Source: Lewinellaceae bacterium (GTDB taxonomy: Bacteria; Bacteroidota; Bacteroidia; Chitinophagales; Saprospiraceae). Taken from it: a stretch of 64,000 nt of DNA. A program made the position numbers and the translations under genes. Position 1 is the stretch's first letter, and each line of letters opens with the position of its first letter. The stretch covers positions 43,670 through 107,669 of the forward strand of contig JADJRC010000015.1 in assembly GCA_016712415.1 (NCBI GenBank). The letters run 5' to 3'. Positions 1-64,000 of this stretch are shown one piece after another. The notes under the pieces are model-generated. The model was not told where the DNA came from. It searched no databases and saw only the letters and a program-made list of their open reading frames with translations.

Positions 1-447
1 GCGCTCGTTGAACGTCTGAAATGCCAGGCCCAACAGTATTTCGAAATTTTCCTCAACGGGTATCCGCGTGCCTATTTCATGCCGGGCGCCGAAGCCGTGG
101 TATTTGAACGGAACCAGCCCCGAGGCTTCGTTTCCCGGTATCGTGTCGACCTGGTACTTGCCCCAGTACCCGAAAAAGCCGCCACTGTAATAGAAGTGTT
201 TGCGCATGAACGAAACATGGGCCGCAAATTCGGAGGAATTGTTTTTCTCGTTATCGTAGTAAATCACGCCCCTGCCTGTTCTTCCGGATATGGATACGGC
301 ATTGGCTTTCGCGCCCTTGTAAACGGGCTTCGCCATATAGGCGTTGTTGCTTCCCAGGTAAGCGGGGCCGTATTTGGGGGCGCAACTTTGCATCAAGAGG
401 GCAACCAGCAGCATCGCTGCAGACAATCGCAAAAAAATCGTTTTCAT
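1..447 (-). CDS. hypothetical lipoprotein-like protein; the 3' end lies outside the window
   Basis: An ATG at 447 (minus strand) opens a stop-free frame that runs to base 1 (149 codons). It is missing from the supplied track because there is no stop codon in the window. The N-terminus MKTIFLRLSAAMLLVALLMQSC looks like a signal peptide with a lipobox-type Cys. The + ORF 79..459 is its antisense shadow. Confidence 0.5.
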   Translation of the reverse strand, partial: MKTIFLRLSAAMLLVALLMQSCAPKYGPAYLGSNNAYMAKPVYKGAKANAVSISGRTGRGVIYYDNEKNNSSEFAAHVSFMRKHFYYSGGFFGYWGKYQVDTIPGNEASGLVPFKYHGFGARHEIGTRIPVEENFEILLGLAFQTFNER

Positions 448-488
448 AATTCAGACTGATTTGACGTGAAAAAGATCGGGAAAAGGAC

Positions 489-1637
489 TCATTTGCCGTT
501 CACCAGGATCACTTTTTGGGTGTAGACACCGCTTTTTGTGGCGAGCTGAAGCACCCACACACCCGGTTGGCGGCCGCTCAGGTCGACGCGGAGCAGGCCG
601 TCGCCGCTACGCGTATAAGGAACATCTGCCGATAAGCGGCCATCGATGCTGAACAATCGGCAGGCGGATATGTCATCCGACGAACCGGCAGGCAACTGCA
701 CATTAATGGGCCCGCTGGCCGGGTTCGGGTAAACTTTCAGAGACTGCTGTTCCTCGCCGGGTGTGTTTGTCGCAGTTACAATGCATGAACCGGGTACAAA
801 GTACACCGGATCGTAAATAACATGGCAGGCACTGCCGATATATTTCACGGAATAAAAGCCCTCCAGGGTGGGGTTGAAGGCCTGGTTGATTGCCCCGGGA
901 ATTTCATTGAGGTTGGCATCCAGCCAGCGGTTGGAACCGGAATAACTGGACACCAGTATGTCGTTCGTGCAGCTGATCTCCGGTTTGTCCGGCAAGGTAT
1001 CGGAGATGAAAAACGTCTGTGTCCAGGTAGCGGAGGTCACCAGCTTGGTTTTTACCACGAGGGTAAGCTGGTAGGCGGCGTTGGAAAAAGTGCCGCCCGT
1101 GGAATTGGCAGGCACGGCAACCGAGCCGAGGAAGTCGTTGGCGCCGCACCAGATACCGTCGGCGTCCCAGGCTTTAATGGGAAATGAAGCCTGGGTAAGC
1201 ATGCCGTCGATTGCGAAGGTGGAAGAAAGTGGTGCATCCTCTATTTCGTATGACCGGGCAACATATCCGGCGAGATCCGTGAAAACGAGGTACAAATCAG
1301 GCTTGTAGTCGCTACAGAAGAGTCCGTTGTCGTTCCACGAATCGGGATGATACTGGGTAACCTGGATAGCTTCGACGACCCGGAAAGGCGTTGCCGCGCT
1401 GACGGTAAGGCTGATGGTTTTGTTGCCGGTTGTGGCATACGCGATCGCGGGTGGCTGGTAGATGTTCGCCGTTTCGCCGTTGCCGAAGTCCCAGAGATAG
1501 CTGTCGAAGATGTTGGGTGCGAGCACATTTACCTGTACCTCCGTACACGTGGGCTGAGGTACAAGGAACAGCGGTTGTGCAATGGCGCAATGGCAGAGCA
1601 ACAGGGCAGGTATGAGATTGATCCATTTCGATTTCAT
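489..1637 (-). CDS. secreted PKD-domain protein with a T9SS C-terminal sorting domain
   Basis: Internal start MKSKWINLIPALLLCHCAIAQ (signal peptide) lies at codon 66 of ORF 489..1832. It has a PKD-like motif LWDFGNGE. The C-terminus KVYPNPASGPINVQL...VYTQKVILVNGK is typical of a T9SS type A CTD. Confidence 0.75.
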   Translation of the reverse strand: MKSKWINLIPALLLCHCAIAQPLFLVPQPTCTEVQVNVLAPNIFDSYLWDFGNGETANIYQPPAIAYATTGNKTISLTVSAATPFRVVEAIQVTQYHPDSWNDNGLFCSDYKPDLYLVFTDLAGYVARSYEIEDAPLSSTFAIDGMLTQASFPIKAWDADGIWCGANDFLGSVAVPANSTGGTFSNAAYQLTLVVKTKLVTSATWTQTFFISDTLPDKPEISCTNDILVSSYSGSNRWLDANLNEIPGAINQAFNPTLEGFYSVKYIGSACHVIYDPVYFVPGSCIVTATNTPGEEQQSLKVYPNPASGPINVQLPAGSSDDISACRLFSIDGRLSADVPYTRSGDGLLRVDLSGRQPGVWVLQLATKSGVYTQKVILVNGK

Positions 1638-1915
1638 GATAAATTGGTTTGACGTGAAAAAACTGGTATTGACAGGGCAAAGGTGTGCTTGTCGGGTGCG
1701 CGCAGAAAACCCCGAAACCGGTGAGATGTTAAAATTCACGGGTTTGCGGAAAGCAGGGAAAGCGGGCGGGGTCGGTATCCCGGAAAACAGGGAGAACCGT
1801 GATTTTTCAAAACTCACGGGTACGGAAGACAAGCTGTTTACGGCGAGCGCCGATTTTTGTATTATCGGCGTATTAAAATCTGGCCGGTGGTTTTAATCTT
1901 TAATCAGCAAAATCG

Positions 1916-3868
1916 ATGCAAAGAGCAAAACTGTTTGTCGCCATCGCCATCGGCATTTCGCTGGTGGCGGCACTGACGACATGGATTTCTTCCAAATTTC
2001 GGATCAGCGAGCGGTTGCCGGGAGAAGTTCCGGGGATAATAGAATATTATGCAGACACGACGCCGGGCCATGCGCTCGGTATCGCCGAGGTGAGTGCATT
2101 GCCGGACTCTTTATTTGCCGTAAAAGACCCCTGTTGCAGTTTCGGCAGGCCGGATGGTGTCGTATGGCTGCGCTTTCCCTTTGTCAATCGCGACACTTTC
2201 CATGAAAAATACCTGGTGGAAGTTGTCAACCCCTCCATTCCGAAAATAGAGTTTTTTCAACTGGATGCGAACCAAAGGGTGCTTCGCGCTTTTAAGACCG
2301 GTACCAGCACCGGCGCCGAACAATTCCGGTTCCGGGAGCGCCCGGATACCCACTGCCGCAATTTCCGCTTTCCAATGGAGATTGCCCGCGACAGTCTGGC
2401 CTGGGCCTATTTCCGCATTACTTCCAAAACGCCGCTCTGTTTCCGGATCATGTTTTTTGATAAAGAATACCGCCTGGGCCATCACCAGTGGGTAGTCGAC
2501 ATACTGATGACCATTTTTTATGTCTTCAGCGTTCTTTTTCTCATCCTTACCGCCATTCTCATCGTCGCGTCGCGGGAGCCGTTCCACTGGTACTATTTCC
2601 TGTACGTTTTGTCGACGGCGCTGTTCATACCGGCGCACCTCGGGCTTGGCTTCGCATACGTGTGGAAAGACTGGCCCGAATTGCAGCACATTATCCCGAT
2701 GGCTCTTAATAACCTCCGGCTGATCTTCGGCATACAGTTTTTTCGCCTGTATTTCGACCTGCCCCGTACGGAACCGCGCTTCAACCGTTTTATAGGCATT
2801 AGCATCAGGATATTTCTGGCCACGTTTTTATTGCAGTTGATCCCGCATCCCGACATAATCTGGGTGTACTATCCTTTTTTTATTTTCCTGATGTTGTTCA
2901 GTCTCCTGATGATCGGTTGGCTGTTTTACGAACTGGCCTTCAAGTGGCGCAGGAAACTGTCGTGGCTGTTGCTCGTGATCGCGCTTAATTTTATCGGTCT
3001 CGCCTCCACTTCGCTGCAATACCTGGGCTACGGATCTGCGTTTTTTGATATAGCCGACTGGCTGATGTACCAGTTTGGGATAGCGGATACGTTTTTCCTG
3101 TCTCCCATGGTGATCGGGGCCTTTTTCTTTGAACAAATGCTGGTGTTTAATTTTGCGGTACGGCGCTACCTGCATTTGATTGAAAAAAACCAGAACGCCC
3201 AACTGCGTGTTGCCCGTGCCCGGGAGGAGGGTCTGAATGCGCTCATCATCGGCGTGGAAAACGAACGCCTCCGCATTGCCCGCGACCTGCATGACGGCGC
3301 CTGCGTAAACCTGGCGGCGATCAACATGAAAGTAGACGCGATTCGCGAGGAACTCGGTGGTCACCCTCTCCAGGCCGATAAACTGGCCGGCATTGCCAAC
3401 GACATTGAACAAACGTATCGGGAAGTGCGCGGTATTTCCCACGACCTCATGTCGAAGGCACTGGAAAAAACCGAGCTTCAATTGGCAATCGAAGACCTTA
3501 CCGTACGCATTAAACAGGCCCAACCGGGGCTAAAAGTGCATTTTTATGCCAATTATCCGCTCAATGAAGTCGGCAAACTGTCAAAAATTCACCTGTACAG
3601 GATTGTACAGGAGTTGTTGGGAAACGTGCTGAAACATGCGGGCGCCGGATCGCTCCACCTGCAATTGCTCAAGGACGAAGGCCAGCTGCTGCTTACCGTA
3701 GAAGACGATGGAAAAGGGTTCGATCCTGCAGCAAATGGTTCGGACGGCATTGGGCTGGCCAATATTCGCACCCGCGTGGAAGTGTTGCGCGGCAAAATGC
3801 ACCTGGATTCAGCGCCGGGGAAAGGAACCTTCGTGAGTATTGAAATCCCGAAAGCAGGGCTGGCCTGA
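1916..3868 (+). CDS. sensor histidine kinase: 7TM-DISM-type membrane sensor, HisKA_3 dimerisation domain and HATPase
   Basis: 650-aa ORF. It has an N-terminal signal/extracytoplasmic region followed by about 7 hydrophobic helices. H-box RIARDLHDGACVNL (NarX/LiaS type), N-box ELLGNVLKHA, G-boxes DDGKGF and GIGLANIRTR. Confidence 0.85.
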   Translation: MQRAKLFVAIAIGISLVAALTTWISSKFRISERLPGEVPGIIEYYADTTPGHALGIAEVSALPDSLFAVKDPCCSFGRPDGVVWLRFPFVNRDTFHEKYLVEVVNPSIPKIEFFQLDANQRVLRAFKTGTSTGAEQFRFRERPDTHCRNFRFPMEIARDSLAWAYFRITSKTPLCFRIMFFDKEYRLGHHQWVVDILMTIFYVFSVLFLILTAILIVASREPFHWYYFLYVLSTALFIPAHLGLGFAYVWKDWPELQHIIPMALNNLRLIFGIQFFRLYFDLPRTEPRFNRFIGISIRIFLATFLLQLIPHPDIIWVYYPFFIFLMLFSLLMIGWLFYELAFKWRRKLSWLLLVIALNFIGLASTSLQYLGYGSAFFDIADWLMYQFGIADTFFLSPMVIGAFFFEQMLVFNFAVRRYLHLIEKNQNAQLRVARAREEGLNALIIGVENERLRIARDLHDGACVNLAAINMKVDAIREELGGHPLQADKLAGIANDIEQTYREVRGISHDLMSKALEKTELQLAIEDLTVRIKQAQPGLKVHFYANYPLNEVGKLSKIHLYRIVQELLGNVLKHAGAGSLHLQLLKDEGQLLLTVEDDGKGFDPAANGSDGIGLANIRTRVEVLRGKMHLDSAPGKGTFVSIEIPKAGLA

Positions 3869-3874
3869 TGCGCG

Positions 3875-4522
3875 TCATTCTTCCCAAAGTCCGTTCTTTT
3901 TCAACCATTCGGCCACTTCAAAGCGGCTGGAAGCGCCCGTTTTGGAGCGCAGGTTTTTGATGTGGCTTTCCACTGTATCCTCGCTGATAAACAAACTTGA
4001 TGCGATTTCCCGTATGGTCTTGCCCTTGGCGTAAGGCAGCGCCACTTCCCCTTCGCGGGGGGTGAGCGAAGAACCGGATGATTTGGCGGGAAGCAGGGCG
4101 CGGATTACTTCGCCCAGGGAGGATTGGTCGAGGAAGTATTCTCCATCTGCCACGGCGCGGATGCCGCGCAGTAATTCCGCTTTGTTGACCTCTTTGGATG
4201 CGTAGCCGCGCGCGCCTTTCTGCAGCGTCTCCCGGATAAAAGTGATTTCGCAGCTGACGCTGAGCATCAGGATGCCCAGGTCGGGAAATTCTTCCGTCAG
4301 CAACCGGCATATTTCGCCGCCGTCGAGCGACGATCCTTTAAAGGTGTAATCGAGCAGTAAAACGTCGGGTTTTTGCTTCCGCACATTTTCAAGTGCTTCC
4401 TCGCCGCTTCGGGCGCACCAGATGACCTCCACTGCGCCGTCCGTATTGCTGAACAGAGCACTCAGGCTCTCCAGAATGAGTTCCTGGTCGTCGGCAAGGG
4501 CGATATGAAGTGGTTTGGACAT
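3875..4522 (-). CDS. NarL/FixJ (LuxR-type HTH) response regulator
   Basis: 215 aa. REC domain (IALADDQ...VLLLDY...) plus a C-terminal LuxR HTH (LTPREGEVALPYAKGKTIREIASSLFISEDTVESHIKNL). It is convergent with the HisKA_3 kinase and abuts it. Confidence 0.9.
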   Translation of the reverse strand: MSKPLHIALADDQELILESLSALFSNTDGAVEVIWCARSGEEALENVRKQKPDVLLLDYTFKGSSLDGGEICRLLTEEFPDLGILMLSVSCEITFIRETLQKGARGYASKEVNKAELLRGIRAVADGEYFLDQSSLGEVIRALLPAKSSGSSLTPREGEVALPYAKGKTIREIASSLFISEDTVESHIKNLRSKTGASSRFEVAEWLKKNGLWEE

Positions 4523-4597
4523 GGTGCGTGTGTGGTTGAATCTGCCAACTCAGCAAAGGTTTTCTGCTAAAATCTGCAAGAGCCCTTGATGCAAACC

Positions 4598-7500
4598 TTA
4601 ACCTTCATCTTCATCCGATTCGCAGTCGTAGTGTTTTTTGGGCCTGCCGGGTCGTTCCTTTCCTTCGTTGCCTTTGGGCGATTCGAGTATTTTCTGAATA
4701 ATCCTGGCCCGTTCCTTTCGCACCCACTCCTGCATTTTGGCGTCTTCTTCGCGGTCAAAATAGCGGACGCCGTCGACCCAGGTTTTTTCAGCCTTTGCGT
4801 ATATCGAAAGCGGGTTATCATTCCACAGCACCAGATCGGCGTCTTTTCCCTCCTTGATGCTGCCGACGCGGTCGTCGACACGCAGCAGTTTGGCCGGATT
4901 GATGGTGACCATTCTCCAGGCGTCCTGCTCTTTCATGCCCCCGTACAGCACGCTTTTAGCTGCTTCCTGGTTGAGGCGGCGGGCCATTTCTGCATCGTCG
5001 GAATTGATGGCCACTGTAACGCCCTGATCGGCCATCATCTTGGCATTATAGGGTATTGCCTCGTACACTTCGTACTTATAGGCCCACCAGTCGCTGAACG
5101 TACTGCCGCCCACGCCGTGTTTGGCCATCTTATCGGCAACTTTATAGCCTTCAAGAATATGGGTAAATGTATTGATTCGGAATTTGAAACGTTCGGCCAC
5201 GCGCATCATCATGGTGATCTCCGACTGCACATAGGAATGGCACGTGATGAAGCGTTTCGATTCGATAATTTCGAGCAGCGCTTCCAGTTCAAGGTCTTTC
5301 CGGTAGGGTTTGCCCGATTTTTTGAGCTGGCCGTACTCCTGTGCGCGGGTGAAATAATCCACGTAGGTTTGTTCGACGCCCATTCGGGTTTGCGGGTATC
5401 GGTTGGTGCCGGTCCAGTTGCTTTGTTTGACGTTTTCCCCCAAAGCGAATTTGATATACCCCGGCCAGTTTCGGAATTTGAGGTCTTCGGGAGCTGCTCC
5501 CCAGCGGAGTTTGATCAGTTGCGTCTGGCCGCCGATGGGATTGGCCGAGCCGTGCAGGATATGACTTGTTGTGACGCCTCCCGCGAGTTGGCGGTAGATA
5601 TCATTGTCTTCGGAGTCGATCACATCGGCGATGCGCACTTCTGCGCTGCTTTCCTGGGTGCCCTCGTTGATACCGCGCGATGCGGCGATATGGGAGTGTT
5701 CGTCGATGATACCGGCCGTCAGGTATTTCCCGGTACAATCAACGATAGTTGCATTGTCTTGCACCAGCAACCGTCGGCCGATCTTTTTAATTTTTCCTCC
5801 GGAAACCAGTACATCGGCATTTTCCAAAACGCCCTCTTTTTCTCCTGTCCAAACAGTGGCATTCCGAATCAATACTGCTTCTGCCGCGGGTTTTTCCTTA
5901 TTGCCAAAAGCGATGAACGGGAAAATAACATCCCCGACCTCCGGGGCGACAACAGGGTTCTGTTTTGTCGGTTTGTCGGGACCGGCCGGTTTGACAAACA
6001 CAGCGCGCCAGTTGATCCAGGAGCCGTCGGGCATGGTTCCCAGGCCCGACCATTCGCGGCTGCCGGCAGTTCCGGAAAGGGCAACCGTCCCTTTGTTCAG
6101 GGTATCGGGCTGGAAAGAAAGCGTTATCATGCCATTTGCGGTGGCGACGAGCGTTGCTTTTACTTTGGAACTATCCGGTTTGATGATCTGGACGTCGAGC
6201 ATTTCCGCCTTGCGCCGGATGCTCATGCCGAACGATTCCCGGCCGACTTCCAGACTGTAATCGCCGAGGCGATCCGGGGAAGCGTCAAAGTAGCCGGGGC
6301 TGTTCACTTCCAGGGGTTTGCCCTGAACCCAGTTTTCGTAAATCTTTGTCTCCTTTTGAAAAAGATCGCCTGATGTGATGATGAAGTTGGCGATTTTTCC
6401 GGGTTCGAGACTGCCGATGCCCGGCATTCCCGACGGCGCATACATGCCGATGAAGTTGGCGGGGTTGTAAGTAAGCGCCTGCAGGGCGGTTTGTTCCGAC
6501 AGGCCGTACTCGATGGCTTTCCGGAGATATTCCCAGAATTTTTTACGGTCTTTCAAGCCTTCGGCAGTGAGGGCGAACGGAATGCCCGCCGCTTCGAGCC
6601 GGCCGGGATTGGAAGGCGCCAGTTCCCAGTGTTTCAAGTCCTTAAGAGAGACGTCGAGTGCCTCAAACGGATCTTTAACTTCGTAGTTTTCCGGGAATGC
6701 CAGCGGCACGATGAGCGATTGACCGCCGGCCTTTACCTCTTCGATGCGCTGGTATTCGTCGCCGTTGGTTTTTACCAGGTATTTGACGTTGAATTCACGG
6801 CCAATCGCGGCGATGCGGAGGATATCGAGTTTGTCGGATGCCTCAAAAATCTGGGGCAGACCCTGAATATTGTTCCAGGCATCAAGGGACAGGTTTTTTT
6901 CCATTTTATACCCCTCCTGCCGGTACCATTGCCCGTCGAGATAGGTCTGCCGGATAAGCGCGATACAACCCATCAGCGAAGAAGGATAGCTTTGGGTGCT
7001 GGTGCCTTTTCTGAAAGAGAGGTGGTGGCTGGCAGTGGTCGATAGAATGACCTCCTGCTCCGGGTCGCTGCCGAGTGATACGAAAGTTCCGGCGCCTCGG
7101 GAAATGCCGTCGGTCTGGTGGGTGAGCACGGCGCCGAAGCCGAGTTTGCGCAGTTCTTCTGCCGCTTTTGCATCTACCGAAAAATTCTCGGCAGCACTAA
7201 ATTCGGGTTTAAGGGCTTCGTTCCAGGCAAAGGCGCCTTTTGTGCCCGATGTGCTGGTTTGCTGTCCGCGCCCTACTGGTCCCTGGCGGGCCGGTTGGGC
7301 CGGCAGGCCATAGCCCGTCGCGTATAGATCAATAAACGCCGGGTAAATATTTTTTCCGCTGCAATCGATTACCACAGCATCGCCGGGCAGGGTTACTTTC
7401 AGTCCGCAAACCTCCACTTTGCCGTCGCGGATGAGCAGGGTAGCCCCCTCGATGCGCGTTTTGTAGTCGGTATATATGGTGGCGTTGGTAAAGGCGAAAA

Positions 7501-7612
7501 TGCCAGGTCGTTGGTCGGAAGGGGCAGATTGTGGAAATGATATTTGCGCGACAACCGAAAGTTGATTGGCGAGTAGCGCCGTAAGCAGCAATAACCGGAT
7601 CGTTATTTTCAT
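4598..7612 (-). CDS. large secreted amidohydrolase-family protein (two amidohydrolase-like halves)
   Basis: 1004-aa ORF. Signal peptide MKITIRLLLLTALLANQLSVVAQ. Metal-binding HxH motif IIDEHSHIAASRG. The C-terminal half resembles metal-dependent hydrolases. The opposite-strand ORFs 4586..6373 and 5604..6260 are shadows. Confidence 0.85.
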   Translation of the reverse strand: MKITIRLLLLTALLANQLSVVAQISFPQSAPSDQRPGIFAFTNATIYTDYKTRIEGATLLIRDGKVEVCGLKVTLPGDAVVIDCSGKNIYPAFIDLYATGYGLPAQPARQGPVGRGQQTSTSGTKGAFAWNEALKPEFSAAENFSVDAKAAEELRKLGFGAVLTHQTDGISRGAGTFVSLGSDPEQEVILSTTASHHLSFRKGTSTQSYPSSLMGCIALIRQTYLDGQWYRQEGYKMEKNLSLDAWNNIQGLPQIFEASDKLDILRIAAIGREFNVKYLVKTNGDEYQRIEEVKAGGQSLIVPLAFPENYEVKDPFEALDVSLKDLKHWELAPSNPGRLEAAGIPFALTAEGLKDRKKFWEYLRKAIEYGLSEQTALQALTYNPANFIGMYAPSGMPGIGSLEPGKIANFIITSGDLFQKETKIYENWVQGKPLEVNSPGYFDASPDRLGDYSLEVGRESFGMSIRRKAEMLDVQIIKPDSSKVKATLVATANGMITLSFQPDTLNKGTVALSGTAGSREWSGLGTMPDGSWINWRAVFVKPAGPDKPTKQNPVVAPEVGDVIFPFIAFGNKEKPAAEAVLIRNATVWTGEKEGVLENADVLVSGGKIKKIGRRLLVQDNATIVDCTGKYLTAGIIDEHSHIAASRGINEGTQESSAEVRIADVIDSEDNDIYRQLAGGVTTSHILHGSANPIGGQTQLIKLRWGAAPEDLKFRNWPGYIKFALGENVKQSNWTGTNRYPQTRMGVEQTYVDYFTRAQEYGQLKKSGKPYRKDLELEALLEIIESKRFITCHSYVQSEITMMMRVAERFKFRINTFTHILEGYKVADKMAKHGVGGSTFSDWWAYKYEVYEAIPYNAKMMADQGVTVAINSDDAEMARRLNQEAAKSVLYGGMKEQDAWRMVTINPAKLLRVDDRVGSIKEGKDADLVLWNDNPLSIYAKAEKTWVDGVRYFDREEDAKMQEWVRKERARIIQKILESPKGNEGKERPGRPKKHYDCESDEDEG

Positions 7613-7720
7613 GGAAGGAGGAATTTAACGGGGTGAAAATAGGGAACTGCCGTAGATTTTGTGCAATAAGTGCACGGGGATATCGCGGCAGGCTGCTTGC
7701 AACCCGGAGGTTCTTCCTGT

Positions 7721-7906
7721 TTATTCGCCTTTCGGTGGCGTCTGCGTTTTGTTTTCCTTGGGCGAGCGCCCGGTATTTTTCAGCGCCTGGTGTATGATCC
7801 ATTCCAACTGGCCGTTTACGCTGCGAAATTCGTCGGCAGCCCACTTTTCAAGCGCTGAGTAGGTTGCATCGTCAATACGCAGGACGAATGATTTTTTTGC
7901 TGCCAT
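7721..7906 (-). CDS. small Arc/ribbon-helix-helix-like DNA-binding protein
   Basis: 61 aa. MAAKKSFVLRIDDATYSALEKWAADEFRSVNGQLEWII fits an RHH (beta strand followed by two helices), with a basic tail. It lies directly upstream of the amidohydrolase gene on the same strand. Confidence 0.5.
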   Translation of the reverse strand: MAAKKSFVLRIDDATYSALEKWAADEFRSVNGQLEWIIHQALKNTGRSPKENKTQTPPKGE

Positions 7907-7932
7907 TTTAGTATAGTTATTCCTGTACGCCG

Positions 7933-7965
7933 AAACCTATGAGGTCTGCCAGACCTCATAGGTTT
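7933..7965. terminator. perfect 15-bp inverted repeat (AAACCTATGAGGTCT-GCC-AGACCTCATAGGTTT), a terminator-like or REP-like hairpin
   Basis: Read directly from the sequence. It lies 22 bp downstream of the SPFH gene stop. No clear U-tract follows on the minus strand. It is related to the palindrome at 56099-56127. Confidence 0.4.
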
Positions 7966-7986
7966 TAAATGTTTAAAAACAGGTGA

Positions 7987-8841
7987 TTATTGGTGGAGGG
8001 TGCCGGTATTGACCACCGGCGATACATTTCGATCACCGCAAAGCACGACGAGCAGGTTGCTCACCATAGCGGCTTTCTTCTCCTCATCGAGGTGGATGAT
8101 CTGCTTGCTCGACAACTGTTCGAGCGCCATTTCCACCATACCTACGGCGCCTTCCACGATCTTGCTGCGGGCCGCAACGATTGCAGTTGCCTGCTGGCGC
8201 TGGAGCATGGCACTGGCGATTTCGGTTGCATAAGCCAGGTTGCTGATTCGCGCTTCGATCACCTCTATCCCGGCGATGGCCAGGCGTTCGCTGATCTCCT
8301 GTGCCAGTTGGTGGTTGACCTCTTCCAGGCCCGAACGCAGGGTTACGGTGGCATCTTCATCTTCCAGATTGTCGTAACTGTACATGCCGGCCAACTTACG
8401 CACGGCGGCTTCGCTTTGCGTTTTGATAAAGTCCGGATAATGTTCCACCGCGAAGGCCGCTTTAAAGGTGTCCTTAACCCGGTAAACCACCACCGATCCG
8501 ATCATGATTGGATTGCCCTGCTTGTCATTGACCTTGATCATCGGCACGTCGAGTGTAACAGCGCGCAGCGATACCCTTTTTTTCGTAAAGAAAGGGTTCG
8601 CGTAGAAAAAACCGCTTTCCTTAATAGTGCCTACGTATTCACCGAACAAAGTCATCACGCGGCTACTGTTGGGTTCAATAGCCATGAATCCGGGTGCTAT
8701 GAAAGCAATATCTGCCATGAGTATCAATACGCCGGCGATAATGGATGCTTTAGTGATCAGCAAAGCAATGCCTGCAAGGAACAGCAATGCAAAAAGCAAT
8801 AGCATCGCCCAGCCGGATGTTGGTTTAGTTGTCTTTTCCAT
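7987..8841 (-). CDS. SPFH/band-7 domain membrane protein
   Basis: Start taken at MEKTTKPTSGWAMLLLFALLFLAGIALLI (TM anchor), codon 24 of ORF 7987..8910. The body resembles the prohibitin/stomatin fold (PMIKVNDKQGNPIMIGSVVVYRV...). Confidence 0.8.
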   Translation of the reverse strand: MEKTTKPTSGWAMLLLFALLFLAGIALLITKASIIAGVLILMADIAFIAPGFMAIEPNSSRVMTLFGEYVGTIKESGFFYANPFFTKKRVSLRAVTLDVPMIKVNDKQGNPIMIGSVVVYRVKDTFKAAFAVEHYPDFIKTQSEAAVRKLAGMYSYDNLEDEDATVTLRSGLEEVNHQLAQEISERLAIAGIEVIEARISNLAYATEIASAMLQRQQATAIVAARSKIVEGAVGMVEMALEQLSSKQIIHLDEEKKAAMVSNLLVVLCGDRNVSPVVNTGTLHQ

Positions 8842-8991
8842 GATTTGATTTGATTTTGATATGATACTATTTTGATAGCAAATGTAACCACATTTACCCT
8901 TATGTGTCAAGAGGTGGCCCGGGAAAAGACGAGGAATCTTTATCCGGCGACGACGGAATGCAGGAAAAAAGCGACAAAATCCGGCCGGGAA

Positions 8992-9888
8992 TCAAATATG
9001 CCGTTCAAAACCGGCAAACCACTTTTTCAGCACCGTTTTCTCCGACAGATATTCGAATACGACATAGGAAAAAACGGCAACGGCGGCGCCTGCGATCACA
9101 TCAATCACATAATGGTGCCGCGAATACACCGCTGAAAACCAGATGCCTAATACAAATAGGGTGAACAGGCCGGTCAGCCACGGCTTTTTCAGGCGCAGTC
9201 CGTACAGGAGGCACAATACCGGGTAGGCCGAGTGCAGCGAAGGGATGGCTGCGAATACGTTGGCGTTTTTGCTGTACATGCCTTCAAACAGGCGGATGCC
9301 GAGCAGCCGGTCAAAGTTGATCAGCCCGGCGGCATTGCCCGGTGTACCGTGTATCACCTCAAAACCGTAGACCTCCACATACCAGGGCGGGGCGGCGGGG
9401 TAGAGGTAGTAAATGCAAAAGCCCACGAGATTGGTAAAAACAAACGCGTACGAAAACTTCAGGAAGAGTATTTTATCGTTGCGCAGCAACCAAAAAGCAA
9501 AAAGGAGCGGCACCGGTACCCAGTTCAGGTAAAACAGTCCGCTCGCAATATCACAGAACGGCGTGTGGTTGATCTTGAAGTACTCGTTCAGGGTGAGCAC
9601 CCCTTCCGGCAAGTGGAGGCCAAACCACGCTTTTTCGAGGTAATACGGCTCTGCTACATGAATGGGGTTTACTTCGTAATTGGGCAACACGCGCATCGAA
9701 TCGTATATGATCCAGTAGGCGATAAACACGCCGAAAGCCAGCACAAAACGCCGGGTGGTTTGGTGGGTATAGTACAACGCCAGCGCAAACACATACAAAT
9801 AAACGTGCTCGCTTCGCAATCCTACAAAAAAGTAAAACCAGGAAAAATATGCTGCTGTGCCGGCGAGAAGCGTCAGAAACTGTTTCAT
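8992..9888 (-). CDS. PAP2-superfamily membrane protein, AUR1/inositol-phosphorylceramide-synthase-like
   Basis: 298 aa, polytopic. PAP2 C2/C3-type motifs PSLHSAYP and SRHHYVIDVIAGA. Last gene of the lipid cluster. Confidence 0.7.
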   Translation of the reverse strand: MKQFLTLLAGTAAYFSWFYFFVGLRSEHVYLYVFALALYYTHQTTRRFVLAFGVFIAYWIIYDSMRVLPNYEVNPIHVAEPYYLEKAWFGLHLPEGVLTLNEYFKINHTPFCDIASGLFYLNWVPVPLLFAFWLLRNDKILFLKFSYAFVFTNLVGFCIYYLYPAAPPWYVEVYGFEVIHGTPGNAAGLINFDRLLGIRLFEGMYSKNANVFAAIPSLHSAYPVLCLLYGLRLKKPWLTGLFTLFVLGIWFSAVYSRHHYVIDVIAGAAVAVFSYVVFEYLSEKTVLKKWFAGFERHI

Positions 9889-9909
9889 GGAAATGTTTCG
9901 ATGCTTTCC

Positions 9910-10444
9910 TTAGGGTATGAATTTTTCGTAGACGGCTGTGCCGGTAGAGGGATCTTTGCCGAAAAGTTCGACGTATTCCACTTTGGGGGTCAGGGTAAAG
10001 GTGGTGCCTTTGTCAATTTTTACAAAAACCTTCTGAAGCGCCATTTTTTTGTTGTTGATCTCGATGAGGACGTAAGGTTTGCCTTTTTCATCGAATTTCA
10101 GGCGCAACTTTTTTTTGGAATAGCTGACAAGGTGAAATTCGTATTCATTGCTGCCTTCTACTTTTTTGGCTTTTACGCCATAGGCGAAGGTGCGTTGAAG
10201 GTAGTTCAGCCCGGCTGTGCTGCCGTCTTCGGCGTATCTGATCCAGTAAATATTGATGGGTTTGTCTTTCTGAAAAGCTTTGCCTTCTACGTTGGCATCG
10301 TATACGATCGTATTGGTGTTGCCGGTACGCTGGATATAAAAAAAGACGGTTCAGGCCGTCAGGTGGGGTCGGGTAGGAATCCTGGGCAAAAATTGCGCCT
10401 GCGGAAAACAGGGTCAGCAGCAGGATGGAAAAGCATTTATTCAT
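9910..10444 (-). CDS. small secreted protein (from memory DUF4833-like), interrupted by a 1-bp indel in an A7/T7 run
   Basis: ORF 10145..10444 gives the signal peptide MNKCFSILLLTLFSAGAIFAQDSYPTPPDGLNRLF. Removing one base from the homopolymer at 10338-10344 joins it to the frame ending at 9910 (YIQRTGNTNTIVYDANVEGKAFQKDKPINIYWIRYAEDG...VYEKFIP). Confidence 0.55.
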
Positions 10445-10450
10445 GAATCA

Positions 10451-11155
10451 TTATTTATTTTCGAGCGCGTCCAGCGCAGCCTTCGATTCGCGCAGCCGCC
10501 GTATGGCCGTCCAGTTGGTCAGAATGGCCATGATAAAAATTGGAAAAGTAAAAAGTGTGATGTTTTCCAGTAAAGGGAAACCGGTGCCGGGAACCGTGTA
10601 TTTGAATTGCCCGGAATACTGGGCCAAAATGCCGCATAACACTGCCGAAATACCGATCAGGAGAATGCGCTCCGGGCGTTGCATCAATCCTCCCTTGCAT
10701 TCGATACCGAGGCTCTCGGCGCGTGCGCGCACATAGCTCACCATCATGGAGCCGATCATCGCAATAAAGGCGAAGAGCGAACTCAGGAAATAGCTTTGTG
10801 CAACGAGGTAATAGCAAATACCGAGAAACATCGCCAGTTCGCTGTACCGATCGAGTACCGAATCGTACAATGCGCCGAACCGGCTCTCCATCCGGCCCAC
10901 GCGGGCGAGGCGTCCGTCGATCATATCAAACAAGCCGCCAAACAGGATAATCGCACCGCCCCATCCTACATACCGCAGATCGGTACGGGGCTCTCCGCCA
11001 CCCACAATGAAAACCACTGCCGCAATCACATTAATAGCAAAACCAATCGTGGTCACGGCATTAGGCGTAATGCCGATCTTCAGAAGCAAATTAATGAACG
11101 GGTTAATGAGCTTATAGACGATAGGCTGTCCCACTTCTTTCAGAAAATTCGACAT
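10451..11155 (-). CDS. CDP-alcohol phosphatidyltransferase (phosphatidylinositol-phosphate synthase-like)
   Basis: 234 aa, polytopic. The signature D-x2-D-G-x2-A-R...G-x3-D-x3-D is present as FDMIDGRLARVGRMESRFGALYDSVLD. Confidence 0.85.
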   Translation of the reverse strand: MSNFLKEVGQPIVYKLINPFINLLLKIGITPNAVTTIGFAINVIAAVVFIVGGGEPRTDLRYVGWGGAIILFGGLFDMIDGRLARVGRMESRFGALYDSVLDRYSELAMFLGICYYLVAQSYFLSSLFAFIAMIGSMMVSYVRARAESLGIECKGGLMQRPERILLIGISAVLCGILAQYSGQFKYTVPGTGFPLLENITLFTFPIFIMAILTNWTAIRRLRESKAALDALENK

Positions 11156-11317
11156 ATGGCTTCGTTTTGAAATTACCTGGCTGAGAACTTGTCAAAAGTA
11201 GCGAATTGACCGATCATGCGCGTATTAATTCTGACTGGTCAAAGCATTTTTTGCACGAAAATCACCCCAAATCTAATCAGTAAGGCTGTTTTTCCAGACA
11301 AATTTCAGTTGTCATCA

Positions 11318-13888
11318 TTAAAACTCCAGCCTGAAGCGCATCCGGACGCCGAGTTTGGAAATGCCCGGGTGATCGGTGTATGTTAGACGGCGGACCAGGT
11401 CGAGGCGCACAAACTTGAATATGTTGGCTACGCCCACGCTGGCTTCTATGTACGGCTTTTTTTCCAGGGTATAGGTGATGGTATTGCCATCGTCGTCGAC
11501 CGGGAATGAGAGCAGGCCATTTTCCGGACTGGGACGGTTGCTGTCGTCCAGGCCCCCCCACAGCGCCTTGGCCGTAATCACCTCGCGCCATTTCCAGGCC
11601 TGCGGAGCAGGGGAATGCGGTTGAAAAAGAAACCGCCGAAATTGTGAAAAGCGCTGATGGCGAAGTACTTGTCGCTGACAAATTCCAGAAAGTTCATCAG
11701 GTTATACGATTCCAGCTGGTAGGCATAGGTTTGGTTGGCGCGGTGCGCGACAAGCAAGGGGTAAGGCACGTTGCCGAACACCCTGCCGCCTTCCATTACC
11801 ACGATTGACCATCCAATGGGCGACAGGTAAAAGGTTTTTTCGGCTTTCAGGGTTACCCTGTGATAATCGTACTGGCTGCTGAGAAAATTTCCAACTCCGG
11901 CAGTATAGTCGACAGTAAAGACCGGGTACTTATTCAGAATGGGGGTGCGGTAGGTTGCGCCCTGGTAGAACTGTTCGTTGGGTGCATATCGGAACGAAGC
12001 GCCCAACTCGGTTGTGATGACTTCTTTTTGAATAAAGGTGCCGTCCTGGCGCTCGTAGTCGAACTTCAGCGCACCTGCCGGCGCATACCGTATGTTTTGA
12101 GCAGAAAAAGTGTAGGTTATGCCGTCGTAGTTCTCTTTGAGATATTCGATGCCCGCCGTTTTCACGTAGTACATCTTATTGTTCACACCCCGCTTGAACG
12201 ACAGGAAGAAGTTGTCTTCCTGGATGAACTTCAGGTTTTGTCCCGGTATTTTCACATCATTTTGATACCAGACTTTCAAACGGTTGATCGGGTACCGTAT
12301 CGGGTGCGACTTGCCGAAAGCGTAATAGGCGCCAAGATACCCTTTCACTTTTTCATCTTTGAAGCCATATGCGGCATACGTTTCGAGCATCAGGTGTTTG
12401 GAAAACTTCGGGTTGGTACGACCACCAGTCGACCGCGAAAACCTTCTACGGGGTTGAAGCTGTAAAAAGTATTGGCCGGACCAATATCAAAACCGCCGAC
12501 AGGGGTATAGCCCTCAAATATGAACTTAACAGTGCCCATGAACCGCCGGAACGGGCGGTAGTTGTTAAGACTATCCACCATTTTATAAATACCGCGCTCG
12601 CGAACGGAAAGCGTATCATGGCGGTTTTCCGCCCAGAAAGCCTCTGGACGTACCTCGGCGTCTTCGTCCCTGAACTGGTTGACCTTGGTTTGGAAAAGCG
12701 AATCCGGCAGGAATTCATTCAGGCGATATTTGGTATAGGAAGTGATCTTTCGCCCGAGCAGCGACCGTGCGTTTGCGCTTTTTGTCAAACCGAAATCCAT
12801 AAATATCTCGTCCTTCGACAGCATAAGGCCGCGCCCGGCGCCGGGTGTTTCCACCCAGTCAAACTCCTGGTTGATCTGCATTTCATTCACCCAGTTCAGG
12901 TTGATGTCTTTGGGAATACCCACTTCGATCTTGCGCAAGGCATAAGTAGTGTCGAGGGCAATCCACAGATAGCCCATAAAGCCCAGGTCGGATTTTTGCC
13001 GCGGTGCGAAATACATGTGCGCGCAGGGCGTACCCATAATCTTCACGGTGTCGAGGATATAAAAACGGTAAAGGGTGGGGGAGATTGGCGACAGCGGGCT
13101 GACGAAATCGACCGTGACCAGGTTGATCGAGTTGTCGTAAAAATCGATATCCTGATACATGTTTTCGATGCCGCTGGAGAGGCCCTGGTTGTCCAGGTAG
13201 CCCGGAAGGGTAGAGTTGCGCTCGCCGCGGATGTATTCTTTTTGCGACTGCGGCGACTTCCGGTAATAAACGTCAGACAGTGTTTCCCGCAGGAAGAAGG
13301 GCAGGCTGACATCTCCGGATACCTTGTTGGTATCGACATTGTCGAAAATGAACTGGATTTTTTTGAACAGAAAGTTGCCGCGCATCTTGTCCGTCACGTT
13401 GTTCAGTGCGAACTGGACCTTCTCGTATTTTTCAAAATCGTAGTAGTCGAACGATTCTTTCCGGTTCTTTTCCTTGTGATCGATCGCTTTTTGTATGAGT
13501 TCGACGGCGGGGTTGTTTTTATTCCGGTATTTACCCGATTTGACCACAACTTCCTTCAGGTTGCCGCCGCTTTCTTCAAGCCTTATGCTCAGTTCGGTAT
13601 TTCTACCGGGGCTTACTTTGAAATGCAGGGTGTTATAGCCAATAAGCGAAACAGTTAAAGCGGTGATCTTTTCATTTGTTTCGATATAAAAATTCCCGTT
13701 GATATCGGAGACCACACCGAGGTTGGTACCGTCGAATTTGAGGCTGACATAAGGCATTGCTTCTTCCGTAGCGGCGTCAACGACACGGCCACGCACAATA
13801 GTGGTAGTAGTCCCCTGGGCAAAAAGGGCGGATCCTACGGCGACAAAAAGGGCGATGATCAGCAGCCGGAGCTGGAATATTTGTTCAT
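11318..13888 (-). pseudogene. carboxypeptidase-regulatory-like plus DUF5686-like outer-membrane protein, split by about 3 indels
   Basis: ORFs 12390..13964, 11578..12390 and 11318..11581 read as one protein once frames are joined near 12420 and 11580. The likely real start is the ATG at 13888 (MNKY...), which needs a further 1-bp correction to reach the signal peptide FQLRLLIIALFVAVGSALFAQ. The motif RGRVVDAATEEAMPYVSL is CarboxypepD_reg-like. Confidence 0.65.
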
Positions 13889-14136
13889 AGCAAGAGGTTC
13901 GTTCAATTGATTCAAATGGTTGGAGTGTAACAGATTGATTCAGGATTAAAACGCTAAGTGTCAAAACACCTTTGCTGAAAAAAAGATTTTTAAAACCAAT
14001 AAATAATTATGGAACTCGCCATTCGGCAGAATATTGGACGTGTTACGGCAAAAAAGGTGGCAATACCAGTGATAAAACTTAAAACTGAATAAGCCTGACT
14101 ATCTACGTATAATCGGTGTATATGGATTTAATCGGT

Positions 14137-14562
14137 TTAGGTGAACACCATTTTTTTATTGAATACAAATCCGAACAGCCATACGGCCACTGCCGTTGAT
14201 ATTCTTGCCGGCCAGGCCTCTATGGCCAAAACGCTGTTCAAGAACCATACGCCTGCGACGTTGAGGCCCATACCCATCATAATACCTGATACATATCTCA
14301 GGCGCAAAACGTTCCCGTCGCTGCGTTTTGAATGGCTGAACACCCAGGAGCGATGCAGCCAAAAGGCTACCATTGCACCCAGTGTACGGCCGCAGACTGT
14401 TGAAAGCACAGGTGAAACGCCTATATATGCAAGCGCAACCTGGAACATTGCAAAATCTGCCGACGTGGCAACTGCCGATGTCGAACAATACTTACCCATC
14501 AGGCCGGCCAGATTTTTCATCCGTTGCCTCAGAGTAGGCTCATTTAAAAAAACGTCACTCAC
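14137..14562 (-). CDS. GtrA-family membrane protein
   Basis: 141 aa with four hydrophobic helices. It has GtrA-like features (FAMFQV...GRTLGAMVAFWLHRSWVF). Its start overlaps the pgpA-like stop by 4 bp. Confidence 0.7.
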   Translation of the reverse strand: MSDVFLNEPTLRQRMKNLAGLMGKYCSTSAVATSADFAMFQVALAYIGVSPVLSTVCGRTLGAMVAFWLHRSWVFSHSKRSDGNVLRLRYVSGIMMGMGLNVAGVWFLNSVLAIEAWPARISTAVAVWLFGFVFNKKMVFT

Positions 14563-15020
14563 TGTGTTAGTAACAGGTTCAGCACCTGGAGTAAAATATT
14601 AGCATAAACGCCGGCCATTACATCGTCGAGCACTACTCCCCAACCACCGGGGATAGCTTCCATTCGACGAATGCCCATCGGCTTGGCAATGTCAAAGAAC
14701 CGGAATAACGCAAATCCCAATCCGATGTTGACCAGATTGAGCGGTAAACCGACCAACGTCAGCCACATACCGACCATTTCATCCGCGACGACCTTTCCGG
14801 GGTCTTTGCCCCATTCCGGTTCAAAAAGATCTACCGCTTTTACACAAAGCCAACTGAAGACGACGATCAAAACGGTCAGGATCAGATAGGCGACGGGTGG
14901 CGCCACCCACATCAGGGGCCAGACGAAAAGACAAGCTACCGCCGAACCCCAGGTGCCGGGCGCCAGCGGTAGCAAGCCTGAGCCAAAGCCGTTAGCTATG
15001 AGTTTGTAAAAGTTCTTCAT
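14559..15020 (-). CDS. pgpA: phosphatidylglycerophosphatase A family protein (candidate PIP phosphatase)
   Basis: 153 aa. The N-terminal GFGSGLLPLAPGTWGS and FRFFDIAKP motifs are typical of PgpA. Confidence 0.85.
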   Translation of the reverse strand: MKNFYKLIANGFGSGLLPLAPGTWGSAVACLFVWPLMWVAPPVAYLILTVLIVVFSWLCVKAVDLFEPEWGKDPGKVVADEMVGMWLTLVGLPLNLVNIGLGFALFRFFDIAKPMGIRRMEAIPGGWGVVLDDVMAGVYANILLQVLNLLLTQ

Positions 15021-16348
15021 ATTCTTTCACCAGGTCTTCGTAGTAGTCGAGACCCAGGTGGGTAATCAACTCTTCACCCATCATATAGCGCAGGGTGTTT
15101 TCCAGTTTACTCAATTGTTTGAATATATCGTGCTGCGGCGGCAGACCGGGCGCTGTTTGCGGCGCTTTAAAATAGAAAGACAGCCACTCCTGGATGCCCA
15201 TCATACCGGAACGCTGTGCCAGATCGAGGAACAGGGCCAGGTCGAGCACGATCGGTGCGGCAAGGATAGAATCGCGGCACAGGAAGTTGATCTTGATCTG
15301 CATCGGGTAGCCGAGCCAGCCAAAAATGTCGATGTTGTCCCAGGCTTTCCTTGTTGTCGCCGTGCGGCGGGTAGTAGTTGATCCGGATCTTGTGGTAGAT
15401 ATCGCCATACAGTTCGGGCTGCGATTCGGCGTTGAAAATGCCGTCGAGTACGTTTCCTTTGGAGACTTCCTTGGTTTTAAAATTTTCCGGCGCATCGAGT
15501 ACCGCACCGTCGCGGTTGCCGAGGATATTGCTGGAAAACCAGCCGCGGACACCCAACGCGCGGGCATGAAGGCCGGGCGCCACAATGGTTTTCATCAGCG
15601 TCTGGCCTGTTTTGAAGTCTTTGCCGCCCACGGGCACACGATTCCTGTGCGACAGTTCTACCATAGCCGGAATATCGCAGGTCAGGTTGGGAGCGCCATT
15701 GGCGAACGGTACGCCGCATTGCAGGGCTGCATAAGCATAGATCATGCTGGGTGCAATGCGCTCGTCGTTGTTGCGCAGGCCGGCTTCGAAGGATTCGAGC
15801 GACTGGTGTACATCGCTTGCCTCAATATACGCCTCTGTGGAAGCGCACCACACCATCACAAGGCGGTCGCAGCCATTGTCGGCCTTGAAACGGCGGATAT
15901 CTTCCATGAGTTGCTCGGCGAGATCCATCTTGGTGGCGCCGGTTTTCACATGTTTGCCGTCGAGGTTGCGGACGTAGGTTTTATCAAAGACAGCCTTCAT
16001 TGGGCTGATCGTCTGCAATTCGTCTTTCAACTGTTCCACCAGTGTGCGGTCGAGCACTTTAGCTTCCAGGGCAGCCTGGTATACATTGTCGCTGTAAACA
16101 TCCCAGCCGCCGAAAACGATCTGGTCGAGTCCGGCCAGGGGGGCAAAATCCCTGATGCGCGGGTTGCGGTCTTCGGTGCGTTTGCCGAGGCGTATGGTGC
16201 CCATTTGGGTCAGCGAGCCGATAGGCAGGGCCAGCCCTTTGCGTGCAGCAATGACACCGGCGATAAACGTCGTGGCGACGGCGCCCATACCCGGCGTCAG
16301 GATGCCGAGTTTGCCCGTTGCAGGCTGTATTTTTATTTGTTTGTTCAT
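14992..16348 (-). CDS. ino1: myo-inositol-1-phosphate synthase (inositol-3-phosphate synthase), with a 1-bp frameshift near 15346-15348
   Basis: ORF 15167..16348 carries the MIPS motifs (GILTPGMGAVATT, NGAPN, GGKDFKTGQT, SSNILGNRDG). Its sense stops at ...YYPPHGDNKE. The frame of ORF 14992..15585 continues with AWDNIDIFGWLGYPMQIKINFLCRDSILAAP... One extra base in GGAAAGCC explains the break. Confidence 0.85.
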
Positions 16349-16395
16349 GTTTGCAAAATTTTATTGTGATATTTAGAAGGGTATTCCGGGGTATA

Positions 16396-17442
16396 TTAAA
16401 GGGTTGAATGATGGGTTACAGAACGGCGGGTTTCGTCGCCGGCTTTGTTGAGTATCTGGAGATCGGGTGTAGAGTTGTCGTCGAGCTTTACGTTGCCGCG
16501 TTCGCGGCGAAGTATGCGGGAAAAGAGCCCGACTTCCTGGCTGAACAGGAAAGTCAGCCACAGTTTGGTATACGATCCGTGATACTTCAGGTGATCGTAG
16601 AACTCGGGAGCTATTTTTTTCAATTCCGGCAGCTTGTTCCAGGGAATAGAGGGCATATCATGGTGCTCGTTGTGAAAGCCCACATTCAGGTTGATCGGAT
16701 TGAGGCGGCCATAATAACTGTACGTTTCCTGATTTTTATCGAGCACGAGGTAATGTTCCTGTATCCAGCGCGCACCCAGCGGATGCAGGCCTACTGAAAA
16801 CATAAAACTGAGCCCCATGTAGGCAAATGCTTTCCATCCGAGAAAATACACCACGGCAATATCGAAGGCAAATTGTACCACGACATTCAGGATGACCCAG
16901 CGGTCGATGATAGCCGCTTCGCGACAGCGGATGGTTCTTGCGGCCTGGAAAACAGGGAAAAGCAGCATCCATACGGCTTTCCCGATAAAGTAATTATTGA
17001 TCAGTTTGGCTTCCCAGCGTGAGGGCAGGTCGGCGTCGAGTTCATGCACACCCTGAAACGCGTGGTGTTTGATGTGAAAATTCTTGAACGAAATGGCGGA
17101 CGGGAGCAGGGAAGGAAGGTTGGCCACGATACCGGCAAATATATTCCACCGCGACTTGCGAAAAATCAGGTTGTGGGCTGCTTCATGGATGCAGACAAAC
17201 AGTGTATGGGTGGGAAATGCGCCTACGAGCCATGCGAGTGCTACCACCAGCCACCAGCTCTGATCCTTCAGCAGGTATGCCAGGGTGATCTGGAACAGTA
17301 CACACGCTGCAATGATAAATACAGTCGCGGGGTTTTTTCCAATCAGGGTTTTTACTTCAGGGTGTGCGGCTATGATCTCCCGTGTGCGAATACGATGCGG
17401 TTCGGTGCCTTCGACGTACGTGAAATCCTTCGGATGAGCCAT
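16396..17442 (-). CDS. sphingolipid delta-4 desaturase (DEGS/Des1-like dihydroceramide desaturase)
   Basis: Start MAHPKDFTYVEGTEPHRIRTREIIAAHPEVKTL (Lipid_DES-like N-terminus). His boxes HEAAHN, HIKHH and HNEHHD. It appears alignable by eye along its length with my recollection of human DEGS1 (...GLHPxxxxxIxEHY...ETYSYYGPLN...NVGYHNEHHD). Confidence 0.85.
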   Translation of the reverse strand: MAHPKDFTYVEGTEPHRIRTREIIAAHPEVKTLIGKNPATVFIIAACVLFQITLAYLLKDQSWWLVVALAWLVGAFPTHTLFVCIHEAAHNLIFRKSRWNIFAGIVANLPSLLPSAISFKNFHIKHHAFQGVHELDADLPSRWEAKLINNYFIGKAVWMLLFPVFQAARTIRCREAAIIDRWVILNVVVQFAFDIAVVYFLGWKAFAYMGLSFMFSVGLHPLGARWIQEHYLVLDKNQETYSYYGRLNPINLNVGFHNEHHDMPSIPWNKLPELKKIAPEFYDHLKYHGSYTKLWLTFLFSQEVGLFSRILRRERGNVKLDDNSTPDLQILNKAGDETRRSVTHHSTL

Positions 17443-17524
17443 AAACGGATAAGTATTTAATGTTACAAAAATGATGTTTGAACCCAGTTGTCGCCAACCA
17501 TTTTGTGGTTGAACGGTACTATTA

Positions 17525-18511
17525 TTAAAGCCAACGGTTGGTTTTGTACCATTGAATTGTTTCCCGCATGCCGGAAAACAGGTCGTATGCAGGCTGAAAC
17601 CGCAGGTCGTCAAAAGCTTCACTCATATCGCACAACCAGCTTTCGGCGGCCAGTTCGCTTATTTTTTCGCGATTGAGCGGCGGCATTTTACCGCTTACCC
17701 TGCCGGCCATCTCTGCACATGTCGCCACGATACGCACCAGCGATAAAGGCACTTTTATTTGCCTGGTCGGGCGGCCCGAAACTTTTTCAACTGCCAGGCC
17801 TACATCCGTATTGGCGTATGCTTTTCCATCGCTGGCCAGGTATTTTTTTCCCACTGTTCCGTATTCGAGCGCGGCGCACATCAGCCTTGCCAGATCAGTA
17901 ACGTATATGAAGCACAATTGCTGCGGCTTTGTTCCGATCAAAAAAGCCCAGCCTTTGTAGGCGAGCCGTATGGCAATGAAAATATCTTTTTCACGGGGAC
18001 CGAAAACGGCGCCCGGCTGAATGGCTACCCAGGGAAAACCGGGCAATGAAGCGAGATACTGCTCGGTCGCCAGTTTACTTTCGCCATAGAAGGTAACCGG
18101 CGCCGGTGTTTTTTCCGGGTTGATCCATTGTCCTGATACGGCGGGGCCTACAGCCGCCAGGCTGCTTACAAAGAGGAATTTCTCCGTTAAACCGTTGGTG
18201 GCGCGCAAGGCGTCGACAAAACGCCGGGTGTTCTCAAAGTTGCTTTCAAAATAGCCTTCCCGGTTGGGCTCTTTCGTGCTTCCGGCATTATGGATTACAT
18301 AATCAAATGATCCGGCCGCTTTCAACTTCGCCTGCAGATCGGCCTCATCGGCAAAATTCAGTTCGAGAAATTGTATGCGCCCGTCCTGCAGCCATTTCCG
18401 GTTACTGGTCGGGCGTATGGCAGCCGTTACTTCCCATCCACGGTTCAGCGCCTCTTCCACCAAAAAACCACCGATAAACCCACTGGCGCCGGTAATTAGT
18501 ATTCGTTTCAT
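17525..18511 (-). CDS. NAD(P)-dependent epimerase/dehydratase-family SDR (candidate ceramide/3-keto reductase)
   Basis: 328 aa. Rossmann motif ITGASGFIGG and catalytic YGESK. Its start abuts the upstream gene's stop with no gap. Confidence 0.85.
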   Translation of the reverse strand: MKRILITGASGFIGGFLVEEALNRGWEVTAAIRPTSNRKWLQDGRIQFLELNFADEADLQAKLKAAGSFDYVIHNAGSTKEPNREGYFESNFENTRRFVDALRATNGLTEKFLFVSSLAAVGPAVSGQWINPEKTPAPVTFYGESKLATEQYLASLPGFPWVAIQPGAVFGPREKDIFIAIRLAYKGWAFLIGTKPQQLCFIYVTDLARLMCAALEYGTVGKKYLASDGKAYANTDVGLAVEKVSGRPTRQIKVPLSLVRIVATCAEMAGRVSGKMPPLNREKISELAAESWLCDMSEAFDDLRFQPAYDLFSGMRETIQWYKTNRWL

Positions 18512-19633
18512 TCAAAGTTCCTTTTCATAAAGCCGGTACCTGCGGTAAACTTTCCCGCCAATATGGCCCAGCGCACGGTTCATCATCTCGTTGTGTTCCA
18601 GTATCCACGAGGCTTCGCCGCGTTTAATGCCTTTTCTGCGAGATGTCAGGATGATCCGCACGTAGAAGCACACATCGATTCCCAGCCGCCGGTATTCCTT
18701 GAGCGTACCGAGTGCAAGAATGCGGATGCTTTTAATTTTTTTCAACCCCAGCAACAGTTTGACGATGCCGAATGGAAAGAGCCGCCCGCGTTTGAGTTTG
18801 ATCTGTATCTCGTTGACGTTGGGGATGGTGAGCGAAACGCCGATCACCTTGCCGTCTTTTTCCGCAAACAGGATGTAGTCCGGATCGATTACAGGCTTCA
18901 AGTCCTTGCCGATCTGCTTGATTTCTGCCTCTGTCATCGGTACGAAGCCGGTATTTTCGGTCCAGGAAACATTGTACACCGGCAGAAATTTCTCGATTTC
19001 CGCTTTGTAGTTTTTCATGTCGATATTCCGGATCGTGATGCCGCGTTCGGCGAGCCGGGCTTCCAGTTTTTCGGCAAATTGCACGACCTCTTCCGTCATG
19101 TTTTCATCGCGCATCTCATAGCACAACAGGTCGGCAAATTTCCGGAAGCCGTATTGTTCTACCAGATCGTTGTAATACCTGAAGTTGTAGGGATTCATGA
19201 CAAATGCCGGCTCGTCGAAGTTTTCCACCAGCATGCCTACCACCTCGTTGGTTGAAAAATTGGCGGGGCCCGTCATCTTGGTCAGGCCTTCGCTGCGCAA
19301 CCAGTCTGCGACAGTATCAAAAAGCGCTTTTGTCACATCGTAATCATCCACGACGTCAAAAAAGCCGAAAAAGCCTTCCTGACGACCAGAAAAAGCGATG
19401 TGGTTGTTGTTCCGGATCGCGGCGATCCGGCCCGCGAGTTTGCCGTCTTTTTTTGCCAGAAAATATGCCGCTTTTGAATGCTGCAGGAACGGCGACTTTT
19501 TCGGATTAAGCAATGCCTCCTGCTCCATGTAGAGCATGGGGACATAATTGGAATCTCCGGCATACAGATCATGCGGGAAGTCGATGAATTGTTGCAGTTG
19601 GCGCTTGTTGCCGACTTTGATGATCTCGATCAT
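18512..19633 (-). CDS. GNAT-fold acyltransferase-like protein (candidate bacterial ceramide synthase)
   Basis: 373 aa. The C-terminal half has a GNAT-like acyl-CoA motif (LKEYRRLGIDVCFY). The call rests largely on its position between spt and the SDR. Confidence 0.55.
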   Translation of the reverse strand: MIEIIKVGNKRQLQQFIDFPHDLYAGDSNYVPMLYMEQEALLNPKKSPFLQHSKAAYFLAKKDGKLAGRIAAIRNNNHIAFSGRQEGFFGFFDVVDDYDVTKALFDTVADWLRSEGLTKMTGPANFSTNEVVGMLVENFDEPAFVMNPYNFRYYNDLVEQYGFRKFADLLCYEMRDENMTEEVVQFAEKLEARLAERGITIRNIDMKNYKAEIEKFLPVYNVSWTENTGFVPMTEAEIKQIGKDLKPVIDPDYILFAEKDGKVIGVSLTIPNVNEIQIKLKRGRLFPFGIVKLLLGLKKIKSIRILALGTLKEYRRLGIDVCFYVRIILTSRRKGIKRGEASWILEHNEMMNRALGHIGGKVYRRYRLYEKEL

Positions 19634-19674
19634 GCGCGTCGCAGGTGGTTAAGTATTTGACTTTCAGAAGCGTG

Positions 19675-21631
<1,957 letters not shown>

Positions 21632-21921
21632 TCAGGTTTCCGGTGGTTGTAAGGAGGCGTTGGTTCTGGATGTGCATTTACCCTGACAACATTGTTGCGC
21701 AAGGGTTCTGGTTTCGGATAAGTTTTTGAAATAGCGTAAAGGGGAGGAGTAAACGAATACGATGATTCGGGAAGATTAGTTTTTCCTTACTACCCACAAA
21801 GGTAAGTCACACGGTCGAAGCGTAGTTAGCTCCCATGTCGTTATTAAACAATCGTTTAAAAAAATTACACAATACTGAAAATCCGGAGAGGGGTGGAAAA
21901 TCACCCTGAATGACCCTTTCC

Positions 21922-24627
21922 TCAATCAAATTCTATGGTATCCCCCGCTTTGTAGCTCTTTTTTCCGTCGGCGTCCCTGTCTGTGCCTTCTTCAGCCGGC
22001 GGTTGGGTTGGACTGGTTTCTTCGCCAAACAAACTGGCCTGTTGCGGGGCTGCGGCCGGTTCTTCCTTCTTTACCCCCTTTGGGGCGGCATCGTCCAACT
22101 CTTTTACCCCAATAAGCAATTGGTCGCTCAGTTTGTTGCCGATGGCTTTCCAGCCTTTTACGTCCATGAAATCGCCCAGTGCGAGTTCACCGGCCATGGG
22201 CTTGCCTTTTACTTTGAGGGTGTATTTGATGCGCGGATTTTCCCGGACCGACACGTAAAGCAGTTTTGATTTGGCATGATCGGTGAGGTAGCCGTAGCGT
22301 TCTTTCAGTTTGCTGGTTTCGATATGGAACCGTTTGACCATCGTCCAGCCTTTATGTCCGTCGAAATGGACGGCGCTGATTACCAGTTGCGGGGTGAATT
22401 TGCACAGGTGCAGTATCTCTTTCATCTCAAAGCGCTGCTGTACATCGGTGTCTGTCACCTCATAGGAACCGTCGTTGTACAGCACCAGCAGGCTGTCGCC
22501 GGTATCGAATTCGCCCAGCAGGCGACCGCGCTCCTGGGTGTTGAGGCGACCGGTGATGTCGTCGAACCAGAGTTTCTGTGCGCCAATGGTGCTTTTGCCG
22601 ACCTCTTTCTGCCGGATTTGTTTCACCGGGTACCGCGTCAGGATATTTCCCTGCGAATCGCGGCCCTTGATAGCCAGTTCGGCAAAGTCATAGTCGAACA
22701 CCTTGATCTTGGCTGTGCTTCCGGGGCTGAGTGTGACGGTTACGAGTTCGCTTTCGCCGTTGGGATTCGCGGTGAAATACAGCACTTTGGAGCCTTTGGC
22801 GCTCGACCCGAGCTGGTATTCCTTGTCGCGGGTGATGGCGGTTACATTGAATCGTTTTACATAGGTGCGCCCTGATTTTGCGTCGACATATGTCATGTTG
22901 TAGGTCGTCCGCTCGTCGTTCTTCTTCCACACGGCGACGTGGATGATGTCCTTGCCTACAAATACTTTTTCGTCAACTTTTACCACTTTCATCACTCCGT
23001 CGCGGCGAAAGACAATGATATCGTCGATATCGGAGCAGTCCTGGACAAATTCGTCCTTTTTCAGGCCCATCCCGATAAAACCTTCACTGAGATTTACGTA
23101 CAGTTTGGCGTTGTTGGCTACCACCGCAGAGGCCTGTATGGTATCGAATTGAACGATTTCGGTACGCCGTTCACGGCCTTTGCCGTGTTTGGCCAGCAGG
23201 TTTTCAAAATAGGCGATGGTGTATTCTGTCAGGTGTTCCAGGTGGTATTTGGCCTGCAGAAGCGCTTCGCTGAGTTTGGCGATTTCTTCGTCGGCCTTGA
23301 AGGAATTGAACTTGGAAATGCGCTTGATGCGTATTTCGGTCAGCCGCACGAGGTCGTCCTGGGTGATCTCGCGCAGCAGCCTGATACGTTTGTCGGCGGC
23401 AGCGGGTTTCATATCCGGTGTCGCGACGTATTTCCGCAGTCCCTTGTCGATGGCCTCCAGCACGGCCTCCCAGGTTTCACATTCCTCGATATCGCGGTAA
23501 ATGCGGTTTTCGATGAATATTTTTTCGAGTGAAGCGAAGTGCAGTTTTTCTTCGAGGTCGTGCTGCAGGATTTCCAGTTCCTGCCGGAGCAGGTCTTTGG
23601 TGCGTTCGGTGGAAAGCCGGAGCAGTTCGTTCACATCGGTGAACAGGGGCTTGTTGTCGACAATGACGCAACAGTTGGGGCTGATGCTGACTTCGCAGGC
23701 AGTGAACGCGTAAAGGGCATCGATGGTGACATCGGGGCTCACCCCGTTTTGCAGTTCGATCTCGATGTCGATCTCGGCGGCTACCTTGTCGGTCACCTTT
23801 TTTATCTTGATCTGGCCTTTTTCGTTGGCCTTCAGGATGGAGTCGATCAGGTCGCCGGTGGTCACGCTAAAGGGTATTTCCGTGATTTGCAGCGTTTTTT
23901 TATCCAGTTCCCTGATGCGCGCACGCACGCGCAGTTTGCCGCCGCGCGCGCCGCCGTTGTAGTTGGCTGCGTCGATAAGGCCGCCGGTTGGGAAGTCGGG
24001 GATCAGGTCTGCTTTTTTGCCTTTCAGCACCGCAATACAACTTTTGATAATCTCGATAAAGTTGTGCGGCATAATCTTGGTACTCAGGCCCACCGCAATG
24101 CCCTCTGCGCCCTGGGCCAGTACGAGCGGAAACTTCATGGGCAGGTTGACGGGCTCCCGTTTGCGGCCGTCGTAGCTCATCTGCCATACCGTTGTATCGG
24201 GGTTGAACGCCACGTCGAGCGCGAACTTGGTCAGGCGCGCCTCGATATAACGCGGTGCGGCGGCAGAGTCGCCGGTACGAAAGTCGCCCCAGTTGCCCTG
24301 GCAATCGATGAGCAGGTCCTTCTGACCCATGTTCACCAGCGCGTCGCCGATGGCTGCGTCGCCGTGGGGGTGGAATTGCATCGTTTGTCCGATCAGGTTG
24401 GCTACTTTGTGGTAACGGCCGTCGTGCTGTTCGAACATGGCGTGCAGGATGCGGCGCTGCACGGGTTTGAGCCCGTCTTCCAGCGCAGGCACGGCACGTT
24501 CGAGGATAACATAGGAGGCATAATCCAGAAAATAGTTCTGGTACATCCCCGAAAGCGTGACGATGGTATCTTCTCCGTTATGAGAAGTAGTGGGCGGCGT
24601 AGAGTTGTCGCGTTTTTGTTTTGCCAT
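21922..24627 (-). CDS. parC: DNA topoisomerase IV subunit A
   Basis: Motifs GLKPVQRRILHAM, HPHGDAAIGDALV and the catalytic-Tyr region AAPRYIEARL. The ATG at 24627 (MAKQKRD) is preferred over the TTG at 24633. The C-terminal roughly 60 aa form a low-complexity acidic/Pro tail. Confidence 0.9.
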   Translation of the reverse strand: MAKQKRDNSTPPTTSHNGEDTIVTLSGMYQNYFLDYASYVILERAVPALEDGLKPVQRRILHAMFEQHDGRYHKVANLIGQTMQFHPHGDAAIGDALVNMGQKDLLIDCQGNWGDFRTGDSAAAPRYIEARLTKFALDVAFNPDTTVWQMSYDGRKREPVNLPMKFPLVLAQGAEGIAVGLSTKIMPHNFIEIIKSCIAVLKGKKADLIPDFPTGGLIDAANYNGGARGGKLRVRARIRELDKKTLQITEIPFSVTTGDLIDSILKANEKGQIKIKKVTDKVAAEIDIEIELQNGVSPDVTIDALYAFTACEVSISPNCCVIVDNKPLFTDVNELLRLSTERTKDLLRQELEILQHDLEEKLHFASLEKIFIENRIYRDIEECETWEAVLEAIDKGLRKYVATPDMKPAAADKRIRLLREITQDDLVRLTEIRIKRISKFNSFKADEEIAKLSEALLQAKYHLEHLTEYTIAYFENLLAKHGKGRERRTEIVQFDTIQASAVVANNAKLYVNLSEGFIGMGLKKDEFVQDCSDIDDIIVFRRDGVMKVVKVDEKVFVGKDIIHVAVWKKNDERTTYNMTYVDAKSGRTYVKRFNVTAITRDKEYQLGSSAKGSKVLYFTANPNGESELVTVTLSPGSTAKIKVFDYDFAELAIKGRDSQGNILTRYPVKQIRQKEVGKSTIGAQKLWFDDITGRLNTQERGRLLGEFDTGDSLLVLYNDGSYEVTDTDVQQRFEMKEILHLCKFTPQLVISAVHFDGHKGWTMVKRFHIETSKLKERYGYLTDHAKSKLLYVSVRENPRIKYTLKVKGKPMAGELALGDFMDVKGWKAIGNKLSDQLLIGVKELDDAAPKGVKKEEPAAAPQQASLFGEETSPTQPPAEEGTDRDADGKKSYKAGDTIEFD

Positions 24628-24629
24628 AA

Positions 24630-24782
24630 TCAATGTTCCACTTCACTAAATAGCAACTTGTTTCCGAATGGGTCGATCAGGCTCATGCCGATACCATCCC
24701 AAACGCCGTCTTCGGTGTACTCCCTGGCTTTGTGCTCGTCGAAAATTCGGACAAGCGGTATCGTTTTTTCAATGGACAGCAT
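24630..24782 (-). other. 50-codon ORF resembling a collapsed VOC/glyoxalase protein (possible remnant)
   Basis: MLSIEKTIPLVRIFDEHKAREYTEDGVWDGIGMSLIDPFGNKLLFSEVEH. The first strand motif and the last strand motif of a VOC fold are joined without the middle. The ORF is too short for the supplied track. Confidence 0.25.
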
Positions 24783-24791
24783 GGTTCGGGG

Positions 24792-25166
24792 TTATTCAGG
24801 CTTAAAATAAGGATTTTTGATAATGCCGATCACGTTGCCCCAGGGGTCTTTTACAGTGGCCACGATGATGCCTTCACCGACGTCGGCGGGTTTTGAAAGC
24901 GCCGTGGCGCCCTGTGCCAGCAGGCGATCGTAAGTGACAGCCGCGTCGTCGACCCCCCAGTAGGTTTCCACGTTTGCTGTCTTGCCGGCGGCCGGGGCAT
25001 CGTCGGGCAGCAGGCCGAGTTCGAAGCCGCCTACATTGAAACCCACGTAGAAGGGTTCGTTAAAATAGGGGCCGAAGCCAAGCACTTCCGAATACCATTC
25101 TACCGCCCGGGCGAGATCGTCGACACGGTAGATGCAGGTGCGCAGACCTAGAAACGGCTTATCCAT
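24792..25166 (-). CDS. VOC (glyoxalase/bleomycin-resistance) family protein
   Basis: 124 aa. LRTCIYRVDDLARAVEWYSEVLGF ... VKDPWGNVIGII is the classic paired beta-alpha-beta-beta-beta pattern. Confidence 0.8.
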   Translation of the reverse strand: MDKPFLGLRTCIYRVDDLARAVEWYSEVLGFGPYFNEPFYVGFNVGGFELGLLPDDAPAAGKTANVETYWGVDDAAVTYDRLLAQGATALSKPADVGEGIIVATVKDPWGNVIGIIKNPYFKPE

Positions 25167-25253
25167 GGATCAGGGATTGAGGTGAACAAATATTGTTGCC
25201 GGCGGCAAAAGTAATAGAAATTGTTTTTAAAAATAAAACTTTTTGTGTTTTAT

Positions 25254-27159
25254 TTATTGACCCTGGCACGGAACTTCAGCCTTTACCTGTTCAATAAGAT
25301 TGTTTAGGGATGGTACAAAAAGACTTGAGGAGATAACAGCTTCTGAAAGAGCTGTGCATGCCTGGTTATTATTTCCTGTTTTATTCAATACTTCTGCCAT
25401 CCTGGCAAGTGTATTGGCTACAAATTCGGCATAACTTACCTTTCTATACAGGAGAAGGGCATTGCCCCACTCTTCAAGAGCCAGGGGGCCGTTATTTTCG
25501 TTATACCATGCAATCATGCCTTTGCTCCACATAATGTTTGCTTTTCCCAAATCCGAGCCTACTTTTTCAAAAAGGGGGAGAGCCTGCTGATAGAGGGCAC
25601 GCGCTTTGTCGTTTTCGCTCAAAAGCCTTTCCAAATCGCCCAAACTTTTGAGCGTGTTTGCTTTCCCAAATCATCGCCTACTTTTTCAAAGGAGAGCCTG
25701 CTGATAGAGGGCACGCTTTGTCGTTTTCGCTCATTCATTTCCAAATCGCCCAAACTTTTGAGCGTGTTTGCTTTCCCAAATCCGAGCCTACTTTTCAAAG
25801 GGGAGAGCCTGCTGATAGAGGGCACGCGCTGTCGTTTTCGCTCAAAAGCCTTTCCAAATCGCCCAAACTTTTGAGCGTGTTTGCTTTTCCCAAATCATCG
25901 CCTACTTTTTCAAAAAGGGGGAGAGCCTGCTGATAGAGGGCACGCGCTTTGTCGTTTTCGCTCATTCGCATTTCCAAATCGCCCAAACTTTTGAGCGTGT
26001 TTGCTTTTCCCAAATCCGAGCCTACTTTTTCAAAAAGGGGGAGAGCCTGCTGATAGAGGGCACGCGCTTTGTCGTTTTCGCTCATTCGCATTTCCAAATC
26101 GCCCAAACTTTTGAGCGTGTTTGCTTTTCCCAAATCATCGCCTACTTTTTCAAAAAGGGGGAGAGCCTGCTGATAGAGGGCACGCGCTTTGTCGTTTTCG
26201 CTCAAAAGCCTTTCCAAATCGCCCAAACTTTGGAGCGTGTTTGCTTTTCCCAAATCCGAGCCTACTTTTTCAAAAAGGGGGAGAGCCTGCTGATAGAGGG
26301 CACGCGCTTTGTCGTTTTCGCTCAAAAGCCTTTCCAAATCGCCCAAACTTTTGAGCGTGTTTGCTTTTCCCAAATCCGAGCCTACTTTTTCAAAAAGGGG
26401 GAGAGCCTGCTGATAGAGGGCACGCGCCGCTTCGTGATTGTCAAAAAAGAACCATTTGTTTCCAAGATTTAGGGCAACCTGGGCATAGTCAGCCGCAAAT
26501 CTGTCGCCTTTGGTTACAAGGGGGTCCAATTTGTGCAGGCGTTCTTCCAGTTCATCAATTTCCTGCTGTTGCTTGGGGGGCATGGCCGTGGCGAGGCCTG
26601 AAAACCGGGATTCGATATTGTGTTGCCATTGAAGTGTGCCGGGCAACATGCGGAAGTGGAACTTATAAACCAGCCAATCCCAGAAGTCGGGAGCAAGGCT
26701 TTGCACTCGGACCTGTGCGGGCTCGTCGCTCCAGAAGACAACTGAGGCCGGAAGGTGGCGGAACAAGAGTTCCCGTTCGAAGTTAAGCTCGCGAGCAAAT
26801 GCTTCTGCCGGGTCATTTTCATCGGCCGTTACAAGCGATTCCAAACCAAAGATATGGAACAGTGGATAAGTGTCGTTTTCCGTATCCGTTACTGCTGTCT
26901 CTTGCCTTAGCAGTTGGTAAAGTGAGAAGGAGTCGGTTACTTTTACTTTCGAAAGATTTTGCGATTTGTGGATATAACGATCTTGTAATTCAATGCTTAG
27001 CAGGCGAAACATCTGGTCCCGGAGGTCGCGATTTTCTGCTGTTACCCATACGATAACTGGATGGTCACGCTGTTGGAGCAGATTGAGCATCCTGTTCCAC
27101 GCAGTGTCGTTCTGTGTTCTGATCTCATCACGTTTTTGTTCCAGTTGTTCCCTGTTCAT
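25254..27159 (-). pseudogene. protein with a roughly 240-aa N-terminal domain of unknown function, about 8 near-identical 40-aa TPR/Sel1-like helical repeats and a helical C-terminal cap; the frame is broken by small deletions in the last three repeats
   Basis: ORF 25795..27159 (454 aa) holds 5 repeats of ALYQQALPLFEKVG[SD]DLGKANTL[KQ]SLGDLE[RLL/MRM]SENDKAR. ORFs 25619..25825 and 25254..25643 continue the same repeats in other frames and end with ...NNLIEQVKAEVPCQGQ. The start ATG overlaps the upstream ATPase stop (ATGA at 27156-27159). Confidence 0.7.
25540..26425. repeat. tandem 120-bp coding repeat array (about 8 units)
   Basis: Units starting at 25921, 26041, 26161 and 26281 are exactly 120 bp apart and almost identical. 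A further unit starts at 26401 and diverges. Units starting at 25578, 25692 and 25803 are 111-118 bp long because of small deletions. Confidence 0.9.
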
Positions 27160-28464
27160 GCTTTCTCATCAGATTTTGGAAAAAAATCCTCAAGCAGGGG
27201 ATTGATCCGACGGACAATGTCGTCGCCATTGTATTCGAATACGTTGAGGGCAAAAAGCAGATCGAGTAATTCGGGTGAAATACCTTCAAAGTTGCGGCTT
27301 TCAAGTAGTTTGCGGTGCGAATCGGTGAGTGGACGCAAACGTTCTACGGCTAGTCGTTTAAACGTACTTTTGGCTATTTCCGTTGTGACGGTTTCATCTG
27401 TATCAAGAAGGCACTGGTTGACCAGCCGAAGTAATTGACGCGGGCTCCCACCGGACATTTTAGTGATCATTTTCAATACGTTATTATCAAACAGCCCTTT
27501 GTCGACCCGGCGGGTCACTATGTTGCAAAACGCTTCGCAGTCTTCATCTTCGTCTATATGAATCATCGGAAGATATGAAAACTTGAACAATTCAGCCGCC
27601 GCAGCCTGTTCCTGTACATTGTAATAGGTTTGAATAGGTACACAACAAATAAGGTGAGCGTTCAGGTTTTGGGTAAACTGCGGGTCGGTTAGGAAGATAG
27701 CATTATAAATTTCCGGACGGGCTTTTTCAAAATCATCAACGATAAAGATCAAATCGCGGCCCTTACCATGTCGCTCGATAGCATCGCGTACGCCAACGAG
27801 AGCGGTACGAAGCTGGCCTACGAGCCCGGGTGTATCGCGGCGTATCGCCTCACGAATTTTTGTGGTGGTACTATTCTGATAACCGTATTTACTTTTAATA
27901 AATCCTTCTGCAGAAAAAATATCCCAGAAATTCCAGCCTGCTTTTGCCTCGACACCCGCTTCTGCTCCATAGTTGTAATTCAATTCTTTTTCAACTTCTT
28001 TATCCTGTAGCCATGCGTGTGCGATGTCTTCGAACTCTTTTTTTATTATATGGGACATTATGTTCGCGAAAGGTGCGCAAAAGTTTGTTAATCAGAATGA
28101 TAAAAAGGTCTTCCGGTTGCATTTTGAGGATTTCAATTTCTTCCTGCAAACTGACAAATACCGAAAAATACTGCCTGGGGGTGTTAATTGATTCATGGAA
28201 CCGGAGAAGTTCGACGGTTTTGCCGCATCCGCGATGCCCGGAGAATAAAATTTTTATGTAGTCATTGGGCAAATGTGTCAGCTCATCACCTGTGATACCC
28301 AAGTCTTTTTTTATCCGGGTAAATTGCTTGGGACTGCGCAATTCCTGCAGATGCACGTATAGGTTCTCTCTACCGGATTCAAAGATATCGAACTCGGGCT
28401 CGGTAGTTTCCATGGCCCGGAAAACGTCTTTTTCTGGAAAGGTATATTGATATTTTTTGTTCAT
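27156..28464 (-). CDS. ORC/Cdc6-like AAA+ (STAND-like) ATPase, with a 1-bp indel in the T7 run at 28038-28044
   Basis: Start MNKKYQYTFPEK at 28464. Walker A ILFSGHRGCGKTVEL, Walker B DLIFIVDDFEK, sensor-2/lid-like SGGSPRQLLRLVNQCL. ...TFREHNVPYNKK joins EFEDIAHAWLQDKE when one base of the homopolymer is removed, which links ORFs 28000..28521 and 27156..28058. Confidence 0.75.
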
Positions 28465-28551
28465 TTTTTTAAAGAAAAGCAAGCAAATGTAATGACTTTG
28501 GCTGTTACAAAACGCAATCATCTTCTTGCGTAAATAACATAATTGCTGAGG

Positions 28552-29103
28552 TTAGGTTGTACTGTACGCATCCGCCTCCTTAAACCGCCAAATGTCGTAC
28601 ACCATCACGGCAATAATGATTCCGGCAGGGATAAAAAATATTTTTGTGTGCAGGCTGGGAAACAAACCGACACTCAGCATGGCGCCGAATACAAAGCTGA
28701 TCATTACGATAAAGCGCAGCAGCGCTTCCCGCTGGATGAGGCGGCGTTTCTCCCCTTCGGAATGGAATATTTCGGCGATGTCCACTCCGAGTTCATTGAC
28801 CACACCCGTCATCTGGCTGGCCTTGATCAGGGAGGAGGTCGTGAGGCTTACCATGGCATTCTGGATACCGATGGCAAACAACATCATCCCCGGAAAAGCC
28901 ACGGGGTGCAGTGCTCCGGAATTGTCGGCGGCGGCGGCGACGAACGTAAAAAGTCCCGCCACAACAGCCAGCGGTACCAGGTGGAGGTAGCGCCACTTCA
29001 ACAGTTTTTCGCGCTCCACGCACCACCCGGCAAAGAAGCCGCTTTTTCGTTCGGCTTGATCAGGATTTCGCCCAATGCAGGCGGTTTGAGGTATTCGTAC
29101 CAA
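28552..29103 (-). CDS. DUF1275/YoaK-like membrane protein (N-terminus uncertain)
   Basis: 183-aa ORF with several hydrophobic helices and the motif AIGIQNAMVS typical of YoaK-like proteins. An ATG at 29124 lies in another frame, so the 5' end may also be frameshifted. Confidence 0.45.
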   Translation of the reverse strand: MVRIPQTACIGRNPDQAERKSGFFAGWCVEREKLLKWRYLHLVPLAVVAGLFTFVAAAADNSGALHPVAFPGMMLFAIGIQNAMVSLTTSSLIKASQMTGVVNELGVDIAEIFHSEGEKRRLIQREALLRFIVMISFVFGAMLSVGLFPSLHTKIFFIPAGIIIAVMVYDIWRFKEADAYSTT

Positions 29104-29197
29104 CGGTTTTTCATATGCGGTTGATTATTCTATCCTAAAATGTTGATTTTTGCGGGTCAATCCAATCCACATCTACTTTTCCATCAAGGCAGTAAAC

Positions 29198-30471
29198 ATG
29201 TCCTGCTGCCCGATTACTGTAAATTCCGGTCCCATGCGCACATTACAATCCTGGCTTTCCATTCCCGGCGACACTGATTTTTCCCTGCATAATCTGCCAT
29301 ACGGTATTTTTCATACCGGCGACGGGCGTGCCCGCGCGGGCATCGCAATCGGCGACCATATCCTCGACCTGGAGGCTGCCGCAGCGGCGGGCTTGTTCGG
29401 TAAACGTCGTTTTTTCAAAAAAGTATTTGCACAAACGACGCTCAACGATTTTATCGCATTGGGAAAACCCGTGACCAACCGTATCCGGCGCAAGGTGCAG
29501 GACTGGCTCTGTCAACCCGAAGCGCCAGAAAATGCCGAAAATCTGTTGGTTAATCGCCTGACCGCACACCTGCTCATGCCCGTACGGGTAGGCAATTATA
29601 CGGATTTTTACAGCAGCATCGAACACGCCACTAATGTAGGCAAAATGTTCCGGCCCGACAACCCGCTCCTGCCCAACTGGCGCTGGTTGCCGGTGGGTTA
29701 TCACGGCCGCGCTTCATCCATCGTGGTGAGTGGCACACCTGTGCGGCGCCCGCATGGCCAGGTGCTGCCCAAAGGTCAGGAGACACCCGTTTTCAGCCTT
29801 TCACAGCAGATGGACTTTGAGCTCGAAATGGCTTTTGTGATAGGAAAAAACAGCAGTATCGGCGAGACGATACCGGTTGAAAAGGCTGACGAATACATCT
29901 TCGGGCTGGTGTTGTTCAACGACTGGAGCGCCCGCGATATACAACGCTGGGAGTACGTGCCGCTCGGTCCGTTTCTGGGCAAAAACTTCGCATCCTCGAT
30001 TTCACCCTGGATTGTTCCGCTTGAGGCCCTGCGCCCGTTTCGCGTAAAAGGACCGCGACAGAACCCGGCCCCCCTGGCGTATCTTCAAACCCGGGGCGCG
30101 CAGAACTACGATATTTCGCTTGAAGTTGCCCTCTCTACAGGCGAGAAAAGCCCGCAAACTATTGTATCCCGTTCCAATACAAAGTATCTTTACTGGTCTA
30201 TGGCGCAACAATTGGCACATCACACCGTCAACGGTTGTAATTGTGCGTGGGCGATCTGATGGCATCGGGTACGATCAGCGGCCCGGAAGCGGGTTCTTAC
30301 GGTTCGATGCTTGAACTCTCCTGGGGCGGCAAAGAACCTGTCCGGCTGAACGACGGCGCCGCCAGGACATTCCTGGAAGACGGCGACAAGGTGACCATAC
30401 GCGCCGTTGCGGCGCAGGAAGGTGTTCGTGTCGGTTTTGGGGAGGTCAGCGGTGTTATCCTTGGTGCTTGA
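29198..30471 (+). CDS. fahA: fumarylacetoacetase, with a frameshift near 30240
   Basis: FSLHNLPYGIFHTGDG..., NDWSARDIQRWEYVPLGPFLGKNFASSISPWIV (a FAH hallmark). ORF 29150..30259 ends ...HHTVNGCN. ORF 30241..30471 continues VGDLMASGTISGPEAGSYGSMLELSWGG... Confidence 0.85.
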
Positions 30472-30558
30472 ATTGCAAAATCTCAACTATCTCCTATTGT
30501 TCATCGGTTTGCTCAACTGCTCGTTTTCTGGTAATTATCAAACCATAATGTACTGAAA

Positions 30559-32778
30559 ATGCCTTTAACGTTCGTGCTTCGGCTTTGCGGGGTATTGTCC
30601 CTGCCGCTTCGTTTGTGGAGCCTTGTTTTTTTTATTGTTTCGGGAGGAGTTTGGGAGTTGAGGGGGCAGTGTACGACAAATCTGTCCTTGACTGCAACAA
30701 ATTCTACAGGCACAACAGCTACATGGACAGCCCCGGCCTCTGGCGGTCCATGGATCGTTCAGATAACGGCTATGGGGGCAGGCGGCGGCGGAAACTCCGG
30801 CGGCGATCTTGGGGGCAGTGGAGCAACTATTAGTGGAATTTTTACTGTACAAGACGGCGAAACCTTATTGGCTATAGCCGGTGGGGCAGGAGAAAGTAAC
30901 AGCAACAACGGCGGCGGCGGCGGCGGCGGTTCAGGTGTGGTCAATTGCGGCAATCCTTCCGATTGCGCTAACGGGACCATTTTGTTGATTGCTGCTGGCG
31001 GCAACGGCGCGGAAGGCGATAATGACGGCTTGGGTGGTTCTGCACTTACGTCAGGTTCTGGCGATGGCGGTGTAGCGAATAATAGTTCAAATAGTGGCGG
31101 TGGCGGTGGCGGCTTGAACTCCCCAGGTGGGAATGGAACGTCAGGTTTCGGTGGTACCGCTATATCCAAAACGGGGTTGGCTACCGGTGGTGACGGCGTG
31201 GGAGGACCAGGAGACCCGGACGGCGGCGGCGGTATGGGCGGCGGCGGCGGCGGCGGAAGCAGCACATCCGAAGGCTCGGGCGGCGGAGCTGGACATACAG
31301 GGGCTACAGGCGGTAACACGCAGAATGCGTCTTCTTTTATTGATGCTTCGGGTGCACTGCAGTTCAGTAGTAATGGTTTGACGGGTGGTGGTTCTAATAA
31401 TGGATCGGTTACGATTCTTTGCCTGAGTGCGGTTTCCCAGGCAAACGACTGCAGCAATACGGTTGTCGTAAACCTTACCGGGCCTGGAGTTGCCGGTTGG
31501 AAGGCGCCAAGTACCGGAGGCCCCTGGCAGGTACAAATGGATGTAACGGGAGCCGGCGGAGGAAACTATAACCCAAGCGGATCAAATAATGACCGGGAAG
31601 GCGGCGGCGGGGCCACAATCAGTTCGACGTTTACGGTACAAAACAATCAGGTCCTGTTTGCCATTGCCGGTGGCGCAGGAACAGGTTCGGTAAATAATGC
31701 TGCGGGCGGCGGCGGCGGTTCTGGCGTAGTGAATTGCGATGTTACGGGGAATTGCGCAAGCGGGACGGTCCTCATCATTGCTGCCGGAGGTAACGGCGCT
31801 GAAATCGATGGCGCTAATGGCGATGGACAGGGAGGTTTATCTTCTGCAGGAGATGGCACGGGCGGAAGCGGCAATGGGGGAAACGGCGGCGGCGGCGGCG
31901 GCGGTAGGAATTCAGCGGGAGGCAATGGTGCAGATGGCGACGGTGGCGGTCAAGTTCCCTGACGGGGCTGTCTTCAGGAGGGGATGGGAATGGCAGCGGA
32001 GTAGATCCTGACGGCGGCGATGGCATGGGCGGCGGTGGAGGTGGTGGCAACGACACTGCCAACGGCTCGGGCGGCGGCGGCGGACATGAAGGCGGCGATG
32101 GAGGAACCTCAACAACCAATAGAGCACGTTCCTTTAATTCAGGAACACTGATTACCAGTAGCGACGGTACACTTGGCGCCGGCCCCTCAAATGGCACCAT
32201 CACCATTACTTGCCTCAGTCTCCCCCCGTCGAACTCATCAACTTCAAAGCGCTCATCCGCGACGACCAGACGGTCGATCTGCTTTGAGCACGGCCTCGGA
32301 AAAAAATAACCTGGGTTACGACGTGGAGCGCAGTGCCGACAACCAGAACTGGAAAACACTCGGCTTCGTGCCCGGAAACGGCACCACAACGGAACAACAC
32401 GAGTATGTTTTTACCGATGAAAAACCTTTTTCAGGGGTCAACTATTACCGCCTGAAACAACAGGATTACGACGGCAAATCGGAGTATTCACCTATCGTGG
32501 TAGCCGATATCCGTATGAACGGCCTGGACTTCGATATTTTCCCCAACCCGTCAGTCAGCGGCGAGCTCAACGTCCGGACGGTCAGCAAAGTTGAAGGCGA
32601 GGCATTGCTGGAGATATACGACTGGGTGGGTTACAAGGTGTACGAAGAGACGGTCCAACTGCTGAAAGGCACGATGGTTTACCCCGTCTCGATGGCAACT
32701 TTCCCGAAAGGCAGTTACACGGCCCGGCTTGAATTGCCCGACGGAACCCTGCTGTTCCGAAAAATCGTGTTGCAATAA
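30559..32778 (+). pseudogene. T9SS cargo paralog A: two tandem poly-glycine (Gly_rich-like) modules, an LPVEL-type beta domain and a T9SS CTD, with about 3 indels
   Basis: ORF 30559..31962 contains two copies of the pattern TWTAP.xGGPW.V...GAGGG...GATISxxFTVQ...AIAGGAG...GGGGGSGVVNC...C..GT.L.IAAGGNGAE. Frames switch near 31955, at the C6 run 32222-32227 and near 32288. The gene ends with ...FPNPSVSGELNV...LLFRKIVLQ. Confidence 0.7.
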
Positions 32779-32939
32779 ACCAGGAAGGAGCGGGGCTGCG
32801 ATTCTGCCTGACAAGCCCTGCTCCTTCCTTAAACCCGTATTGCTTGACCATTTTCGCCAAATCTCAATCTATTTACCCTATTCAAGTTATTTTGTTCCGA
32901 TATTTGCCATCTTGAATCAGCAAATATCATAAAACCCAT

Positions 32940-34366
32940 ATGCTCATGAAAAGCAACTTCTACCTGTTTACAGAATGGCCTGGTATTTCCAGAACCTTTG
33001 TATGGGGTCTGGCGACCATTCTTGCCGGCGGAATACTGCCGGCCAAAATGCAGGCACAATGCGACGGCGGCGCCGTCATCAATATTTCCGGCGCCGGTAC
33101 CGGCACCTGGACGGCCCCCTCGTCGGGCGGCCCGTTCACGATTTCCATTACGGCACTCGGTGCGGGTGGCGGTGATTCGGAAAACAACAACCAGGCGGCG
33201 GCGGCGCCGAAATGATCGGTGAGTTTGTTGTGCAGAACAGCCAGGTCATTTTTGCCATTTCAGGCGGCGCCGGTGTAAGCTCGGGTGTATTTGCCGGCGG
33301 CGGCGGCGGCGCTTCGGGTGTCGTCAACTGCGGTATTTCGGGCAATTGCGCGGCCGGCACGCTGCTTATCATGGCAGCAGGCGGCAATGGCGGCGAAGAA
33401 CAAGGTGATGGGCTTGGCGGTGCAGTTACCACAGGCCTCGGCGCCAGCGGCACCGGCGGCGGCGGCAATGGCGGCGGCGGCGGCGGCGGCTTGAACGGCG
33501 CCGGGCTCCCTGGTACGGGTAGTGATTTTGGCACCGGCGGTGGACAAGCTATATTTGTCGGCGTTACCGCAGGTGGTAACGGAGCCGGCGCCGTCGGTGG
33601 CCCGGCCGGCGGCAACGGCATGGGCGGCGGCGGCGGCGGCGGCAGCAGTAACAATACGGGCTCAGGTGGCGGTGCCGGCCATACGGGCGCTGCCGGTGGA
33701 AATGGTGCTGCTGCACAATCTTACAACATCGGAACCAATAAACAAAACACCCCCGGCGCTGCCGGCGCCGGACCTTCCGACGGGTCAGTCACTGTGATCT
33801 GTCTCGGCGCCCTGCCGGTAAAACTGACCGACTTCAAAGCGCTTATCCATTCGGAAGGCGTCCGGTTGTTCTGGAGTACGGCTACCGAAAAGGACAATCT
33901 GGGTTACGATATAGAGCGCAGCGGCGACAATCGCAACTGGACCACACTGGGCTTTGTGCCCGGCAACGGTACCTCTGCTTCGCCCAATACCTACGATTTT
34001 ATGGATCGCGATCCGCTTGCAGGGGTCAATTACTACCGCCTGAAACAAATGGATACCGATGGCAAGTACGAGTATTCTCCCATGGTTATTGCCGACGTAC
34101 GCGCCAATGCACTGTCGTTCGAGGTTTACCCCAACCCGTCCACAACAGGCGCTCTTACTTTCCGAACCGTTAGCCAGATCGATGGCGAAGCGTTGCTGGA
34201 GATGTTCGATTGGGTCGGCTATAAAGTGTACAAAGAGCAAATCCAGTTATTCCAGGGTACAATGGCGTATCCCGTTTCGATGGCGACCTATCCCAAAGGG
34301 ACTTACACCGCCCGTTTGGAAATGCCTGACGGCACGGTGCACTTCAGGAAAATCGTATTGCAATAA
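32940..34366 (+). CDS. T9SS cargo paralog B: one poly-glycine module, an LPV-type beta domain and a T9SS CTD, with one frameshift near 33193
   Basis: ORF 32940..33215 gives the signal peptide and CDGGAVINISGAGTGTWTAPSSGGPFTISITALGAGGG. ORF 33212..34366 continues with GEFVVQNSQVIFAISGGAG...GGGGGASGVVNCGISGNCAAGTLLIMAAGGNGG... and ends YPNPSTTGALTF...VHFRKIVLQ. Confidence 0.75.
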
Positions 34367-34626
34367 GAATCTCCTGTCTGGGTTTTCGGGTTGCCGCGCG
34401 CCTGGGTAGTGCATGGCAACCCGAACAGCCTGTGCCACTTGTGGCATCTGTGAAAATAGAGATGAAGGGTGTACCTTTTTGGCATAGTTTTGTCGGTAAA
34501 TTATACAACAAATTGGTTAAAACCATGAATAGGCGCAATCCATTGATTTAGTGGATTTTATGTTGTATGTGGGTTTCGGGAAATCTACGCGACGCTGAAC
34601 ATTTTATCTTCAAAACCGATTCAATC

Positions 34627-36196
34627 ATGAAAGTGATTCATTTTTATGCCCCTAAACGGGGTGCATTGGCTGTTTTTCATATTGGTAAATTGCTGCTGTT
34701 CATAACCGGATTTGTTGCCGGTGGTTTCCATGTACAGGCGCAATGCCCGGGTTCAGGGGTTACCCTGAGTTCACAGTCCGAAGTCAATAGTTTCGCTTCC
34801 GATTATCCCGGATGCACCATACTTCCGGTCAGTCTGACGATAAGCGGATCCGATATAACGAACCTCAACGGATTAAGTGTGTTGAATGAGTTTGATATAA
34901 ACACTACTGCCAGCCTGAGGATCGAAAGCAATCCGGTGCTGACTAATCTGTCCGGCTTGTCCGGTCTTTCCTTTATTCCGGGAGGGCTCACTATTTTTGA
35001 CAATGGGGCTTTGACGAATCTTAACGGCCTGAATAACATCACGTCCATAGGCTTTGAAGGCTGAATGTTGAGTCAATACACAGTTGACAAGCCTGTCTGC
35101 CTTGTCTGCCGTCACCAGTATCGGCGGCGACCTTTTACATAGCCTTCAACCCGGCGTTGACGTCTTTTGGCGGCGGCTTGAACCTTGTACCGAGCCTGGG
35201 TGGTATTTTGCAGATACAGAACAATAGCGCCATGACAACCTTGAACGGGCTTAATGCGCTCACAAGTGTCAGTCAATACCTCTTGATATCTTCCAATAAT
35301 AGTTTGACCTCTCTAAGCGGATTATCAAGCCTTGCATCCGTCGGGCAGAGCTTCGAAATATCCGGCAATGCTTCGATGACCACCCTGGGCGGCTTTACCA
35401 ACCTGACGACAGTTGGCGGCGACTTCAGTATTGAACAAAACGGCGCGCTGACTAACCTGAACCAACTGACCAACCTGTCGTCGATAGGGGGCAACCTTTC
35501 GATCAATTTCAACAGCCAACTCAGCAACTGCGCCGCACAAGGCATCTGTGATTATCTGGCGGCTCCAGCCGGCGCGATCCTGATCGGTGGCAATGCAGGC
35601 GCTTGCGTCAACCAGGCCGCGATCGAAGTCGCCTGCGGCCTGCTCCCCGTCGAGTTAATTGACTTTAAAGCGGTCATCCACCAGCACGACATACAACTCG
35701 TCTGGAGCACCGCCTCGGAGGAGGACAACCTTGGCTACAGTCTTCAGCGCAGCGCCGATGGACACGGCTGGTCGGAAATTGGTTTCGTGCAGGGCCAGGG
35801 CAGCGCGACCAAACAGTCGGACTATTCCTGGATGGATAAAAATCCGATTTCCGGAGTCAATTACTACCGGCTTAAACAAATGGACAGCGACGGCAAGTAT
35901 GAGTTCTCGCCGATCGTAGTGGCCGACATGCGCTCCACAGGTACGCAATTTGATATTTTCCCAATCCCTCGATTGACGGCGCCGTAAGTTTGCGGGCCAC
36001 TACTTCAACGGAGGGCTGGGCCTATCTGGAGGTCATGGACTCAAACGGCAAAAAAGTATATAATGAAAAAATCGGCTTCCCGGAAGGCACGGTGATCTAC
36101 CCGGTTTCGCTGACGGCATATCCCAAAGGTGTGTACACCGCCAGGCTTGAACTTCCTGACGGCCAGGTGCAATTCAACAAAATTGTGCTGCAATAG
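34627..36196 (+). pseudogene. T9SS cargo paralog C: leucine-rich/receptor-L-domain-like repeats replace the glycine module, with the same C-terminal cassette; about 4 indels
   Basis: Start MKVIHFYAPKRGALAVFHIGKLLLFITGFVAGGFHVQAQC. It has repeats of about 22-24 aa (..LTNLSGLSGLSFIPGGLTIFDNGALTNLNGLNNITSIG..). Frames break around 35060-35125 and near 35962. The gene ends FPNPSIDGAVSL...VQFNKIVLQ once corrected. Confidence 0.65.
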
Positions 36197-36316
36197 TCCG
36201 GAATTTACAAAAAAACAACATTACGAACCCTTCCACTGGCGATTTATCGTACATGGAAGGGTTTTATCTTTACGCCCGCATCTACATATTTCATATATTA
36301 AACAGGATCGAGGTCT

Positions 36317-37707
36317 ATGATGGCAACTGTTTACATCTTTAAAAGGTACTTAATATCCATTTTTTATTATTCCTGCTGCGCGGGAATGGCATCGTTTTCA
36401 ACGCTAAGTGCCCAGTGCAACAACAACACGGTGATGAATATAAGCGGCCCCGGCACGACGACCTGGACCGCACCGCAAACCGGGGGGCCGTTTTTTGTCC
36501 AGATCACCGCTACGGGCGGCGGCGGCGGCCCTATAACCCAACTGTTTTTTAACAACGGCGGTAACGGAGCGACAATGAGCGGCGTTTTCGTGGTCCAAAA
36601 CGGGAGACTATCCGGGCCATTGCGGGCGGCTTCGGCAAGTTTGCCACCCTGGAAGGCGCAGGCGCAGGTGGAGGATCGGGCGCCGTAAACTGCGGCAACC
36701 CTTCGGACTGCGCCAATGGCGAGATACTCATCATTGCAGCGGGCGGCAATGGCGGTGACCAAGTGGTTGGCCTGGGCGGTTCTGCTGCGACGAATGGCAG
36801 CGGCAACGGCGGGTTGGCCGGCGGCGACCCCTTGCACGAGCCCGACTGGGGTGGCGGCGGCGCGGTAAATAGCGGCGGCCAGAATTCCATCGGTTCAGGG
36901 GACAGGCGGTGGCCAGGTTTTTCTGACAGGCCTGTCGGCAGGCGGTGAAGGTAGCCGCACCCAGGTGCCCAACGATGGCGGCGCAGGCATGGGCGGGCGG
37001 CGGCGGCGGCGATTACGGCGCCGGTGGCGGCGGCGGCCATACGGGTGGCAACGGTGGCAACGGTTCCGAAGCGTCCTCTTTCAACTCGGGAGCCGACCAG
37101 GTCAATACCGACGGCGCCAATGGCGGGGGCAACAACCCGGGATCGGTGGTCGTGGTGTGTTTGGCCCTTTACCTGTCGAACTGGTTAACTTTAAGGCATT
37201 CATCCATGTCAGCCATGTCGGGTTGCACTGGAGCACGTCTACGGAAAAAGATAACCTGGGTTTTGAAGTTGAACGCAGTGCAGACGGCGCCAATTGGCAC
37301 ACCCTTGACTTTGTGCCGGGCAGCGGCACGAGCCTCTCATAAAACAGGTATTCCTTTTCGGACCATGACCCGTTTCCGGCGTGAACTACTACCGCCTGAA
37401 GCAAATCGATCATGACGGCGCCTTCGAATGCTCTCAATGGTGGTTGCTGATATTCGTACCGATGAACTGCAATTCAATTTTTCCCAGTCCGTCTACCGAT
37501 GGATTGACTAACTTCAGGGCTGTTAGCAGCCAGGAAGGTGCCGGGCTGCTGGAAATATTTGACTGGGCCGGCTACCGCATATCGCGAACCGGTACAATTA
37601 TTGAAGGGAACTATGGTGTACCCGGTCTCAATGGCCACATTTCCCAGGTACCTATACCCGCTCGTCTGGAACTGCCGGACGGGAGTACGTTTTTCAGAAA
37701 ATTGTAA
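36317..37707 (+). pseudogene. T9SS cargo paralog D (poly-glycine module), with many frame breaks
   Basis: The N-terminus MMATVYIFKRYLISIFYYSCCAGMASFSTLSAQCNNNTVMNISGPGTTTWTAPQTGGPFFVQITATGGGGG matches paralogs A and B. Downstream, family motifs (VNCGNPSDCANGEILIIAAGGNGG, GGGGHTGGNGGNGSEASSFNSG, NYYRLKQIDHDG) are scattered over all three frames. Confidence 0.6.
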
Positions 37708-37802
37708 TCAGTAGCCCATTTCAACATATTGGTTTTATTGATCTCTTCTGTCACTGCAACCGCCTGGCAGGGTAATATTATTTTCAGACTACCGATTGCC
37801 AT

Positions 37803-39269
37803 ATGACAAAACCGCAATACACCTTCTACTACTGGCTGTCCTGTTTTCCGGCCATTCACAGTGCGGGATCATTTTTCCACTGCACTGATCCTGGCCGGCA
37901 ATTTTCATGTTGTCGCGCAATGGCCAACAATTGCACTGAGCCCTGACAGGGCCCAATACGGCTTCCTGGACAGCACCTGCATCGGGTGGCCCTTTTTCGG
38001 TGCGGATCACCACCTCCGGCGGCTCCGGTGGAGCATATCTTGAAGCAAATCCGGATCGTGCCGGCGGTACTGGCGCTACCATGAGCGGTACGTTTGTCGT
38101 GCAGAACGGCGAGACGCTTTTTGCGATTGCCGGCGGCGGCGGGTTCCACTCGCAACTGGAAGGCGGCGGCGGCGGCGGCGGCTCCGGTGTCGTCAATTGC
38201 GGCAACCCATCCGATTGCGCAGGAGGAACGATCCTGACTCGTTGCTGCCGGCGGTAATGGCGGACAACTGGGCGGCCCCAACGGCGGCTTCGGCCTGGGG
38301 GGCTCTTCCGCAACAGACGGCGATGGAAATGGCGGCGTCATCTCACAACAGCGATGGCGGGCGGCGGCGGCGGCGCTATAAACGGACCGGACGGCCGCAT
38401 CGGGCGAGACGGCGGCGGCCAGGTCGCCATCGGGTCTGTCGCCCGGTGGAGAAGGGAAGCCGAAACCTGCTGAGCAATCCGCCTTCCGGCATCAACGACG
38501 CGGCGACGGCATGGGCGGCGGCGGCGGGCGGCGACGGCGCTACGATGGATAATGCAGCCGGCGGTGGCGGCGGTCATTCAGGCGGCGACGACGGCACCGC
38601 GGCATCTTCCTTTAATTCGGCTCGGCGCAGGCCACGTCCGGCACCATCGGCGGCGGCGGCAGCGGACCGCACAGCACCCCTGCATTCCCCGGCACGATCA
38701 CCGTCGTTTGCCTGCAGGCATTGCCGGTGCAACTGCTTGAGTTCAGGGCTGTAATTCAGCCGGAGTCCGTCAGTCTTCGATGGAAGACTGCTACCGAAAA
38801 GGATAATCTCGGCTTCGATATCGAGCTGGCAACGACGCCCTGCAACTGGCTCCGGTGGTTTTGTTCCGGGACATGGAACCAGCGCAACCGGGCATGAATA
38901 CCATTTTCATGATCAGTTTCCACAAAGGCATCAATTATTACCGGCTCAAACAGCAGGATTTTGATGGCGGCTTTGAATATTCTCCGATTGTTGTGGCCGA
39001 TATGCGTGCACATAACGTCAGGTTCGATGCATTTCCCAACCCCTTCAACTCAGGAACACTGAACTTCGAGCATTTTCGCCCTGGGAAGGCGCGGAGGCTC
39101 TTTGGAGATATTCGACTGGGCGGATACAAAGTGTGCAAAGAGACCCTGCATTTTTCGGAAGGCACGATCGTATGGCCGGTATCCTTGGCTAACTTCGAAA
39201 GGACCCTACACCGCCGACTCGGGCTGCCGGGCGGTAAGGGTCGTGTTCCGGAAAATACTTTTGCAATAA
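37803..39269 (+). pseudogene. T9SS cargo paralog E (poly-glycine module), with many frame breaks
   Basis: Family motifs appear in shifting frames: GGTGATMSGTFVVQNGETLFAIAGGGG, GGGGGGSGVVNCGNPSDCAGGTIL, INYYRLKQQDFDGGFEYSPIVVADMR, FPNPFNSGTLNF. The terminal ...FRKILLQ stop lies at 39267-39269. Confidence 0.55.
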
Positions 39270-39310
39270 TGCTAACGGCGTGCGTTTGCCGACCGTACCA
39301 TAAGTCTTCG

Positions 39311-42118
39311 TTATCGCCGCATGATAAACCGCATACCGTGTCCCCGGCCACCGGCCATTGAATTGAGCGCGTAGGTCAGTTTGACCATACCGTAGCGTCC
39401 GAGCGAAGCCAGGCGTTCGTCTTCTACATAATTGAGGCTGGCTGAGCGACGGATACCGACGTTCCGGGTTGAGCAGGTCGTGTATGGTAAGGGTGACTTG
39501 CAGGCGTTTGTTTTCATAAAAAACTTTGACACACCGGCATTTCCATACCGGTATAGCCTGGCCGTAACCTTCTCCAAGACCGCTGTATTTTGTTACGTCC
39601 AGGCCACTGTTCAGGTTGAAATTCAAGGAAGATCCAGGTCAAGTTCGGCATTCCAGATTGGTCAGGTAGTCCTGGTTGAACGCCTTGTCAAGCGAATAAA
39701 GCGTTTGGTTCCAGCGCAGTTCAGCCCCTGCATGCAGGTTGAACCATTCTTTGGGGGTGTAGTCCCACGACAGCGATTGCCGCAACTCCAGTCCGCTGGT
39801 GTAGTTTTCCCGGCTGTTGATGAAGTTTTGTCCGCGACTGAAGCCGATCTCGCTGTTCAGGTTGAAACGGCTGTCTATCTTTTCATGGAAGCCCGAGGGC
39901 AAATTTGCCGTTGATGAGGCGATAGTCGGCATCGACGTTCACCGGGCGGTAGTGCCGCACAAAATTCGAATCGACAGATTGTGCGTTCACAATGCGGTCG
40001 CTGGTGTAGGTAAAAAACAGGCCGCCGAAAAACCTGCGCATGGTTTCGGGGCTGAACGACATATAGTTCAGGTTGATATTGTGGGCATATTCCGGGCGCA
40101 GGTCGGGATTGCCTTCGGTGATGTTGAGCGGGTCGCTGACATCGGGCACCGGCTGGAGCTGCTGTACGTTCGGCGCATTGACGGCGGCAGTATAACCGAA
40201 CCGAAGGTTGCGATTCGGCAAACTGATACTGGAAATCCATACGCGGCAACAGGTGCCGGAATGACTGTCGAACGGGTTGCCCCTGGCCGGAAGTCACCCT
40301 CTCCTTCCAGCACAGCCGACTGTGCGTCGAGGCCGAAAGCCGCCGTTCCAGCCTTTTCGGTTGATGCGGAAACCCGCGCCGCCGCGGTGGTAACTGAAGG
40401 TGTTGGTATAGGCGTTTGAAAGCAGATCATTGAAATACCGCTCGCCGTTGGTCACGTTATACATCCTTGTCGGCGCGGTTGTCGGTGCGGAAATAGCCAT
40501 AGGTTACTTCAAAGGTAGCGGCGTTTGCCCAGCGGTTCGGTGAACGTGGCTTTTGCGCCTCAGTTACCGACGTCGTTTTTAAAAAACTGATCCTGGGCAA
40601 TGGTATCGGTGGAACCGGATTGTCCCCCGTCGGTGTAAAATGTATTCTTCGCAAGGCTGGTGCTTTCCGAGTCGTTGTTGTTTAACCCAAAAGTGAAGTT
40701 TGTGCTGAAATTTCGACCTTTTTTGGCGAATTTATGTCTGAACAGCACATTGCCGTTCAGGTTGGAGCCGGTAGCCAGGGAACGATAATCGCGGCTGCCT
40801 TCGTTGCGCAGCAGCATGTCGGGGCCGAAGGTTTGCGACGACGAGCCGGAAATAGCATCCCGGTCGGTGTAGATGAATGCGGTATTTACCTGAACGGAAT
40901 TGAACGAGTCCAGTTTCTGGTCGAGCGACAGGTTGAGCCGGTGATTGTTCGTCAGGTTATCGTTGTTGGTGTGTTCGGTTGTTGTAAAGTTGCCGCCGGG
41001 CAGGAAGGACTGGCGGGTACTGTTCCGGTCATAAATTTTATCGGCGTTGCTGAACATATAGCTCGTATTCAGATCGGATTTGGCGCCGAACTCCTGGTTG
41101 AAATTGAGTCCGCCTGCCCAGGTGCGCAGAAACCCCTGGTTGTCGCCGAAATCGAGCGGAATGCTGTTGTCGTCGGAGTTGAACTCCAGTTGTATGCGCC
41201 CGCCTCCGCCGCCCATCATCTGGCGCATGGCCCCGGAGAAAGCCATGTAGTCGTCGATGGAGAAACCGGCCTGGTTAATGTTGTTGCCCATGCCGAGTAT
41301 GGAGAGTTGCTGCCTGGGTTTGAATCGGTTGAGGCTGAGGTTGTTTTTCGTACCGCAAATCGCCCGGGTCGTCGGCGCCGGCGGCGGCAACCGCGCGGCC
41401 AAACCAGCCGTTCTTTTTATCCTCCTTGAGTTCGAGGTTGATCGTTTTTTCCCGCTGCCCGTCGTCGATGCCGCTAAATACGGCCTGGTCCGACTTTTTA
41501 TCATATACCTGTACCTTGTCGACAGCGTCGGCGGGCAGGTTTTTGGTGGCGAGTTTGGGGTCGTTTCCAAAGAATTTTTGCCGTCAACCATCACGTTTTT
41601 TACTTCCTCGCCTTGTGCGCGCACGGTGCCGTCGCGTTCCACTTCCACCCCGGGCAGTTTTTTTCAACAGATCCTCTACTACGGCGTTGTCTTTTACCTT
41701 GAACGACCCGGCGTTAAACTCAATCGTGTCCTGCCGGATGGTTACCGGGTTAGCTGCCCCTTTTGATCTCCACTTCGCCGAGCAGTTGTGACTGGAGTTG
41801 CATTTGCAACACCCCGAGGTCGACGGCGGGTGCAGTGCCGCTCAGTTGCACGGTTTTTTGAAGATTTTGGTACCCGAAATACGTACAACGCAGCAGATAA
41901 TCGCCTGCCGGCTGGTTTTTCAGTTCAAATGCGCCGGTATCGCCCGTTCGGGTAAATGCCTGGAGCGAACTGTCGGAGGCAGACAGCAGCATGACGTTGC
42001 CGCCTGCCAGGGGACTGCCGCAGTATCGACCAGGGCGCCGCGAATGGCGTATTTTGAGAAAAAGACAGAAAGGGAACAGCAACAATGCCGTAAAGAGGAT
42101 CAAAAATTTTGTGTTCAT
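39311..42118 (-). pseudogene. CarboxypepD_reg-like plus outer-membrane beta-barrel (TonB-dependent-receptor-like, OMP_b-brl_3-like) protein, heavily frameshifted
   Basis: Start MNTKFLILFTALLLFPFCLF at 42118. There is an N-terminal carboxypeptidase-regulatory-like segment, then plug-like text (EVERDGTVRAQGEEVKNVMVDGK). Barrel strands are spread over ORFs 40560..41648, 39883..40221, 39639..39932, 39189..39626 and 39311..39577 in different frames. Confidence 0.6.
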
Positions 42119-42312
42119 AACCTGTTTTCGATGAATGACCCGGCAAATGTCCGGGCGCCGTTCCCGAAACAGGTTAACTGACCTTGAAGGAAGGTTAAAA
42201 AAGGTTAATGGCATGGTACGACAGGTATCCGCCTGGGCCGGGATGACACCCGCTCGTTGCACGCGAATGACATCCCGCGCTAAAAATCTTCCCAAAACGT
42301 TTCCGCGTTTCG

Positions 42313-42320
42313 TACCTTTG
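42313..42320 (+). promoter_or_regulatory. Bacteroidota -7 promoter box TACCTTTG (TAnnTTTG consensus) upstream of ahcY
   Basis: Exact match to TAnnTTTG, 112 bp upstream of the ahcY ATG. The flanks cgTACCTTTGtgcgg are nearly identical to the box upstream of obg. Confidence 0.4.
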
Positions 42321-42431
42321 TGCGGTATTTTTGACAACCAAACAGAATGAAGTTTTGTTTGGGAAAAATATAGAGGCCCAATACCGAATAATTGCTGTCA
42401 ATTCACTACTCACCACTTACTACTCATTACA

Positions 42432-43748
<1,317 letters not shown>

Positions 43749-43750
43749 GG

Positions 43751-43780
43751 GTTATGGTCAGTCTGATAACTGACCATAAC
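43751..43780 (+). terminator. 11-bp perfect stem hairpin immediately after the ahcY stop
   Basis: gttatggtcag-tctgataa-ctgaccataac, read directly from the sequence. Confidence 0.45.
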
Positions 43781-43796
43781 AGATTTAAATACATAA

Positions 43797-43831
43797 CGGA
43801 AACGGCATCTGGCCGTTTCCGTTTTTTTTTT
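43797..43831 (+). terminator. rho-independent terminator of ahcY
   Basis: 10-bp GC-rich stem cggaaacggc/gccgtttccg with a 5-nt loop, followed by a T10 tract. Confidence 0.8.
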
Positions 43832-44074
43832 GCCGTTTTCCCTCACAAAGCGCTTTTTAAAAAACATAAATTAAATATTATAATATTTGTATATTGTTTA
43901 TTATAAACAGTTTAAATAAATAAAGTTGAATATAAATTTTTAAAAAACCAAAATTTTTTCTGTGATCGCTTCCCGGATTGGCGCATATTTCTTACCTTGT
44001 TTGAACAAAAAGCAGGTATCATCCAATCGAAATCACCAACTTTTTTTTCACATTTAAACACCTTTTCATTCATT

Positions 44075-46005
44075 ATGCGATTTTACCCAAATTGTCGTCG
44101 CAGCGCTCTGCCTTTGCGCTGCCCAGCCTCTTTGCCCAGCGACCGGCCGACTGGTCGGTAGAGTTGACCGGTAACGCTCAACGGATTATTTTTCAACACA
44201 TGACCGGCGTGCCGATTATTCAGACGGACAAGGCATATGTCGGCATTGACCCTGTTTCAGGAAGGCCGTCTGGACAGTTGAGCGTTCTGCTGAAAGCGTT
44301 GTCGGGCGTTATCGAGACAAACACCGATTTTTACAACATGGCCCGGACTCCCTATGTGCTTATTCGCCACAATCTGATTGATAGCCGCGACGGTAAAGTG
44401 CTGATGGACAAAACGCAGGAAGGCTATAAAAAGAGTAGAGGATTACGAGATCATTCCAGCGCTCAACAGCGTACTGATCCGCGCAAGGGCCGACGGAAAA
44501 CTGCGGCTCTACCTGGTTGACATGACTGACAACAAGCTGCGTTGGAAAACCGATGTGATGAAGGCCGGCCTACAACTAAAAGCCGAATCTGATGAAGAGC
44601 CGGCCGAAGAAAGTATCGAAGTGCCTTCCTATACGACCATCGTCACCAGCGATAAGCACCTTTTATATCAGTACAAGAAAAGCATCGCATGCCTGGAAGC
44701 CGGTTCCGGCAACCTGTTGTGGGTGGAAAAAGCCGAACCTGCTGAAATTCTGCTCAGTCCGGGCGAAAAAAATGTACTGGTCATCGAAGCCGAAAGCGGC
44801 GGCCTGATGGCAATGGCCCTTGCTGGTACGGGCGTAAAGATCAAAAGCAAAAAAATACAGGCATACGACCTGCTCACCGGTAAAAAGGCCTGGAAAGATG
44901 AAATCGAGGCCGATGAAAAAGTGCGCTGGGTCGATACACATCCCGATTTTCTGACTGTTGTTCATAAAAATGGTTGCAACCTGTATAACTACGCCACCGG
45001 CGAGAAACTTTGGAAGAAAGATTTCGATGGTCGCCGCGTCACTGAAATATTGCCCAATGCGGAGGGTACCTGGTGACTTTCCATTCGGGTTACAAAACCA
45101 TGCAACTCAGTAAAGAAGGCAAAGAACTCTGGAAAAAACCCCGGGTGAAGGAATCGGAAGACGGCGATGTTGAAGATGTTCCGGAAGACGGTGGTGTCGA
45201 CCGGTATACTTATGCCAAAGGCGATGTGATCGTGACCGCCAACTCGGTGGTATTTTCACCGGTAAAAGGTTCGGGAATGAAGCGCTGGAAGTTAGACCTG
45301 AACCAGACGGCGCGCGTTGCATTCGACCCGAATCGCCAGAATCTGATTATCCTGACCAGCAACAACCTGGTACTGGTCAATCCGGATGTATACCCGCAAT
45401 CTGCAATTCAACTGAAAGTCGATTTCGAAAATGCAGCAGAATTTCTGACCCTTGAACTTCGGGAAAAGGCCTACTTTATGACCGGCATGCAGGAATTCGT
45501 GATCGTTGAGCCCGACAACAATAATGTGGTGCACAAGTATTACAAAAAACCGTTTGACTCTAAAGCATTTTGGATCAACGCGGCAAACACCGGAATGGCC
45601 GTTACGAGTGCGACCATGACTGTTGCAGGTGTTTCCAATGCCGGCAAGGGCGGCGCTTTGGCTACCGGTTCGACGATGGGTATGCTGCCGCCCGGCTCCG
45701 GCGATACGGAAATGCGTCGCGCCAACCGTCAGTTGAACACTGCCGCCACGCTCGACGAAGTTTCTTCCATGATGCCGCCTGCCCGCTTCGAAGCCTTCCG
45801 GCTGACGCGTGATTTCGCCTATTATTTCACCAAAGAAAAGAGCGGCGACGACACGGAAAAAATTCTGGTAAAGGTGAACAAGGACACCGGAGCGGAAGAG
45901 GATAAACTCATATTCGACAACGCTCGTCCGCTTTACCAGGTCGATGAAATCCAGAAACGCGTGTATTATGCCGACAAAAATGCGCTGAAGGTTTTCAATA
46001 TGTAA
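44075..46005 (+). pseudogene. secreted PQQ-like/BamB-like beta-propeller repeat protein, with at least 4 indels
   Basis: ATG at 44075. The signal-peptide text (IVVAALCLCAAQ / LFAQRPADW) is split over frames. Recurring propeller-like motifs are KLRWKTDV, GNLLWVEKAEP, KKAWKDEIE, GEKLWKKDFDG and GKELWKKPRV. ORFs 44092..44520, 44522..45076 and 45073..46005 join near 44432 and 45070. Confidence 0.55.
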
Positions 46006-46032
46006 TGGTTACCCGCTTTCAGAAATCTTCCC

Positions 46033-46040
46033 GAACTTTG
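46033..46040 (+). promoter_or_regulatory. near-consensus -7 box GAACTTTG upstream of the trpR-like gene
   Basis: 7 of 8 match to TAnnTTTG, 24 bp upstream of the ATG. It is part of a 13-mer CGAACTTTGTCTG that recurs at 47759-47771. Confidence 0.3.
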
Positions 46041-46063
46041 TCTGCAATCAAACAGCCCTCACC

Positions 46064-46321
46064 ATGTTGTACAAATTATTCCAGGCAGTGCATTCTGAAG
46101 CCGAATTCAATAAACTGCTGTATTTGACCTTTACGGAGCACGAACGCGCCATGATGCTGGAACGCTGGAAAATTTTTGACGCCTGCGACCGCGGTCTGAC
46201 CCAGCGGGATGTGGCCAAAGAGGTGCCCTGCAGTATCGTTACATCTACGCGTGGCGCCAAGGTGTATCGCCAGAACAAGGCGATAATCCAGTCTTTCCTT
46301 GAAAGGATACGGCAGGAATGA
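46064..46321 (+). CDS. Trp-repressor-like (TrpR/YerC/YecD family) DNA-binding protein
   Basis: 85 aa. LLYLTFTEHERAMMLERWKIFDACDRGLTQRDVAKEVPCSIVTSTRGAKV matches the TrpR-family pattern (L..T..E...L..R..I...L..G.SQR.IA..LGVS..TITRGS). Confidence 0.7.
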   Translation: MLYKLFQAVHSEAEFNKLLYLTFTEHERAMMLERWKIFDACDRGLTQRDVAKEVPCSIVTSTRGAKVYRQNKAIIQSFLERIRQE

Positions 46322-46370
46322 TACACCGAAAGCGGGCCGGCAGGCCGTTTCTGAAAAATAGCAAACAAGG

Positions 46371-46402
46371 CTCCGGACACTTGCCAGTCCGGAGTTTTTT
46401 TT
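46371..46402 (+). terminator. rho-independent terminator after the trpR-like gene
   Basis: Stem ctccggac/gtccggag with an 8-nt loop, followed by T8. Confidence 0.7.
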
Positions 46403-46412
46403 GAAAATAAAT

Positions 46413-46430
46413 GTATCATCGTGATGATAC
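46413..46430. promoter_or_regulatory. 18-bp palindrome GTATCATC-GT-GATGATAC (candidate operator)
   Basis: 8+2+8 inverted repeat read directly from the sequence. It lies between the trpR-like gene and the DAHP synthase/chorismate mutase gene. Confidence 0.3.
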
Positions 46431-46607
46431 GACAATGCTTAAGTCAGTATTTACGCAAACAACCCGAACGGCGTATGCAGCGGATGCACTGCCCGACCGG
46501 ATACTCATTGACCCGGCTCACAACGACCCGGCATGCAAAATATGCCCCGGTTCACAACCCAACGCATGTAGTTTTTGTTCTTTCAAAAATAATTGAAATA
46601 AACGGCC

Positions 46608-47717
46608 ATGAATTTTCAGCCCGTATTTGACCTGAAACGCCCGATCCTGATTGCGGGGCCTTGCTCGGCCGAAACAGAAGAACAGGTGTTGCAAACGGCA
46701 CACGCCCTGAAGCATCAGGGCATCGATCTATTTCGCGCAGGCATCTGGAAACCCCGCACACGTCCGGGCGCTTTTGAAGGTATCGGTACGCAGGGGCTGA
46801 AATGGCTCAAGCGGGCAAAAATTGAAACGGGCATACCCGTTACGACCGAGGTCGCCAACGCCCAACACGTGTACGAATGCCTGAAATTCGGGATAGATGT
46901 CTTGTGGATCGGCGCGCGAACTACCGTCAACCCTTTCTCCGTACAGGAAATCGCCGATGCGCTGGAAGGAACAGATATTCCTGTTTTGGTGAAAAACCCC
47001 GTAAATCCCGACTACAAATTGTGGGTTGGGGCATTGGAACGCCTGCACAAGGCGGGTTTGCGGCGCATTGCAGCCGTTCACCGCGGCTTTTCGAGTTACG
47101 GCGATTCCAAATACCGCAACGTGCCGCGCTGGCAAATGGCCATCGACCTGATGCAGGAATTTCCCGAAATGGAAGTCATCTGTGATATAAGTCATATTTG
47201 CGGGCGGCGCGATATATTGGCCGAAACAGCCCAAAAAGCATTCGACCTCAATTTTGACGGACTGATGGTAGAGACCCACCCCAACCCCGACCAGGCCTGG
47301 AGCGACGCCGCCCAGCAGATCACCCCGGCGCGATTCGGTGAAATGGTCGGAGCGCTCCAGCGCCGGGCGATCACATCCGACGACCCCGATTTTCTGGCGC
47401 GTATGGAAAACTGCCGCAGTGAGATCGACGACATCGACGAGGAGATCATCAGCATGATCGCCCGGCGCATGAACCTGGTATCCGAGATCGGCGCCATCAA
47501 GAAAGACAAAAATATCGCTGTTTTGCAACCCGAGCGCTTTCGCGCACTGCGCGAGGCCCTGCAACGCAGGGGTGAAAAAAATGAACTCAGTCGGGAGTTT
47601 ATCGCCATGTTCCTGGAAGCAGTACACCAGGAGAGCATCAACCGCCAGGAGCGGATACTTAACCCAGTCGCCGCCGCCGCACCCAAGCAGATCAGCGATT
47701 TGTGGATCAATGATTAG
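46608..47717 (+). CDS. bifunctional 3-deoxy-7-phosphoheptulonate synthase (type I-beta) / chorismate mutase type II
   Basis: 369 aa. PILIAGPCSAETEEQVL...FRAGIWKPRTRPGAFEGIG (DAHPS/KDO8PS-like), followed by the C-terminal CM_2 segment RSEIDDIDEEIISMIARRMNLVSEIGAIKKDKNIAVLQPERF. Confidence 0.9.
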   Translation: MNFQPVFDLKRPILIAGPCSAETEEQVLQTAHALKHQGIDLFRAGIWKPRTRPGAFEGIGTQGLKWLKRAKIETGIPVTTEVANAQHVYECLKFGIDVLWIGARTTVNPFSVQEIADALEGTDIPVLVKNPVNPDYKLWVGALERLHKAGLRRIAAVHRGFSSYGDSKYRNVPRWQMAIDLMQEFPEMEVICDISHICGRRDILAETAQKAFDLNFDGLMVETHPNPDQAWSDAAQQITPARFGEMVGALQRRAITSDDPDFLARMENCRSEIDDIDEEIISMIARRMNLVSEIGAIKKDKNIAVLQPERFRALREALQRRGEKNELSREFIAMFLEAVHQESINRQERILNPVAAAAPKQISDLWIND

Positions 47718-47759
47718 GCAGCGGGCTGTTGTTTTTGCAAAAAAGTCAAAAACCCTCGC

Positions 47760-47767
47760 GAACTTTG
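47760..47767 (+). promoter_or_regulatory. near-consensus -7 box GAACTTTG upstream of the histidine kinase gene
   Basis: Same 13-mer CGAACTTTGTCTG as at 46031-46043. It lies 19 bp upstream of the ATG. Confidence 0.3.
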
Positions 47768-47785
47768 TCTGTTTAAAGGAGAAAA

Positions 47786-49081
47786 ATGACCAATTCCATC
47801 ATACGCCGCGTCATTGTTCTGGGCGCTATTTCCATGCTCAGCCTGCTGACGGTGCAGACCTATTGGGTACTGCGCACCTGGGATTTGCAGGAGCAGGAGT
47901 TCAACCGCAAGGTGTACCAGGCGCTGCTTGATGCGTCCCGCAACCTGGCCCAGGCTACCCTGTTTGAGCTTCCCAACCAAAACCTGATCGAGCAACTGTA
48001 CTCCAATTACTACGTGGTGAACGTAGACAATGATTTCGACCCCAAAACCCTGGAATTTTACCTGCAACGCGCTTTTGAGAGCCAGGGATTGCACGAAGAT
48101 TTTCAGTATGGTATATTCGATTGCTCCAGCAAGCAGATGGTGACCGGCAAAACGATCAAATACAGAAAAACCACGCCTTTTGCTGCCGTTGAACTGCAAC
48201 AGGACGAAGCGCTGCCGCCGCATACCCGAACCGAACTGAACTACTACTACGGCGTGCGCTTCCCTTCCAAAAACGCCAACATCCTCAGCAACATGTGGAT
48301 TGTCGTGGCTTTTACCGCCCTGATGCTGGTCACGCTGGCGTTTTTCATTTATACCATGTTCGTCATCCTGCGGCAGAAACAGTTGTCGGAACTCCAGCGG
48401 GATTTTATCAACAACATGACCCACGAGTTTAAAACACCCATTTCTACGATCAACATCTCTACAGATGTGTTCCTTCAAAATGAAAAAGTACGCGACGACC
48501 CCCGGCTCAACCGATATTCCGGGATCATCAAGGAGCAGGTGCTACGACTGAATACGCAGGTGGAAAAGGTGCTGCAACTCGCCAAAATCGAGCGCGACAA
48601 GATCGAACTTAACATAGAAGAACTCGATCTCCACGAACTCATCAAAGGGGTTCAGCCTTCTATTGAAATGAAGGTGCGGGAAAAAGAAGGCGGCCAGCTG
48701 CTGCTCGACCTGCCGGCAACCAATACGCTCGTCATGGCCGACCGCCTGCACCTGACCAATATTTTGCACAACCTCGTCGACAATGGGGTGAAATACAGCA
48801 AAAACGCGCCGGAGATACGGATTGGATTGAAAAACGAAGGCAAATCTGTGATACTTACCGTAGAGGATCATGGCATAGGCATACCCAAAGAGCACCTGAA
48901 ACGCGTGTTCGACAAGTTCTACCGCGTGCCTACAGGCAACGTCCACAACGTGAAAGGTTTCGGCCTCGGCCTGTATTATGTAAAAACCATGTGCAAGGAG
49001 CACAAGTGGAAACTCGATATCCGCAGCGAGGTAGGCAAGGGAACTACGGTGGAAATCCGGATGCCGCAGGAACGGGGATAA
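47786..49081 (+). CDS. sensor histidine kinase (HisKA plus HATPase_c), with no adjacent response regulator
   Basis: 431 aa with two TM segments. H-box FINNMTHEFKTPIS, N-box NLVDNGVKYS, G-boxes EDHGIGI and GFGLGLYYVK. Confidence 0.9.
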   Translation: MTNSIIRRVIVLGAISMLSLLTVQTYWVLRTWDLQEQEFNRKVYQALLDASRNLAQATLFELPNQNLIEQLYSNYYVVNVDNDFDPKTLEFYLQRAFESQGLHEDFQYGIFDCSSKQMVTGKTIKYRKTTPFAAVELQQDEALPPHTRTELNYYYGVRFPSKNANILSNMWIVVAFTALMLVTLAFFIYTMFVILRQKQLSELQRDFINNMTHEFKTPISTINISTDVFLQNEKVRDDPRLNRYSGIIKEQVLRLNTQVEKVLQLAKIERDKIELNIEELDLHELIKGVQPSIEMKVREKEGGQLLLDLPATNTLVMADRLHLTNILHNLVDNGVKYSKNAPEIRIGLKNEGKSVILTVEDHGIGIPKEHLKRVFDKFYRVPTGNVHNVKGFGLGLYYVKTMCKEHKWKLDIRSEVGKGTTVEIRMPQERG

Positions 49082-49118
49082 TTTGCTCCGAATCCATTAA
49101 TGCCCCGTACACTCAACC

Positions 49119-50192
49119 ATGCCGCAACATTTTCATCTCAACGACTATACTATTTATACCGGCGACTTGCGGGATACCTTCCCCGACTGGTTGCGCGAGC
49201 GTGGCTACGTCCAGGTTATATTGGTGACCGACAAAAATACCCACCGGCATTGTCTGCCGGTTTTTCTGGAAAAAGCAGGACTTCCCGGTACCATCCCTGT
49301 CATCGAAATCCCGGCAGGCGAACAGCATAAAAACCTCGACACTTGCGGGCTTATCTGGCAGGGTATGCTCGATATACGGCTCGACCGAAAAGCGCTGGTC
49401 GTCAACCTCGGCGGCGGCGTGATCGGCGATATGGGAGGCTTTTGTGCAGCCACCTGGAAACGCGGCGTCGATTATGTACAGGCGCCCACAACGCTGCTCG
49501 CTATGACAGACGCAGCGATTGGCGGCAAATTGGCTATTGATTTTCAAGGAATTAAAAACACAATAGGCGTATTCAGAAATCCCGCCGCCGTATTTGTCGA
49601 TCCGGTATTTCTGCAAACCCTGGAAAAGCGGGAATTGCGCAGCGGCCTTGCCGAAGTGCTCAAACATGCACTGATCGGCGACCCGGAACTCTGGCGCCTT
49701 TGCACCGCAGGCTTTCAGGTACACGGGGGAAGCATCCACGGACTCGGAAGTCCGTGGTACCTGGAGGCTTCTATTGCTGTTAAGACGCGGATCGTGCAGG
49801 AAGACCCATATGAAAAGGGACTGCGCGCGCTGCTCAATTACGGCCACACTGTTGGTCACGCCCTGGAAAGTTATTTTCTTGAATCGGCAGAACCGCTCAC
49901 GCACGGCGAGGCGGTTGCCATCGGCATGATCTGTGAAACATGGCTCGACGCACCGGAAAAAGCAATTGGGATCGCCGAAATGATTTTCCGCGTTTTCTCC
50001 CACCGGAGAATACCCGAATCTGCTTTTCCCGAATTGTGGAATTTGATGTTGCAGGACAAGAAAAATACTGCGGGACAAATCCGGATGGCTGTACCGGGGG
50101 AGGCGTCCTTTACCATGAGCATACTGGAACCAACCCCGGAAAAAATTAAGGACAGTTTTTTATTCTACAATAGTTTAACCCCCAACCCGTAG
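49119..50192 (+). CDS. aroB: 3-dehydroquinate synthase
   Basis: 357 aa. GGGVIGDMGGFCAATWKRGVDYVQAPTTLLAMTDAAIGGK and HGEAVAIGM are the canonical AroB motifs. Confidence 0.9.
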   Translation: MPQHFHLNDYTIYTGDLRDTFPDWLRERGYVQVILVTDKNTHRHCLPVFLEKAGLPGTIPVIEIPAGEQHKNLDTCGLIWQGMLDIRLDRKALVVNLGGGVIGDMGGFCAATWKRGVDYVQAPTTLLAMTDAAIGGKLAIDFQGIKNTIGVFRNPAAVFVDPVFLQTLEKRELRSGLAEVLKHALIGDPELWRLCTAGFQVHGGSIHGLGSPWYLEASIAVKTRIVQEDPYEKGLRALLNYGHTVGHALESYFLESAEPLTHGEAVAIGMICETWLDAPEKAIGIAEMIFRVFSHRRIPESAFPELWNLMLQDKKNTAGQIRMAVPGEASFTMSILEPTPEKIKDSFLFYNSLTPNP

Positions 50193-50225
50193 CCCCCAAC
50201 CCACAACCCACAACCAATTATACTC

Positions 50226-50816
50226 ATGTTTACCGGCATCATCGAAACCCTCGGCACTGTCCGCGCCATTGAAAAAGACCAGTCCAATGTGCATTTCACC
50301 ATCGAAAGCCCCATTTCGGGCGAATTGAAGGTCGATCAGAGTGTGAGCCACAACGGCGCCTGTCTAACGGTCGTCGCTTTGGGTGAGGGATGGCACCGGG
50401 TAACGGCTGTGGAAGAAACCCTGCGCCGCACCAATCTCGGGTTTTGGGAAACCGGCACGCCGGTCAACCTCGAACGTTGCCTGCCCATGGGTGGCCGGCT
50501 CGACGGCCACATGGTACAGGGGCATGTCGATACTGTGGCAACGTGTGAGGAGGTTTTGGAAACCGGCGGTTCCTGGCGTTTCACTTTTCGATATGCGCCC
50601 ACACCCGATCACCTGCTGGTCGATAAGGGCTCCGTATGCGTCAACGGGGTGAGCCTGACCGTTGTGGAGCCACGCGACGACCTCTTTTCCGTAGCCATTA
50701 TTCCGTACACCTGGGAACATACCAATTTCAAAAACCTGCGGGCAGGCGATGCTGTAAACATTGAATTTGATATAATCGGCAAATATATTTCCCGGTATCT
50801 TGCGCTATACAAATGA
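50226..50816 (+). CDS. ribE: riboflavin synthase
   Basis: 196 aa. MFTGIIETLGTV, with duplicated lumazine-binding halves (VSHNGACLTV / VCVNGVSLTV). Confidence 0.9.
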   Translation: MFTGIIETLGTVRAIEKDQSNVHFTIESPISGELKVDQSVSHNGACLTVVALGEGWHRVTAVEETLRRTNLGFWETGTPVNLERCLPMGGRLDGHMVQGHVDTVATCEEVLETGGSWRFTFRYAPTPDHLLVDKGSVCVNGVSLTVVEPRDDLFSVAIIPYTWEHTNFKNLRAGDAVNIEFDIIGKYISRYLALYK

Positions 50817-50921
50817 AAGCACCTGTTTCATGCGCAAGGTATTTGCCTACAGGGGCACGGAGGTGGTGAGCACGCAATTTCAACTGGGCTTTACGCCTGA
50901 TTTCGTGTACAGGATACAGTT

Positions 50922-52259
50922 TTAGGTGCCGTTTTCCTTCAAAAACGCCCGAATCCGTTCGTTCAGACTCGACATTCGTTCCCCATGCTGGCTTTCATCG
51001 AGGCCCAGGAGTTCATCCTGTTCGCTTACCCGAAGGGGCACTATGAAACTGGTTGCCTTCAGGATAATCCAGGAACCGCCGAAGGTAAACACACTCACGA
51101 TGGCCAAAGCAAGCACATGGCTCATGAAGGTGGCTGTGCCGCCGTATATGAGGCCCACGTCTTTTGCAAAAACACCTGTCAGCAACATGCCCGTAATACC
51201 GCCGACGCCGTGGCAGGGGAATACGTCGAGTGTATCGTCGATGCCCGTTTTGTTGAAATAAAACAGCACGATATTACTTACAATGGCTGCCGCAAAACCG
51301 ATAAACAGGCTCTGGCCGATGGTGACAAATCCGGCTGCGGGAGTTATGGCGACCAGGCCCACCACGGCGCCGATACAGGCGCCCATGGCCGAAGGTTTGC
51401 GGCCCATCAGGCCTTCATAAAACACCCATGTCATCATGGCGGAGGCGGAAGCAAAGTTGGTTGTGGCAAAGGCCAGCGCTGCCGTGGAGTTGGCGCCCAA
51501 TGCGGAGCCGGCATTAAAGCCGAACCAGCCGAACCACAGCAACCCCGTGCCCAGAATAATATAGGGTATGTTGGCCGGACCATGGTGGTTGCCCGTTTGA
51601 CGCGTTTTGCGGTGACCCAGTACCATAGCGCCGGCAATGGCCGCAAAGCCTGCGCTCATGTGTACCACCGTGCCACCCGCAAAGTCGAGCACACCCATCT
51701 TGCGCAAAAAACCTTCGGGATGCCAGGTCCAGTGCGCCAGCGGGGCGTAAATGAAGAGGGTAAACAGGCAAATAAATACGATATAGGCCGTAAACTTGAT
51801 GCGCTCCGCAAAACTTCCGGTAATGAGTGCCGGCGTAATAATGGCGAATTTTAACTGGAACAGCGCGAACAAGAGGAAGGGTATGGTTGGCGACAGGTCG
51901 GGGTGCGGACCCAGGTGTACGCCCCGGAACATAAAGTAGGTAGCCGGGCTCCCGATGAATCCACCGATGGAGTCGCCAAAGGCCAGGCTAAAACCAACGA
52001 CGACCCACAAGAAACTCACGACACCCAGCGAAATGAAGCTCTGTAGCATGGTTGACACTACGTTGCGGAAACTTACCATGCCGCCGTAGAAAAACGACAG
52101 GCCGGGCGTCATCAGCAGCACCAGCCCGGCGGCGACCAGCATCCACGCCGTGTCGGCAGGATTTATGTCGCCTGCAGGAATTTCCGGCGCGGGGGTAAAC
52201 AATGCAGCAATCGAAATTGCCGTCAGAAAGAGGAAGGCGATAAGCCATTTCTTGCGCAT
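50922..52259 (-). CDS. amt: ammonium transporter
   Basis: Start MRKKWLIAFLFL at codon 60 of ORF 50922..52436. Motifs DTAWMLVAAGLVLLMTPGLSFFYGGMV, AGGTVVHMSAGFAAIAGA and DVFPCHGVGGITGML. Confidence 0.9.
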   Translation of the reverse strand: MRKKWLIAFLFLTAISIAALFTPAPEIPAGDINPADTAWMLVAAGLVLLMTPGLSFFYGGMVSFRNVVSTMLQSFISLGVVSFLWVVVGFSLAFGDSIGGFIGSPATYFMFRGVHLGPHPDLSPTIPFLLFALFQLKFAIITPALITGSFAERIKFTAYIVFICLFTLFIYAPLAHWTWHPEGFLRKMGVLDFAGGTVVHMSAGFAAIAGAMVLGHRKTRQTGNHHGPANIPYIILGTGLLWFGWFGFNAGSALGANSTAALAFATTNFASASAMMTWVFYEGLMGRKPSAMGACIGAVVGLVAITPAAGFVTIGQSLFIGFAAAIVSNIVLFYFNKTGIDDTLDVFPCHGVGGITGMLLTGVFAKDVGLIYGGTATFMSHVLALAIVSVFTFGGSWIILKATSFIVPLRVSEQDELLGLDESQHGERMSSLNERIRAFLKENGT

Positions 52260-52469
52260 TTCAGATAAGTTTGGTTTTTCAAAAAAGAAATCAATCCCGG
52301 CGGGCATGGGGTGTCGCCGAATTTTACTGTCGTGAAAAAATGGAAAAAGCAGAAAAATTTGGTTCAGGCGCAAAAAACGCCGGTACACGCCACCAAAAAT
52401 AGCGTATACCGGCGTTTTTTTGCAGTTTTGACACAACTTTTGAAAAGATATGCCACTGCCGGATTGATG

Positions 52470-53351
52470 TTATTTGCCGGGGCCGGGCTTTAAATTGCTC
52501 GACCCTGTGATGATCCGGAAGGCGAAAAAGGCTGCGCCAAGTGCCAGGCATAAACCGAGTGCCGCCATGAGGTAAAACTTGACGGTCCATTCGAAAGCGA
52601 CTTTCAGGCGCTGCGCCAGACTGATTCGTGTCTCCTCGCCTTCATACATCGAAAACCGGATCGTGCAAAACTCGTTCTCCTCATCGTAATCGCCCAGTTG
52701 CACGCCCAGTTCCTGGAGTTGTCCCTCTATTTCCAGAATCCTGTTCTCCAATCCGATATATTCATCAATACGGCCGCTGCGGCGCTTCAGGTCGAGCAGG
52801 GAATTGCGTATTTTTTCCAGCGAGATGCGCTTTGCATTCAGTTGGAGGAATTCATTGGTCTTATCCGTTTTGGTGACCGAGCGGGCCATGATCCTGCCGA
52901 TCTTTTGTATTTCCACATAAAAACTGTCGAACTTTTCCGGCTGCACACCAATGATCAGGTTCAGGTTGCGCCGGCCCGCGTTGCCGGTATTTTGTTCATA
53001 CTGAATCACGGCGTCGAACCCTTTCACGGTGCGCTTGAGGGCTGCCTCGTCTTCTGCAAACCGGCTGCTCTGCGAGCGCAGGGTTGCGATTTTTTCATAC
53101 TTCTGTGTCAGTCCCGATCCGGCAGTCCCTTCCTGCGGGTGCGGGGTCGTCTTTATCTTTTCAGATGCGTAGTTTTTCCGCGAGATGGAATAGTCGTCGC
53201 TGCCGGGGCTGGCTATATTGACCACACCGTTTTCAAGGGCAATACCCGGGTGAAAATACCCGTATGTCAGCCTGCAGATGAAGAGCAGCACGAAAAGGCC
53301 GAGGCTCCAGCCCAGCATTTTTTCCCATTGGAAACCGGCAGATGATTTCAT
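52470..53351 (-). CDS. DUF4349-like membrane-anchored coiled-coil protein
   Basis: 293 aa with an N-terminal TM segment, a central coiled-coil and a C-terminal TM segment (MAALGLCLALGAAFFAF). The family name is from memory only. Confidence 0.55.
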   Translation of the reverse strand: MKSSAGFQWEKMLGWSLGLFVLLFICRLTYGYFHPGIALENGVVNIASPGSDDYSISRKNYASEKIKTTPHPQEGTAGSGLTQKYEKIATLRSQSSRFAEDEAALKRTVKGFDAVIQYEQNTGNAGRRNLNLIIGVQPEKFDSFYVEIQKIGRIMARSVTKTDKTNEFLQLNAKRISLEKIRNSLLDLKRRSGRIDEYIGLENRILEIEGQLQELGVQLGDYDEENEFCTIRFSMYEGEETRISLAQRLKVAFEWTVKFYLMAALGLCLALGAAFFAFRIITGSSNLKPGPGK

Positions 53352-53421
53352 AGCAAATTAAAATATTTTAGCAATATGTTTGAAAATAAAAATAACACAC
53401 AAAAGACTGACTTAAAGCCGA

Positions 53422-54156
53422 TTATCTTTTTTCAAACAACCACCATGCCGGCCTGCGCCGGACAATTTTGTAATTACTCGAAATGTATTGCCTGATGTGG
53501 CCAACGGCTTCGTCCGGATCGTCGGTGAACAACAACAGGTCCATGTCTTCCGGTGAAATGGTCCCCTGTTCCGCCATGAAGTGCAGAAAGTCGCGCAGGG
53601 GTTGGTAGAACTGCGTGCCCATGACAACAATAGGAAAGTTCTCGATCTTTTTCGTTTGCACCAGGGTCAGCGTTTCAAAAAACTCGTCCATCGTACCGAA
53701 TCCGCCCGGAAAGATCACAAAGGCAAAAGAGTATTTGACCAGCAACACCTTTCTGACAAAGAAGTAGCGGAACAGCACAAATTTGTCGAGATAGGGGTTC
53801 TCTTTTTGTTCGTGCGGCAGTACAATATTGCAGCCGACCGATAGCCCCCGGGCTTCGCGCGCACCGCGGTTGGCGGCTTCCATAATCCCGGGTCCGCCGC
53901 CTGTCATGATAGCCATACCCAGCTCGTCGGCAATACGCCGGCTTACATTGCGGGCCGCTTCATAATGCGGGTGTCCTTCCTTGAATCGCGCAGAGCCGAA
54001 AATGGTCACGCAAGGACCGATAAAGTGTAATTTTCGGAAACCCTGAAGGAACTCCCAGAATACCCTGATTGCAAAAGACAATTCAAAACTTCGGGTCTTG
54101 GGGCCTTCCAGGAAGCTGGGCTCGTGGGGATCGATAAGTGGTTTTGATTTAGCCAT
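53422..54156 (-). CDS. LOG-family / TIGR00730 Rossmann-fold nucleotide-binding protein
   Basis: 244 aa. Hallmarks are GPCVTIFGSAR, TGGGPGIMEAANRGA and PGGFGTMDEFFE. Confidence 0.85.
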   Translation of the reverse strand: MAKSKPLIDPHEPSFLEGPKTRSFELSFAIRVFWEFLQGFRKLHFIGPCVTIFGSARFKEGHPHYEAARNVSRRIADELGMAIMTGGGPGIMEAANRGAREARGLSVGCNIVLPHEQKENPYLDKFVLFRYFFVRKVLLVKYSFAFVIFPGGFGTMDEFFETLTLVQTKKIENFPIVVMGTQFYQPLRDFLHFMAEQGTISPEDMDLLLFTDDPDEAVGHIRQYISSNYKIVRRRPAWWLFEKR

Positions 54157-54320
54157 AGTGTTGTTTTAGCCGGGTCGATCAGTCAAATAAAGATTGAAAT
54201 GTAAATGAAGGGATCAATACACGAACATTCGAATTTTTTCTGCGAATATCCACCAAAAAATGTTTTGCGGAAGCCAGGAGGCTCGATTGATGCCGGTCGG
54301 CGGGATTCGCTGAAGTAAAC

Positions 54321-54328
54321 GTACCTTT
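54321..54328 (+). promoter_or_regulatory. Bacteroidota -7 promoter box TACCTTTG upstream of obg
   Basis: Exact TAnnTTTG match, 40 bp upstream of the obg ATG. Confidence 0.45.
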
Positions 54329-54367
54329 GCGGCCCCATTGACTCTTTATTGATTCTATACACCGTTT

Positions 54368-55363
54368 ATGGCCGAAAACTTTGTTGATTACGTCAAGATA
54401 ATGTTTCGCTCCGGAAAAGGAGGCGCAGGCAGTGTGCATTTTTACCGCGGCCCGGCGATGCCCAAAGGAGGCCCTGACGGCGGCGACGGCGGTCGTGGCG
54501 GGCACATCATCCTGAAGGCCGATCCACAGGAATGGACATTGCTTTCGTTGAAATATACCAAACACATCTATGCCGAGGATGGGCAGAGCGGGCGCGGCGG
54601 ACTCAAAACGGGGTCGGACGGGAACGATGTGATCGTGAAAGTACCCCTGGGAACGGTGGCACGCGATGCCGAAACGGGCGAGTTCCTGATGGAGATCACC
54701 GAGAAAGGCGAAGAAAAAATACTGCTGCCGGGCGGCAGAGGTGGTAAAGGCAACAACTTTTTTAAATCGTCCACCCACCAAACACCCCGTTATGCCCAGC
54801 CCGGCGAACCCAAAATTGAAAGGTGGGTTATTTTGGAACTCAAGGTATTGGCCGATGTGGGCCTTGTCGGTTTCCCCAATGCGGGCAAGAGCACGTTGCT
54901 CAGCGCTGTAACAGCGGCCAAACCCAAAATCGGCGATTACCCCTTTACCACGCTGGTACCGCAACTAGGCATCGTCAAAGTGCGGGAGGGCCAGACGTTT
55001 ATCATGGCCGATATCCCGGGCATCATAGAGGGCGCCCATGAGGGCCGCGGACTGGGCCACCGTTTTCTTCGGCACATCGAACGCAACAGCGTCCTGTTGT
55101 TCACTATTCCTGCCGATACCGAACGCGTCATCAGGGAGGAATACGCCATATTGACCAAAGAGCTGGAAGAATTCAACCCCGACCTGCTAGACAAACCGCG
55201 CCTGCTTGCAGTCACCAAGAGCGATCTCATCGACGATGATCTTGAAAAAATGCTTCGGGAAACACTGCCTTCCGATGTGGAAGTGGTATTTATTTCAGCG
55301 CTGACGAACAAAAACCTCCAGCAATTGAAGGATGTCTTGTGGAAGATGTTGAACGTTGAATAA
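54368..55363 (+). CDS. obg: GTPase Obg/CgtA
   Basis: 331 aa. [30 protein letters not shown]1 [10 protein letters not shown]3 DIPGIIEGA. Confidence 0.92.
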
Positions 55364-55409
55364 TCGAATTCATCATTCATCATTCATCATTCATCATCAT
55401 TCACCATTA

Positions 55410-56075
55410 CTACAACGCCCCATATTTTTCCAACAAAGCTCCCAACGCTTTTGCGTCTGAGGCGATATGATCGGCTCCGCAGTCGAGCAAGTGCGTTTCA
55501 TGGCCGTCGTGAATGTGGGCTGCCCCAAGAAAACCCACTACCCGGAGCCCGGCTTTTTTGGCGGCAGTGACGCCGGTCGGACTGTCTTCCACCACAATAA
55601 CATCAATGGGGTCGAGTTGAAGTTGCCGCATGGCGTATTCGAACACGTCGGGATGTGGTTTGGGGCGTTCGACATGTTCGGCGGAGAAAATATGTCCGTC
55701 AAGCGCATCATGCAGGCGTACGTGTTGCAGACAACGTTCTACGTGGCGCACGCTGCCGTTCGACACCATGCTTTTGGGTATCTTCAGGTTGCGAAAAATA
55801 GCGGGCATTCCGTCGATAGCGCGCAAGTCGCGCTCAAAACCTTCGATATGTAATACCCGCAGGCGATCAAAATAATCGTCGGGAATCCGAATATCATATT
55901 CGCGGCTGATGATGTCGATGATATCGCGCTCCAACAGGCCGGGAAAACGACTGCTGTATTCCTGCTCGGTCATTTGAAAACCGTAACTCCCGAGCAGTTG
56001 CAGGGTTGAGCGTACCGCGATGATCTCGGAATCGACAATGGTTCCGTCATTATCAAAAAGGACGTGTTTCAGCAT
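55410..56075 (-). CDS. HAD-superfamily hydrolase (beta-phosphoglucomutase-like subfamily)
   Basis: 221 aa. Motif I LFDNDGTIVDSE, motif II SNG, motif IV VVEDSPTG. Confidence 0.8.
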   Translation of the reverse strand: MLKHVLFDNDGTIVDSEIIAVRSTLQLLGSYGFQMTEQEYSSRFPGLLERDIIDIISREYDIRIPDDYFDRLRVLHIEGFERDLRAIDGMPAIFRNLKIPKSMVSNGSVRHVERCLQHVRLHDALDGHIFSAEHVERPKPHPDVFEYAMRQLQLDPIDVIVVEDSPTGVTAAKKAGLRVVGFLGAAHIHDGHETHLLDCGADHIASDAKALGALLEKYGAL

Positions 56076-56098
56076 GGCGCAAAAGTAAGAGATTCCAG

Positions 56099-56127
56099 AC
56101 CTTATAGGTTTTCAAAACCTATAAGGT
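56099..56127. terminator. 14-bp-arm palindrome ACCTTATAGGTTTT-C-AAAACCTATAAGGT downstream of the T9SS cargo gene
   Basis: Read directly from the sequence. It shares the core ACCT(A/T)A(T/G)AGGT with the hairpin at 7933-7965. Confidence 0.35.
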
Positions 56128-56135
56128 ACTCTGAC

Positions 56136-57401
56136 TTACTGCTTGCGGAAATATTTCGTCAGAGCCTCATTTCCGGAAAACAGGACAAACGCATACATGC
56201 CTTCCGGCAGTGTAGCAAGGTCCACCTCGTGTCGAAGGGCTTCCTCCCGCACGGCGCCCGACAAGACGAGCCGCCCCGATTGATCGAATATTTGCCAGGC
56301 GGCATCGGCGTCCAGTGGCGCCAAAAGGTGCAGCGTGAGTATATCCGTAGCAGGGGAAGGGTACAGCCGTATGCCGGCATCCTTTCCTGCAGCGGCCGTG
56401 ACGACCGGGCTGTACGAGTATGTACCGTCGAAATCGACCTGCCTGAGCCGGTAATAATTGACGCCACCGACCGGCTGCCCATCGGTATACTCATAGCTGC
56501 CGGGCAGGAAAGAGGTGCCTGCGCCGGCCACGCGCCCGATTTCCGCAAATTGGCGCCCGTCGCTGCTGCGCTCGATGGAAAAATAATCGTTATCGGTTTC
56601 GGTGGCAGTGCGCCAGAACAGACCGACGGAAGCGGAACCCGCCTGCGCCCGGAACGAAAGCAGCGTAACAGGCAGTGCGGAAAACTCGCTGATCAGGATA
56701 TTGTCGAGGGTAATAGTCCCTGTTCCCGCGGAAAAAATAAATTTAAACTCATTCAGGCTCACTCCCGCTCCGGCCGCATTGGCGTTCATGTCGTTGAAAA
56801 CGAGCGTGTTATTCACCCAAACATCAATTTTGTCATTGGCAACGCTGGTGGTGCTGCCGTCAGGGCCGGAGTAGTTGGCTGAAGCGCCGGAGTTATTGCT
56901 GAACAGGGTAATGTGGTTTTCACCATTGAATGTACTGCTATTGACGCTGCCGTTGATATTACGGACCTGAAACCCGCCTCCGCTGACCAGGTTGATCCCG
57001 ATTTTGGTATGGAACGTGGCACCGGCATCACCGGCGGTGATGTTGGAGCTGAAGCCGTCGCCAAAATATAATTGTGCAGCAGTTGTCTGGTTGGCAGTTG
57101 CCGCAGGCACCTCCAGGTCAAATTCCGCCTTCATCAACACCGGGGTATTGCTAAAGTCGGTATTTCGGATTGCACCGCCGGCATTGGCGCTCGTTCGTAC
57201 AAATTCGAGCCGCCCTGCGTTGATGGAGACCGTTACGCCGCCGCCCGAGGCGGCCAAAACGTCGAACTGAGCGTTGTTCGGCGGCGCCCCCACATAGTCG
57301 GAAAGTACGGTAGAGGAATTAAAATCCTGTGCAAATATCTGACTATGTGCAGCATATGGCAGGAAGGCGCAAAGGATTACAATACCGTACAGGTGCTTCA
57401 T
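56136..57401 (-). CDS. T9SS cargo protein: unknown N-terminal beta-rich domain, an LPVTLL-type beta domain and a T9SS CTD
   Basis: 421 aa. Signal peptide MKHLYGIVILCAFLPYAAHSQ. ALPVTLLSFRAQ...FWRTATETDNDYFSIERSSDGRQFAEIGRVAGAG...VNYYRLRQVDFDGTYSYSPVV. The CTD is IRLYPSPATDILTLHL...EALTKYFRKQ. Confidence 0.8.
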   Translation of the reverse strand: MKHLYGIVILCAFLPYAAHSQIFAQDFNSSTVLSDYVGAPPNNAQFDVLAASGGGVTVSINAGRLEFVRTSANAGGAIRNTDFSNTPVLMKAEFDLEVPAATANQTTAAQLYFGDGFSSNITAGDAGATFHTKIGINLVSGGGFQVRNINGSVNSSTFNGENHITLFSNNSGASANYSGPDGSTTSVANDKIDVWVNNTLVFNDMNANAAGAGVSLNEFKFIFSAGTGTITLDNILISEFSALPVTLLSFRAQAGSASVGLFWRTATETDNDYFSIERSSDGRQFAEIGRVAGAGTSFLPGSYEYTDGQPVGGVNYYRLRQVDFDGTYSYSPVVTAAAGKDAGIRLYPSPATDILTLHLLAPLDADAAWQIFDQSGRLVLSGAVREEALRHEVDLATLPEGMYAFVLFSGNEALTKYFRKQ

Positions 57402-57546
57402 GGTAAAAAAAGTTTGGTGCAGGTTTTTTATAAAAAGGCAAATGAACCAACAAATCTACTGCTGCGCCGCACATGTTGTTTGGGGGTGGTCGTTACTTTT
57501 TTGTAAATAACGAAATGTGGGTAGACACGGATCGCTTGTCATCGGG

Positions 57547-57966
57547 TTACCTGCTCCATACCAGGATAAACGAGAGGAGGAAACACACAGCCGCAAGGGC
57601 AATTCCCCGTAATGGAATACTAAACCAGTATCGTTTTGCCAGAAACAGGTAAAAGGCCATTGTCGAAACATCCAGCAATTGCAGCGGCAGGGAGTTGTGC
57701 AACACGTCAAAATGTTCAACGGCAAGTATGATGTTAACCAGGCCGATGAACATCGCTCCCGAACTATGGCTGGCATTAAACCCGACCCAGGCGTTCCACA
57801 TGGTGGTTTGCCGGGTCAATACCGGGACATCTGCCTTCATGCGTTCAACGGTTTCCGACTGCCTGGCCAGAAACTTGTCGCTGAAAAAGGTGTACACCAG
57901 GTGTATGGTACCCAGCACCAGGAATATCGCGCTGCCGGTAATAATCAGGTATTGTTCAGGTGTCAT
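57547..57966 (-). CDS. hypothetical 4-TM membrane protein
   Basis: 139-aa ORF with four hydrophobic segments. I recognised no catalytic motif. Confidence 0.55.
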   Translation of the reverse strand: MTPEQYLIITGSAIFLVLGTIHLVYTFFSDKFLARQSETVERMKADVPVLTRQTTMWNAWVGFNASHSSGAMFIGLVNIILAVEHFDVLHNSLPLQLLDVSTMAFYLFLAKRYWFSIPLRGIALAAVCFLLSFILVWSR

Positions 57967-58003
57967 TTGATTTGCATTTTATGCCGGAATGCTGCCGCAC
58001 CAA

Positions 58004-60101
58004 TCACCGTTTCACAATTTGCCGCACAAACCGCCCGCTTTCCATTTGTACACTCAGAAAATAAGTACCTGCAGGCAACACGCGCAGGTCGACAGGCAGC
58101 ACAAGTTGCCGGGTCTGGTGTGTTTGCATAAAAATGACCTTCTGTTGTACGTCGGAGAGCGTAAGGGTGATGTCTTCCTGCCGCTCCAGCTCCAGCGCAA
58201 CCGAAACCAGCCCTTCTGTAGGGTTGGGCGACAGCGAGAACCTGCGCACCGATGGTGGCAGCGTAGTGGATGTAATTTCCACAAATATAGCATCAGTAAA
58301 GGAGCGGCAACCATCGGGATCGCTTACTTCCAGGGAGTAGGAGCCTGAGACTGTTGCCACGTATACTTTTTCCGTGGCGCCCGGTATGGGTTGCCCGTCG
58401 AGGTACCACTGGAAATTCAAGTTCATGAATGTGACAGCAATAACCGAGTCGCCCGAAGCGTAAATGGGCGGCGGCACCAGGATGGCTGTCGCAACGCCGA
58501 ATTCCGCAGACTCGGATTTGCAAATGGTTCCCTGGAATACCACGGTGTACGGACCGCCCTGATCGATCAGCAGGGTTTGGCTCGTTGCTCCCGGAATAGC
58601 ATTGCCACCGACAAACCACTGGTAGGAATATCCGTTCGGGGGCCTCCGTCGAGGTCAGCGTCATCGTATCGCCTTCACAGATGGCCATTTCGGGCGCCGT
58701 AATGAGGGGTGCCGGCGGGTCGGGCATGGTGTTGGTCATTTCAAAGGTGTCAATCCGTGCGCAGCCGTTGGCGTCGGTAGCCGTGACACTGTACAGGCCG
58801 GCTTCGAGGTACACGTTGAGGTTGCCGGTCTGTCCGTTTGACCAGGCATAATTAACCGGCGCGGCGCCGCCCGTCGATTGTGCTTCGATAATACCGTTGA
58901 AAGTGCCTGTGCAGATATTTTGTTGTGTAACACTTCCCGATAATTGAAAATTCGAGCACAATTCCCTGATTTTCTGTATTTTACCACTGGCAATAAGCGC
59001 AACATACAACTCCCCGTCACGGTCTTCGCCGAAACTGCTGTACTGGTTGACGCTCAGGTTGGCCAGCACACTTGCGCTGAAAGTGCCGTTGGCGTTGTGG
59101 CGGATATTCCACCAGCGGCCACTGCAGTAGTCGGCAAAAATATACTGCCCGTAGAGGTCGGGATATTTTGATCCGCGGTAAACGAATCCGCCGGTGACCG
59201 AACAGCCGTTGGCATTCGAATGCAGGTAATCAAATATCGGGAAGGTATAATTGGATGCAGGCTGGCAACCTCCGGTGAGATAGGCGGCGTTGCCTTCATA
59301 ACAGCGCCAGCCGTAATTCCGGCCGCCTGTACCGGCAGGTTCAAAATCGATTTCTTCGCGGGCGTTCTGGCCCACGTCGCCGATCCACATATCGCCTGTA
59401 AGCCTGTCGAAGGAAAATCGCCAGGGATTGCGCAGGCCAAGCGACCATATTTCCGGGAAATAGGCCGGGTTATTGACAAACGGGTTGTCGGGAGGTATAG
59501 TATACGGTTCCGAAGCGCTGCTGTTGCTGACATCGATGCGCAGTATTTTGCCAAGAAAGGTGGTTTTTTTCTGTCCGTTGCCTTGCGGGTCATCGGCGGA
59601 ACCGCCGTCGCCGAGTCCGGTGTACAGATACCCGTCGGGGCCGAATTTGATGCTGCCTCCGTTGTGATTGTTGAAAGGCTGGTCTTGCGTGAGCAGGATC
59701 AGTTCGCTGTTCGGGTCGGCCTTGTTGGGGTTCAACGTATCGCGGGTAAAGCGCGAAACCCTGGTGTCGCCATCCGTTTTTCGGGAATAATTGACATAGA
59801 AATAGCCGCTTTGCGCGTAGTCGGGCGGGAAAGCCAGTCCCAGCAGTCCGCGCTCGTTCTGGGCCGACTGCACCCGGTCGACGATGTTCAGGAATGTATC
59901 CTGCAGGCGGTTGCCCAGGCTGTCGAGCATCCAGATCATGCCGCGTTTTTCCACGATAAACAAACGGCTGTCGCCGCAATGTGTGATATCTACCGGAAGC
60001 ACAAATCCAGTGGCGTGGTCGCTGAGTTGTATTTTGGGTTGTGAAAAAAGTGCAAGGGGAAATAGAAAAAGAATTAAAAATGGAAAATTTCTGTTCTTCA
60101 T
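58004..60101 (-). CDS. PQQ-dependent sugar (sorbosone/glucose) dehydrogenase-like beta-propeller, Ig/PKD-like domains and a T9SS CTD, with a frameshift at the G5 run 58638-58642
   Basis: NHNGGSIKFGPDGYLYTGLGDGGSADDPQGNGQ, LGLRNPWRFSFD and DVGQNAREEIDF are GSDH-family motifs. ORF 58293..60101 loses sense after ...TLTSTEAP. ORF 58004..58543 supplies the end (...RFSLSPNPTEGLVSVAL...GRFVRQIVKR = CTD). Confidence 0.8.
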
Positions 60102-60417
60102 GGACGGGTGCCGGTGAGGTGAAAAGTCAAATATGGAAGTAAAAGTAGTCCCGAATCCGCAAACCCAAAAAAGGCATCAAAGGGATGTCTTCAATTAGCG
60201 TATTTGCAGAATTCATCGGATATTTACTCAAAGTAAATTGGTTTGCGAAAATAAACTCAAACAATACATTGATTTTCAATACAAAGGAATTCTGTAAATT
60301 CTTAAATTCGGAGTATTCCAGTATAATATTAATAATGTGTAAGATTGTCCCCGGAACATTCAGGACTACTCAAAACAAGACAAGAATTCCATTTTTTAAT
60401 CAAAAAAATATAAACCA

Positions 60418-62058
60418 ATGAAAATTCACGCCACTATTTCGGTTATCTTGATTCTGACCTGTTTCCCGGGTTTTTCCCAGTCCACTGACCAGCTGCCGCC
60501 CGAGGGCGGTGGCGAGTATATTTTCACCACAGGTAAACCATGCCTATCCGAGGGTGAACGTTCGGCCATTACGGAGCGGCTCAGAGAAAACATAACTGCG
60601 CTAAAAAAAGAAGGAAAACTGAAGGAGGTTATTCAAAAAATGGTCGTCAGTTTCGACTGGCCTTTGAGGAAAGACCCCGGATTGGAATTCAATGACTATT
60701 ACGGCATATCCAACTTTGTCGATCAAAATGCCGGGGGCGGCATACTCGATTACAATTGTGACAGCCGTACCTATAACGGCCATCATGGAACCGATTATTT
60801 TACATGGCCTTTCCCCTGGTATATTTATGACAATAATTTTGTTGAAGCCATAGCCGGAGAGGCCGGAACGATAATCGGTAAAGACGACAACCAGGATGAC
60901 GACCATTGCGCGTGTAGCGGAAACTGGAATGCCGTATATATCCAACACGCCGACGGATCAATTGCCTGGTACGGCCACCTCAAGAATAATTCCCTGACAC
61001 CCAAAACGGTGGGCCAAACAGTCTTCAAAGGCGAATATCTGGGCGTCGTAGCCAGCTCAGGATGCTCTACCGGGCCACACCTCCATTTTGAAGTTTATGA
61101 TAGTGGAAACAATCTGATTGATCCCTATCAGGGCAGCTGCAACAGTTTGAACGCTAATTCCTGGTGGGCATCACAACCCGCATACCGGGAGCCAACTGTA
61201 AATGCGATATTGACCCATAATGCAGCGCCTCTGCAAGGGTGCCCGGGCGTAAATGAAGCCCCCAATATGTCGAACGACTTTTCACCCGGTCAGACAATAT
61301 ATACCGCAGCATACTATCACGACCAACTACAGGGAGATGTTTCCACATATCGAATCCGCAAACCCGACAATTCGGTATGGCAAACCTGGAACTCAACATC
61401 GCCCAGTACCTATAACGCATCCTGGTGGTATTGGACCTGGGTGCTTCCCTCAGGGGGCCCTTTCGGCGCCTGGACATTTGAAGTGGTGTATTACGGGCAG
61501 ACCTTTACCCACCCTTTTAATTATGCCCAGGTGCTCCCTGTTGAACTCCGCACTTTTTACGGCAAGGCAACCGCAGATCAAACCATTATGTTCAACTGGA
61601 GTACAGCATCCGAGGTCAATAACCAGGGCTTCGAGGTGGAACATTCCACAGATGGCATCCAATGGAAAAATATTGGTTTTGTCCCCGGAAATGGTACATC
61701 CGCACAGATTAATACCTATGGTTTCCTGCACAAAACCCCTGCAAGTGGCATGAATTATTACCGGCTCAAACAAATCGACAACGATCTGAATATTGAATAT
61801 TCGTATGTTGTAAATATAGTGTTAGGGAAAAATGGCAATATTCAACTTGCGCCAAACCCTGCACGCGGTCTCATAGAAGTTTTGGGCATTGGAAACGAAC
61901 ACCCGGAGGTGATCCTGTTCGACAGTATGGGTAACAAGATCAGGGAGTTGAAATTGGACCAATCGACCATTAGCGTCACGGATATTCCTGTCGGCCTGTA
62001 TTTTATGTCGATATGCATTGACGGGCAATATACTGTAAAACGGTTTGTCAAGATCTAA
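60418..62058 (+). CDS. M23-family metallopeptidase fused to an LPVEL-type beta domain and a T9SS CTD
   Basis: 546 aa. Signal peptide MKIHATISVILILTCFPGFSQ. M23 motifs HHGTDYF, WYGHLK and GPHLHFEV. Then LPVELRTFYGKA...FNWSTASEVNNQGFEVEHSTDGIQWKNIGFVPGNGTS...MNYYRLKQIDND, with the CTD LAPNPARGLIEVL...YTVKRFVKI. Confidence 0.85.
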   Translation: MKIHATISVILILTCFPGFSQSTDQLPPEGGGEYIFTTGKPCLSEGERSAITERLRENITALKKEGKLKEVIQKMVVSFDWPLRKDPGLEFNDYYGISNFVDQNAGGGILDYNCDSRTYNGHHGTDYFTWPFPWYIYDNNFVEAIAGEAGTIIGKDDNQDDDHCACSGNWNAVYIQHADGSIAWYGHLKNNSLTPKTVGQTVFKGEYLGVVASSGCSTGPHLHFEVYDSGNNLIDPYQGSCNSLNANSWWASQPAYREPTVNAILTHNAAPLQGCPGVNEAPNMSNDFSPGQTIYTAAYYHDQLQGDVSTYRIRKPDNSVWQTWNSTSPSTYNASWWYWTWVLPSGGPFGAWTFEVVYYGQTFTHPFNYAQVLPVELRTFYGKATADQTIMFNWSTASEVNNQGFEVEHSTDGIQWKNIGFVPGNGTSAQINTYGFLHKTPASGMNYYRLKQIDNDLNIEYSYVVNIVLGKNGNIQLAPNPARGLIEVLGIGNEHPEVILFDSMGNKIRELKLDQSTISVTDIPVGLYFMSICIDGQYTVKRFVKI

Positions 62059-62070
62059 AAAACAGCCTTA

Positions 62071-62502
62071 ATGACATTATCCAAATACTATACATATGCA
62101 GTGATCTATCCGGCAGTCTTTGCGTTTATCATTAGTACCCTGTTTTCCCTCATATACGGCTACGGTTACGATAGCGAATGGCTTATGGCCGGAGATATGG
62201 TCGGAACCTCAATTGCTGCTTCCTTGATTTATTCGACCCTGATCGGTGTGCTCTCGCTGACTATTTTCCTTAACAAATACGAAATGGTGCGGGCAAATTT
62301 GATCTGGAATATACTGGCTTGGTTTCTGTTGCCAGGTGGTTTTATTGCAATAACCCTGGTCCAGGAAGTTAATTACACCATTACATATGAATCGGGTTTC
62401 GGCAGTGGGATCGTTTTTGTATTGATACAGACAATACCATTTATAGCAGGCCTGATTTATACATTTATCAGATACAGATTGAGTACAATTTACGCTGAAT
62501 AG
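62071..62502 (+). CDS. hypothetical 4-TM membrane protein
   Basis: 143-aa ORF starting 13 bp after the M23 gene. It has four hydrophobic helices and shares the AT-richer composition of its neighbour. Confidence 0.55.
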   Translation: MTLSKYYTYAVIYPAVFAFIISTLFSLIYGYGYDSEWLMAGDMVGTSIAASLIYSTLIGVLSLTIFLNKYEMVRANLIWNILAWFLLPGGFIAITLVQEVNYTITYESGFGSGIVFVLIQTIPFIAGLIYTFIRYRLSTIYAE

Positions 62503-62539
62503 GTTTCAAAAACTACTTTTCATTGAGGAGCTATGGCGC

Positions 62540-64000
62540 CTACTCTCCCACAAACTGCATAATTTCCTCCACAAAATTGCGGTGATTGGCCAGCCGGGGC
62601 ACCTTGTTCTGGCTGCCAAACTTGCCGCGGGCGCGCATCCATCGGTGGAAAGTGCCGCGAGGCACGGTATGCAGGTGCAGGCGCTGGAGTGCCATTCCCT
62701 TGAATCTTTTGGCTTCGTAGTCCGAATTGATGCGCTGGAGTGTCTGGTCGAGCACCTCGTTGAAGCGCTCGAGATCGGAAGGCTCCCGCTCAAACTCGAC
62801 GATCCATTCATGTCCGCCCCGGCCCTTGTCGCCGGCAAAATAAACGGGGGCGGCAGTGTATTCTGAAACGATGGCGTTCAACTCGCGGCATGCTTCGGCG
62901 AGTGCCTTGTCGGTGTCGCCCACCATGACTTCTTCGCCGAAGGCGTTGATAAACTGTTTGGTGCGACCGGTGATGCGGAAGCAGTGCGGGTTCCTGCGCG
63001 TGAACATCATCGTATCGCCGGGCAGGTATCGCCACAAGCCGTTGTTGGAGGAAATCATTACAGCGTAATTTTTCCCAACTTCCACATCGGCCAACAGCAC
63101 CGTTTTAGGATGTTCTTTTTCCCATTCCTCTGTCGGGATAAATTCGTAGAACACGCCGCTGTCAGCAAAGAGCAGCATATCCTTTTTGTCCAGATCGCAT
63201 TGCGCGCCGAAATAGCCTTCAGAGGCGTTGTATATTTCCTGGTACACGAAGTTATCGCTGGGTATCAGCGCCTTAAATGTTTCACGATAAGGCTCGAAGC
63301 CCACGCCGCCGTGCATATAGGCCTGCAGGTGCGGCCACACCTCCAGCATATTGTTTTTGCCGGTTTGTTCGAGGATCAGGCGGAACAGGACGATAAGCCA
63401 GGTAGGCACCCTCCGAACATGACGATATCGTCGCGGCGACCGGTGAGGTCGGCAAAACGCTGGAGTTTTTCTTCAAAATTGGGCAGCAGCGCCGTTTTGA
63501 AATCGGGTGTGTGAAAAGCGCGGCCAACAACCGGCATATGGTGGGTCATCAGCGAACTGATATCGCCGGTACGGGTTTTGGGAAAATCAGCGAACGTCTG
63601 GTAACTTCCGGAGAGCAGCAGGTTTTTTCGCCGGAACACCTCCATATCGGGTTTGTTGTGGTACAGCAGGGTCAGCGAATCCCAACTGCCGGCGTAGTGG
63701 TTGCTGTACAGATTGCTCATCGGAACGGGGATAAACTTGCTTTTGTCGCTGGTAGTGCCGCTGCTTTTGCTGTACCAGGTGACCTGTCCGGGCCAAAGCA
63801 CGTTCCGCTCGCCGCGCATCATACGGTAAATCTGGTCTTTTACCCCATCATAATCATGAGCGGGCACACGCTGCGCAAACTCCTCTGCATTCCTTATGCC
63901 TGCGAAGTCGTATTCCTTGCCGAATTCAGTATTACGCGCAGTGTCGAGTAAACGTTGCAACCACCGTTCCTGGGGTTCTTCCGGCCGTTTCATATAGCGC
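62540..64000 (-). CDS. GH3 (auxin-responsive-promoter) family acyl-acid amido-synthetase-like protein; frameshift near 63409-63414, and the 5' end probably lies outside the window
   Basis: WYSKSSGTTSDKSKFIPV (adenylation P-loop-like motif). ...RRDDIVMFGG joins (V)PTWLIVLFRLILEQTGKNNMLEVWP after a 1-bp correction, which links ORFs 63376..63993 and 62540..63409. The frame stays open upstream of the ATG at 63993 to the window edge. Confidence 0.75.

Follow-up and report, generated by a model that had tools for sequence, protein, structure and literature searches.

Two adjacent genes in a 64,000-nucleotide stretch of a Lewinellaceae bacterium contig (the whole stretch is called the window here) form a real, widely conserved and unnamed two-gene module that is self-contained. 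The first gene encodes an ATPase that is ORC/Cdc6-like by its predicted fold, and the second a TPR protein that begins with a predicted degenerate AAA+-like domain (the N-domain). Its recurrence across dozens of unrelated genomes makes the pair real beyond chance. We read it as a two-subunit NLR-like ATP switch that is likely related to biological conflict, a predicted function to which we assign a probability of about 55%.

Both genes lie on the minus strand (Table 1), and the stop codon of the ATPase gene (gene A) overlaps the start codon of the TPR gene (gene B) in the ATGA that the original prediction had pointed out; gene B is probably translationally coupled to gene A. All five features named in that prediction are present, with one qualification. 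The pair was said to be AT-richer than its flanks, and its G+C content is indeed 46.2%, the lowest in the window and in the bottom 0.3% among all 3.2-kb windows; the whole window has 52.2%, and the two 10-kb flanks have 52.4% and 55.2%. On its two sides, where VOC and YoaK-like genes had been described, lie a DUF1275 (YoaK-like) gene and, at 24792-25166, a gene of the glyoxalase/VOC type; the Pfam names of these flanking genes were taken from the near-identical contig L001. The surroundings are of a housekeeping nature (a topoisomerase IV subunit, fumarylacetoacetase and glyoxalase), which counts against a conflict switch.

Table 1. Features of the gene pair, with positions counted from the first letter of the window
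Feature	Position	Strand	Description	Basis
Gene A	28464..27156	-	ORC/Cdc6-like AAA+ ATPase by predicted fold, 435 aa after correction	ORFs and sequence
Walker A GHRGCGKT	28216..28239	-	Gene A residues 76-83; G76, G79, G81 and K82 invariant	53 homologues
A7 run	28038..28044	-	Breaks the frame of gene A; A6 in near-identical contig L001	
Walker B LIFIVDDFE	27726..27752	-	Gene A residues 238-246; D243 and E246 nearly invariant	53 homologues
Lid motif SGGSPRQLLRL	27423..27455	-	Gene A residues 337-347; G338, G339 and R342 invariant	53 homologues
ATGA	27156..27159	-	Overlap of gene A stop and gene B start	ORFs and sequence
Gene B	27159..25254	-	TPR protein, reconstructed, ~640 aa	
Conserved N-domain	26644..27159	-	Gene B residues 1-172	Alignments, AF2 (pLDDT 86), Foldseek
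Helical linker	26428..26643	-	Gene B residues ~173-244; low conservation	AF2 (long helices at 176-239)
Repeat array	25535..26427	-	~8 near-identical 40-aa TPR (TPR_12-type) units	TRF, TPR_12 profile, per-copy comparison
Damaged repeat copies 5-7	25640..25835	-	Break the frame of gene B	Per-copy comparison
C-terminus of gene B	25254..25534	-	Degenerate last TPR and capping helical region up to the stop codon	

Gene A is made up of an N-terminal extension (residues 1-70), a P-loop core, a lid and a C-terminal winged helix, and a helical insertion of ~90 aa (residues ~141-231) separates Walker A from Walker B. The three motifs by which the ATPase had been recognised are all there in the corrected protein. 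Across the family the Walker B consensus is hhFIxDGxEK, which is like the NACHT pattern, and the lid of gene A combines a GxP-like motif (GG[SC]PR) with a sensor-2-type arginine (R342 in GGSPRQ). The arginine fingers of AAA+ proteins sit after strand β4 (Box VII); at this place the family alignment has the consensus VPIxxxY with no conserved Arg or Lys, and an invariant R319 follows β5. Throughout the family the ATPase is a protein by itself, ~410-485 aa long, and the repeats are encoded by the next gene.

The AF2 model of gene A (pLDDT 90, pTM 0.89) places strands at residues 71-76, 99-105, 237-243, 270-274 and 294-298, lid helices at 329-376 and the winged helix at 381-427. Its best Foldseek match in the PDB was Orc1/Cdc6 (2qby_A, E 8e-7), and 1fnn, 1w5t, RFC and TnsC were also retrieved. 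By this modelled fold of base, lid and winged helix, gene A belongs with the ORC/Cdc6-like AAA+ proteins, with archaeal Orc1/Cdc6 as the nearest in structure, and the type assigned in the original prediction is borne out. The Pfam model PF24389 (ORC-CDC6-like) remained below its cut-off (17.5 vs 27 bits, residues 331-359 only), as did AAA_16 (16.5 vs 32.6); NACHT, NB-ARC and nSTAND models gave no match to gene A at E values up to 1, and a profile search of PDB sequences with the ATPase gave no match below E 0.03.

The region preceding the repeats of gene B had been described as an unrecognised domain of 240 aa. Such a region of ~245 aa is present, and it resolves into a domain of ~170 aa, AAA+-like by prediction, and a helical linker. 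The N-domain carries the motifs PxxxW, hhHhxGLE, LNFERELLF and APDFWDW, and three of its residues, N126, R129 and D158, do not vary among 43 diverse aligned sequences. Walker A is absent in the alignment, the loop after the first strand having no GxxGxGK[ST]. The best Foldseek matches of the N-domain are AAA+ cores (ORC2 1w5s_B with E 1e-4, ORC4/5, Rpt, NSF, RFC and Rif2), and the inactive Rif2 and ORC subunits are among them. These matches suggest a degenerate, catalytically dead AAA+-like domain, at modest scores (E 1e-4, TM ~0.44). The N-domain matched no Pfam family, and since profile-profile comparison gave no link from it to the gene A ATPase or to nSTAND2, the assignment rests on the predicted fold.

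The nearly identical 40-aa repeats noticed behind this region, about eight in number, were recovered at both levels: as a 120-nt tandem DNA repeat with 7.6 copies and 92% matches (TRF), and as units matching TPR_12 with E 7e-61 (202.8 bits vs a cut-off of 30.1). The C-terminus that follows them is nearly identical in contig L001. Homogenised arrays are common in the family, as 40 of the 76 partner genes contain 120/123-nt tandem DNA repeats, with at least 85% matches in 27 of those 40. Repeats that are highly conserved within one protein are uncommon overall and enriched in fungal NLRs (PMC4986451), which the window pair resembles in this respect; the near-identical 120-nt arrays may be a bacterial counterpart of the concerted evolution seen in fungal NLR sensors.

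The window breaks the frames of both genes. Gene A is split into ORFs 28521..28000 and 28058..27156, and removal of one A from the A7 run yields a protein that differs from the intact database protein P0001 by 2 residues. The frame of gene B is lost through ~9 deletions, each of 1-5 nt and together 17 nt, that are restricted to repeat copies 5-7 and fall mostly in homopolymer or GC-dinucleotide runs. If these frameshifts were real, the window copy would be non-functional, and the pair would be a decaying remnant that encodes nothing functional in this genome; the neighbouring DUF1275 gene, with a ~210-nt deletion in comparison to L001 and L002, would fit such decay. We consider this decidedly unlikely. 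As near-identical metagenome contigs carry the ATPase (L001-L004) and the start of gene B intact, with in-frame read-through in L001 and L002, the frame breaks are probably assembly errors. The corrected ATPase is almost the same as P0001, and an extra homopolymer A together with deletions clustered inside a tandem array, where the five upstream repeat copies are clean, is how long-read consensus errors look when polishing is unsuccessful. A 1-nt indel is also present in the adjacent housekeeping gene for fumarylacetoacetase, and at least six intact repeat copies are read through in the related contig L002.

Relatives of the ATPase were found at no fewer than 543 genome loci among ~185,000 species genomes, with a patchy distribution, and the pairing was counted at 80 of these loci that were recovered via the ATPase motif. 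A small HMM placed an N-domain gene directly downstream of the ATPase at 72 of the 80, and ~5 more have divergent copies (72-77/80), so that homologues of the ATPase are consistently paired, a point on which the original prediction had been made to depend. The nearest possible start of the partner lies between -44 and +34 nt from the ATPase stop in 78 related pairs, of which 49 overlap. The pairs occur in Bacteroidota, Cyanobacteria, Desulfobacterota, Gammaproteobacteria, Planctomycetota, Acidobacteriota, Myxococcota, Chloroflexota and Methanothrix. Clustering of the neighbours of ~70 loci revealed no recurrent third gene, and the contexts vary. For the N-domain, an exhaustive search matched 2,562 cluster representatives. 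Filamentous and aggregating bacteria and the filamentous archaeon Methanothrix are among the organisms that carry it.

The N-domain was N-terminal in every match listed from the exhaustive search, and the proteins that it heads are diverse. TPRs are present in 61 of 79 partners, and other types comprise TIR-LRR-Roc-COR, NACHT-FGE-sulfatase, NNH1-NACHT, NB-ARC-TPR, NACHT-TPR-cNMP-cyclase, TPR-STAND-TIR and TIR-TPR proteins as well as nSTAND1-WD40 proteins on cyanobacterial plasmids. Some partners carry signalling domains (cNMP-binding with cyclase, SpoIIE phosphatase), and at one locus (L014) the N-domain is on its own and a third gene encodes the TPRs. Two of the original claims have to be changed accordingly. 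The conserved unit is not the ATPase with a repeat protein, as the constant element is the ~170-aa degenerate AAA+-like N-domain and the array can be replaced or moved to a third gene. Likewise, a STAND protein simply cut between NTPase and sensor is too simple a description, because the N-domain also heads proteins with a NACHT, NB-ARC or nSTAND1 of their own. The absence of an effector domain holds for the window copy, and most pairs are without a recognisable enzymatic effector, which counts against a conflict switch.

Neither the ATPase nor the N-domain reached a curated cut-off in Pfam, NCBIfam or PADLOC, which agrees with the earlier failure to match the pair to any named system. In PADLOC-DB v2 the ATPase matched 0 families and the partner only generic TPR models, and local matches to NCBIfam DS41_1 were far under its cut-off (16.7 vs 370 bits). 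As both families are without a curated model, they are missed by current annotation and defence-finder pipelines. Strong PADLOC matches (RT, NsnB, NsnC, DarG, HNH) were obtained for ~5 of 137 randomly sampled neighbours, a count with no matched background, so the proposed location in defence islands receives a weak signal. One plasmid copy is flanked by HicAB and RelE/ParE genes and has a NACHT gene in its vicinity, and no copies were found in phage and IMG/VR collections. The conflict or immunity logic that had been suggested gains from the relatives with TIR, NACHT, NB-ARC, Roc-COR or cyclase partners. Against it count the missing PADLOC match of the ATPase, neighbours that show no clear enrichment in defence genes, and the absence of copies from the phage and IMG/VR collections.

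In the mechanism that we favour, the products of genes A and B would act together as a split NLR/STAND switch. Gene A would be an active AAA+ ATPase of ORC/Cdc6-STAND type, on which the N-domain would dock like the inactive subunits of clamp loaders and ORC, forming a pseudo-subunit whose polar conserved face (N126, R129, D158) would be in contact with the nucleotide site of the ATPase. The fast-evolving repeat array could bind a protein or peptide ligand, and this binding would govern how the A-B complex assembles in dependence on ATP. The output of the window copy may be this assembly itself or the ATPase, while in relatives the N-domain would couple that of gene A type to whole STAND receptors or to TIR, cyclase, phosphatase or Roc-COR modules; coupling of this kind would argue for the sensing of non-self or conflict rather than for housekeeping. 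We infer from the whole that A and B may interact physically, that R129 may act in trans, that the TPRs may sense a ligand and that the role may be an immune one.

The same parts could serve a non-immune, MalT/AfsR-like STAND-type regulatory switch, in which the TPR array senses an endogenous or environmental ligand and the winged helix of the ATPase controls transcription or another process. The C-terminal winged helix is like the DNA-binding one of Orc1/Cdc6, although in STAND proteins the winged helix belongs structurally to the NTPase module and need not bind DNA. The TPR part partially matches AfsR, NsdA, MalT-type TPR and FimS models, and with most pairs devoid of an effector, few signs of defence islands and signalling domains rather than toxins in some partners, a regulator has some appeal. 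Nevertheless, we judge it unlikely: there is no conserved target gene nearby, the distribution is patchy with plasmid copies beside toxin-antitoxin genes, the pair is low in G+C, its repeats are homogenised and turn over fast, and fusions to TIR, NACHT and NB-ARC suit conflict systems better.

A bolder form of the conflict-related switch is possible, though we think it less likely than not. Here the N-domain would be a new adaptor at the effector/adaptor position of NLR-like receptors (NACHT, NB-ARC, nSTAND1, ROCO, TPR-only), recruiting and switching on the ATPase encoded upstream as a new, dedicated trans-acting executor or signal amplifier of innate immunity in prokaryotes; the ATPase might form an ATP-dependent filament or ring on nucleic acid, and R129 could be the missing arginine finger. 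Should the favoured switch model be right, the pair would be a widespread unnamed building block added to NLR/STAND-like switches, with an active ATPase and a pseudo-ATPase in separate coupled genes and the pseudo-ATPase domain serving TPR, WD40, NACHT, NB-ARC, TIR and Roc-COR proteins as a transferable N-terminal handle. It would also provide a tractable two-protein system, with clear point mutants, in which to study the gating of an ATP switch by inactive AAA+ subunits during immunity-like signalling.

The operon logic of the pair is not unprecedented, as that of the nSTAND2 system is similar: an active STAND gene adjoins an inactive STAND fused to variable effectors, a hetero-oligomer is predicted and the variable modules include TPRs (Kaur, Iyer, Burroughs, Aravind 2021, eLife; PMC8195603). 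In both cases an active NTPase gene adjoins a gene for an eroded NTPase-like module with variable fusions, and a few N-domain proteins carry a PF20702 nSTAND2-like NTPase further downstream. The pair might for this reason be taken as a divergent member of nSTAND2, which we regard as very improbable. PF20702 was matched by neither window protein at E values up to 1, and hhalign of the N-domain profile against one nSTAND2 representative gave a probability of 0.8% (E 0.07). The nSTAND2 modules measure ~320 aa, with the GGxP-type motif GGGLPDL in the published alignment (PMC8195603), whereas the inactive domain of the window pair is a core of ~170 aa without lid or winged helix. HEPN or GT4 effectors are listed for nSTAND2, mostly in Pseudomonas and E. 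coli (PMC8195603), in contrast to the N-domain, which is fused mostly to TPR arrays or whole STAND/ROCO receptors, in pairs from Bacteroidota, cyanobacteria and others.

STAND/NLR receptors (Avs, bNACHT, AP-ATPase/NB-ARC-TPR, fungal NLRs) share with the pair the NTPase with G-x-P-like lid and winged helix, the TPR or WD40 sensor arrays, and the TIR and other effector domains seen in its relatives. They differ in that the NTPase and repeats of the window pair are on two polypeptides bridged by the predicted pseudo-AAA+ domain, its ATPase is sub-threshold for every STAND Pfam model and an N-terminal effector is absent from the window copy; moreover, some partners own a STAND NTPase, which makes the ATPase an additional component. 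Archaeal Orc1/Cdc6 and clamp-loader assemblies, whose inactive members include delta', Orc subunits and Rif2, match both proteins best in structure; they have the same base, lid and winged helix and follow the principle, predicted for the pair, of an active ATPase that works with a degenerate AAA+ paralogue. Unlike in Orc1/Cdc6, however, there is the helical insertion between Walker A and B, no replication-gene context, a patchy distribution and an inactive partner fused to sensor repeats, and the sequence likeness is limited to sub-threshold local matches at generic P-loop and lid motifs.

A large Walker A-B insertion in a P-loop domain is also found in KAP (PF07693) and in the Sll1717 family (NF047389), for which no published function was found in the literature searched. 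One distant plasmid homologue of the ATPase passes the KAP cut-off (26.2 vs 20 bits) and a second carries the annotation KAP family NTPase, but the window ATPase gave no match to PF07693 at E values up to 1. The insertion of KAP proteins is often transmembrane; in that of the window ATPase no transmembrane helix is evident on reading the sequence. Several family members match NF047389 weakly, the window ATPase with 23 bits against a cut-off of 75. The iSTAND/iSTAND2 ternary systems (Kaur et al. 2020, 2021) similarly combine a constant inactive STAND-like module with variable signalling or effector domains. They require MoxR and vWA genes, as in the VMAP MoxR-vWA systems, whereas the window-type pairs have no conserved third gene beside them (~70 loci) and the active partner is an ORC/Cdc6-like ATPase by fold rather than MoxR. 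At a single locus, L009, vWA and AAA genes happen to lie upstream.

Pairing of the ATPase gene (gene A) with the gene directly downstream (gene B) is the conserved feature, and the pair in the window is real and conserved. When the contexts of ATPase homologues were retrieved individually, the next gene always began at or overlapped the ATPase stop and always opened with the conserved domain (N-domain) found at the N-terminus of gene B. Scanning of the ATPase P-loop pattern over one genome per species yielded at least 543 relatives, and scoring of the best 80 of these loci with a six-sequence HMM placed an N-domain gene directly downstream in 72, so homologous pairs co-occur as the original prediction of a two-gene STAND-like module had implied. 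Neighbour clustering revealed divergent versions of the N-domain in about five more of the 80 loci and no conserved third gene, the flanking genes varying from locus to locus. The nearest possible start of the partner lay -44 to +34 nt from the ATPase stop in 78 of 78 scored pairs, and overlapped this stop in 49. The hosts include Saprospiraceae, Chitinophagales, Cytophagales and Hymenobacter, Pseudanabaena, Nostoc and Microcoleus, Desulfobacterales including Desulfonema, Thiomargarita, Leucothrix, Thiolinea, Accumulibacter and Zoogloea, besides Planctomycetota, Acidobacteriota, Myxococcota, Chloroflexota and the archaeon Methanothrix. More than one ATPase/N-domain module per genome or contig was seen at locus L058 (13803-14330) and at L059 and L083, which belong to the same Myxococcota MAG; such multiple copies suggest paralogous expansion.

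In the window itself, every point of the original two-gene observation was borne out, i.e. the motifs, the ATGA overlap, the repeats, the low G+C and the neighbours. An A7 run at 28038-28044, which is A6 at the same position in the near-identical metagenome contig L001, shifts the frame and hence splits gene A into two ORFs. In the corrected protein, GHRGCGKT is the Walker A motif, LIFIVDDFE the Walker B motif and SGGSPRQLLRL the lid motif. Only two residues distinguish this protein from P0001, a database protein that is intact and occurs in the same gene neighbourhood on four metagenome contigs. The gene B array has five clean copies, and the deletions in its damaged copies fall mostly at homopolymer or GC runs; in contig L002, which represents a near-identical strain, the frame stays open across at least six intact copies. 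Outside the array the indel rate of the window versus L001 is only ~1 per 1.6-2.8 kb. The fumarylacetoacetase gene (29150-30471, plus) has a 1-nt indel versus L001 near ~30240-30260, which produces two ORFs (29150-30259 and 30241-30471), and this indel in a housekeeping gene supports the view that residual indel errors persist in the assembly. As indels outside the array are few and one of them lies in a housekeeping gene, the lesions of genes A and B are probably long-read consensus errors that could not be polished inside the repeat array and not gene decay.

Features of the gene pair in window coordinates
Feature	Position	Strand	Remark
Gene A, ATPase	28464 to 27156	minus	435 aa after removal of one A
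Gene A as two ORFs in the window	28521..28000 and 28058..27156	minus	frame shift
ATGA overlap of gene A stop and gene B start	27156-27159	minus	
Gene B, TPR partner	ATG in 27156-27159 overlap to 25254	minus	
Gene B repeat region			120-nt tandem repeat, 7.6 copies
Gene B copies 5-7, damaged	~25640-25835		~nine deletions of 1-5 nt, frame broken

Gene A passes no curated cut-off in Pfam, NCBIfam or PADLOC. Pfam gave only sub-threshold matches to ORC-CDC6-like, AAA_16 and similar models, NCBIfam a weak match below cut-off to the 'Sll1717 family' P-loop ATPase, and PADLOC zero matches. An AlphaFold2 model built from an alignment of 53 homologues was confident (pLDDT 90, pTM 0.89). After an N-terminal extension it has a P-loop core of five strands, in which a helical insertion of ~90 residues separates Walker A from Walker B, then a helical lid and, at the C-terminus, a winged helix. 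In a Foldseek search of the PDB the top match was archaeal Orc1/Cdc6 (2qby_A, E 8e-7), with clamp-loader subunits and TnsC next, so the fold bears out the earlier label of an ORC/Cdc6-type ATPase. The P-loop glycines, K82, R204 in the insertion, R319 and G338, G339 and R342 in the lid are invariant, D243 and E246 are nearly so, and in the alignment no basic residue is conserved where an arginine finger usually sits. At the sequence level, hhFIxDGxEK as Walker B consensus and GGxP as lid motif are reminiscent of STAND NTPases. Gene A is ORC/Cdc6-like by fold, STAND-like by motifs and below every curated family threshold. No sequence-related solved structure was found among PDB sequences for either gene A or the N-domain.

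The N-terminal region of gene B had been described as an unrecognised domain of 240 aa. It is indeed covered by no Pfam family, but it consists of a conserved AAA+-like domain of ~170 residues followed by a poorly conserved helical linker. The domain was modelled as two N-terminal helices and five beta-alpha units (pLDDT 86), and its closest PDB folds are AAA+ ATPase cores (E ~1e-4, TM ~0.44), among them Aeropyrum ORC2, human ORC4/5, proteasomal Rpt subunits, NSF, RFC and Rif2, the last an inactive protein derived from ORC4. No Walker A motif follows the first strand. The third strand bears the conserved motif hhHhxGLE; two further conserved motifs, LNFERELLF and APDFWDW, precede the fourth and fifth strands, respectively. 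N126, R129 and D158 are invariant in 43 of 43 very diverse members. We call the N-domain a degenerate, presumably inactive AAA+-like domain, on predicted-fold scores that are modest; its origin as a recent duplicate of the gene A ATPase was rejected, the hhalign similarity being not significant. Word-indexed searches for the N-domain were insensitive (17 matches, then 151, with all of the 120 matches listed in the second search at most 349 aa long), and its relatives were recovered by an exhaustive profile search and genome-context HMM scans. The exhaustive search matched 2,562 cluster representatives, and among the matches listed the domain was N-terminal in every protein.

TPR arrays follow the N-domain in 61 of 79 partners, while in Hymenobacter psoromatis the domain stands alone and the TPR protein is a third gene. 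Many cyanobacterial proteins of ~180 aa consist of the N-domain only (P0254, P0270, P0274, P0301 and similar, as well as Nos7524_2755 of Nostoc sp. PCC 7524), of which some may be truncations at contig ends. The domain also heads a TIR-LRR-Roc-COR protein, NACHT-FGE-sulfatase, NNH1-NACHT and NB-ARC-TPR proteins, and WD40 proteins of ~1,850 aa on Acaryochloris and Nostoc plasmids, with nSTAND1 detected in the Nostoc one; further architectures include NACHT-TPR-cNMP-binding-cyclase, TPR-STAND-TIR, TIR-TPR and SpoIIE phosphatase. The N-domain thus occupies the place of the effector or adaptor in NLR-like proteins, accompanied by a separate ATPase. The original interpretation of a STAND protein cut in two was only partly correct, as some partners already carry a complete STAND NTPase. 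In a Desulfobulbaceae MAG (L008, 14200-17266) the surroundings of the TIR-LRR-Roc-COR pair include a large gene (1,732 aa or more), whose product unites protein kinase, KAP/AAA_16 NTPase, GAF and SpoIIE phosphatase domains, and a Uma2-family endonuclease gene. On the Acaryochloris marina plasmid pREB2 (L095, 130599-143711) a distant pair, a P-loop NTPase followed by an N-domain/WD40 protein of 1,830 aa with no STAND module among its 25 best Pfam matches (all WD40-type), has a HicA/HicB module on one side and a RelE/ParE toxin gene on the other, and genes for an integrase and a NACHT protein lie a few kb upstream; the plasmid is conjugative and the setting island-like.

The 40-aa units of the window array vary only at unit positions 17 (S/D), 26 (K/Q) and 33-35 (RLL/MRM). 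L002 has the same unit variants in a different order within flanks of ~99% identity, a difference that is only suggestive, since arrays of this kind are not assembled reliably from short reads. Tandem DNA repeats of 120 or 123 nt were present in 40 of 76 partner genes, with matches of at least 85% in 27 of these, and homogenisation has therefore occurred independently in many lineages. High internal repeat conservation is rare among repeat proteins generally and enriched in fungal NLRs, where it goes with concerted evolution and diversifying selection (PMC4986451).

The most economical reading of the pair is a two-subunit AAA+ switch formed by gene A and the N-domain protein, in which the dead AAA+-like N-domain would dock on the ATPase as a pseudo-subunit. 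Pseudo-subunits have precedents in delta' of clamp loaders and in the inactive subunits of ORC. The invariant polar residues of the N-domain would lie on helices that face the neighbour's nucleotide in AAA+ oligomers, and R129 is a candidate trans-acting arginine finger since the ATPase family has no conserved basic residue of its own at the usual position. A ligand bound to the repeat array may then gate ATP-dependent assembly; pairs with TPR only could have this assembly as their output, or else the binding of nucleic acid to the ATPase.

The closest described logic is that of the nSTAND2 two-gene system, in which an active STAND adjoins an inactive STAND fused to HEPN, GT4 or TPR and a hetero-multimer was predicted by Kaur et al. 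2021 (PMC8195603). However, the N-domain is half the size and has no lid, and identity was rejected as hhalign against one nSTAND2 representative detected no similarity and PF20702 matches were absent. The iSTAND ternary systems differ in needing MoxR and vWA genes, and neighbour clustering found no such conserved gene beside the pair; only in Hymenobacter duratus (L009, 4949-7749; same locus as L040) do a vWA gene and an AAA+ gene with faint Sigma54_activat and Mg_chelatase matches lie directly upstream of the pair, which recalls MoxR-vWA systems. One distant plasmid homologue of the ATPase scored just above the KAP_NTPase cut-off. DS41_1 and Sll1717 of NCBIfam were rejected as weak local matches far below cut-offs, and no publication on 'Sll1717' was found in the literature searched. 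In PADLOC the partner matched TPR models of a generic kind and nothing else, and, as in the earlier reading, the pair could be matched to no named system, here in PADLOC, Pfam or NCBIfam. The pair is undescribed in the literature searched and was not found in the papers and supplements of Kaur et al. by Acaryochloris accessions and keywords; it may have been described elsewhere.

We rate the pair as an NTPase-plus-inactive-NTPase conflict or signalling module related to NLR/STAND systems. A putative role in conflict or non-self sensing is favoured by fusions to TIR, STAND, Roc-COR and cyclase domains, by the repeat dynamics, by plasmid copies beside toxin-antitoxin genes and by the low G+C of the pair, which at 46.2% (52.2% for the window) falls into the lowest 0.3% when all 3.2-kb windows are ranked. 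The patchy distribution, with a bias (an impression from organism names) to filamentous and aggregating hosts, points the same way. Counting against such a role are the lack of a PADLOC match and the housekeeping setting in the window, and regulation of the MalT/AfsR kind is a serious alternative. A search of 50,697 phage records and of IMG/VR yielded no copy, which also counts against a conflict role, and a phage or provirus origin was rejected on this result. Association with defence islands was not convincing and likewise counts against a conflict role, strong PADLOC defence-model matches occurring in only ~5 of 137 sampled neighbours.

The neighbours of the pair in the window are glyoxalase/VOC, DUF1275, fumarylacetoacetase and topoisomerase IV subunit A-like genes. 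The DUF1275/YoaK-like gene (28552-29103, minus) is short of ~210 nt at ~29037-29045 compared with L001 (2277-2488) and L002; the gap takes part of its 5' region, leaves an ORF of 183 aa instead of 256 aa and may reflect either a deletion in this strain or an error of assembly. Further along, an ORF of 467 aa (30559-31962, plus) is extremely glycine-rich with GGGG runs and NGG/GSG motifs, has high local G+C and a strong GC skew, and contains an internally duplicated segment of ~250 aa ('...TWTAPASGGPWIVQITAMGAGGGG...' and '...GWKAPSTGGPWQVQMDVTGAGGG...').

Follow-up and report, generated by a model that had tools for sequence, protein, structure and literature searches.

We report that a gene on the minus strand of a contig from a sludge-dwelling member of the Bacteroidota (positions 27159-25254 of the window, i.e. 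the whole 64,000-nucleotide stretch of DNA that was analysed) encodes a protein with an array of about eight 40-residue TPR units, which is probably the ligand-binding arm of an ATPase-paired sensor, diversified by the shuffling of short sequence cassettes. In the mechanism that we propose, reshuffling of the units would create new specificities, an unannotated N-terminal domain would dock the sensor on the ATPase, and the ATPase would provide a nucleotide-driven switch, making up an NLR-like system split over two proteins that is probably deployed in conflict or defence. Repeats that are almost identical apart from a few hypervariable contact residues are the mark of receptors under pressure to change recognition, a pattern that is well studied in fungi but merely sketched in bacteria.

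A TPR array with variation confined to five codons

The protein comprises an N-terminal domain (26455..27159, minus strand), 40-residue repeats of the TPR_12 type and a degenerate C-terminal TPR cap, seen in translation (25254..25534, minus strand). The repeats are recovered by the Pfam TPR_12 model (PF13424; E=1.3e-37, 128.2 bits against a curated cutoff of 30.1). At the nucleotide level Tandem Repeats Finder delineated a single array at 25535-26427 (score 1520), with a period of 120 and 7.6 copies at 92% matches, which corresponds to seven full 120-bp units and a partial first one on the minus strand (25535..26427) and is single-copy in the genome. Cutting the units at the heptamer TGTTTGC places their starts at 25535, 25655, 25765, 25878, 25998, 26118, 26238 and 26358, the last being partial; five of them (25535, 25878, 25998, 26118 and 26238) are exactly 120 nt long.

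Across these five intact units 112 of the 120 positions are identical, and the eight variable ones fall within five codons of the minus-strand frame, namely those for K/Q (AAA/CAA), RLL/MRM (AGG CTT TTG/ATG CGA ATG) and S/D (TCG/GAT), with two alleles at each variable site. The sequence-only reading had described near-identical 120-bp units with three two-allele sites, and both this description and its protein rendering (E-MRM/E-RLL, GS/GD and K/Q) were borne out by the repeat delineation and by translation. In the unit at 26118..26237 (minus strand), given here as an example, the cassettes lie in plus-strand coordinates at 26137-26139 (S/D codon), 26205-26210 (RLL/MRM codons) and 26232 (K/Q site), and the same offsets of +19..21, +87..92 and +114, respectively, recur in every unit. 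All eight differences among the intact units are non-synonymous and none is synonymous, albeit with five units, which are too few for significance alone. When eight sites were placed at random in 200,000 trials, they fell into at most five codons in 0.3% of the trials and into at most three clusters in 2.5%. The intact units thus differ from each other at no more than 8 of 120 nucleotides, which lies above the identity threshold of the highly internally conserved (HIC) repeats of NLR-type sensors (at least 80-85% between units).

Read from the N- to the C-terminus as K/Q, RLL/MRM and S/D, the order of the units is a partial unit with S, K-RLL-S, Q-RLL-D, K-MRM-S and K-MRM-D, followed by a damaged K-RLL-S, a damaged K-M.M-D and a final K-RLL-S; the units at 25535-25654 and 26238 are identical. 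All four combinations of RLL/MRM with S/D are thus present among the units. As both cassettes are multi-nucleotide, the presence of all four combinations points to recombination between units, and exchange by unequal crossing-over or gene conversion could account for them, whereas recurrent mutation is not a plausible source. Mutagenesis by a diversity-generating retroelement (DGR) was likewise rejected from the base pattern of the eight differences, which on the coding strand are G/T, T/G, T/A, T/A, T/G, C/A, G/T and A/C, with no common A on either strand. The island in which the array lies comprises two genes only.

Placement of the variable residues and comparison across the family

Under the TPR numbering A1...G8...A20...Y24...A27, the cassettes correspond to residues 5 (K/Q), 12-14 (RLL/MRM) and 36 (S/D). 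An earlier study reports that TPR positions 2, 5, 9, 12, 13, 33 and 34, on the concave face, are the most variable, and that HOP contacts its ligands through positions 2, 5, 6, 9, 12 and 13 (PMC1261162). Positions 5, 12 and 13 of the window array coincide with these published concave or ligand-contact positions; position 14 has no published contact and position 36 falls in the loop between repeats. Taken together, the variable residues 5, 12-14 and 36 may line the concave groove and set its binding specificity, a placement drawn from TPR numbering rather than from this protein's own structure.

To place this pattern in a family context we compared column variability in 18 arrays, obtained by period-based cutting from 127 proteins long enough for repeat-period scoring and filtered for a self-identity of at least 0.33, a seed hit and at least three units. 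In these 18 arrays, which do not include the window, within-protein variability was highest at columns 2, 12, 9 and 13; in the three closest arrays it was highest at columns 6, 12, 5, 36, 2 and 13. Compared with random five-column sets, the window's five columns were more variable in the three closest arrays (P=0.0014) and marginally so across all 18 (P=0.065), a set in which some arrays are related and some end units are divergent. At the codon level, non-synonymous and synonymous codon types stood at 42:9 in columns 2, 5, 6, 9, 12 and 13 as opposed to 174:91 elsewhere (Fisher P=0.02; nine related arrays with at least two clean units, themselves partly related). The input to this contrast was 12 hand-picked arrays, of which two with a single unit contributed nothing, and the window does not enter the total. 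Arrays with a period of at least 90 and at least 85% matches were detected in 15 of 52 related loci. One relative (L040) carries its cassettes at columns 11-14, 29/31 and 37-38, and similar within-gene cassette variation occurs in related genomes that include a two-contig assembly (G189).

The upstream ATPase and the N-terminal domain

Immediately upstream on the same strand lies a gene for a P-loop NTPase (27156..28521) with a Walker A motif GHRGCGKT, a Walker B motif LIFIVDDFE and the segment SGGSPRQLL. Its stop codon and the ATG that starts the TPR gene overlap, and the TPR gene is translationally coupled to this upstream KAP/STAND-like ATPase. The residues G72, G75, G77, K78 and D240 are invariant across 46 homologues. 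Matches to known families are weak, the best being to the Sll1717 family (E=1.1e-7, 31 bits against a cutoff of 75), for which the literature searched gave no description. Among Pfam models NPHP3_N (E=0.022) and AAA_14 (E=0.028) were recovered, KAP_NTPase (PF07693) gave no match at E<=0.1, and no match was obtained with NACHT or NB-ARC models; a profile of the ATPase retrieved nothing from PDB below E=0.01. KAP_NTPase, NPHP3_N or AAA_16 is annotated on part of the members of the neighbouring Atlas clusters, and KAP_NTPase also on distant matches.

The pairing is widely conserved: in 46 of the 52 related loci, which span several phyla, the gene immediately upstream on the same strand encodes an ATPase, as it does in G189. 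The remaining six loci have no adjacent ATPase, one of them having no upstream DNA at all. No third conserved neighbour was found among the 52 loci, the largest neighbour family being present in six. The TPR protein drew generic TPR models only from PADLOC-DB 2.0 (PDLC01169, E=2.5e-16), the window's ATPase fragments drew none, and the intact G189 ATPase matched only Cas11e (E=0.0063, 15 bits); neither an effector domain nor neighbouring defence genes were found. Because the NTPase is encoded apart from the repeats and there is no match to NACHT or NB-ARC models, the TPR protein is not itself an NLR, and an NLR/STAND receptor in the strict sense, with NTPase and repeats in one polypeptide, was rejected. 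Given the lack of an effector domain, a system-specific PADLOC match or defence neighbours, it is the pattern of variation and the distribution that suggest a role in conflict.

The N-terminal domain spans about 175-235 residues and is defined by an invariant NFERE...APDFWDW...FHF core that is unannotated. No family in Pfam, NCBIfam or PADLOC covers it, Pfam gave no sensible match even at E<=1, and a comparison with PDB sequences yielded no match (best E=2). It is unrelated to the ATPase profile (hhalign probability 0.7%). In the Atlas it occurs in unnamed clusters only, most commonly in Cyanobacteriota. Its profile recovers 1254 cluster representatives at E<=1e-3, a number that falls to 202 at E<=1e-10 and to 39 at E<=1e-30. 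Among the 150 best matches listed, nearly all start inside the first 30 or so residues of the protein; a few start later, at residue 53 at the latest.

An accessory two-gene island

The two genes make up a 3.3-kb accessory island (25253..28563) that comes and goes, for which there is direct evidence. In a genome of the same genus (G008) the homologues of window positions 24804-25255 and 28564-29042 lie only 100 nt apart, and an empty site was also recovered from a sludge metagenome, where one contig of run X1 passes from 25252 through 12 other letters to window positions 28564-28581. The island has a GC content of 0.460, as against 0.538 and 0.555 in its flanks and 0.528 in the genome. Three of 200 further genomes from the family contain the N-terminal domain; it was found in neither of two from the genus.

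This distribution bears on whether the protein might instead be an ordinary scaffold or regulatory TPR protein, recently amplified, whose variable residues play no part in recognition or conflict. Such a reading, to which we assign a small likelihood, accords with the failure to find an effector domain or a known defence family and with the many housekeeping roles of TPR proteins that have ATPase partners. Against this, recent amplification leaves unexplained both the two-allele cassettes, 3-4 nucleotides apart, against a background of 112 identical positions out of 120, and the occurrence of all four cassette combinations. Further, near-identical arrays recur in distant relatives with different consensus sequences, and the module is rare and patchy (3/200 genomes) and behaves as an indel when close relatives are compared, as housekeeping genes rarely do. 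A sensor is the favoured reading of the array.

Frame breaks and the state of the assembly

As assembled, the TPR gene is broken into three ORFs (27159-25795, 25825-25619 and 25643-25254), and in the ATPase gene a surplus A/T in the run at 28038-28044 interrupts the frame. The breaks in the TPR gene reside in two damaged units on the minus strand, at 25655-25764 (110 nt) and 25765-25877 (113 nt), which together shift the frame by 17 nt. Relative to the intact units these contain eight deletions (1+5+2+2 and 1+1+3+2 nt, 17 nt in total), with no substitutions and no insertions, at runs of T, A and G and at a GC repeat. It had earlier been stated that three distal units are broken by small deletions in runs; the nature of the lesions holds, but when the units are cut at TGTTTGC the damage affects only two of them and that at 25535-25654 is intact, the count of three stemming from a different cutting phase. 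The window further lacks 3 nt, a Phe codon, after 25334, and reads AVISSS where two proteins from other assemblies (P0004 and P0005) read AVFISSS.

Could the module be a genuine pseudogene, with real deletions and a real ATPase frameshift, decaying in this strain? The concentration of three separate defects (in the two units, in the ATPase and at the missing Phe codon) inside one 3.3-kb island would fit such decay, as would the existence of empty sites, accessory islands being often lost. Yet all eight deletions lie in short runs and are accompanied by no substitution, and the adjoining units are letter-perfect. Moreover, P0004 and P0005 are intact although array-collapsed versions of the TPR protein (361 and 401 aa), 99-100% identical to the window in the N-terminal 235 residues, and an intact ATPase of 435 aa (P0279), which covers 98% of the window fragment at 100% identity, reads ...PYNKKEFEDI.... 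The longest contig is 7532 for both P0005 and P0279, and it is suggested that the two lie on one contig. The triplet AAA that the window lacks behind 25334 is present in runs X1, X3 and X6, in one contig each and at the full depth of that contig. From the intact TPR protein and ATPase in other assemblies, the frame breaks in the two units and the ATPase are most likely homopolymer errors of assembly, and real decay appears improbable, slightly more so than an ordinary TPR protein. Of the two options offered by the sequence-only reading, decay or miscalling, the deletions-only pattern and the intact versions elsewhere thus favour the latter. Precedent comes from Podospora, where short reads are reported to fail on such repeats and R9 homopolymer misassembly occurred inside a repeat (PMC11761791).

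A different concern is that the cassette shuffling and copy number are partly products of assembly, merged strains having given a unit order that exists in no cell. The genome, assembled in the manner of a metagenome, comprises 53 contigs and has 3.7% contamination, and no contig in four runs spans the array; the locus as such is present in 16 studies. In addition, P0005 contains a unit, Q-MRM-S, whose combination is absent from the window, and the shorter versions in other assemblies have zero and one extra unit, which could reflect collapse in short-read assembly and not allelic difference. Ratios of short-contig to flank depth would translate into some 6-8 units for runs X1, X3 and X6 and some 3 for X5, contig depth not being copy number, and S:D ratios in short-contig depth differ between runs. 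The bins at 25670-25840 were uncovered at a likeness of at least 90% in all four runs, with the flanks and intact units covered, the uncovered part proving nothing in itself. On the other hand, the S and the D contexts each occur as exact short contigs in every one of the four runs, which come from four studies, and like within-gene cassette variation is seen in related genomes, among them the two-contig G189. Even with a wrong order, the alleles would hold, as would the restriction of variation to five codons. We regard such a mixed origin as unlikely, although the order and number of units, and even the linkage of the cassettes, may in part be a consensus of several strains. Arrays of this kind are apparently collapsed to 0-1 units by short-read assemblies and probably acquire frame errors from long-read assemblies, and as a consequence such genes are expected to be under-represented and misdescribed in public protein sets.

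Relationship to known systems

The closest parallels are the HIC TPR, ANK and WD repeats of fungal NLRs, as in HET-E, HET-D and NWD of Podospora and NB-ARC/TPR genes such as Pa_2_10340 (PMC4986451, PMC11761791). The two share units of over 85% identity, few variable positions and signs of recombination; in fungal HIC TPRs the variable positions are described as mapping to concave helices (Dyrka et al. 2014, PMC4986451), and the fungal repeats, like the window array, are hard for short-read assembly (PMC11761791). The likeness to such repeats and to bacterial conflict-system sensors, noted from the sequence at the outset, is supported by the near-identical units and by the few variable codons, of which positions 5, 12 and 13 are published concave or ligand-contact positions, and further by the four cassette combinations and the accessory two-gene unit with its P-loop ATPase. 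Unlike the fungal NLRs, the window protein is bacterial (Bacteroidota), with 40-residue repeats, a separate upstream NTPase and no effector domain found. Nearer in phylogenetic terms are the bacterial NLR-like NB-ARC/TPR and NACHT/WD proteins, whose repeats are stated to be 80-90% identical to one another (Dyrka et al. 2020 preprint, 10.1101/2020.01.06.895854, with reference to Marold et al. 2015 and Hu et al. 2017). They resemble the window protein in a TPR array of very high internal identity for which quick diversification is proposed; they are reported from filamentous or aggregate-forming lineages, and the relatives of the window protein include many Cyanobacteria. The window system differs from them in being split over two genes and in possessing an unannotated N-terminal domain. 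Passages of a 2020 eLife paper on conflict systems (PMC7159879) had no bearing on this family, although the ATPase-TPR pair may be described elsewhere in that work.

This case adds a clean example from Bacteroidota with variation limited to five codons, and a family with a separate, co-transcribed sensor and ATPase and a domain that no database names. More speculatively, the ATPase and the "APDFWDW-domain" TPR protein might constitute a widespread, unannotated two-gene module of an immune type in Bacteroidota, Cyanobacteria and other phyla. Here the logic of NLRs would be split over two polypeptides, with a detachable, cassette-shuffled TPR sensor docked through the new domain on a KAP/STAND-like NTPase and the output coming from the NTPase or from an unlinked partner. 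We hold this broader proposal only tentatively and consider it the less probable outcome; were it true, the module would represent a previously unrecognised family of systems serving defence or allorecognition. The split architecture should ease bench tests of the interface between sensor and switch.

Natural bacterial TPR-like arrays with near-identical units, the 42PR class, were reportedly described by Marold et al. in 2015; membership in this class was rejected, as the period here is 120 nt or 40 residues against 42 residues in that class. Among proteins of solved structure the best sequence relatives are the TPR domains of LGN/GPSM2/Pins (PDB 3sf4, 4wng and 5a7d; E=3e-16), which share the 40-residue TPR period. 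In these eukaryotic polarity proteins the repeats are divergent, and the likeness to the window array is one of fold only.

A tandem TPR array with variation confined to five codons

A single array was recovered by Tandem Repeats Finder (TRF) at 25535-26427 (period 120, 7.6 copies, 92% matches, score 1520), with the minus strand being the coding one. Its gene opens with the ORF P0001 (27159-25795, minus strand, 454 aa), in which an ATG and a non-repetitive N-terminus of 230 residues (the N-domain) are followed by 40-residue repeats; after P0001 the frame is broken twice, and the final unit, together with a C-terminal cap, is read in another frame that stops at 25254. The repeats match Pfam TPR_12 (E=1.3e-37, 128 bits against a cutoff of 30.1), and the solved proteins closest to them by sequence are LGN/GPSM2/Pins, whose TPRs also have 40 residues (E=3e-16).

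Setting the unit boundaries by cutting at TGTTTGC gives, all on the minus strand, five intact 120-nt units (25535, 25878, 25998, 26118 and 26238), two short units of 110 nt (25655-25764) and 113 nt (25765-25877), and a first unit at 26358 that grades into unique sequence. The sequence-only reading had described near-identical 120-bp units varying at three two-allele sites, and both this picture and its protein alleles are borne out by the codons: the five intact units differ at eight nucleotide positions, confined to five codons in three sites, namely K/Q (AAA/CAA), RLL/MRM (AGG CTT TTG/ATG CGA ATG) and S/D (TCG/GAT). All eight of these differences change the residue, none being synonymous, and eight random sites struck five or fewer codons in 0.3% of 200,000 trials. 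From the N- to the C-terminus the units read K-RLL-S, Q-RLL-D, K-MRM-S, K-MRM-D, K-RLL-S (damaged), K-M.M-D (damaged) and K-RLL-S. As all four combinations of RLL/MRM with S/D are present, and alleles three to four nucleotides apart are unlikely to have arisen twice, reasoning of the four-gamete type on these sequences indicates that segments must have been exchanged between units. The strict alternation of the S/D alleles along the seven units suggests a 240-nt super-unit; Dyrka et al. 2014 (PMC4986451) report that TPR motifs tend to occur in even numbers.

When the window unit is aligned to the canonical TPR (L7 G8 ... A20 ... Y24 ... A27), K/Q falls at position 5 and RLL/MRM at 12-14, and S/D occupies position 36 in the loop preceding the next repeat. 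According to Magliery and Regan (PMC1261162), the most variable TPR positions are 2, 5, 9, 12, 13, 33 and 34, on the concave face, and the peptide contacts of HOP are positions 2, 5, 6, 9, 12 and 13. Hence, three of the five variable residues coincide with contact positions published there, and positions 14 and 36 are absent from those given there.

Frame breaks in the TPR and ATPase genes

The small frame-breaking deletions in the distal units, which had earlier been put down to either decay or miscalling, are real features of the assembled sequence and in the TGTTTGC register fall in the two short units; of the two explanations the artefact is favoured. Relative to its best intact unit each damaged unit shows four deletions only (1+5+2+2 nt and 1+1+3+2 nt), situated in T, A and G runs and a GC repeat, with no substitutions or insertions. 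Two TPR proteins from other assemblies have a frame open into the cap: P0004 (361 aa), with a 100% identical N-domain and no extra units, and P0005 (401 aa), 99% identical and with one extra unit. Both read AVFISSS where the window has AVISSS. The three letters absent from the window at 25334 are AAA on the plus strand, one Phe codon of the cap, and AAA is inserted behind 25334 in one contig each of the sludge/wastewater metagenome runs X1, X3 and X6, at that contig's full depth; its absence from the window is probably a further run-length error of assembly. The ATPase gene upstream is likewise split: its run at 28038-28044 has seven letters, one A/T too many. P0279, the intact version from other assemblies (435 aa, 8 member sequences), matches 98% of the window's 300-aa C-terminal ATPase fragment at 100% identity and requires a 6-letter run there, one A fewer than in the window. 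For the NLR genes of Podospora, PMC11761791 describes both kinds of problem, namely repeats of this sort on which short reads fail and a misassembly by one base, from R9 Nanopore data, within a homopolymer inside a repeat. Given the deletion-only damage, the open frames of P0004 and P0005, the contigs with AAA, the intact P0279 and the Podospora precedent, the frame breaks are very probably assembly errors. P0004 and P0005 are short and may themselves be products of array collapse.

The genes form an accessory island

The N-domain was found in three of 200 further genomes from the host's family and in neither of two from its genus. In the same-genus genome G008, homologues of window 24804-25255 (a glyoxalase gene) and 28564-29042 are separated by 100 nt, and the 3.3 kb held by the window at that site is exactly the TPR and ATPase genes. 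The GC content of this island is 0.460, against 0.538 and 0.555 in its flanks and 0.528 in the genome. An adjoining 193-aa ORF (28543-29124, plus strand), for which Pfam, NCBIfam and PADLOC give no family match, is conserved in G008 with 78% DNA identity and thus belongs to the core flank rather than the island. One X1 contig departs from the window at 25252 and picks up again with window 28564-28581 after 12 other letters, which makes it an empty site in a sample of the same kind. Two more contigs diverge into unrelated sequence at 25250 and 25253, making three in X1, and the interval 25250-25253, which lies between the glyoxalase gene and the gene that follows it, may act as an insertion hotspot for different cargo. 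The locus was found in part in 20 activated-sludge/wastewater metagenome runs from 16 studies.

A two-gene family with an upstream ATPase

The P-loop NTPase (28521-27156, minus strand) lies directly upstream, its stop overlapping the ATG of the TPR gene, and displays a Walker A motif (GHRGCGKT), a Walker B motif (LIFIVDDFE) and the motif SGGSPRQLL. It falls short of every curated family threshold: the strongest hits, obtained with the intact homologue from the related genome G189, are to the Sll1717-family (31 bits, where the cutoff is 75), with weak matches to NPHP3_N and AAA_14 (E about 0.02). The ESM Atlas clusters nearest to it by features and predicted structure comprise proteins of about 430 aa, part of whose members carry KAP_NTPase, NPHP3_N or AAA_16.

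The N-domain has no match in Pfam, NCBIfam, PADLOC or PDB, and profile similarity between it and the ATPase was not found. A profile built from seven N-domains matched 1254 cluster representatives with E<=1e-3, of which 202 reach E<=1e-10 and 39 reach E<=1e-30; among the best 150 of the 1254 the match nearly always starts no more than about 30 residues into the protein, with few later starts, the latest at residue 53. Scanning one genome per species gathered 52 related loci, distributed across Bacteroidota (Saprospiraceae, Cytophagales, Hymenobacter, Chitinophagales, Phaeodactylibacter) and Cyanobacteria (Moorena, Symploca, Tolypothrix, Anabaena, Spirulina), with one record each from WOR-3, Thermoanaerobaculia and Janthinobacterium. 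In 46 of them the gene immediately upstream, on the same strand, encodes an ATPase of this family; one of the other six, L048, has no upstream DNA. No third conserved neighbour gene was found in the 52 loci, the biggest neighbour family being present in six, which points to a two-gene module without a recognisable effector.

In fungal NLRs and bacterial NB-ARC/TPR and NACHT/WD proteins, units are 80-100% identical, hypervariable positions lie on the binding face, and recombination both homogenises and reshuffles the repeats, as described in PMC4986451, 10.1101/2020.01.06.895854 and PMC11761791. The window array resembles these repeats, in keeping with the likeness to fungal NLR and bacterial conflict-sensor repeats proposed at the outset, and as far as sequence can show it would work in the same way. 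Two features keep it outside the NLR family strictly defined: the NTPase is a separate protein, and there is no NACHT or NB-ARC match. The best account is a split sensor-switch, in which the groove of the TPR protein would recognise a ligand, the N-domain would couple this protein to the ATPase, and exchange of units would renew specificity. The array is a clear example, but of a kind of thing already known; the split two-gene family with its unnamed, putative docking domain is the part that merits further work.

Near-identical repeats in relatives

Identity above 30% at the best repeat offset was seen in 44 of the 127 family proteins long enough to score, with periods of 40 (30 proteins), 42, 46 and 48, and 33 in one protein. 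DNA arrays inside the gene, with a period of at least 90 and at least 85% matches, are present in 15 of 52 loci, several reaching contig ends. TRF also gave 240- or 360-bp periods in several relatives. The repeat consensus differs between lineages (ANTLKSLGDLE in the window, G.SYHQMGRVFEEQ in G189 and G.TLNNISQIYYAQ in the related locus L040), implying that homogenisation was independent in each gene.

The most variable within-protein columns are 2, 12, 9 and 13 over 18 arrays, and 6, 12, 5, 36, 2 and 13 in the three closest; the window's five columns score above random sets of five at P=0.065 and P=0.0014, respectively. In the HOP contact columns there are 42 non-synonymous to 9 synonymous codon types, compared with 174 to 91 in the remaining columns (P=0.02). 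As the arrays are partly kin and some divergent end units were included, we take the column and codon tests as supportive rather than decisive.

Individual loci display further arrangements. L040:7813-8805, from a Saprospiraceae long-read MAG, has a 120-bp array of 8.3 units with a consensus unlike that of the window and cassettes at TPR columns 11-14, 29/31 and 37-38; its N-domain, its ATPase and one of the repeats are frameshifted. In Symploca (L063:5859-12524) the same N-domain heads an open frame that spans about 2,220 residues, measured from stop to stop with the start not set. Of the two distinct arrays in this frame, one has 8.5 copies of 240 bp (77% matches) and the other 5.5 copies of 99 bp (96%); an ATPase adjoining the frame was not found. 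In the WOR-3 record a second 120-bp array (L050:628-1611, 8.2 copies, 81% matches) lies upstream of and outside the N-domain gene, and may represent another TPR gene of the same kind.

Follow-up and report, generated by a model that had tools for sequence, protein, structure and literature searches.

Among the closest described systems to the locus analyzed here is the TNF-like plus glycine-rich ("TG") ectodomain of ALK and LTK, with its glycine-rich domain (GRD), for which several reference structures are available (e.g., PDB 7N00, 7LS0, 7NWZ, and 7NX1). Within a 64,000-nucleotide stretch of DNA from a Lewinellaceae bacterium (the window), a tandem array of genes, A to E, encodes proteins in which five heads (two in A and one each in B, D, and E) are, on strong evidence, shortened bacterial homologs of this domain, comprising ~255 residues. 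Both groups of domains are extracellular (predicted in the case of the array proteins) and share the same order of motifs, namely W.VP...I...GA.GG, G....G.F......L....G..G, GGGGGG, and L.I.AGGGG in the first half, followed by GGGGG, G[FM]GGGGG, GGGGG[YH].GG, SF, and G.V.I. in the second half. In contrast to ALK and LTK, however, the shorter GRD of the array starts at a Cys aligning with the ALK "AQCNN" without the preceding N-terminal segment, contains an additional CGNPSDC loop predicted to be closed by a disulfide, and, in two of the core motifs, carries His and Met where ALK and LTK have Tyr and Phe. Furthermore, the array proteins are devoid of an EGF-like domain, a transmembrane helix, and a kinase; instead, the GRD is followed by an Ig/FN3-like spacer and a type IX secretion system (T9SS) C-terminal domain (CTD), and there is no ALKAL homolog for them.

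The remaining parts resemble type A cargo of the T9SS, such as RgpB and PorU of P. gingivalis (TIGR04183/PF18962), in which a Q-rule signal peptide likewise precedes the functional head, and an Ig-like spacer leads to a beta-sandwich of 7 strands that ends exactly at the C-terminus. To our knowledge, GRD and Receptor-L-like heads are not among the characterized functions of T9SS cargo, such as proteases, glycosidases, and the SprB/RemA adhesins. Glycine-rich virion and tail-fiber proteins of phages and giant viruses share the same predicted fold as an extracellular distal module, whereas the array genes are chromosomal, occur in a conserved order beside housekeeping genes, and encode T9SS sorting domains. 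With a probability of roughly three-quarters, we read the array as a conserved five-gene set of Sec/T9SS-exported surface or secreted proteins with ALK-like GRD heads, the frameshifts of which are artefactual.

A tandem array of five T9SS cargo genes, four of them built around a glycine-rich module, had been proposed from the sequence alone, and its coordinates proved right and its gene content was confirmed, with the ATG of gene A at 30559 and the stop codon of gene E at 39267-39269 (Table 1). A profile of the glycine-rich domain found five copies in exactly A (twice), B, D, and E, all on the plus strand within 30.5-38.8 kb (fragment E-values of 4e-111 to 7e-4), and no copies elsewhere in the window or on the antisense strand. 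The ordered motif series previously spelled out for these genes matches the consensus of 52 homologs nearly letter for letter. Within one reading frame, only GRD1 of gene A is intact. Gene C is devoid of the glycine-rich module and has its C-terminal ~190 residues in common with the other array genes, while its head matches Recep_L_domain with 26.4 bits (cut-off 21.8), rising to 40.4 bits for an intact 523-aa ortholog. The gene B ORF at 33212-34366 is identical to MBK8194640.1, named [quoted passage not shown] by NCBI.

Table 1. Features of the array and its surroundings (positions within the window).
Feature	Position	Strand	Content or basis
Gene array A to E	30559-39269	+	Five tandem genes, Lewinellaceae bacterium
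Gene A	30559..32778	+	Signal peptide, two tandem GRDs, beta-sandwich spacer, T9SS type A CTD
GRD1 of gene A	30661..31452 (domain about 30661-31431)	+	Sequence used for structure model
GRD2 of gene A	about 31444-32219	+	Gly-rich profile
CTD of gene A	about 32536-32775	+	TIGR04183 21.7 bits, PF18962 24.3 bits
Gene B	32940..34366	+	Signal peptide, one GRD, spacer, CTD
Gene B domains	GRD about 33054-33808; CTD about 34124-34363	+	
Gene C	34627..36196	+	Signal peptide, Receptor-L-domain/LRR-like beta-helix head, same spacer as A/B/D/E, CTD 35957-36193
Gene D	36317..37717 (3' end approximate)	+	Signal peptide, one GRD (about 36410-37166), spacer, CTD
Gene E	37803..39269	+	Signal peptide, one GRD, spacer, CTD
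GRD of gene E	about 37925-38720	+	Has E-specific loop insertions
Pro-rich antisense shadow ORF	30759..31457	-	Opposite GGN-rich coding strand
Further antisense shadow ORFs	33148-33654, 36549-37040, 37789-38313	-	Translations
Error-rich assembly patch	28500..42340	.	Array, upstream DUF1275 and fumarylacetoacetase, downstream outer-membrane beta-barrel gene

The same four-part plan underlies all five array proteins: the signal peptide is followed by a variable head and an Ig/FN3-like beta-sandwich spacer, and a seven-stranded type A CTD closes the protein at the C-terminus. The signal peptides uniformly end in A/G followed by QC, and the predicted cleavage just before Gln-Cys would fit the formation of an N-terminal pyroglutamate according to the Bacteroidetes "Q-rule" (PMC5837995). 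The full-length model of a B ortholog (pLDDT 89) begins with an N-terminal helix and continues through the GRD and a beta-sandwich to a C-terminal sandwich of 7 strands; its C-terminal half resembles PorU as well as tandem FN3 pairs, and its 7-strand CTD agrees with the T9SS CTD architecture described in PMC11285876. In line with this, TIGR04183 gave a full-length match at the extreme C-terminus of 5 out of 5 intact orthologs (18.6-31 bits), and PF18962 matched 44 of the 52 family members. Compared to established type A cargo, A, D, and E have borderline CTDs that score just below the curated cut-offs, while B and C (31.8 bits for C in the window) exceed the TIGR04183 cut-off of 23. No genes for the T9SS machinery were found within the window.

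Structure prediction yielded a confident rather than disordered model for GRD1 of gene A (template-free AlphaFold2, AF2; pLDDT 93.3, pTM 0.91), in which the segment 112-231 is assigned with confidence to neither helix nor strand. When this model was compared to the PDB using Foldseek, the top 21 matches were all ALK/LTK TG/GRD structures (probability 1.00, E-values down to 4.4e-10, TMq 0.56-0.68). The next matches were phage fibers at E>0.01, with the solved fibers 9D93 (Bxb1 tail tip) and 7YFW (Pam3 fiber) matching weakly (E 0.018-0.077). The head would be a beta-sandwich fused to a predicted lattice of polyglycine-II (PGII) helices, and the four conserved Cys residues probably form two disulfides. 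The experimental ALK structures appeared in 2021, later than the training cut-off of AF2.

By analogy to these relatives, we infer that the GRD may act as a rigid, surface-displayed binding head. The array proteins would be exported by Sec and would fold and be oxidized in the periplasm, before the T9SS would recognize the CTD and carry the protein across the outer membrane, where the CTD would be removed and the protein either anchored on the surface or released. The invariant Gly lattice could then serve as a rigid scaffold presenting loops that are specific to each paralog and conserved between orthologs, and these loops may bind different ligands, analogous to cytokine binding by ALK/LTK and to the phage tail-fiber/virion fold. 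It is less probable, and in our view unlikely, that instead of acting as a ligand-binding adhesin the GRD head forms a structural surface coat, binds ice or minerals, or carries an unrecognized toxic or enzymatic activity. While no functional partner gene is conserved beside the array in the compared assemblies, and PGII bundles also form the antifreeze surfaces of snow fleas and buried enzyme cores (bioRxiv 10.1101/2023.11.25.568672), the structures most closely related to it are those of ALK/LTK and of phage tail-fiber/virion proteins (the phage roles being known mostly by annotation). Moreover, the conserved non-Gly residues look structural, with no catalytic motif emerging, and loops that differ between paralogs yet are kept between orthologs fit distinct binding specificities.

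The conservation of the paralogs points to a long history of the array. In a neighbor-joining tree, A1, A2, B, D, and E formed separate orthogroups, and the gene order is kept in other Lewinellaceae/Saprospiraceae assemblies, including GCA_016713985.1, in which B-C-D-E are conserved in order and adjoin fumarylacetoacetase. The paralogs are thus old, syntenic orthogroups and not a recent product of the local amplification suggested by the sequence-only reading. Its suggestion of a diversifying family is likewise contradicted by the dN/dS values of 0.11-0.16, which indicate purifying selection on the array genes. Within the GRD, 65 of the 108 universally conserved columns are Gly, while 44 group-specific columns cluster in loops.

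In the window, every array gene is interrupted. When aligned to intact orthologs by a frameshift-aware method, they showed 3, 1, 4, 10, and 18 frameshifts in A to E, respectively, amounting to 36, with an in-frame stop codon in addition in D. In gene A, three -1 frameshifts lie near 31961, 32218, and 32286; gene B has a single -1 frameshift near 33193, with one base lacking at the junction of its upstream and downstream frames; and gene C is disrupted at 35060, 35074, 35135, and 35956. The density is uneven (1 in B compared to 18 in E), and not all frameshifts are located in homopolymers. Intact orthologs exist for each gene: 732 aa (L003, 84% aa identity) and 739 aa (P0001) for A, 475 aa for B (P0014, 89.5% identity), 471 aa for D (87.8% aa identity), and 497 aa for E (P0013, 86% aa identity), besides that of C. 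Furthermore, L002-L005 carry intact copies of the array genes they cover, with all five complete in L003 and A truncated at the 5' end in L004.

Disruptions extend beyond the array: fumarylacetoacetase contains 2 frameshifts, DUF1275 about 4 frameshifts and 2 stops, and the downstream outer-membrane receptor gene is split into pieces, two of which carry OMP_b-brl_3/CarboxypepD_reg Pfam matches. The topoisomerase IV region (21.9-24.6 kb) has zero frameshifts. Since all five array genes are intact in a related short-read assembly, dN/dS against intact orthologs is low (from A to E, 0.15, 0.14, 0.11, 0.12, and 0.16), and breaks also occur in flanking housekeeping genes, the 36 frameshifts most likely arose as errors of assembly within an error-rich stretch of a contig from a metagenome-assembled genome (MAG) and not decay; in vivo, the array genes would be intact. 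That real mutations have turned the array, or D and E at minimum, into a decaying cluster of pseudogenes is quite improbable: while the in-frame stop, the concentration of 28 of the 36 frameshifts in D and E, and the position of many of them outside long homopolymers speak for decay, dN/dS is as low in D and E as in A-C (0.11-0.15), the aa identity of D and E is equally high (86-88%), and the conserved fumarylacetoacetase, DUF1275, and barrel genes of this MAG-derived contig are also broken.

Sequence comparisons provided further evidence for the relationship to ALK/LTK, which the sequence-only reading had proposed from the glycine pattern. The direct HMM match to PF12810 (ALK_LTK_GRD) that it had envisaged failed to appear at E<=1, both for the window ORFs and for all 52 members of the family, and PF21722 gave no score for any array copy or any of the 52 homologs. 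Since a positive control scored 44 bits with the PF12810 HMM, the family is a distant relative that the current model does not cover. When a family profile was compared to PDB sequences, its glycine-rich part matched only ALK and LTK (E-values of 7.6e-9 and 4.5e-5 in one search, 1.1e-8 and 3e-5 in another), and hhalign against PF12810-positive domains gave a probability of 99.4% (E 3.4e-21) over 227 aligned columns, including the terminal strands. The absence of a PF12810 match and the high compositional bias of one ALK-matching stretch (about 36-38) could indicate that the likeness is only compositional and that these are low-complexity, largely disordered proteins. However, this is very unlikely and already strongly disfavored by a separate, non-Gly stretch of low bias (0.2-0.3) that aligns with ALK (WT.P...I...GA.GG...G....G.F......L....G..G), by the (near-)invariance of W22, A55, F61, A111, S225, and the four Cys residues across the family, by the hhalign match over the whole domain, and by the confident model with its Foldseek matches to ALK/LTK.

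The glycine codons bear on two further points. Phase variation by slipped-strand mispairing in GGC/G tracts, switching surface proteins on and off as is typical of contingency loci, could be read from three +1 events in ggcGggcggc contexts (36995, 38359, and 38526) but is hardly credible, as a gene with 10-18 shifts, of both signs and for the most part not in repeats, would be unworkable as a switch, neighboring metabolic genes are affected too, and no such tracts are disrupted in the orthologs. The Pro/Ala-rich antisense shadow ORFs noted previously are indeed present (Table 1), and these are not genes.

Beyond the array, the family profile retrieved 3,949 representative clusters (E<=1e-3). 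Among 10 sampled clusters, P0058, P0065, and P0071 carry Por_Secre_tail or CHU_C, and P0077 carries the CHU_C-associated Ig_7, in the company of fn3, PKD, and Ig domains; four others match PF12810 above threshold, in P0094 on the same region as the family profile. Some of the retrieved proteins show PF21722 (Gly_rich_2) below threshold. Many of these uncharacterized proteins are giant (1-5 thousand aa) and contain as many as 7 GRDs, whereas the array family is compact, with one or two GRDs and a fixed spacer and CTD, is organized as a conserved multi-gene array, and is, by named matches, confined to Lewinellaceae/Saprospiraceae-type Bacteroidota. In BFVD, the GRD model had 65 matches at E<=1e-3 (best 1.5e-9), including phage virion structural, short tail fiber, and minor tail proteins.

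The array is real, and the main interpretation of the sequence-only reading is right: the glycine-rich domain (GRD) is borne by predicted T9SS cargo proteins, which are encoded by a conserved set of five genes, A-E. These were reconstructed by a custom frameshift-aware protein-to-DNA alignment guided by intact orthologues; plain tblastn read through stop codons. The reconstructed products comprise about 735 aa with two glycine-rich domains for A, about 475 aa for B, about 523 aa without a glycine-rich domain for C, about 471 aa for D and about 497 aa for E, with 3, 1, 4, 10 (plus one stop) and 18 frameshifts in the window, respectively. Window ORF 33212-34366 has an identical NCBI entry, MBK8194640.1, which stems from the MAG of a 'Lewinellaceae bacterium'. 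Furthermore, four short-read metagenome contigs (L002-L005) with about 85-89% DNA identity to the window show the same gene order, and every array gene that they cover is intact; in L003, all five are complete (732, 475, 523, 471 and 497 aa), and the L004 contig begins within gene A.

The broken frames are most likely an assembly artefact of an error-rich patch of about 28.5-42.3 kb, not decay of the array. Real pseudogenisation, which the number of frameshifts might suggest, was rejected as unlikely (a recent inactivation keeping a small probability), since amino acid identity between the window copies and their orthologues in L002-L005 is uniform (84-90%), dN/dS is low (0.15 for A, 0.14 for B, 0.11 for C, 0.12 for D and 0.16 for E) and the flanking genes are broken as well. 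As the values for the heavily frameshifted D and E resemble those for A-C, relaxed selection on these two genes is not indicated. Phase variation was also considered as the cause of the frameshifts and rejected. Genes outside the patch, topoisomerase IV for example, are intact, and beyond about 42.6 kb long ORFs return in the window. For annotation, this implies that 'pseudogene' calls in the error-rich stretch of this MAG contig should not be trusted.

Features of the array region (window coordinates) and of P0014, an orthologue of B modelled at full length (residue numbers)
Feature	Position	Strand	Remarks
Topoisomerase IV	21925-24627		Free of frameshifts, outside the error-rich patch
Three ORFs	25795-28521	-	454-aa TPR protein, 300-aa ORF, 173-aa ORF with GHRGCGKT P-loop-like motif
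Error-rich assembly patch	28500-42340		Frameshifts in array and in flanking genes
DUF1275	28551-29250	-	About 4 frameshifts and 2 stops
Fumarylacetoacetase	29234-30478	+	2 frameshifts
Five consecutive genes A-E	30559-39269	+	None of the 5 a single open frame in the window
Gene C	34627-36196	+	Receptor-L-domain/LRR-like head; spacer and C-terminal sorting domain common to neighbours
Pro/Ala-rich antisense ORFs (160-230 aa)	30759-31457, 33148-33654, 36549-37040, 37789-38313	-	Opposite GGN-rich coding strand
OMP_b-brl_3/CarboxypepD_reg outer-membrane beta-barrel receptor	about 39640-42337	-	Fragmented, downstream of array
GRD of P0014	residues about 40-291		Full-length model
Beta-sandwich of P0014	residues about 294-386		Full-length model
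Seven-strand C-terminal sandwich of P0014	residues about 394-474		Full-length model

Across the window, a profile of the GRD detected five copies and no more, all on the forward strand and within the array region (A1 and A2 in A, and one each in B, D and E), and none on the antisense strand. The ordered motif series read from the sequence agrees with the consensus of 52 homologues, and the Pro/Ala-rich antisense ORFs noticed at the same time are present, yet are mere shadows of the GGN-rich coding strand. Such long ORFs could be mis-called as genes by annotation based on ORF length. The head of gene C belongs to the Receptor L domains (PF01030), which share their fold with the L domains of EGFR and the insulin receptor, and is placed on a spacer and C-terminal sorting domain (CTD) like those of the neighbouring genes. 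A single bacterial array juxtaposes two module types, GRD and Receptor L, otherwise known from the ectodomains of metazoan receptor tyrosine kinases.

The array is old and conserved, as indicated by synteny and by phylogeny. The Lewinellaceae assembly GCA_016713985.1 has the order topoisomerase IV, DUF1275, fumarylacetoacetase, B, C, D, E, which is the neighbourhood of the window without A, and in a neighbour-joining tree, A1, A2, B, D and E form separate clades, each with orthologues from several assemblies. The recent local amplification that had been proposed is therefore not borne out. A prophage tail-fibre origin was rejected as well, since the array genes lie in the chromosome, are in conserved synteny and encode CTDs. 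Across the B, D and E groups, 108 columns are conserved, 65 of which are Gly, and a further 44 are conserved within a group and differ between groups. The latter are clustered in loops and insertions, examples of group-specific loops being GGDPAHEPDW in D as well as SRNLLSNPPSGIN and SGPKSTPSNP in E.

All five genes and their orthologues encode, by inspection, a hydrophobic N-terminus ending in A/G before QC, a predicted Sec signal peptide that fits the Q-rule of Bacteroidetes, whose signal peptides usually expose Gln (PMC5837995). At the other end, by their C-terminal sorting domain, A-E are predicted to be T9SS cargo, as had been claimed, and of type A. TIGR04183 (cut-off 23 bits) scored 31.8 bits for C and 21.7 for A and B on the window ORFs; on the intact orthologues it scored 20.2 (A), 25.3 (B), 31.0 (C), 21.1 (D) and 18.6 bits (E), so that B and C exceed the cut-off and A, D and E are individually borderline, with the match in all five close to the full model length and at the exact C-terminus. 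Moreover, PF18962 is matched by 44 of the 52 family members (best E 9.9e-11). The full-length model of P0014, the intact 475-aa orthologue of B (pLDDT 89), shows an N-terminal helix at residues 18-30, read as the signal peptide, followed by a low-pLDDT linker and three domains (see table), of which the last has the seven strands described for the T9SS CTD (PMC11285876); its C-terminal half is similar in structure to PorU and to pairs of FN3 domains in tandem.

In direct scans with Pfam and NCBIfam models, PF12810 (ALK_LTK_GRD) had no match at E<=1 by hmmscan in the window ORFs, the intact orthologues or any of the 52 homologues. The gathering threshold of this model is 24.5 bits, and P0057, used as positive control, reaches 44.3 bits; the HMMER bias filter may contribute to the missed match. 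PF21722 (Gly_rich_2) likewise had no match at E<=1 in the same three sets, and sub-threshold matches of 17.6-18.5 bits were found exclusively in the distant relatives P0062 and P0115. Because the direct scans gave no PF12810 match, profile and structure tests were used. Searched against PDB sequences, the family profile matched ALK (E 7.6e-9/1.1e-8) and LTK (E 4.5e-5/3e-5), and nothing besides these for the glycine-rich domain; one of the aligned stretches, W.VP...I..GA.GG....G....G.F......L....G..G, has negligible compositional bias. An hhalign comparison of A2 with five PF12810-type domains, all of which exceed the Pfam threshold except P0119 (19.9 bits), gave 99.4% probability and E 3.4e-21 over 227 columns, spanning the first to the last strand and beginning at template column 15.

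The structural evidence points in the same direction. Window 30661-31452 was modelled with AlphaFold2 without templates, giving a mean pLDDT of 93.3, a pTM of 0.91 and nine beta-strands. Residues from about 112 to 231 of the model are a long Gly-rich region that is confidently predicted and contains no helix or strand, which is the picture that polyglycine-II (PGII) helices should give. The reading as a disordered low-complexity protein was considered and rejected. Against the PDB, the top 21 Foldseek matches of the model are the TG/GRD regions of ALK and LTK (E 4.4e-10 to 7e-4, TMq up to 0.68). The ALK structures (2021) are later than the AlphaFold2 training set, so that memorisation is unlikely. 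The next matches are phage fibres (E>0.01). The 50 PDB matches listed extend to E about 3.4; phage structures among them are limited to the Bxb1 tail tip and the Pam3 fibre (E 0.018-0.077), and the T-even gp38 PGII-sandwich adhesin 6F45 is absent. The predicted fold is a TNF-like beta-sandwich fused to a PGII-helix lattice, as in ALK/LTK, in the solved glycine-rich domains of which fourteen polyglycine-II helices make up a large lattice (bioRxiv 10.1101/2023.11.25.568672). Four independent tests (profile against PDB, hhalign, AlphaFold2 and Foldseek) thus support homology to the ALK/LTK GRD. The ALK/LTK-type identity and structure suggested from sequence hold in this sense, and the direct PF12810 match is the part that failed. 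The window family is a new, Pfam-invisible member of the known, functionally uncharacterised superfamily of ALK/LTK-type glycine-rich domains. Bacteroidota have, as a predicted secreted module, a compact version of about 255 residues that AlphaFold models confidently and current Pfam models miss, an argument for adding a family to the GRD clan.

The window GRD also differs from its relatives. The PF12810-type protein P0057 has an N-terminal segment, 'FTNC..GP..C..Y', before the W.VP strand, a pattern that ALK shares; the segment is missing from the window family, whose mature proteins begin at Gln-Cys directly after the signal peptide, about 18 residues ahead of W.AP. The window GRD is a truncated variant of the PF12810-type domain without this segment. 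Compared with ALK/LTK, it carries an additional C-G-N-P-S-D-C loop that varies hardly at all, and bears His and Met in place of Tyr and Phe in two core motifs. Its conserved first and last Cys (...C-L) could clasp the termini. Whereas in the ALK/LTK receptor tyrosine kinases the GRD is followed by an EGF-like domain, a transmembrane helix and a kinase, the window proteins have none of these and continue solely with the beta-sandwich spacer and the T9SS CTD.

We propose that the array proteins would be exported by Sec, the signal peptide being cut before Gln, which would cyclise to pyroglutamate. They would then fold and form disulfides in the periplasm and be transported by the T9SS in a CTD-dependent manner; after removal of the CTD, they would be either anchored at the surface or released. 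The invariant PGII lattice might serve as a rigid scaffold displaying the paralogue-specific loops as binding surfaces. Such a binding role is inferred by analogy with ALK/LTK and with the phage fibre and virion proteins of the same fold.

An exhaustive hmmsearch with a GRD-only profile retrieved 3,949 representative clusters at E<=1e-3, of which 967 reach E<=1e-10 and 51 reach E<=1e-30; many are giant proteins with up to seven GRD copies. Four of ten sampled relatives carry Por_Secre_tail/CHU_C (P0058, P0065, P0071) or the CHU_C-associated Ig_7 (P0077), with fn3, PKD and Ig domains. PF12810 is above threshold in 4/10, in P0094 on the region that the window profile matches, and PF21722 is found below threshold in two of the ten. 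Some large proteins (P0093, P0098 and P0115) contain two kinds of GRD in tandem, one recognised by PF12810 and the other best matched by the window-family profile (in P0115 weakly by PF21722, too). This tandem arrangement suggests that three or more GRD subfamilies make up a clan so far unrecognised.

In BFVD, 65 viral proteins match the GRD model at E<=1e-3, including virion structural, short tail-fibre and minor tail proteins. The known reach of the ALK/LTK fold is thereby extended, about 3,900 representative clusters matching the profile and the fold appearing in phage tail-fibre and virion proteins too. Many of the phage and giant-virus proteins are auto-annotated as 'receptor protein-tyrosine kinase', presumably stemming from the ALK GRD signature, and others as collagen-like or PE-PGRS; these labels are likely misleading.

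We searched the literature for ALK-type GRDs of bacteria, for PF12810 and PF21722 and for bacterial PGII, and found no characterised bacterial member. The window family is a starting point for asking where the ligand-binding domain of ALK originated, and its compact GRDs are small targets for protein design and for studies of PGII-lattice folding. One tentative reading, to which we assign a chance of roughly one in four, is that array-type cargo, together with the thousands of related genome, metagenome and phage proteins, represents the prokaryotic source of the metazoan ALK/LTK ligand-binding domain; the expansion of the domain in Trichomonas, described by Pfam, may in that case derive from the same source. 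Were this prokaryotic origin correct, the array would encode a set of surface receptors that recognise distinct ligands through paralogue-specific loops carried by an invariant PGII lattice, and would offer a small, disulfide-stabilised bacterial model of PGII honeycomb folding and binding.

A scan for related loci with the GRD alignment and the pattern GGxG[MF]GGGG[GA] confirmed no locus, and a scan with the spacer and CTD returned mainly generic T9SS proteins of Bacteroidota, with two close relatives only. A contig binned as 'uncultured Hyphomicrobiales' (L007, CAYXQJ010000121.1) encodes a 66%-identical relative of the spacer and CTD of B; a T9SS cargo gene of Bacteroidota type on this contig suggests mis-binning. 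Finally, the three ORFs between topoisomerase IV and DUF1275 are missing from the syntenic locus L001 and may represent one frameshifted STAND-like NTPase-TPR gene inserted in the window.
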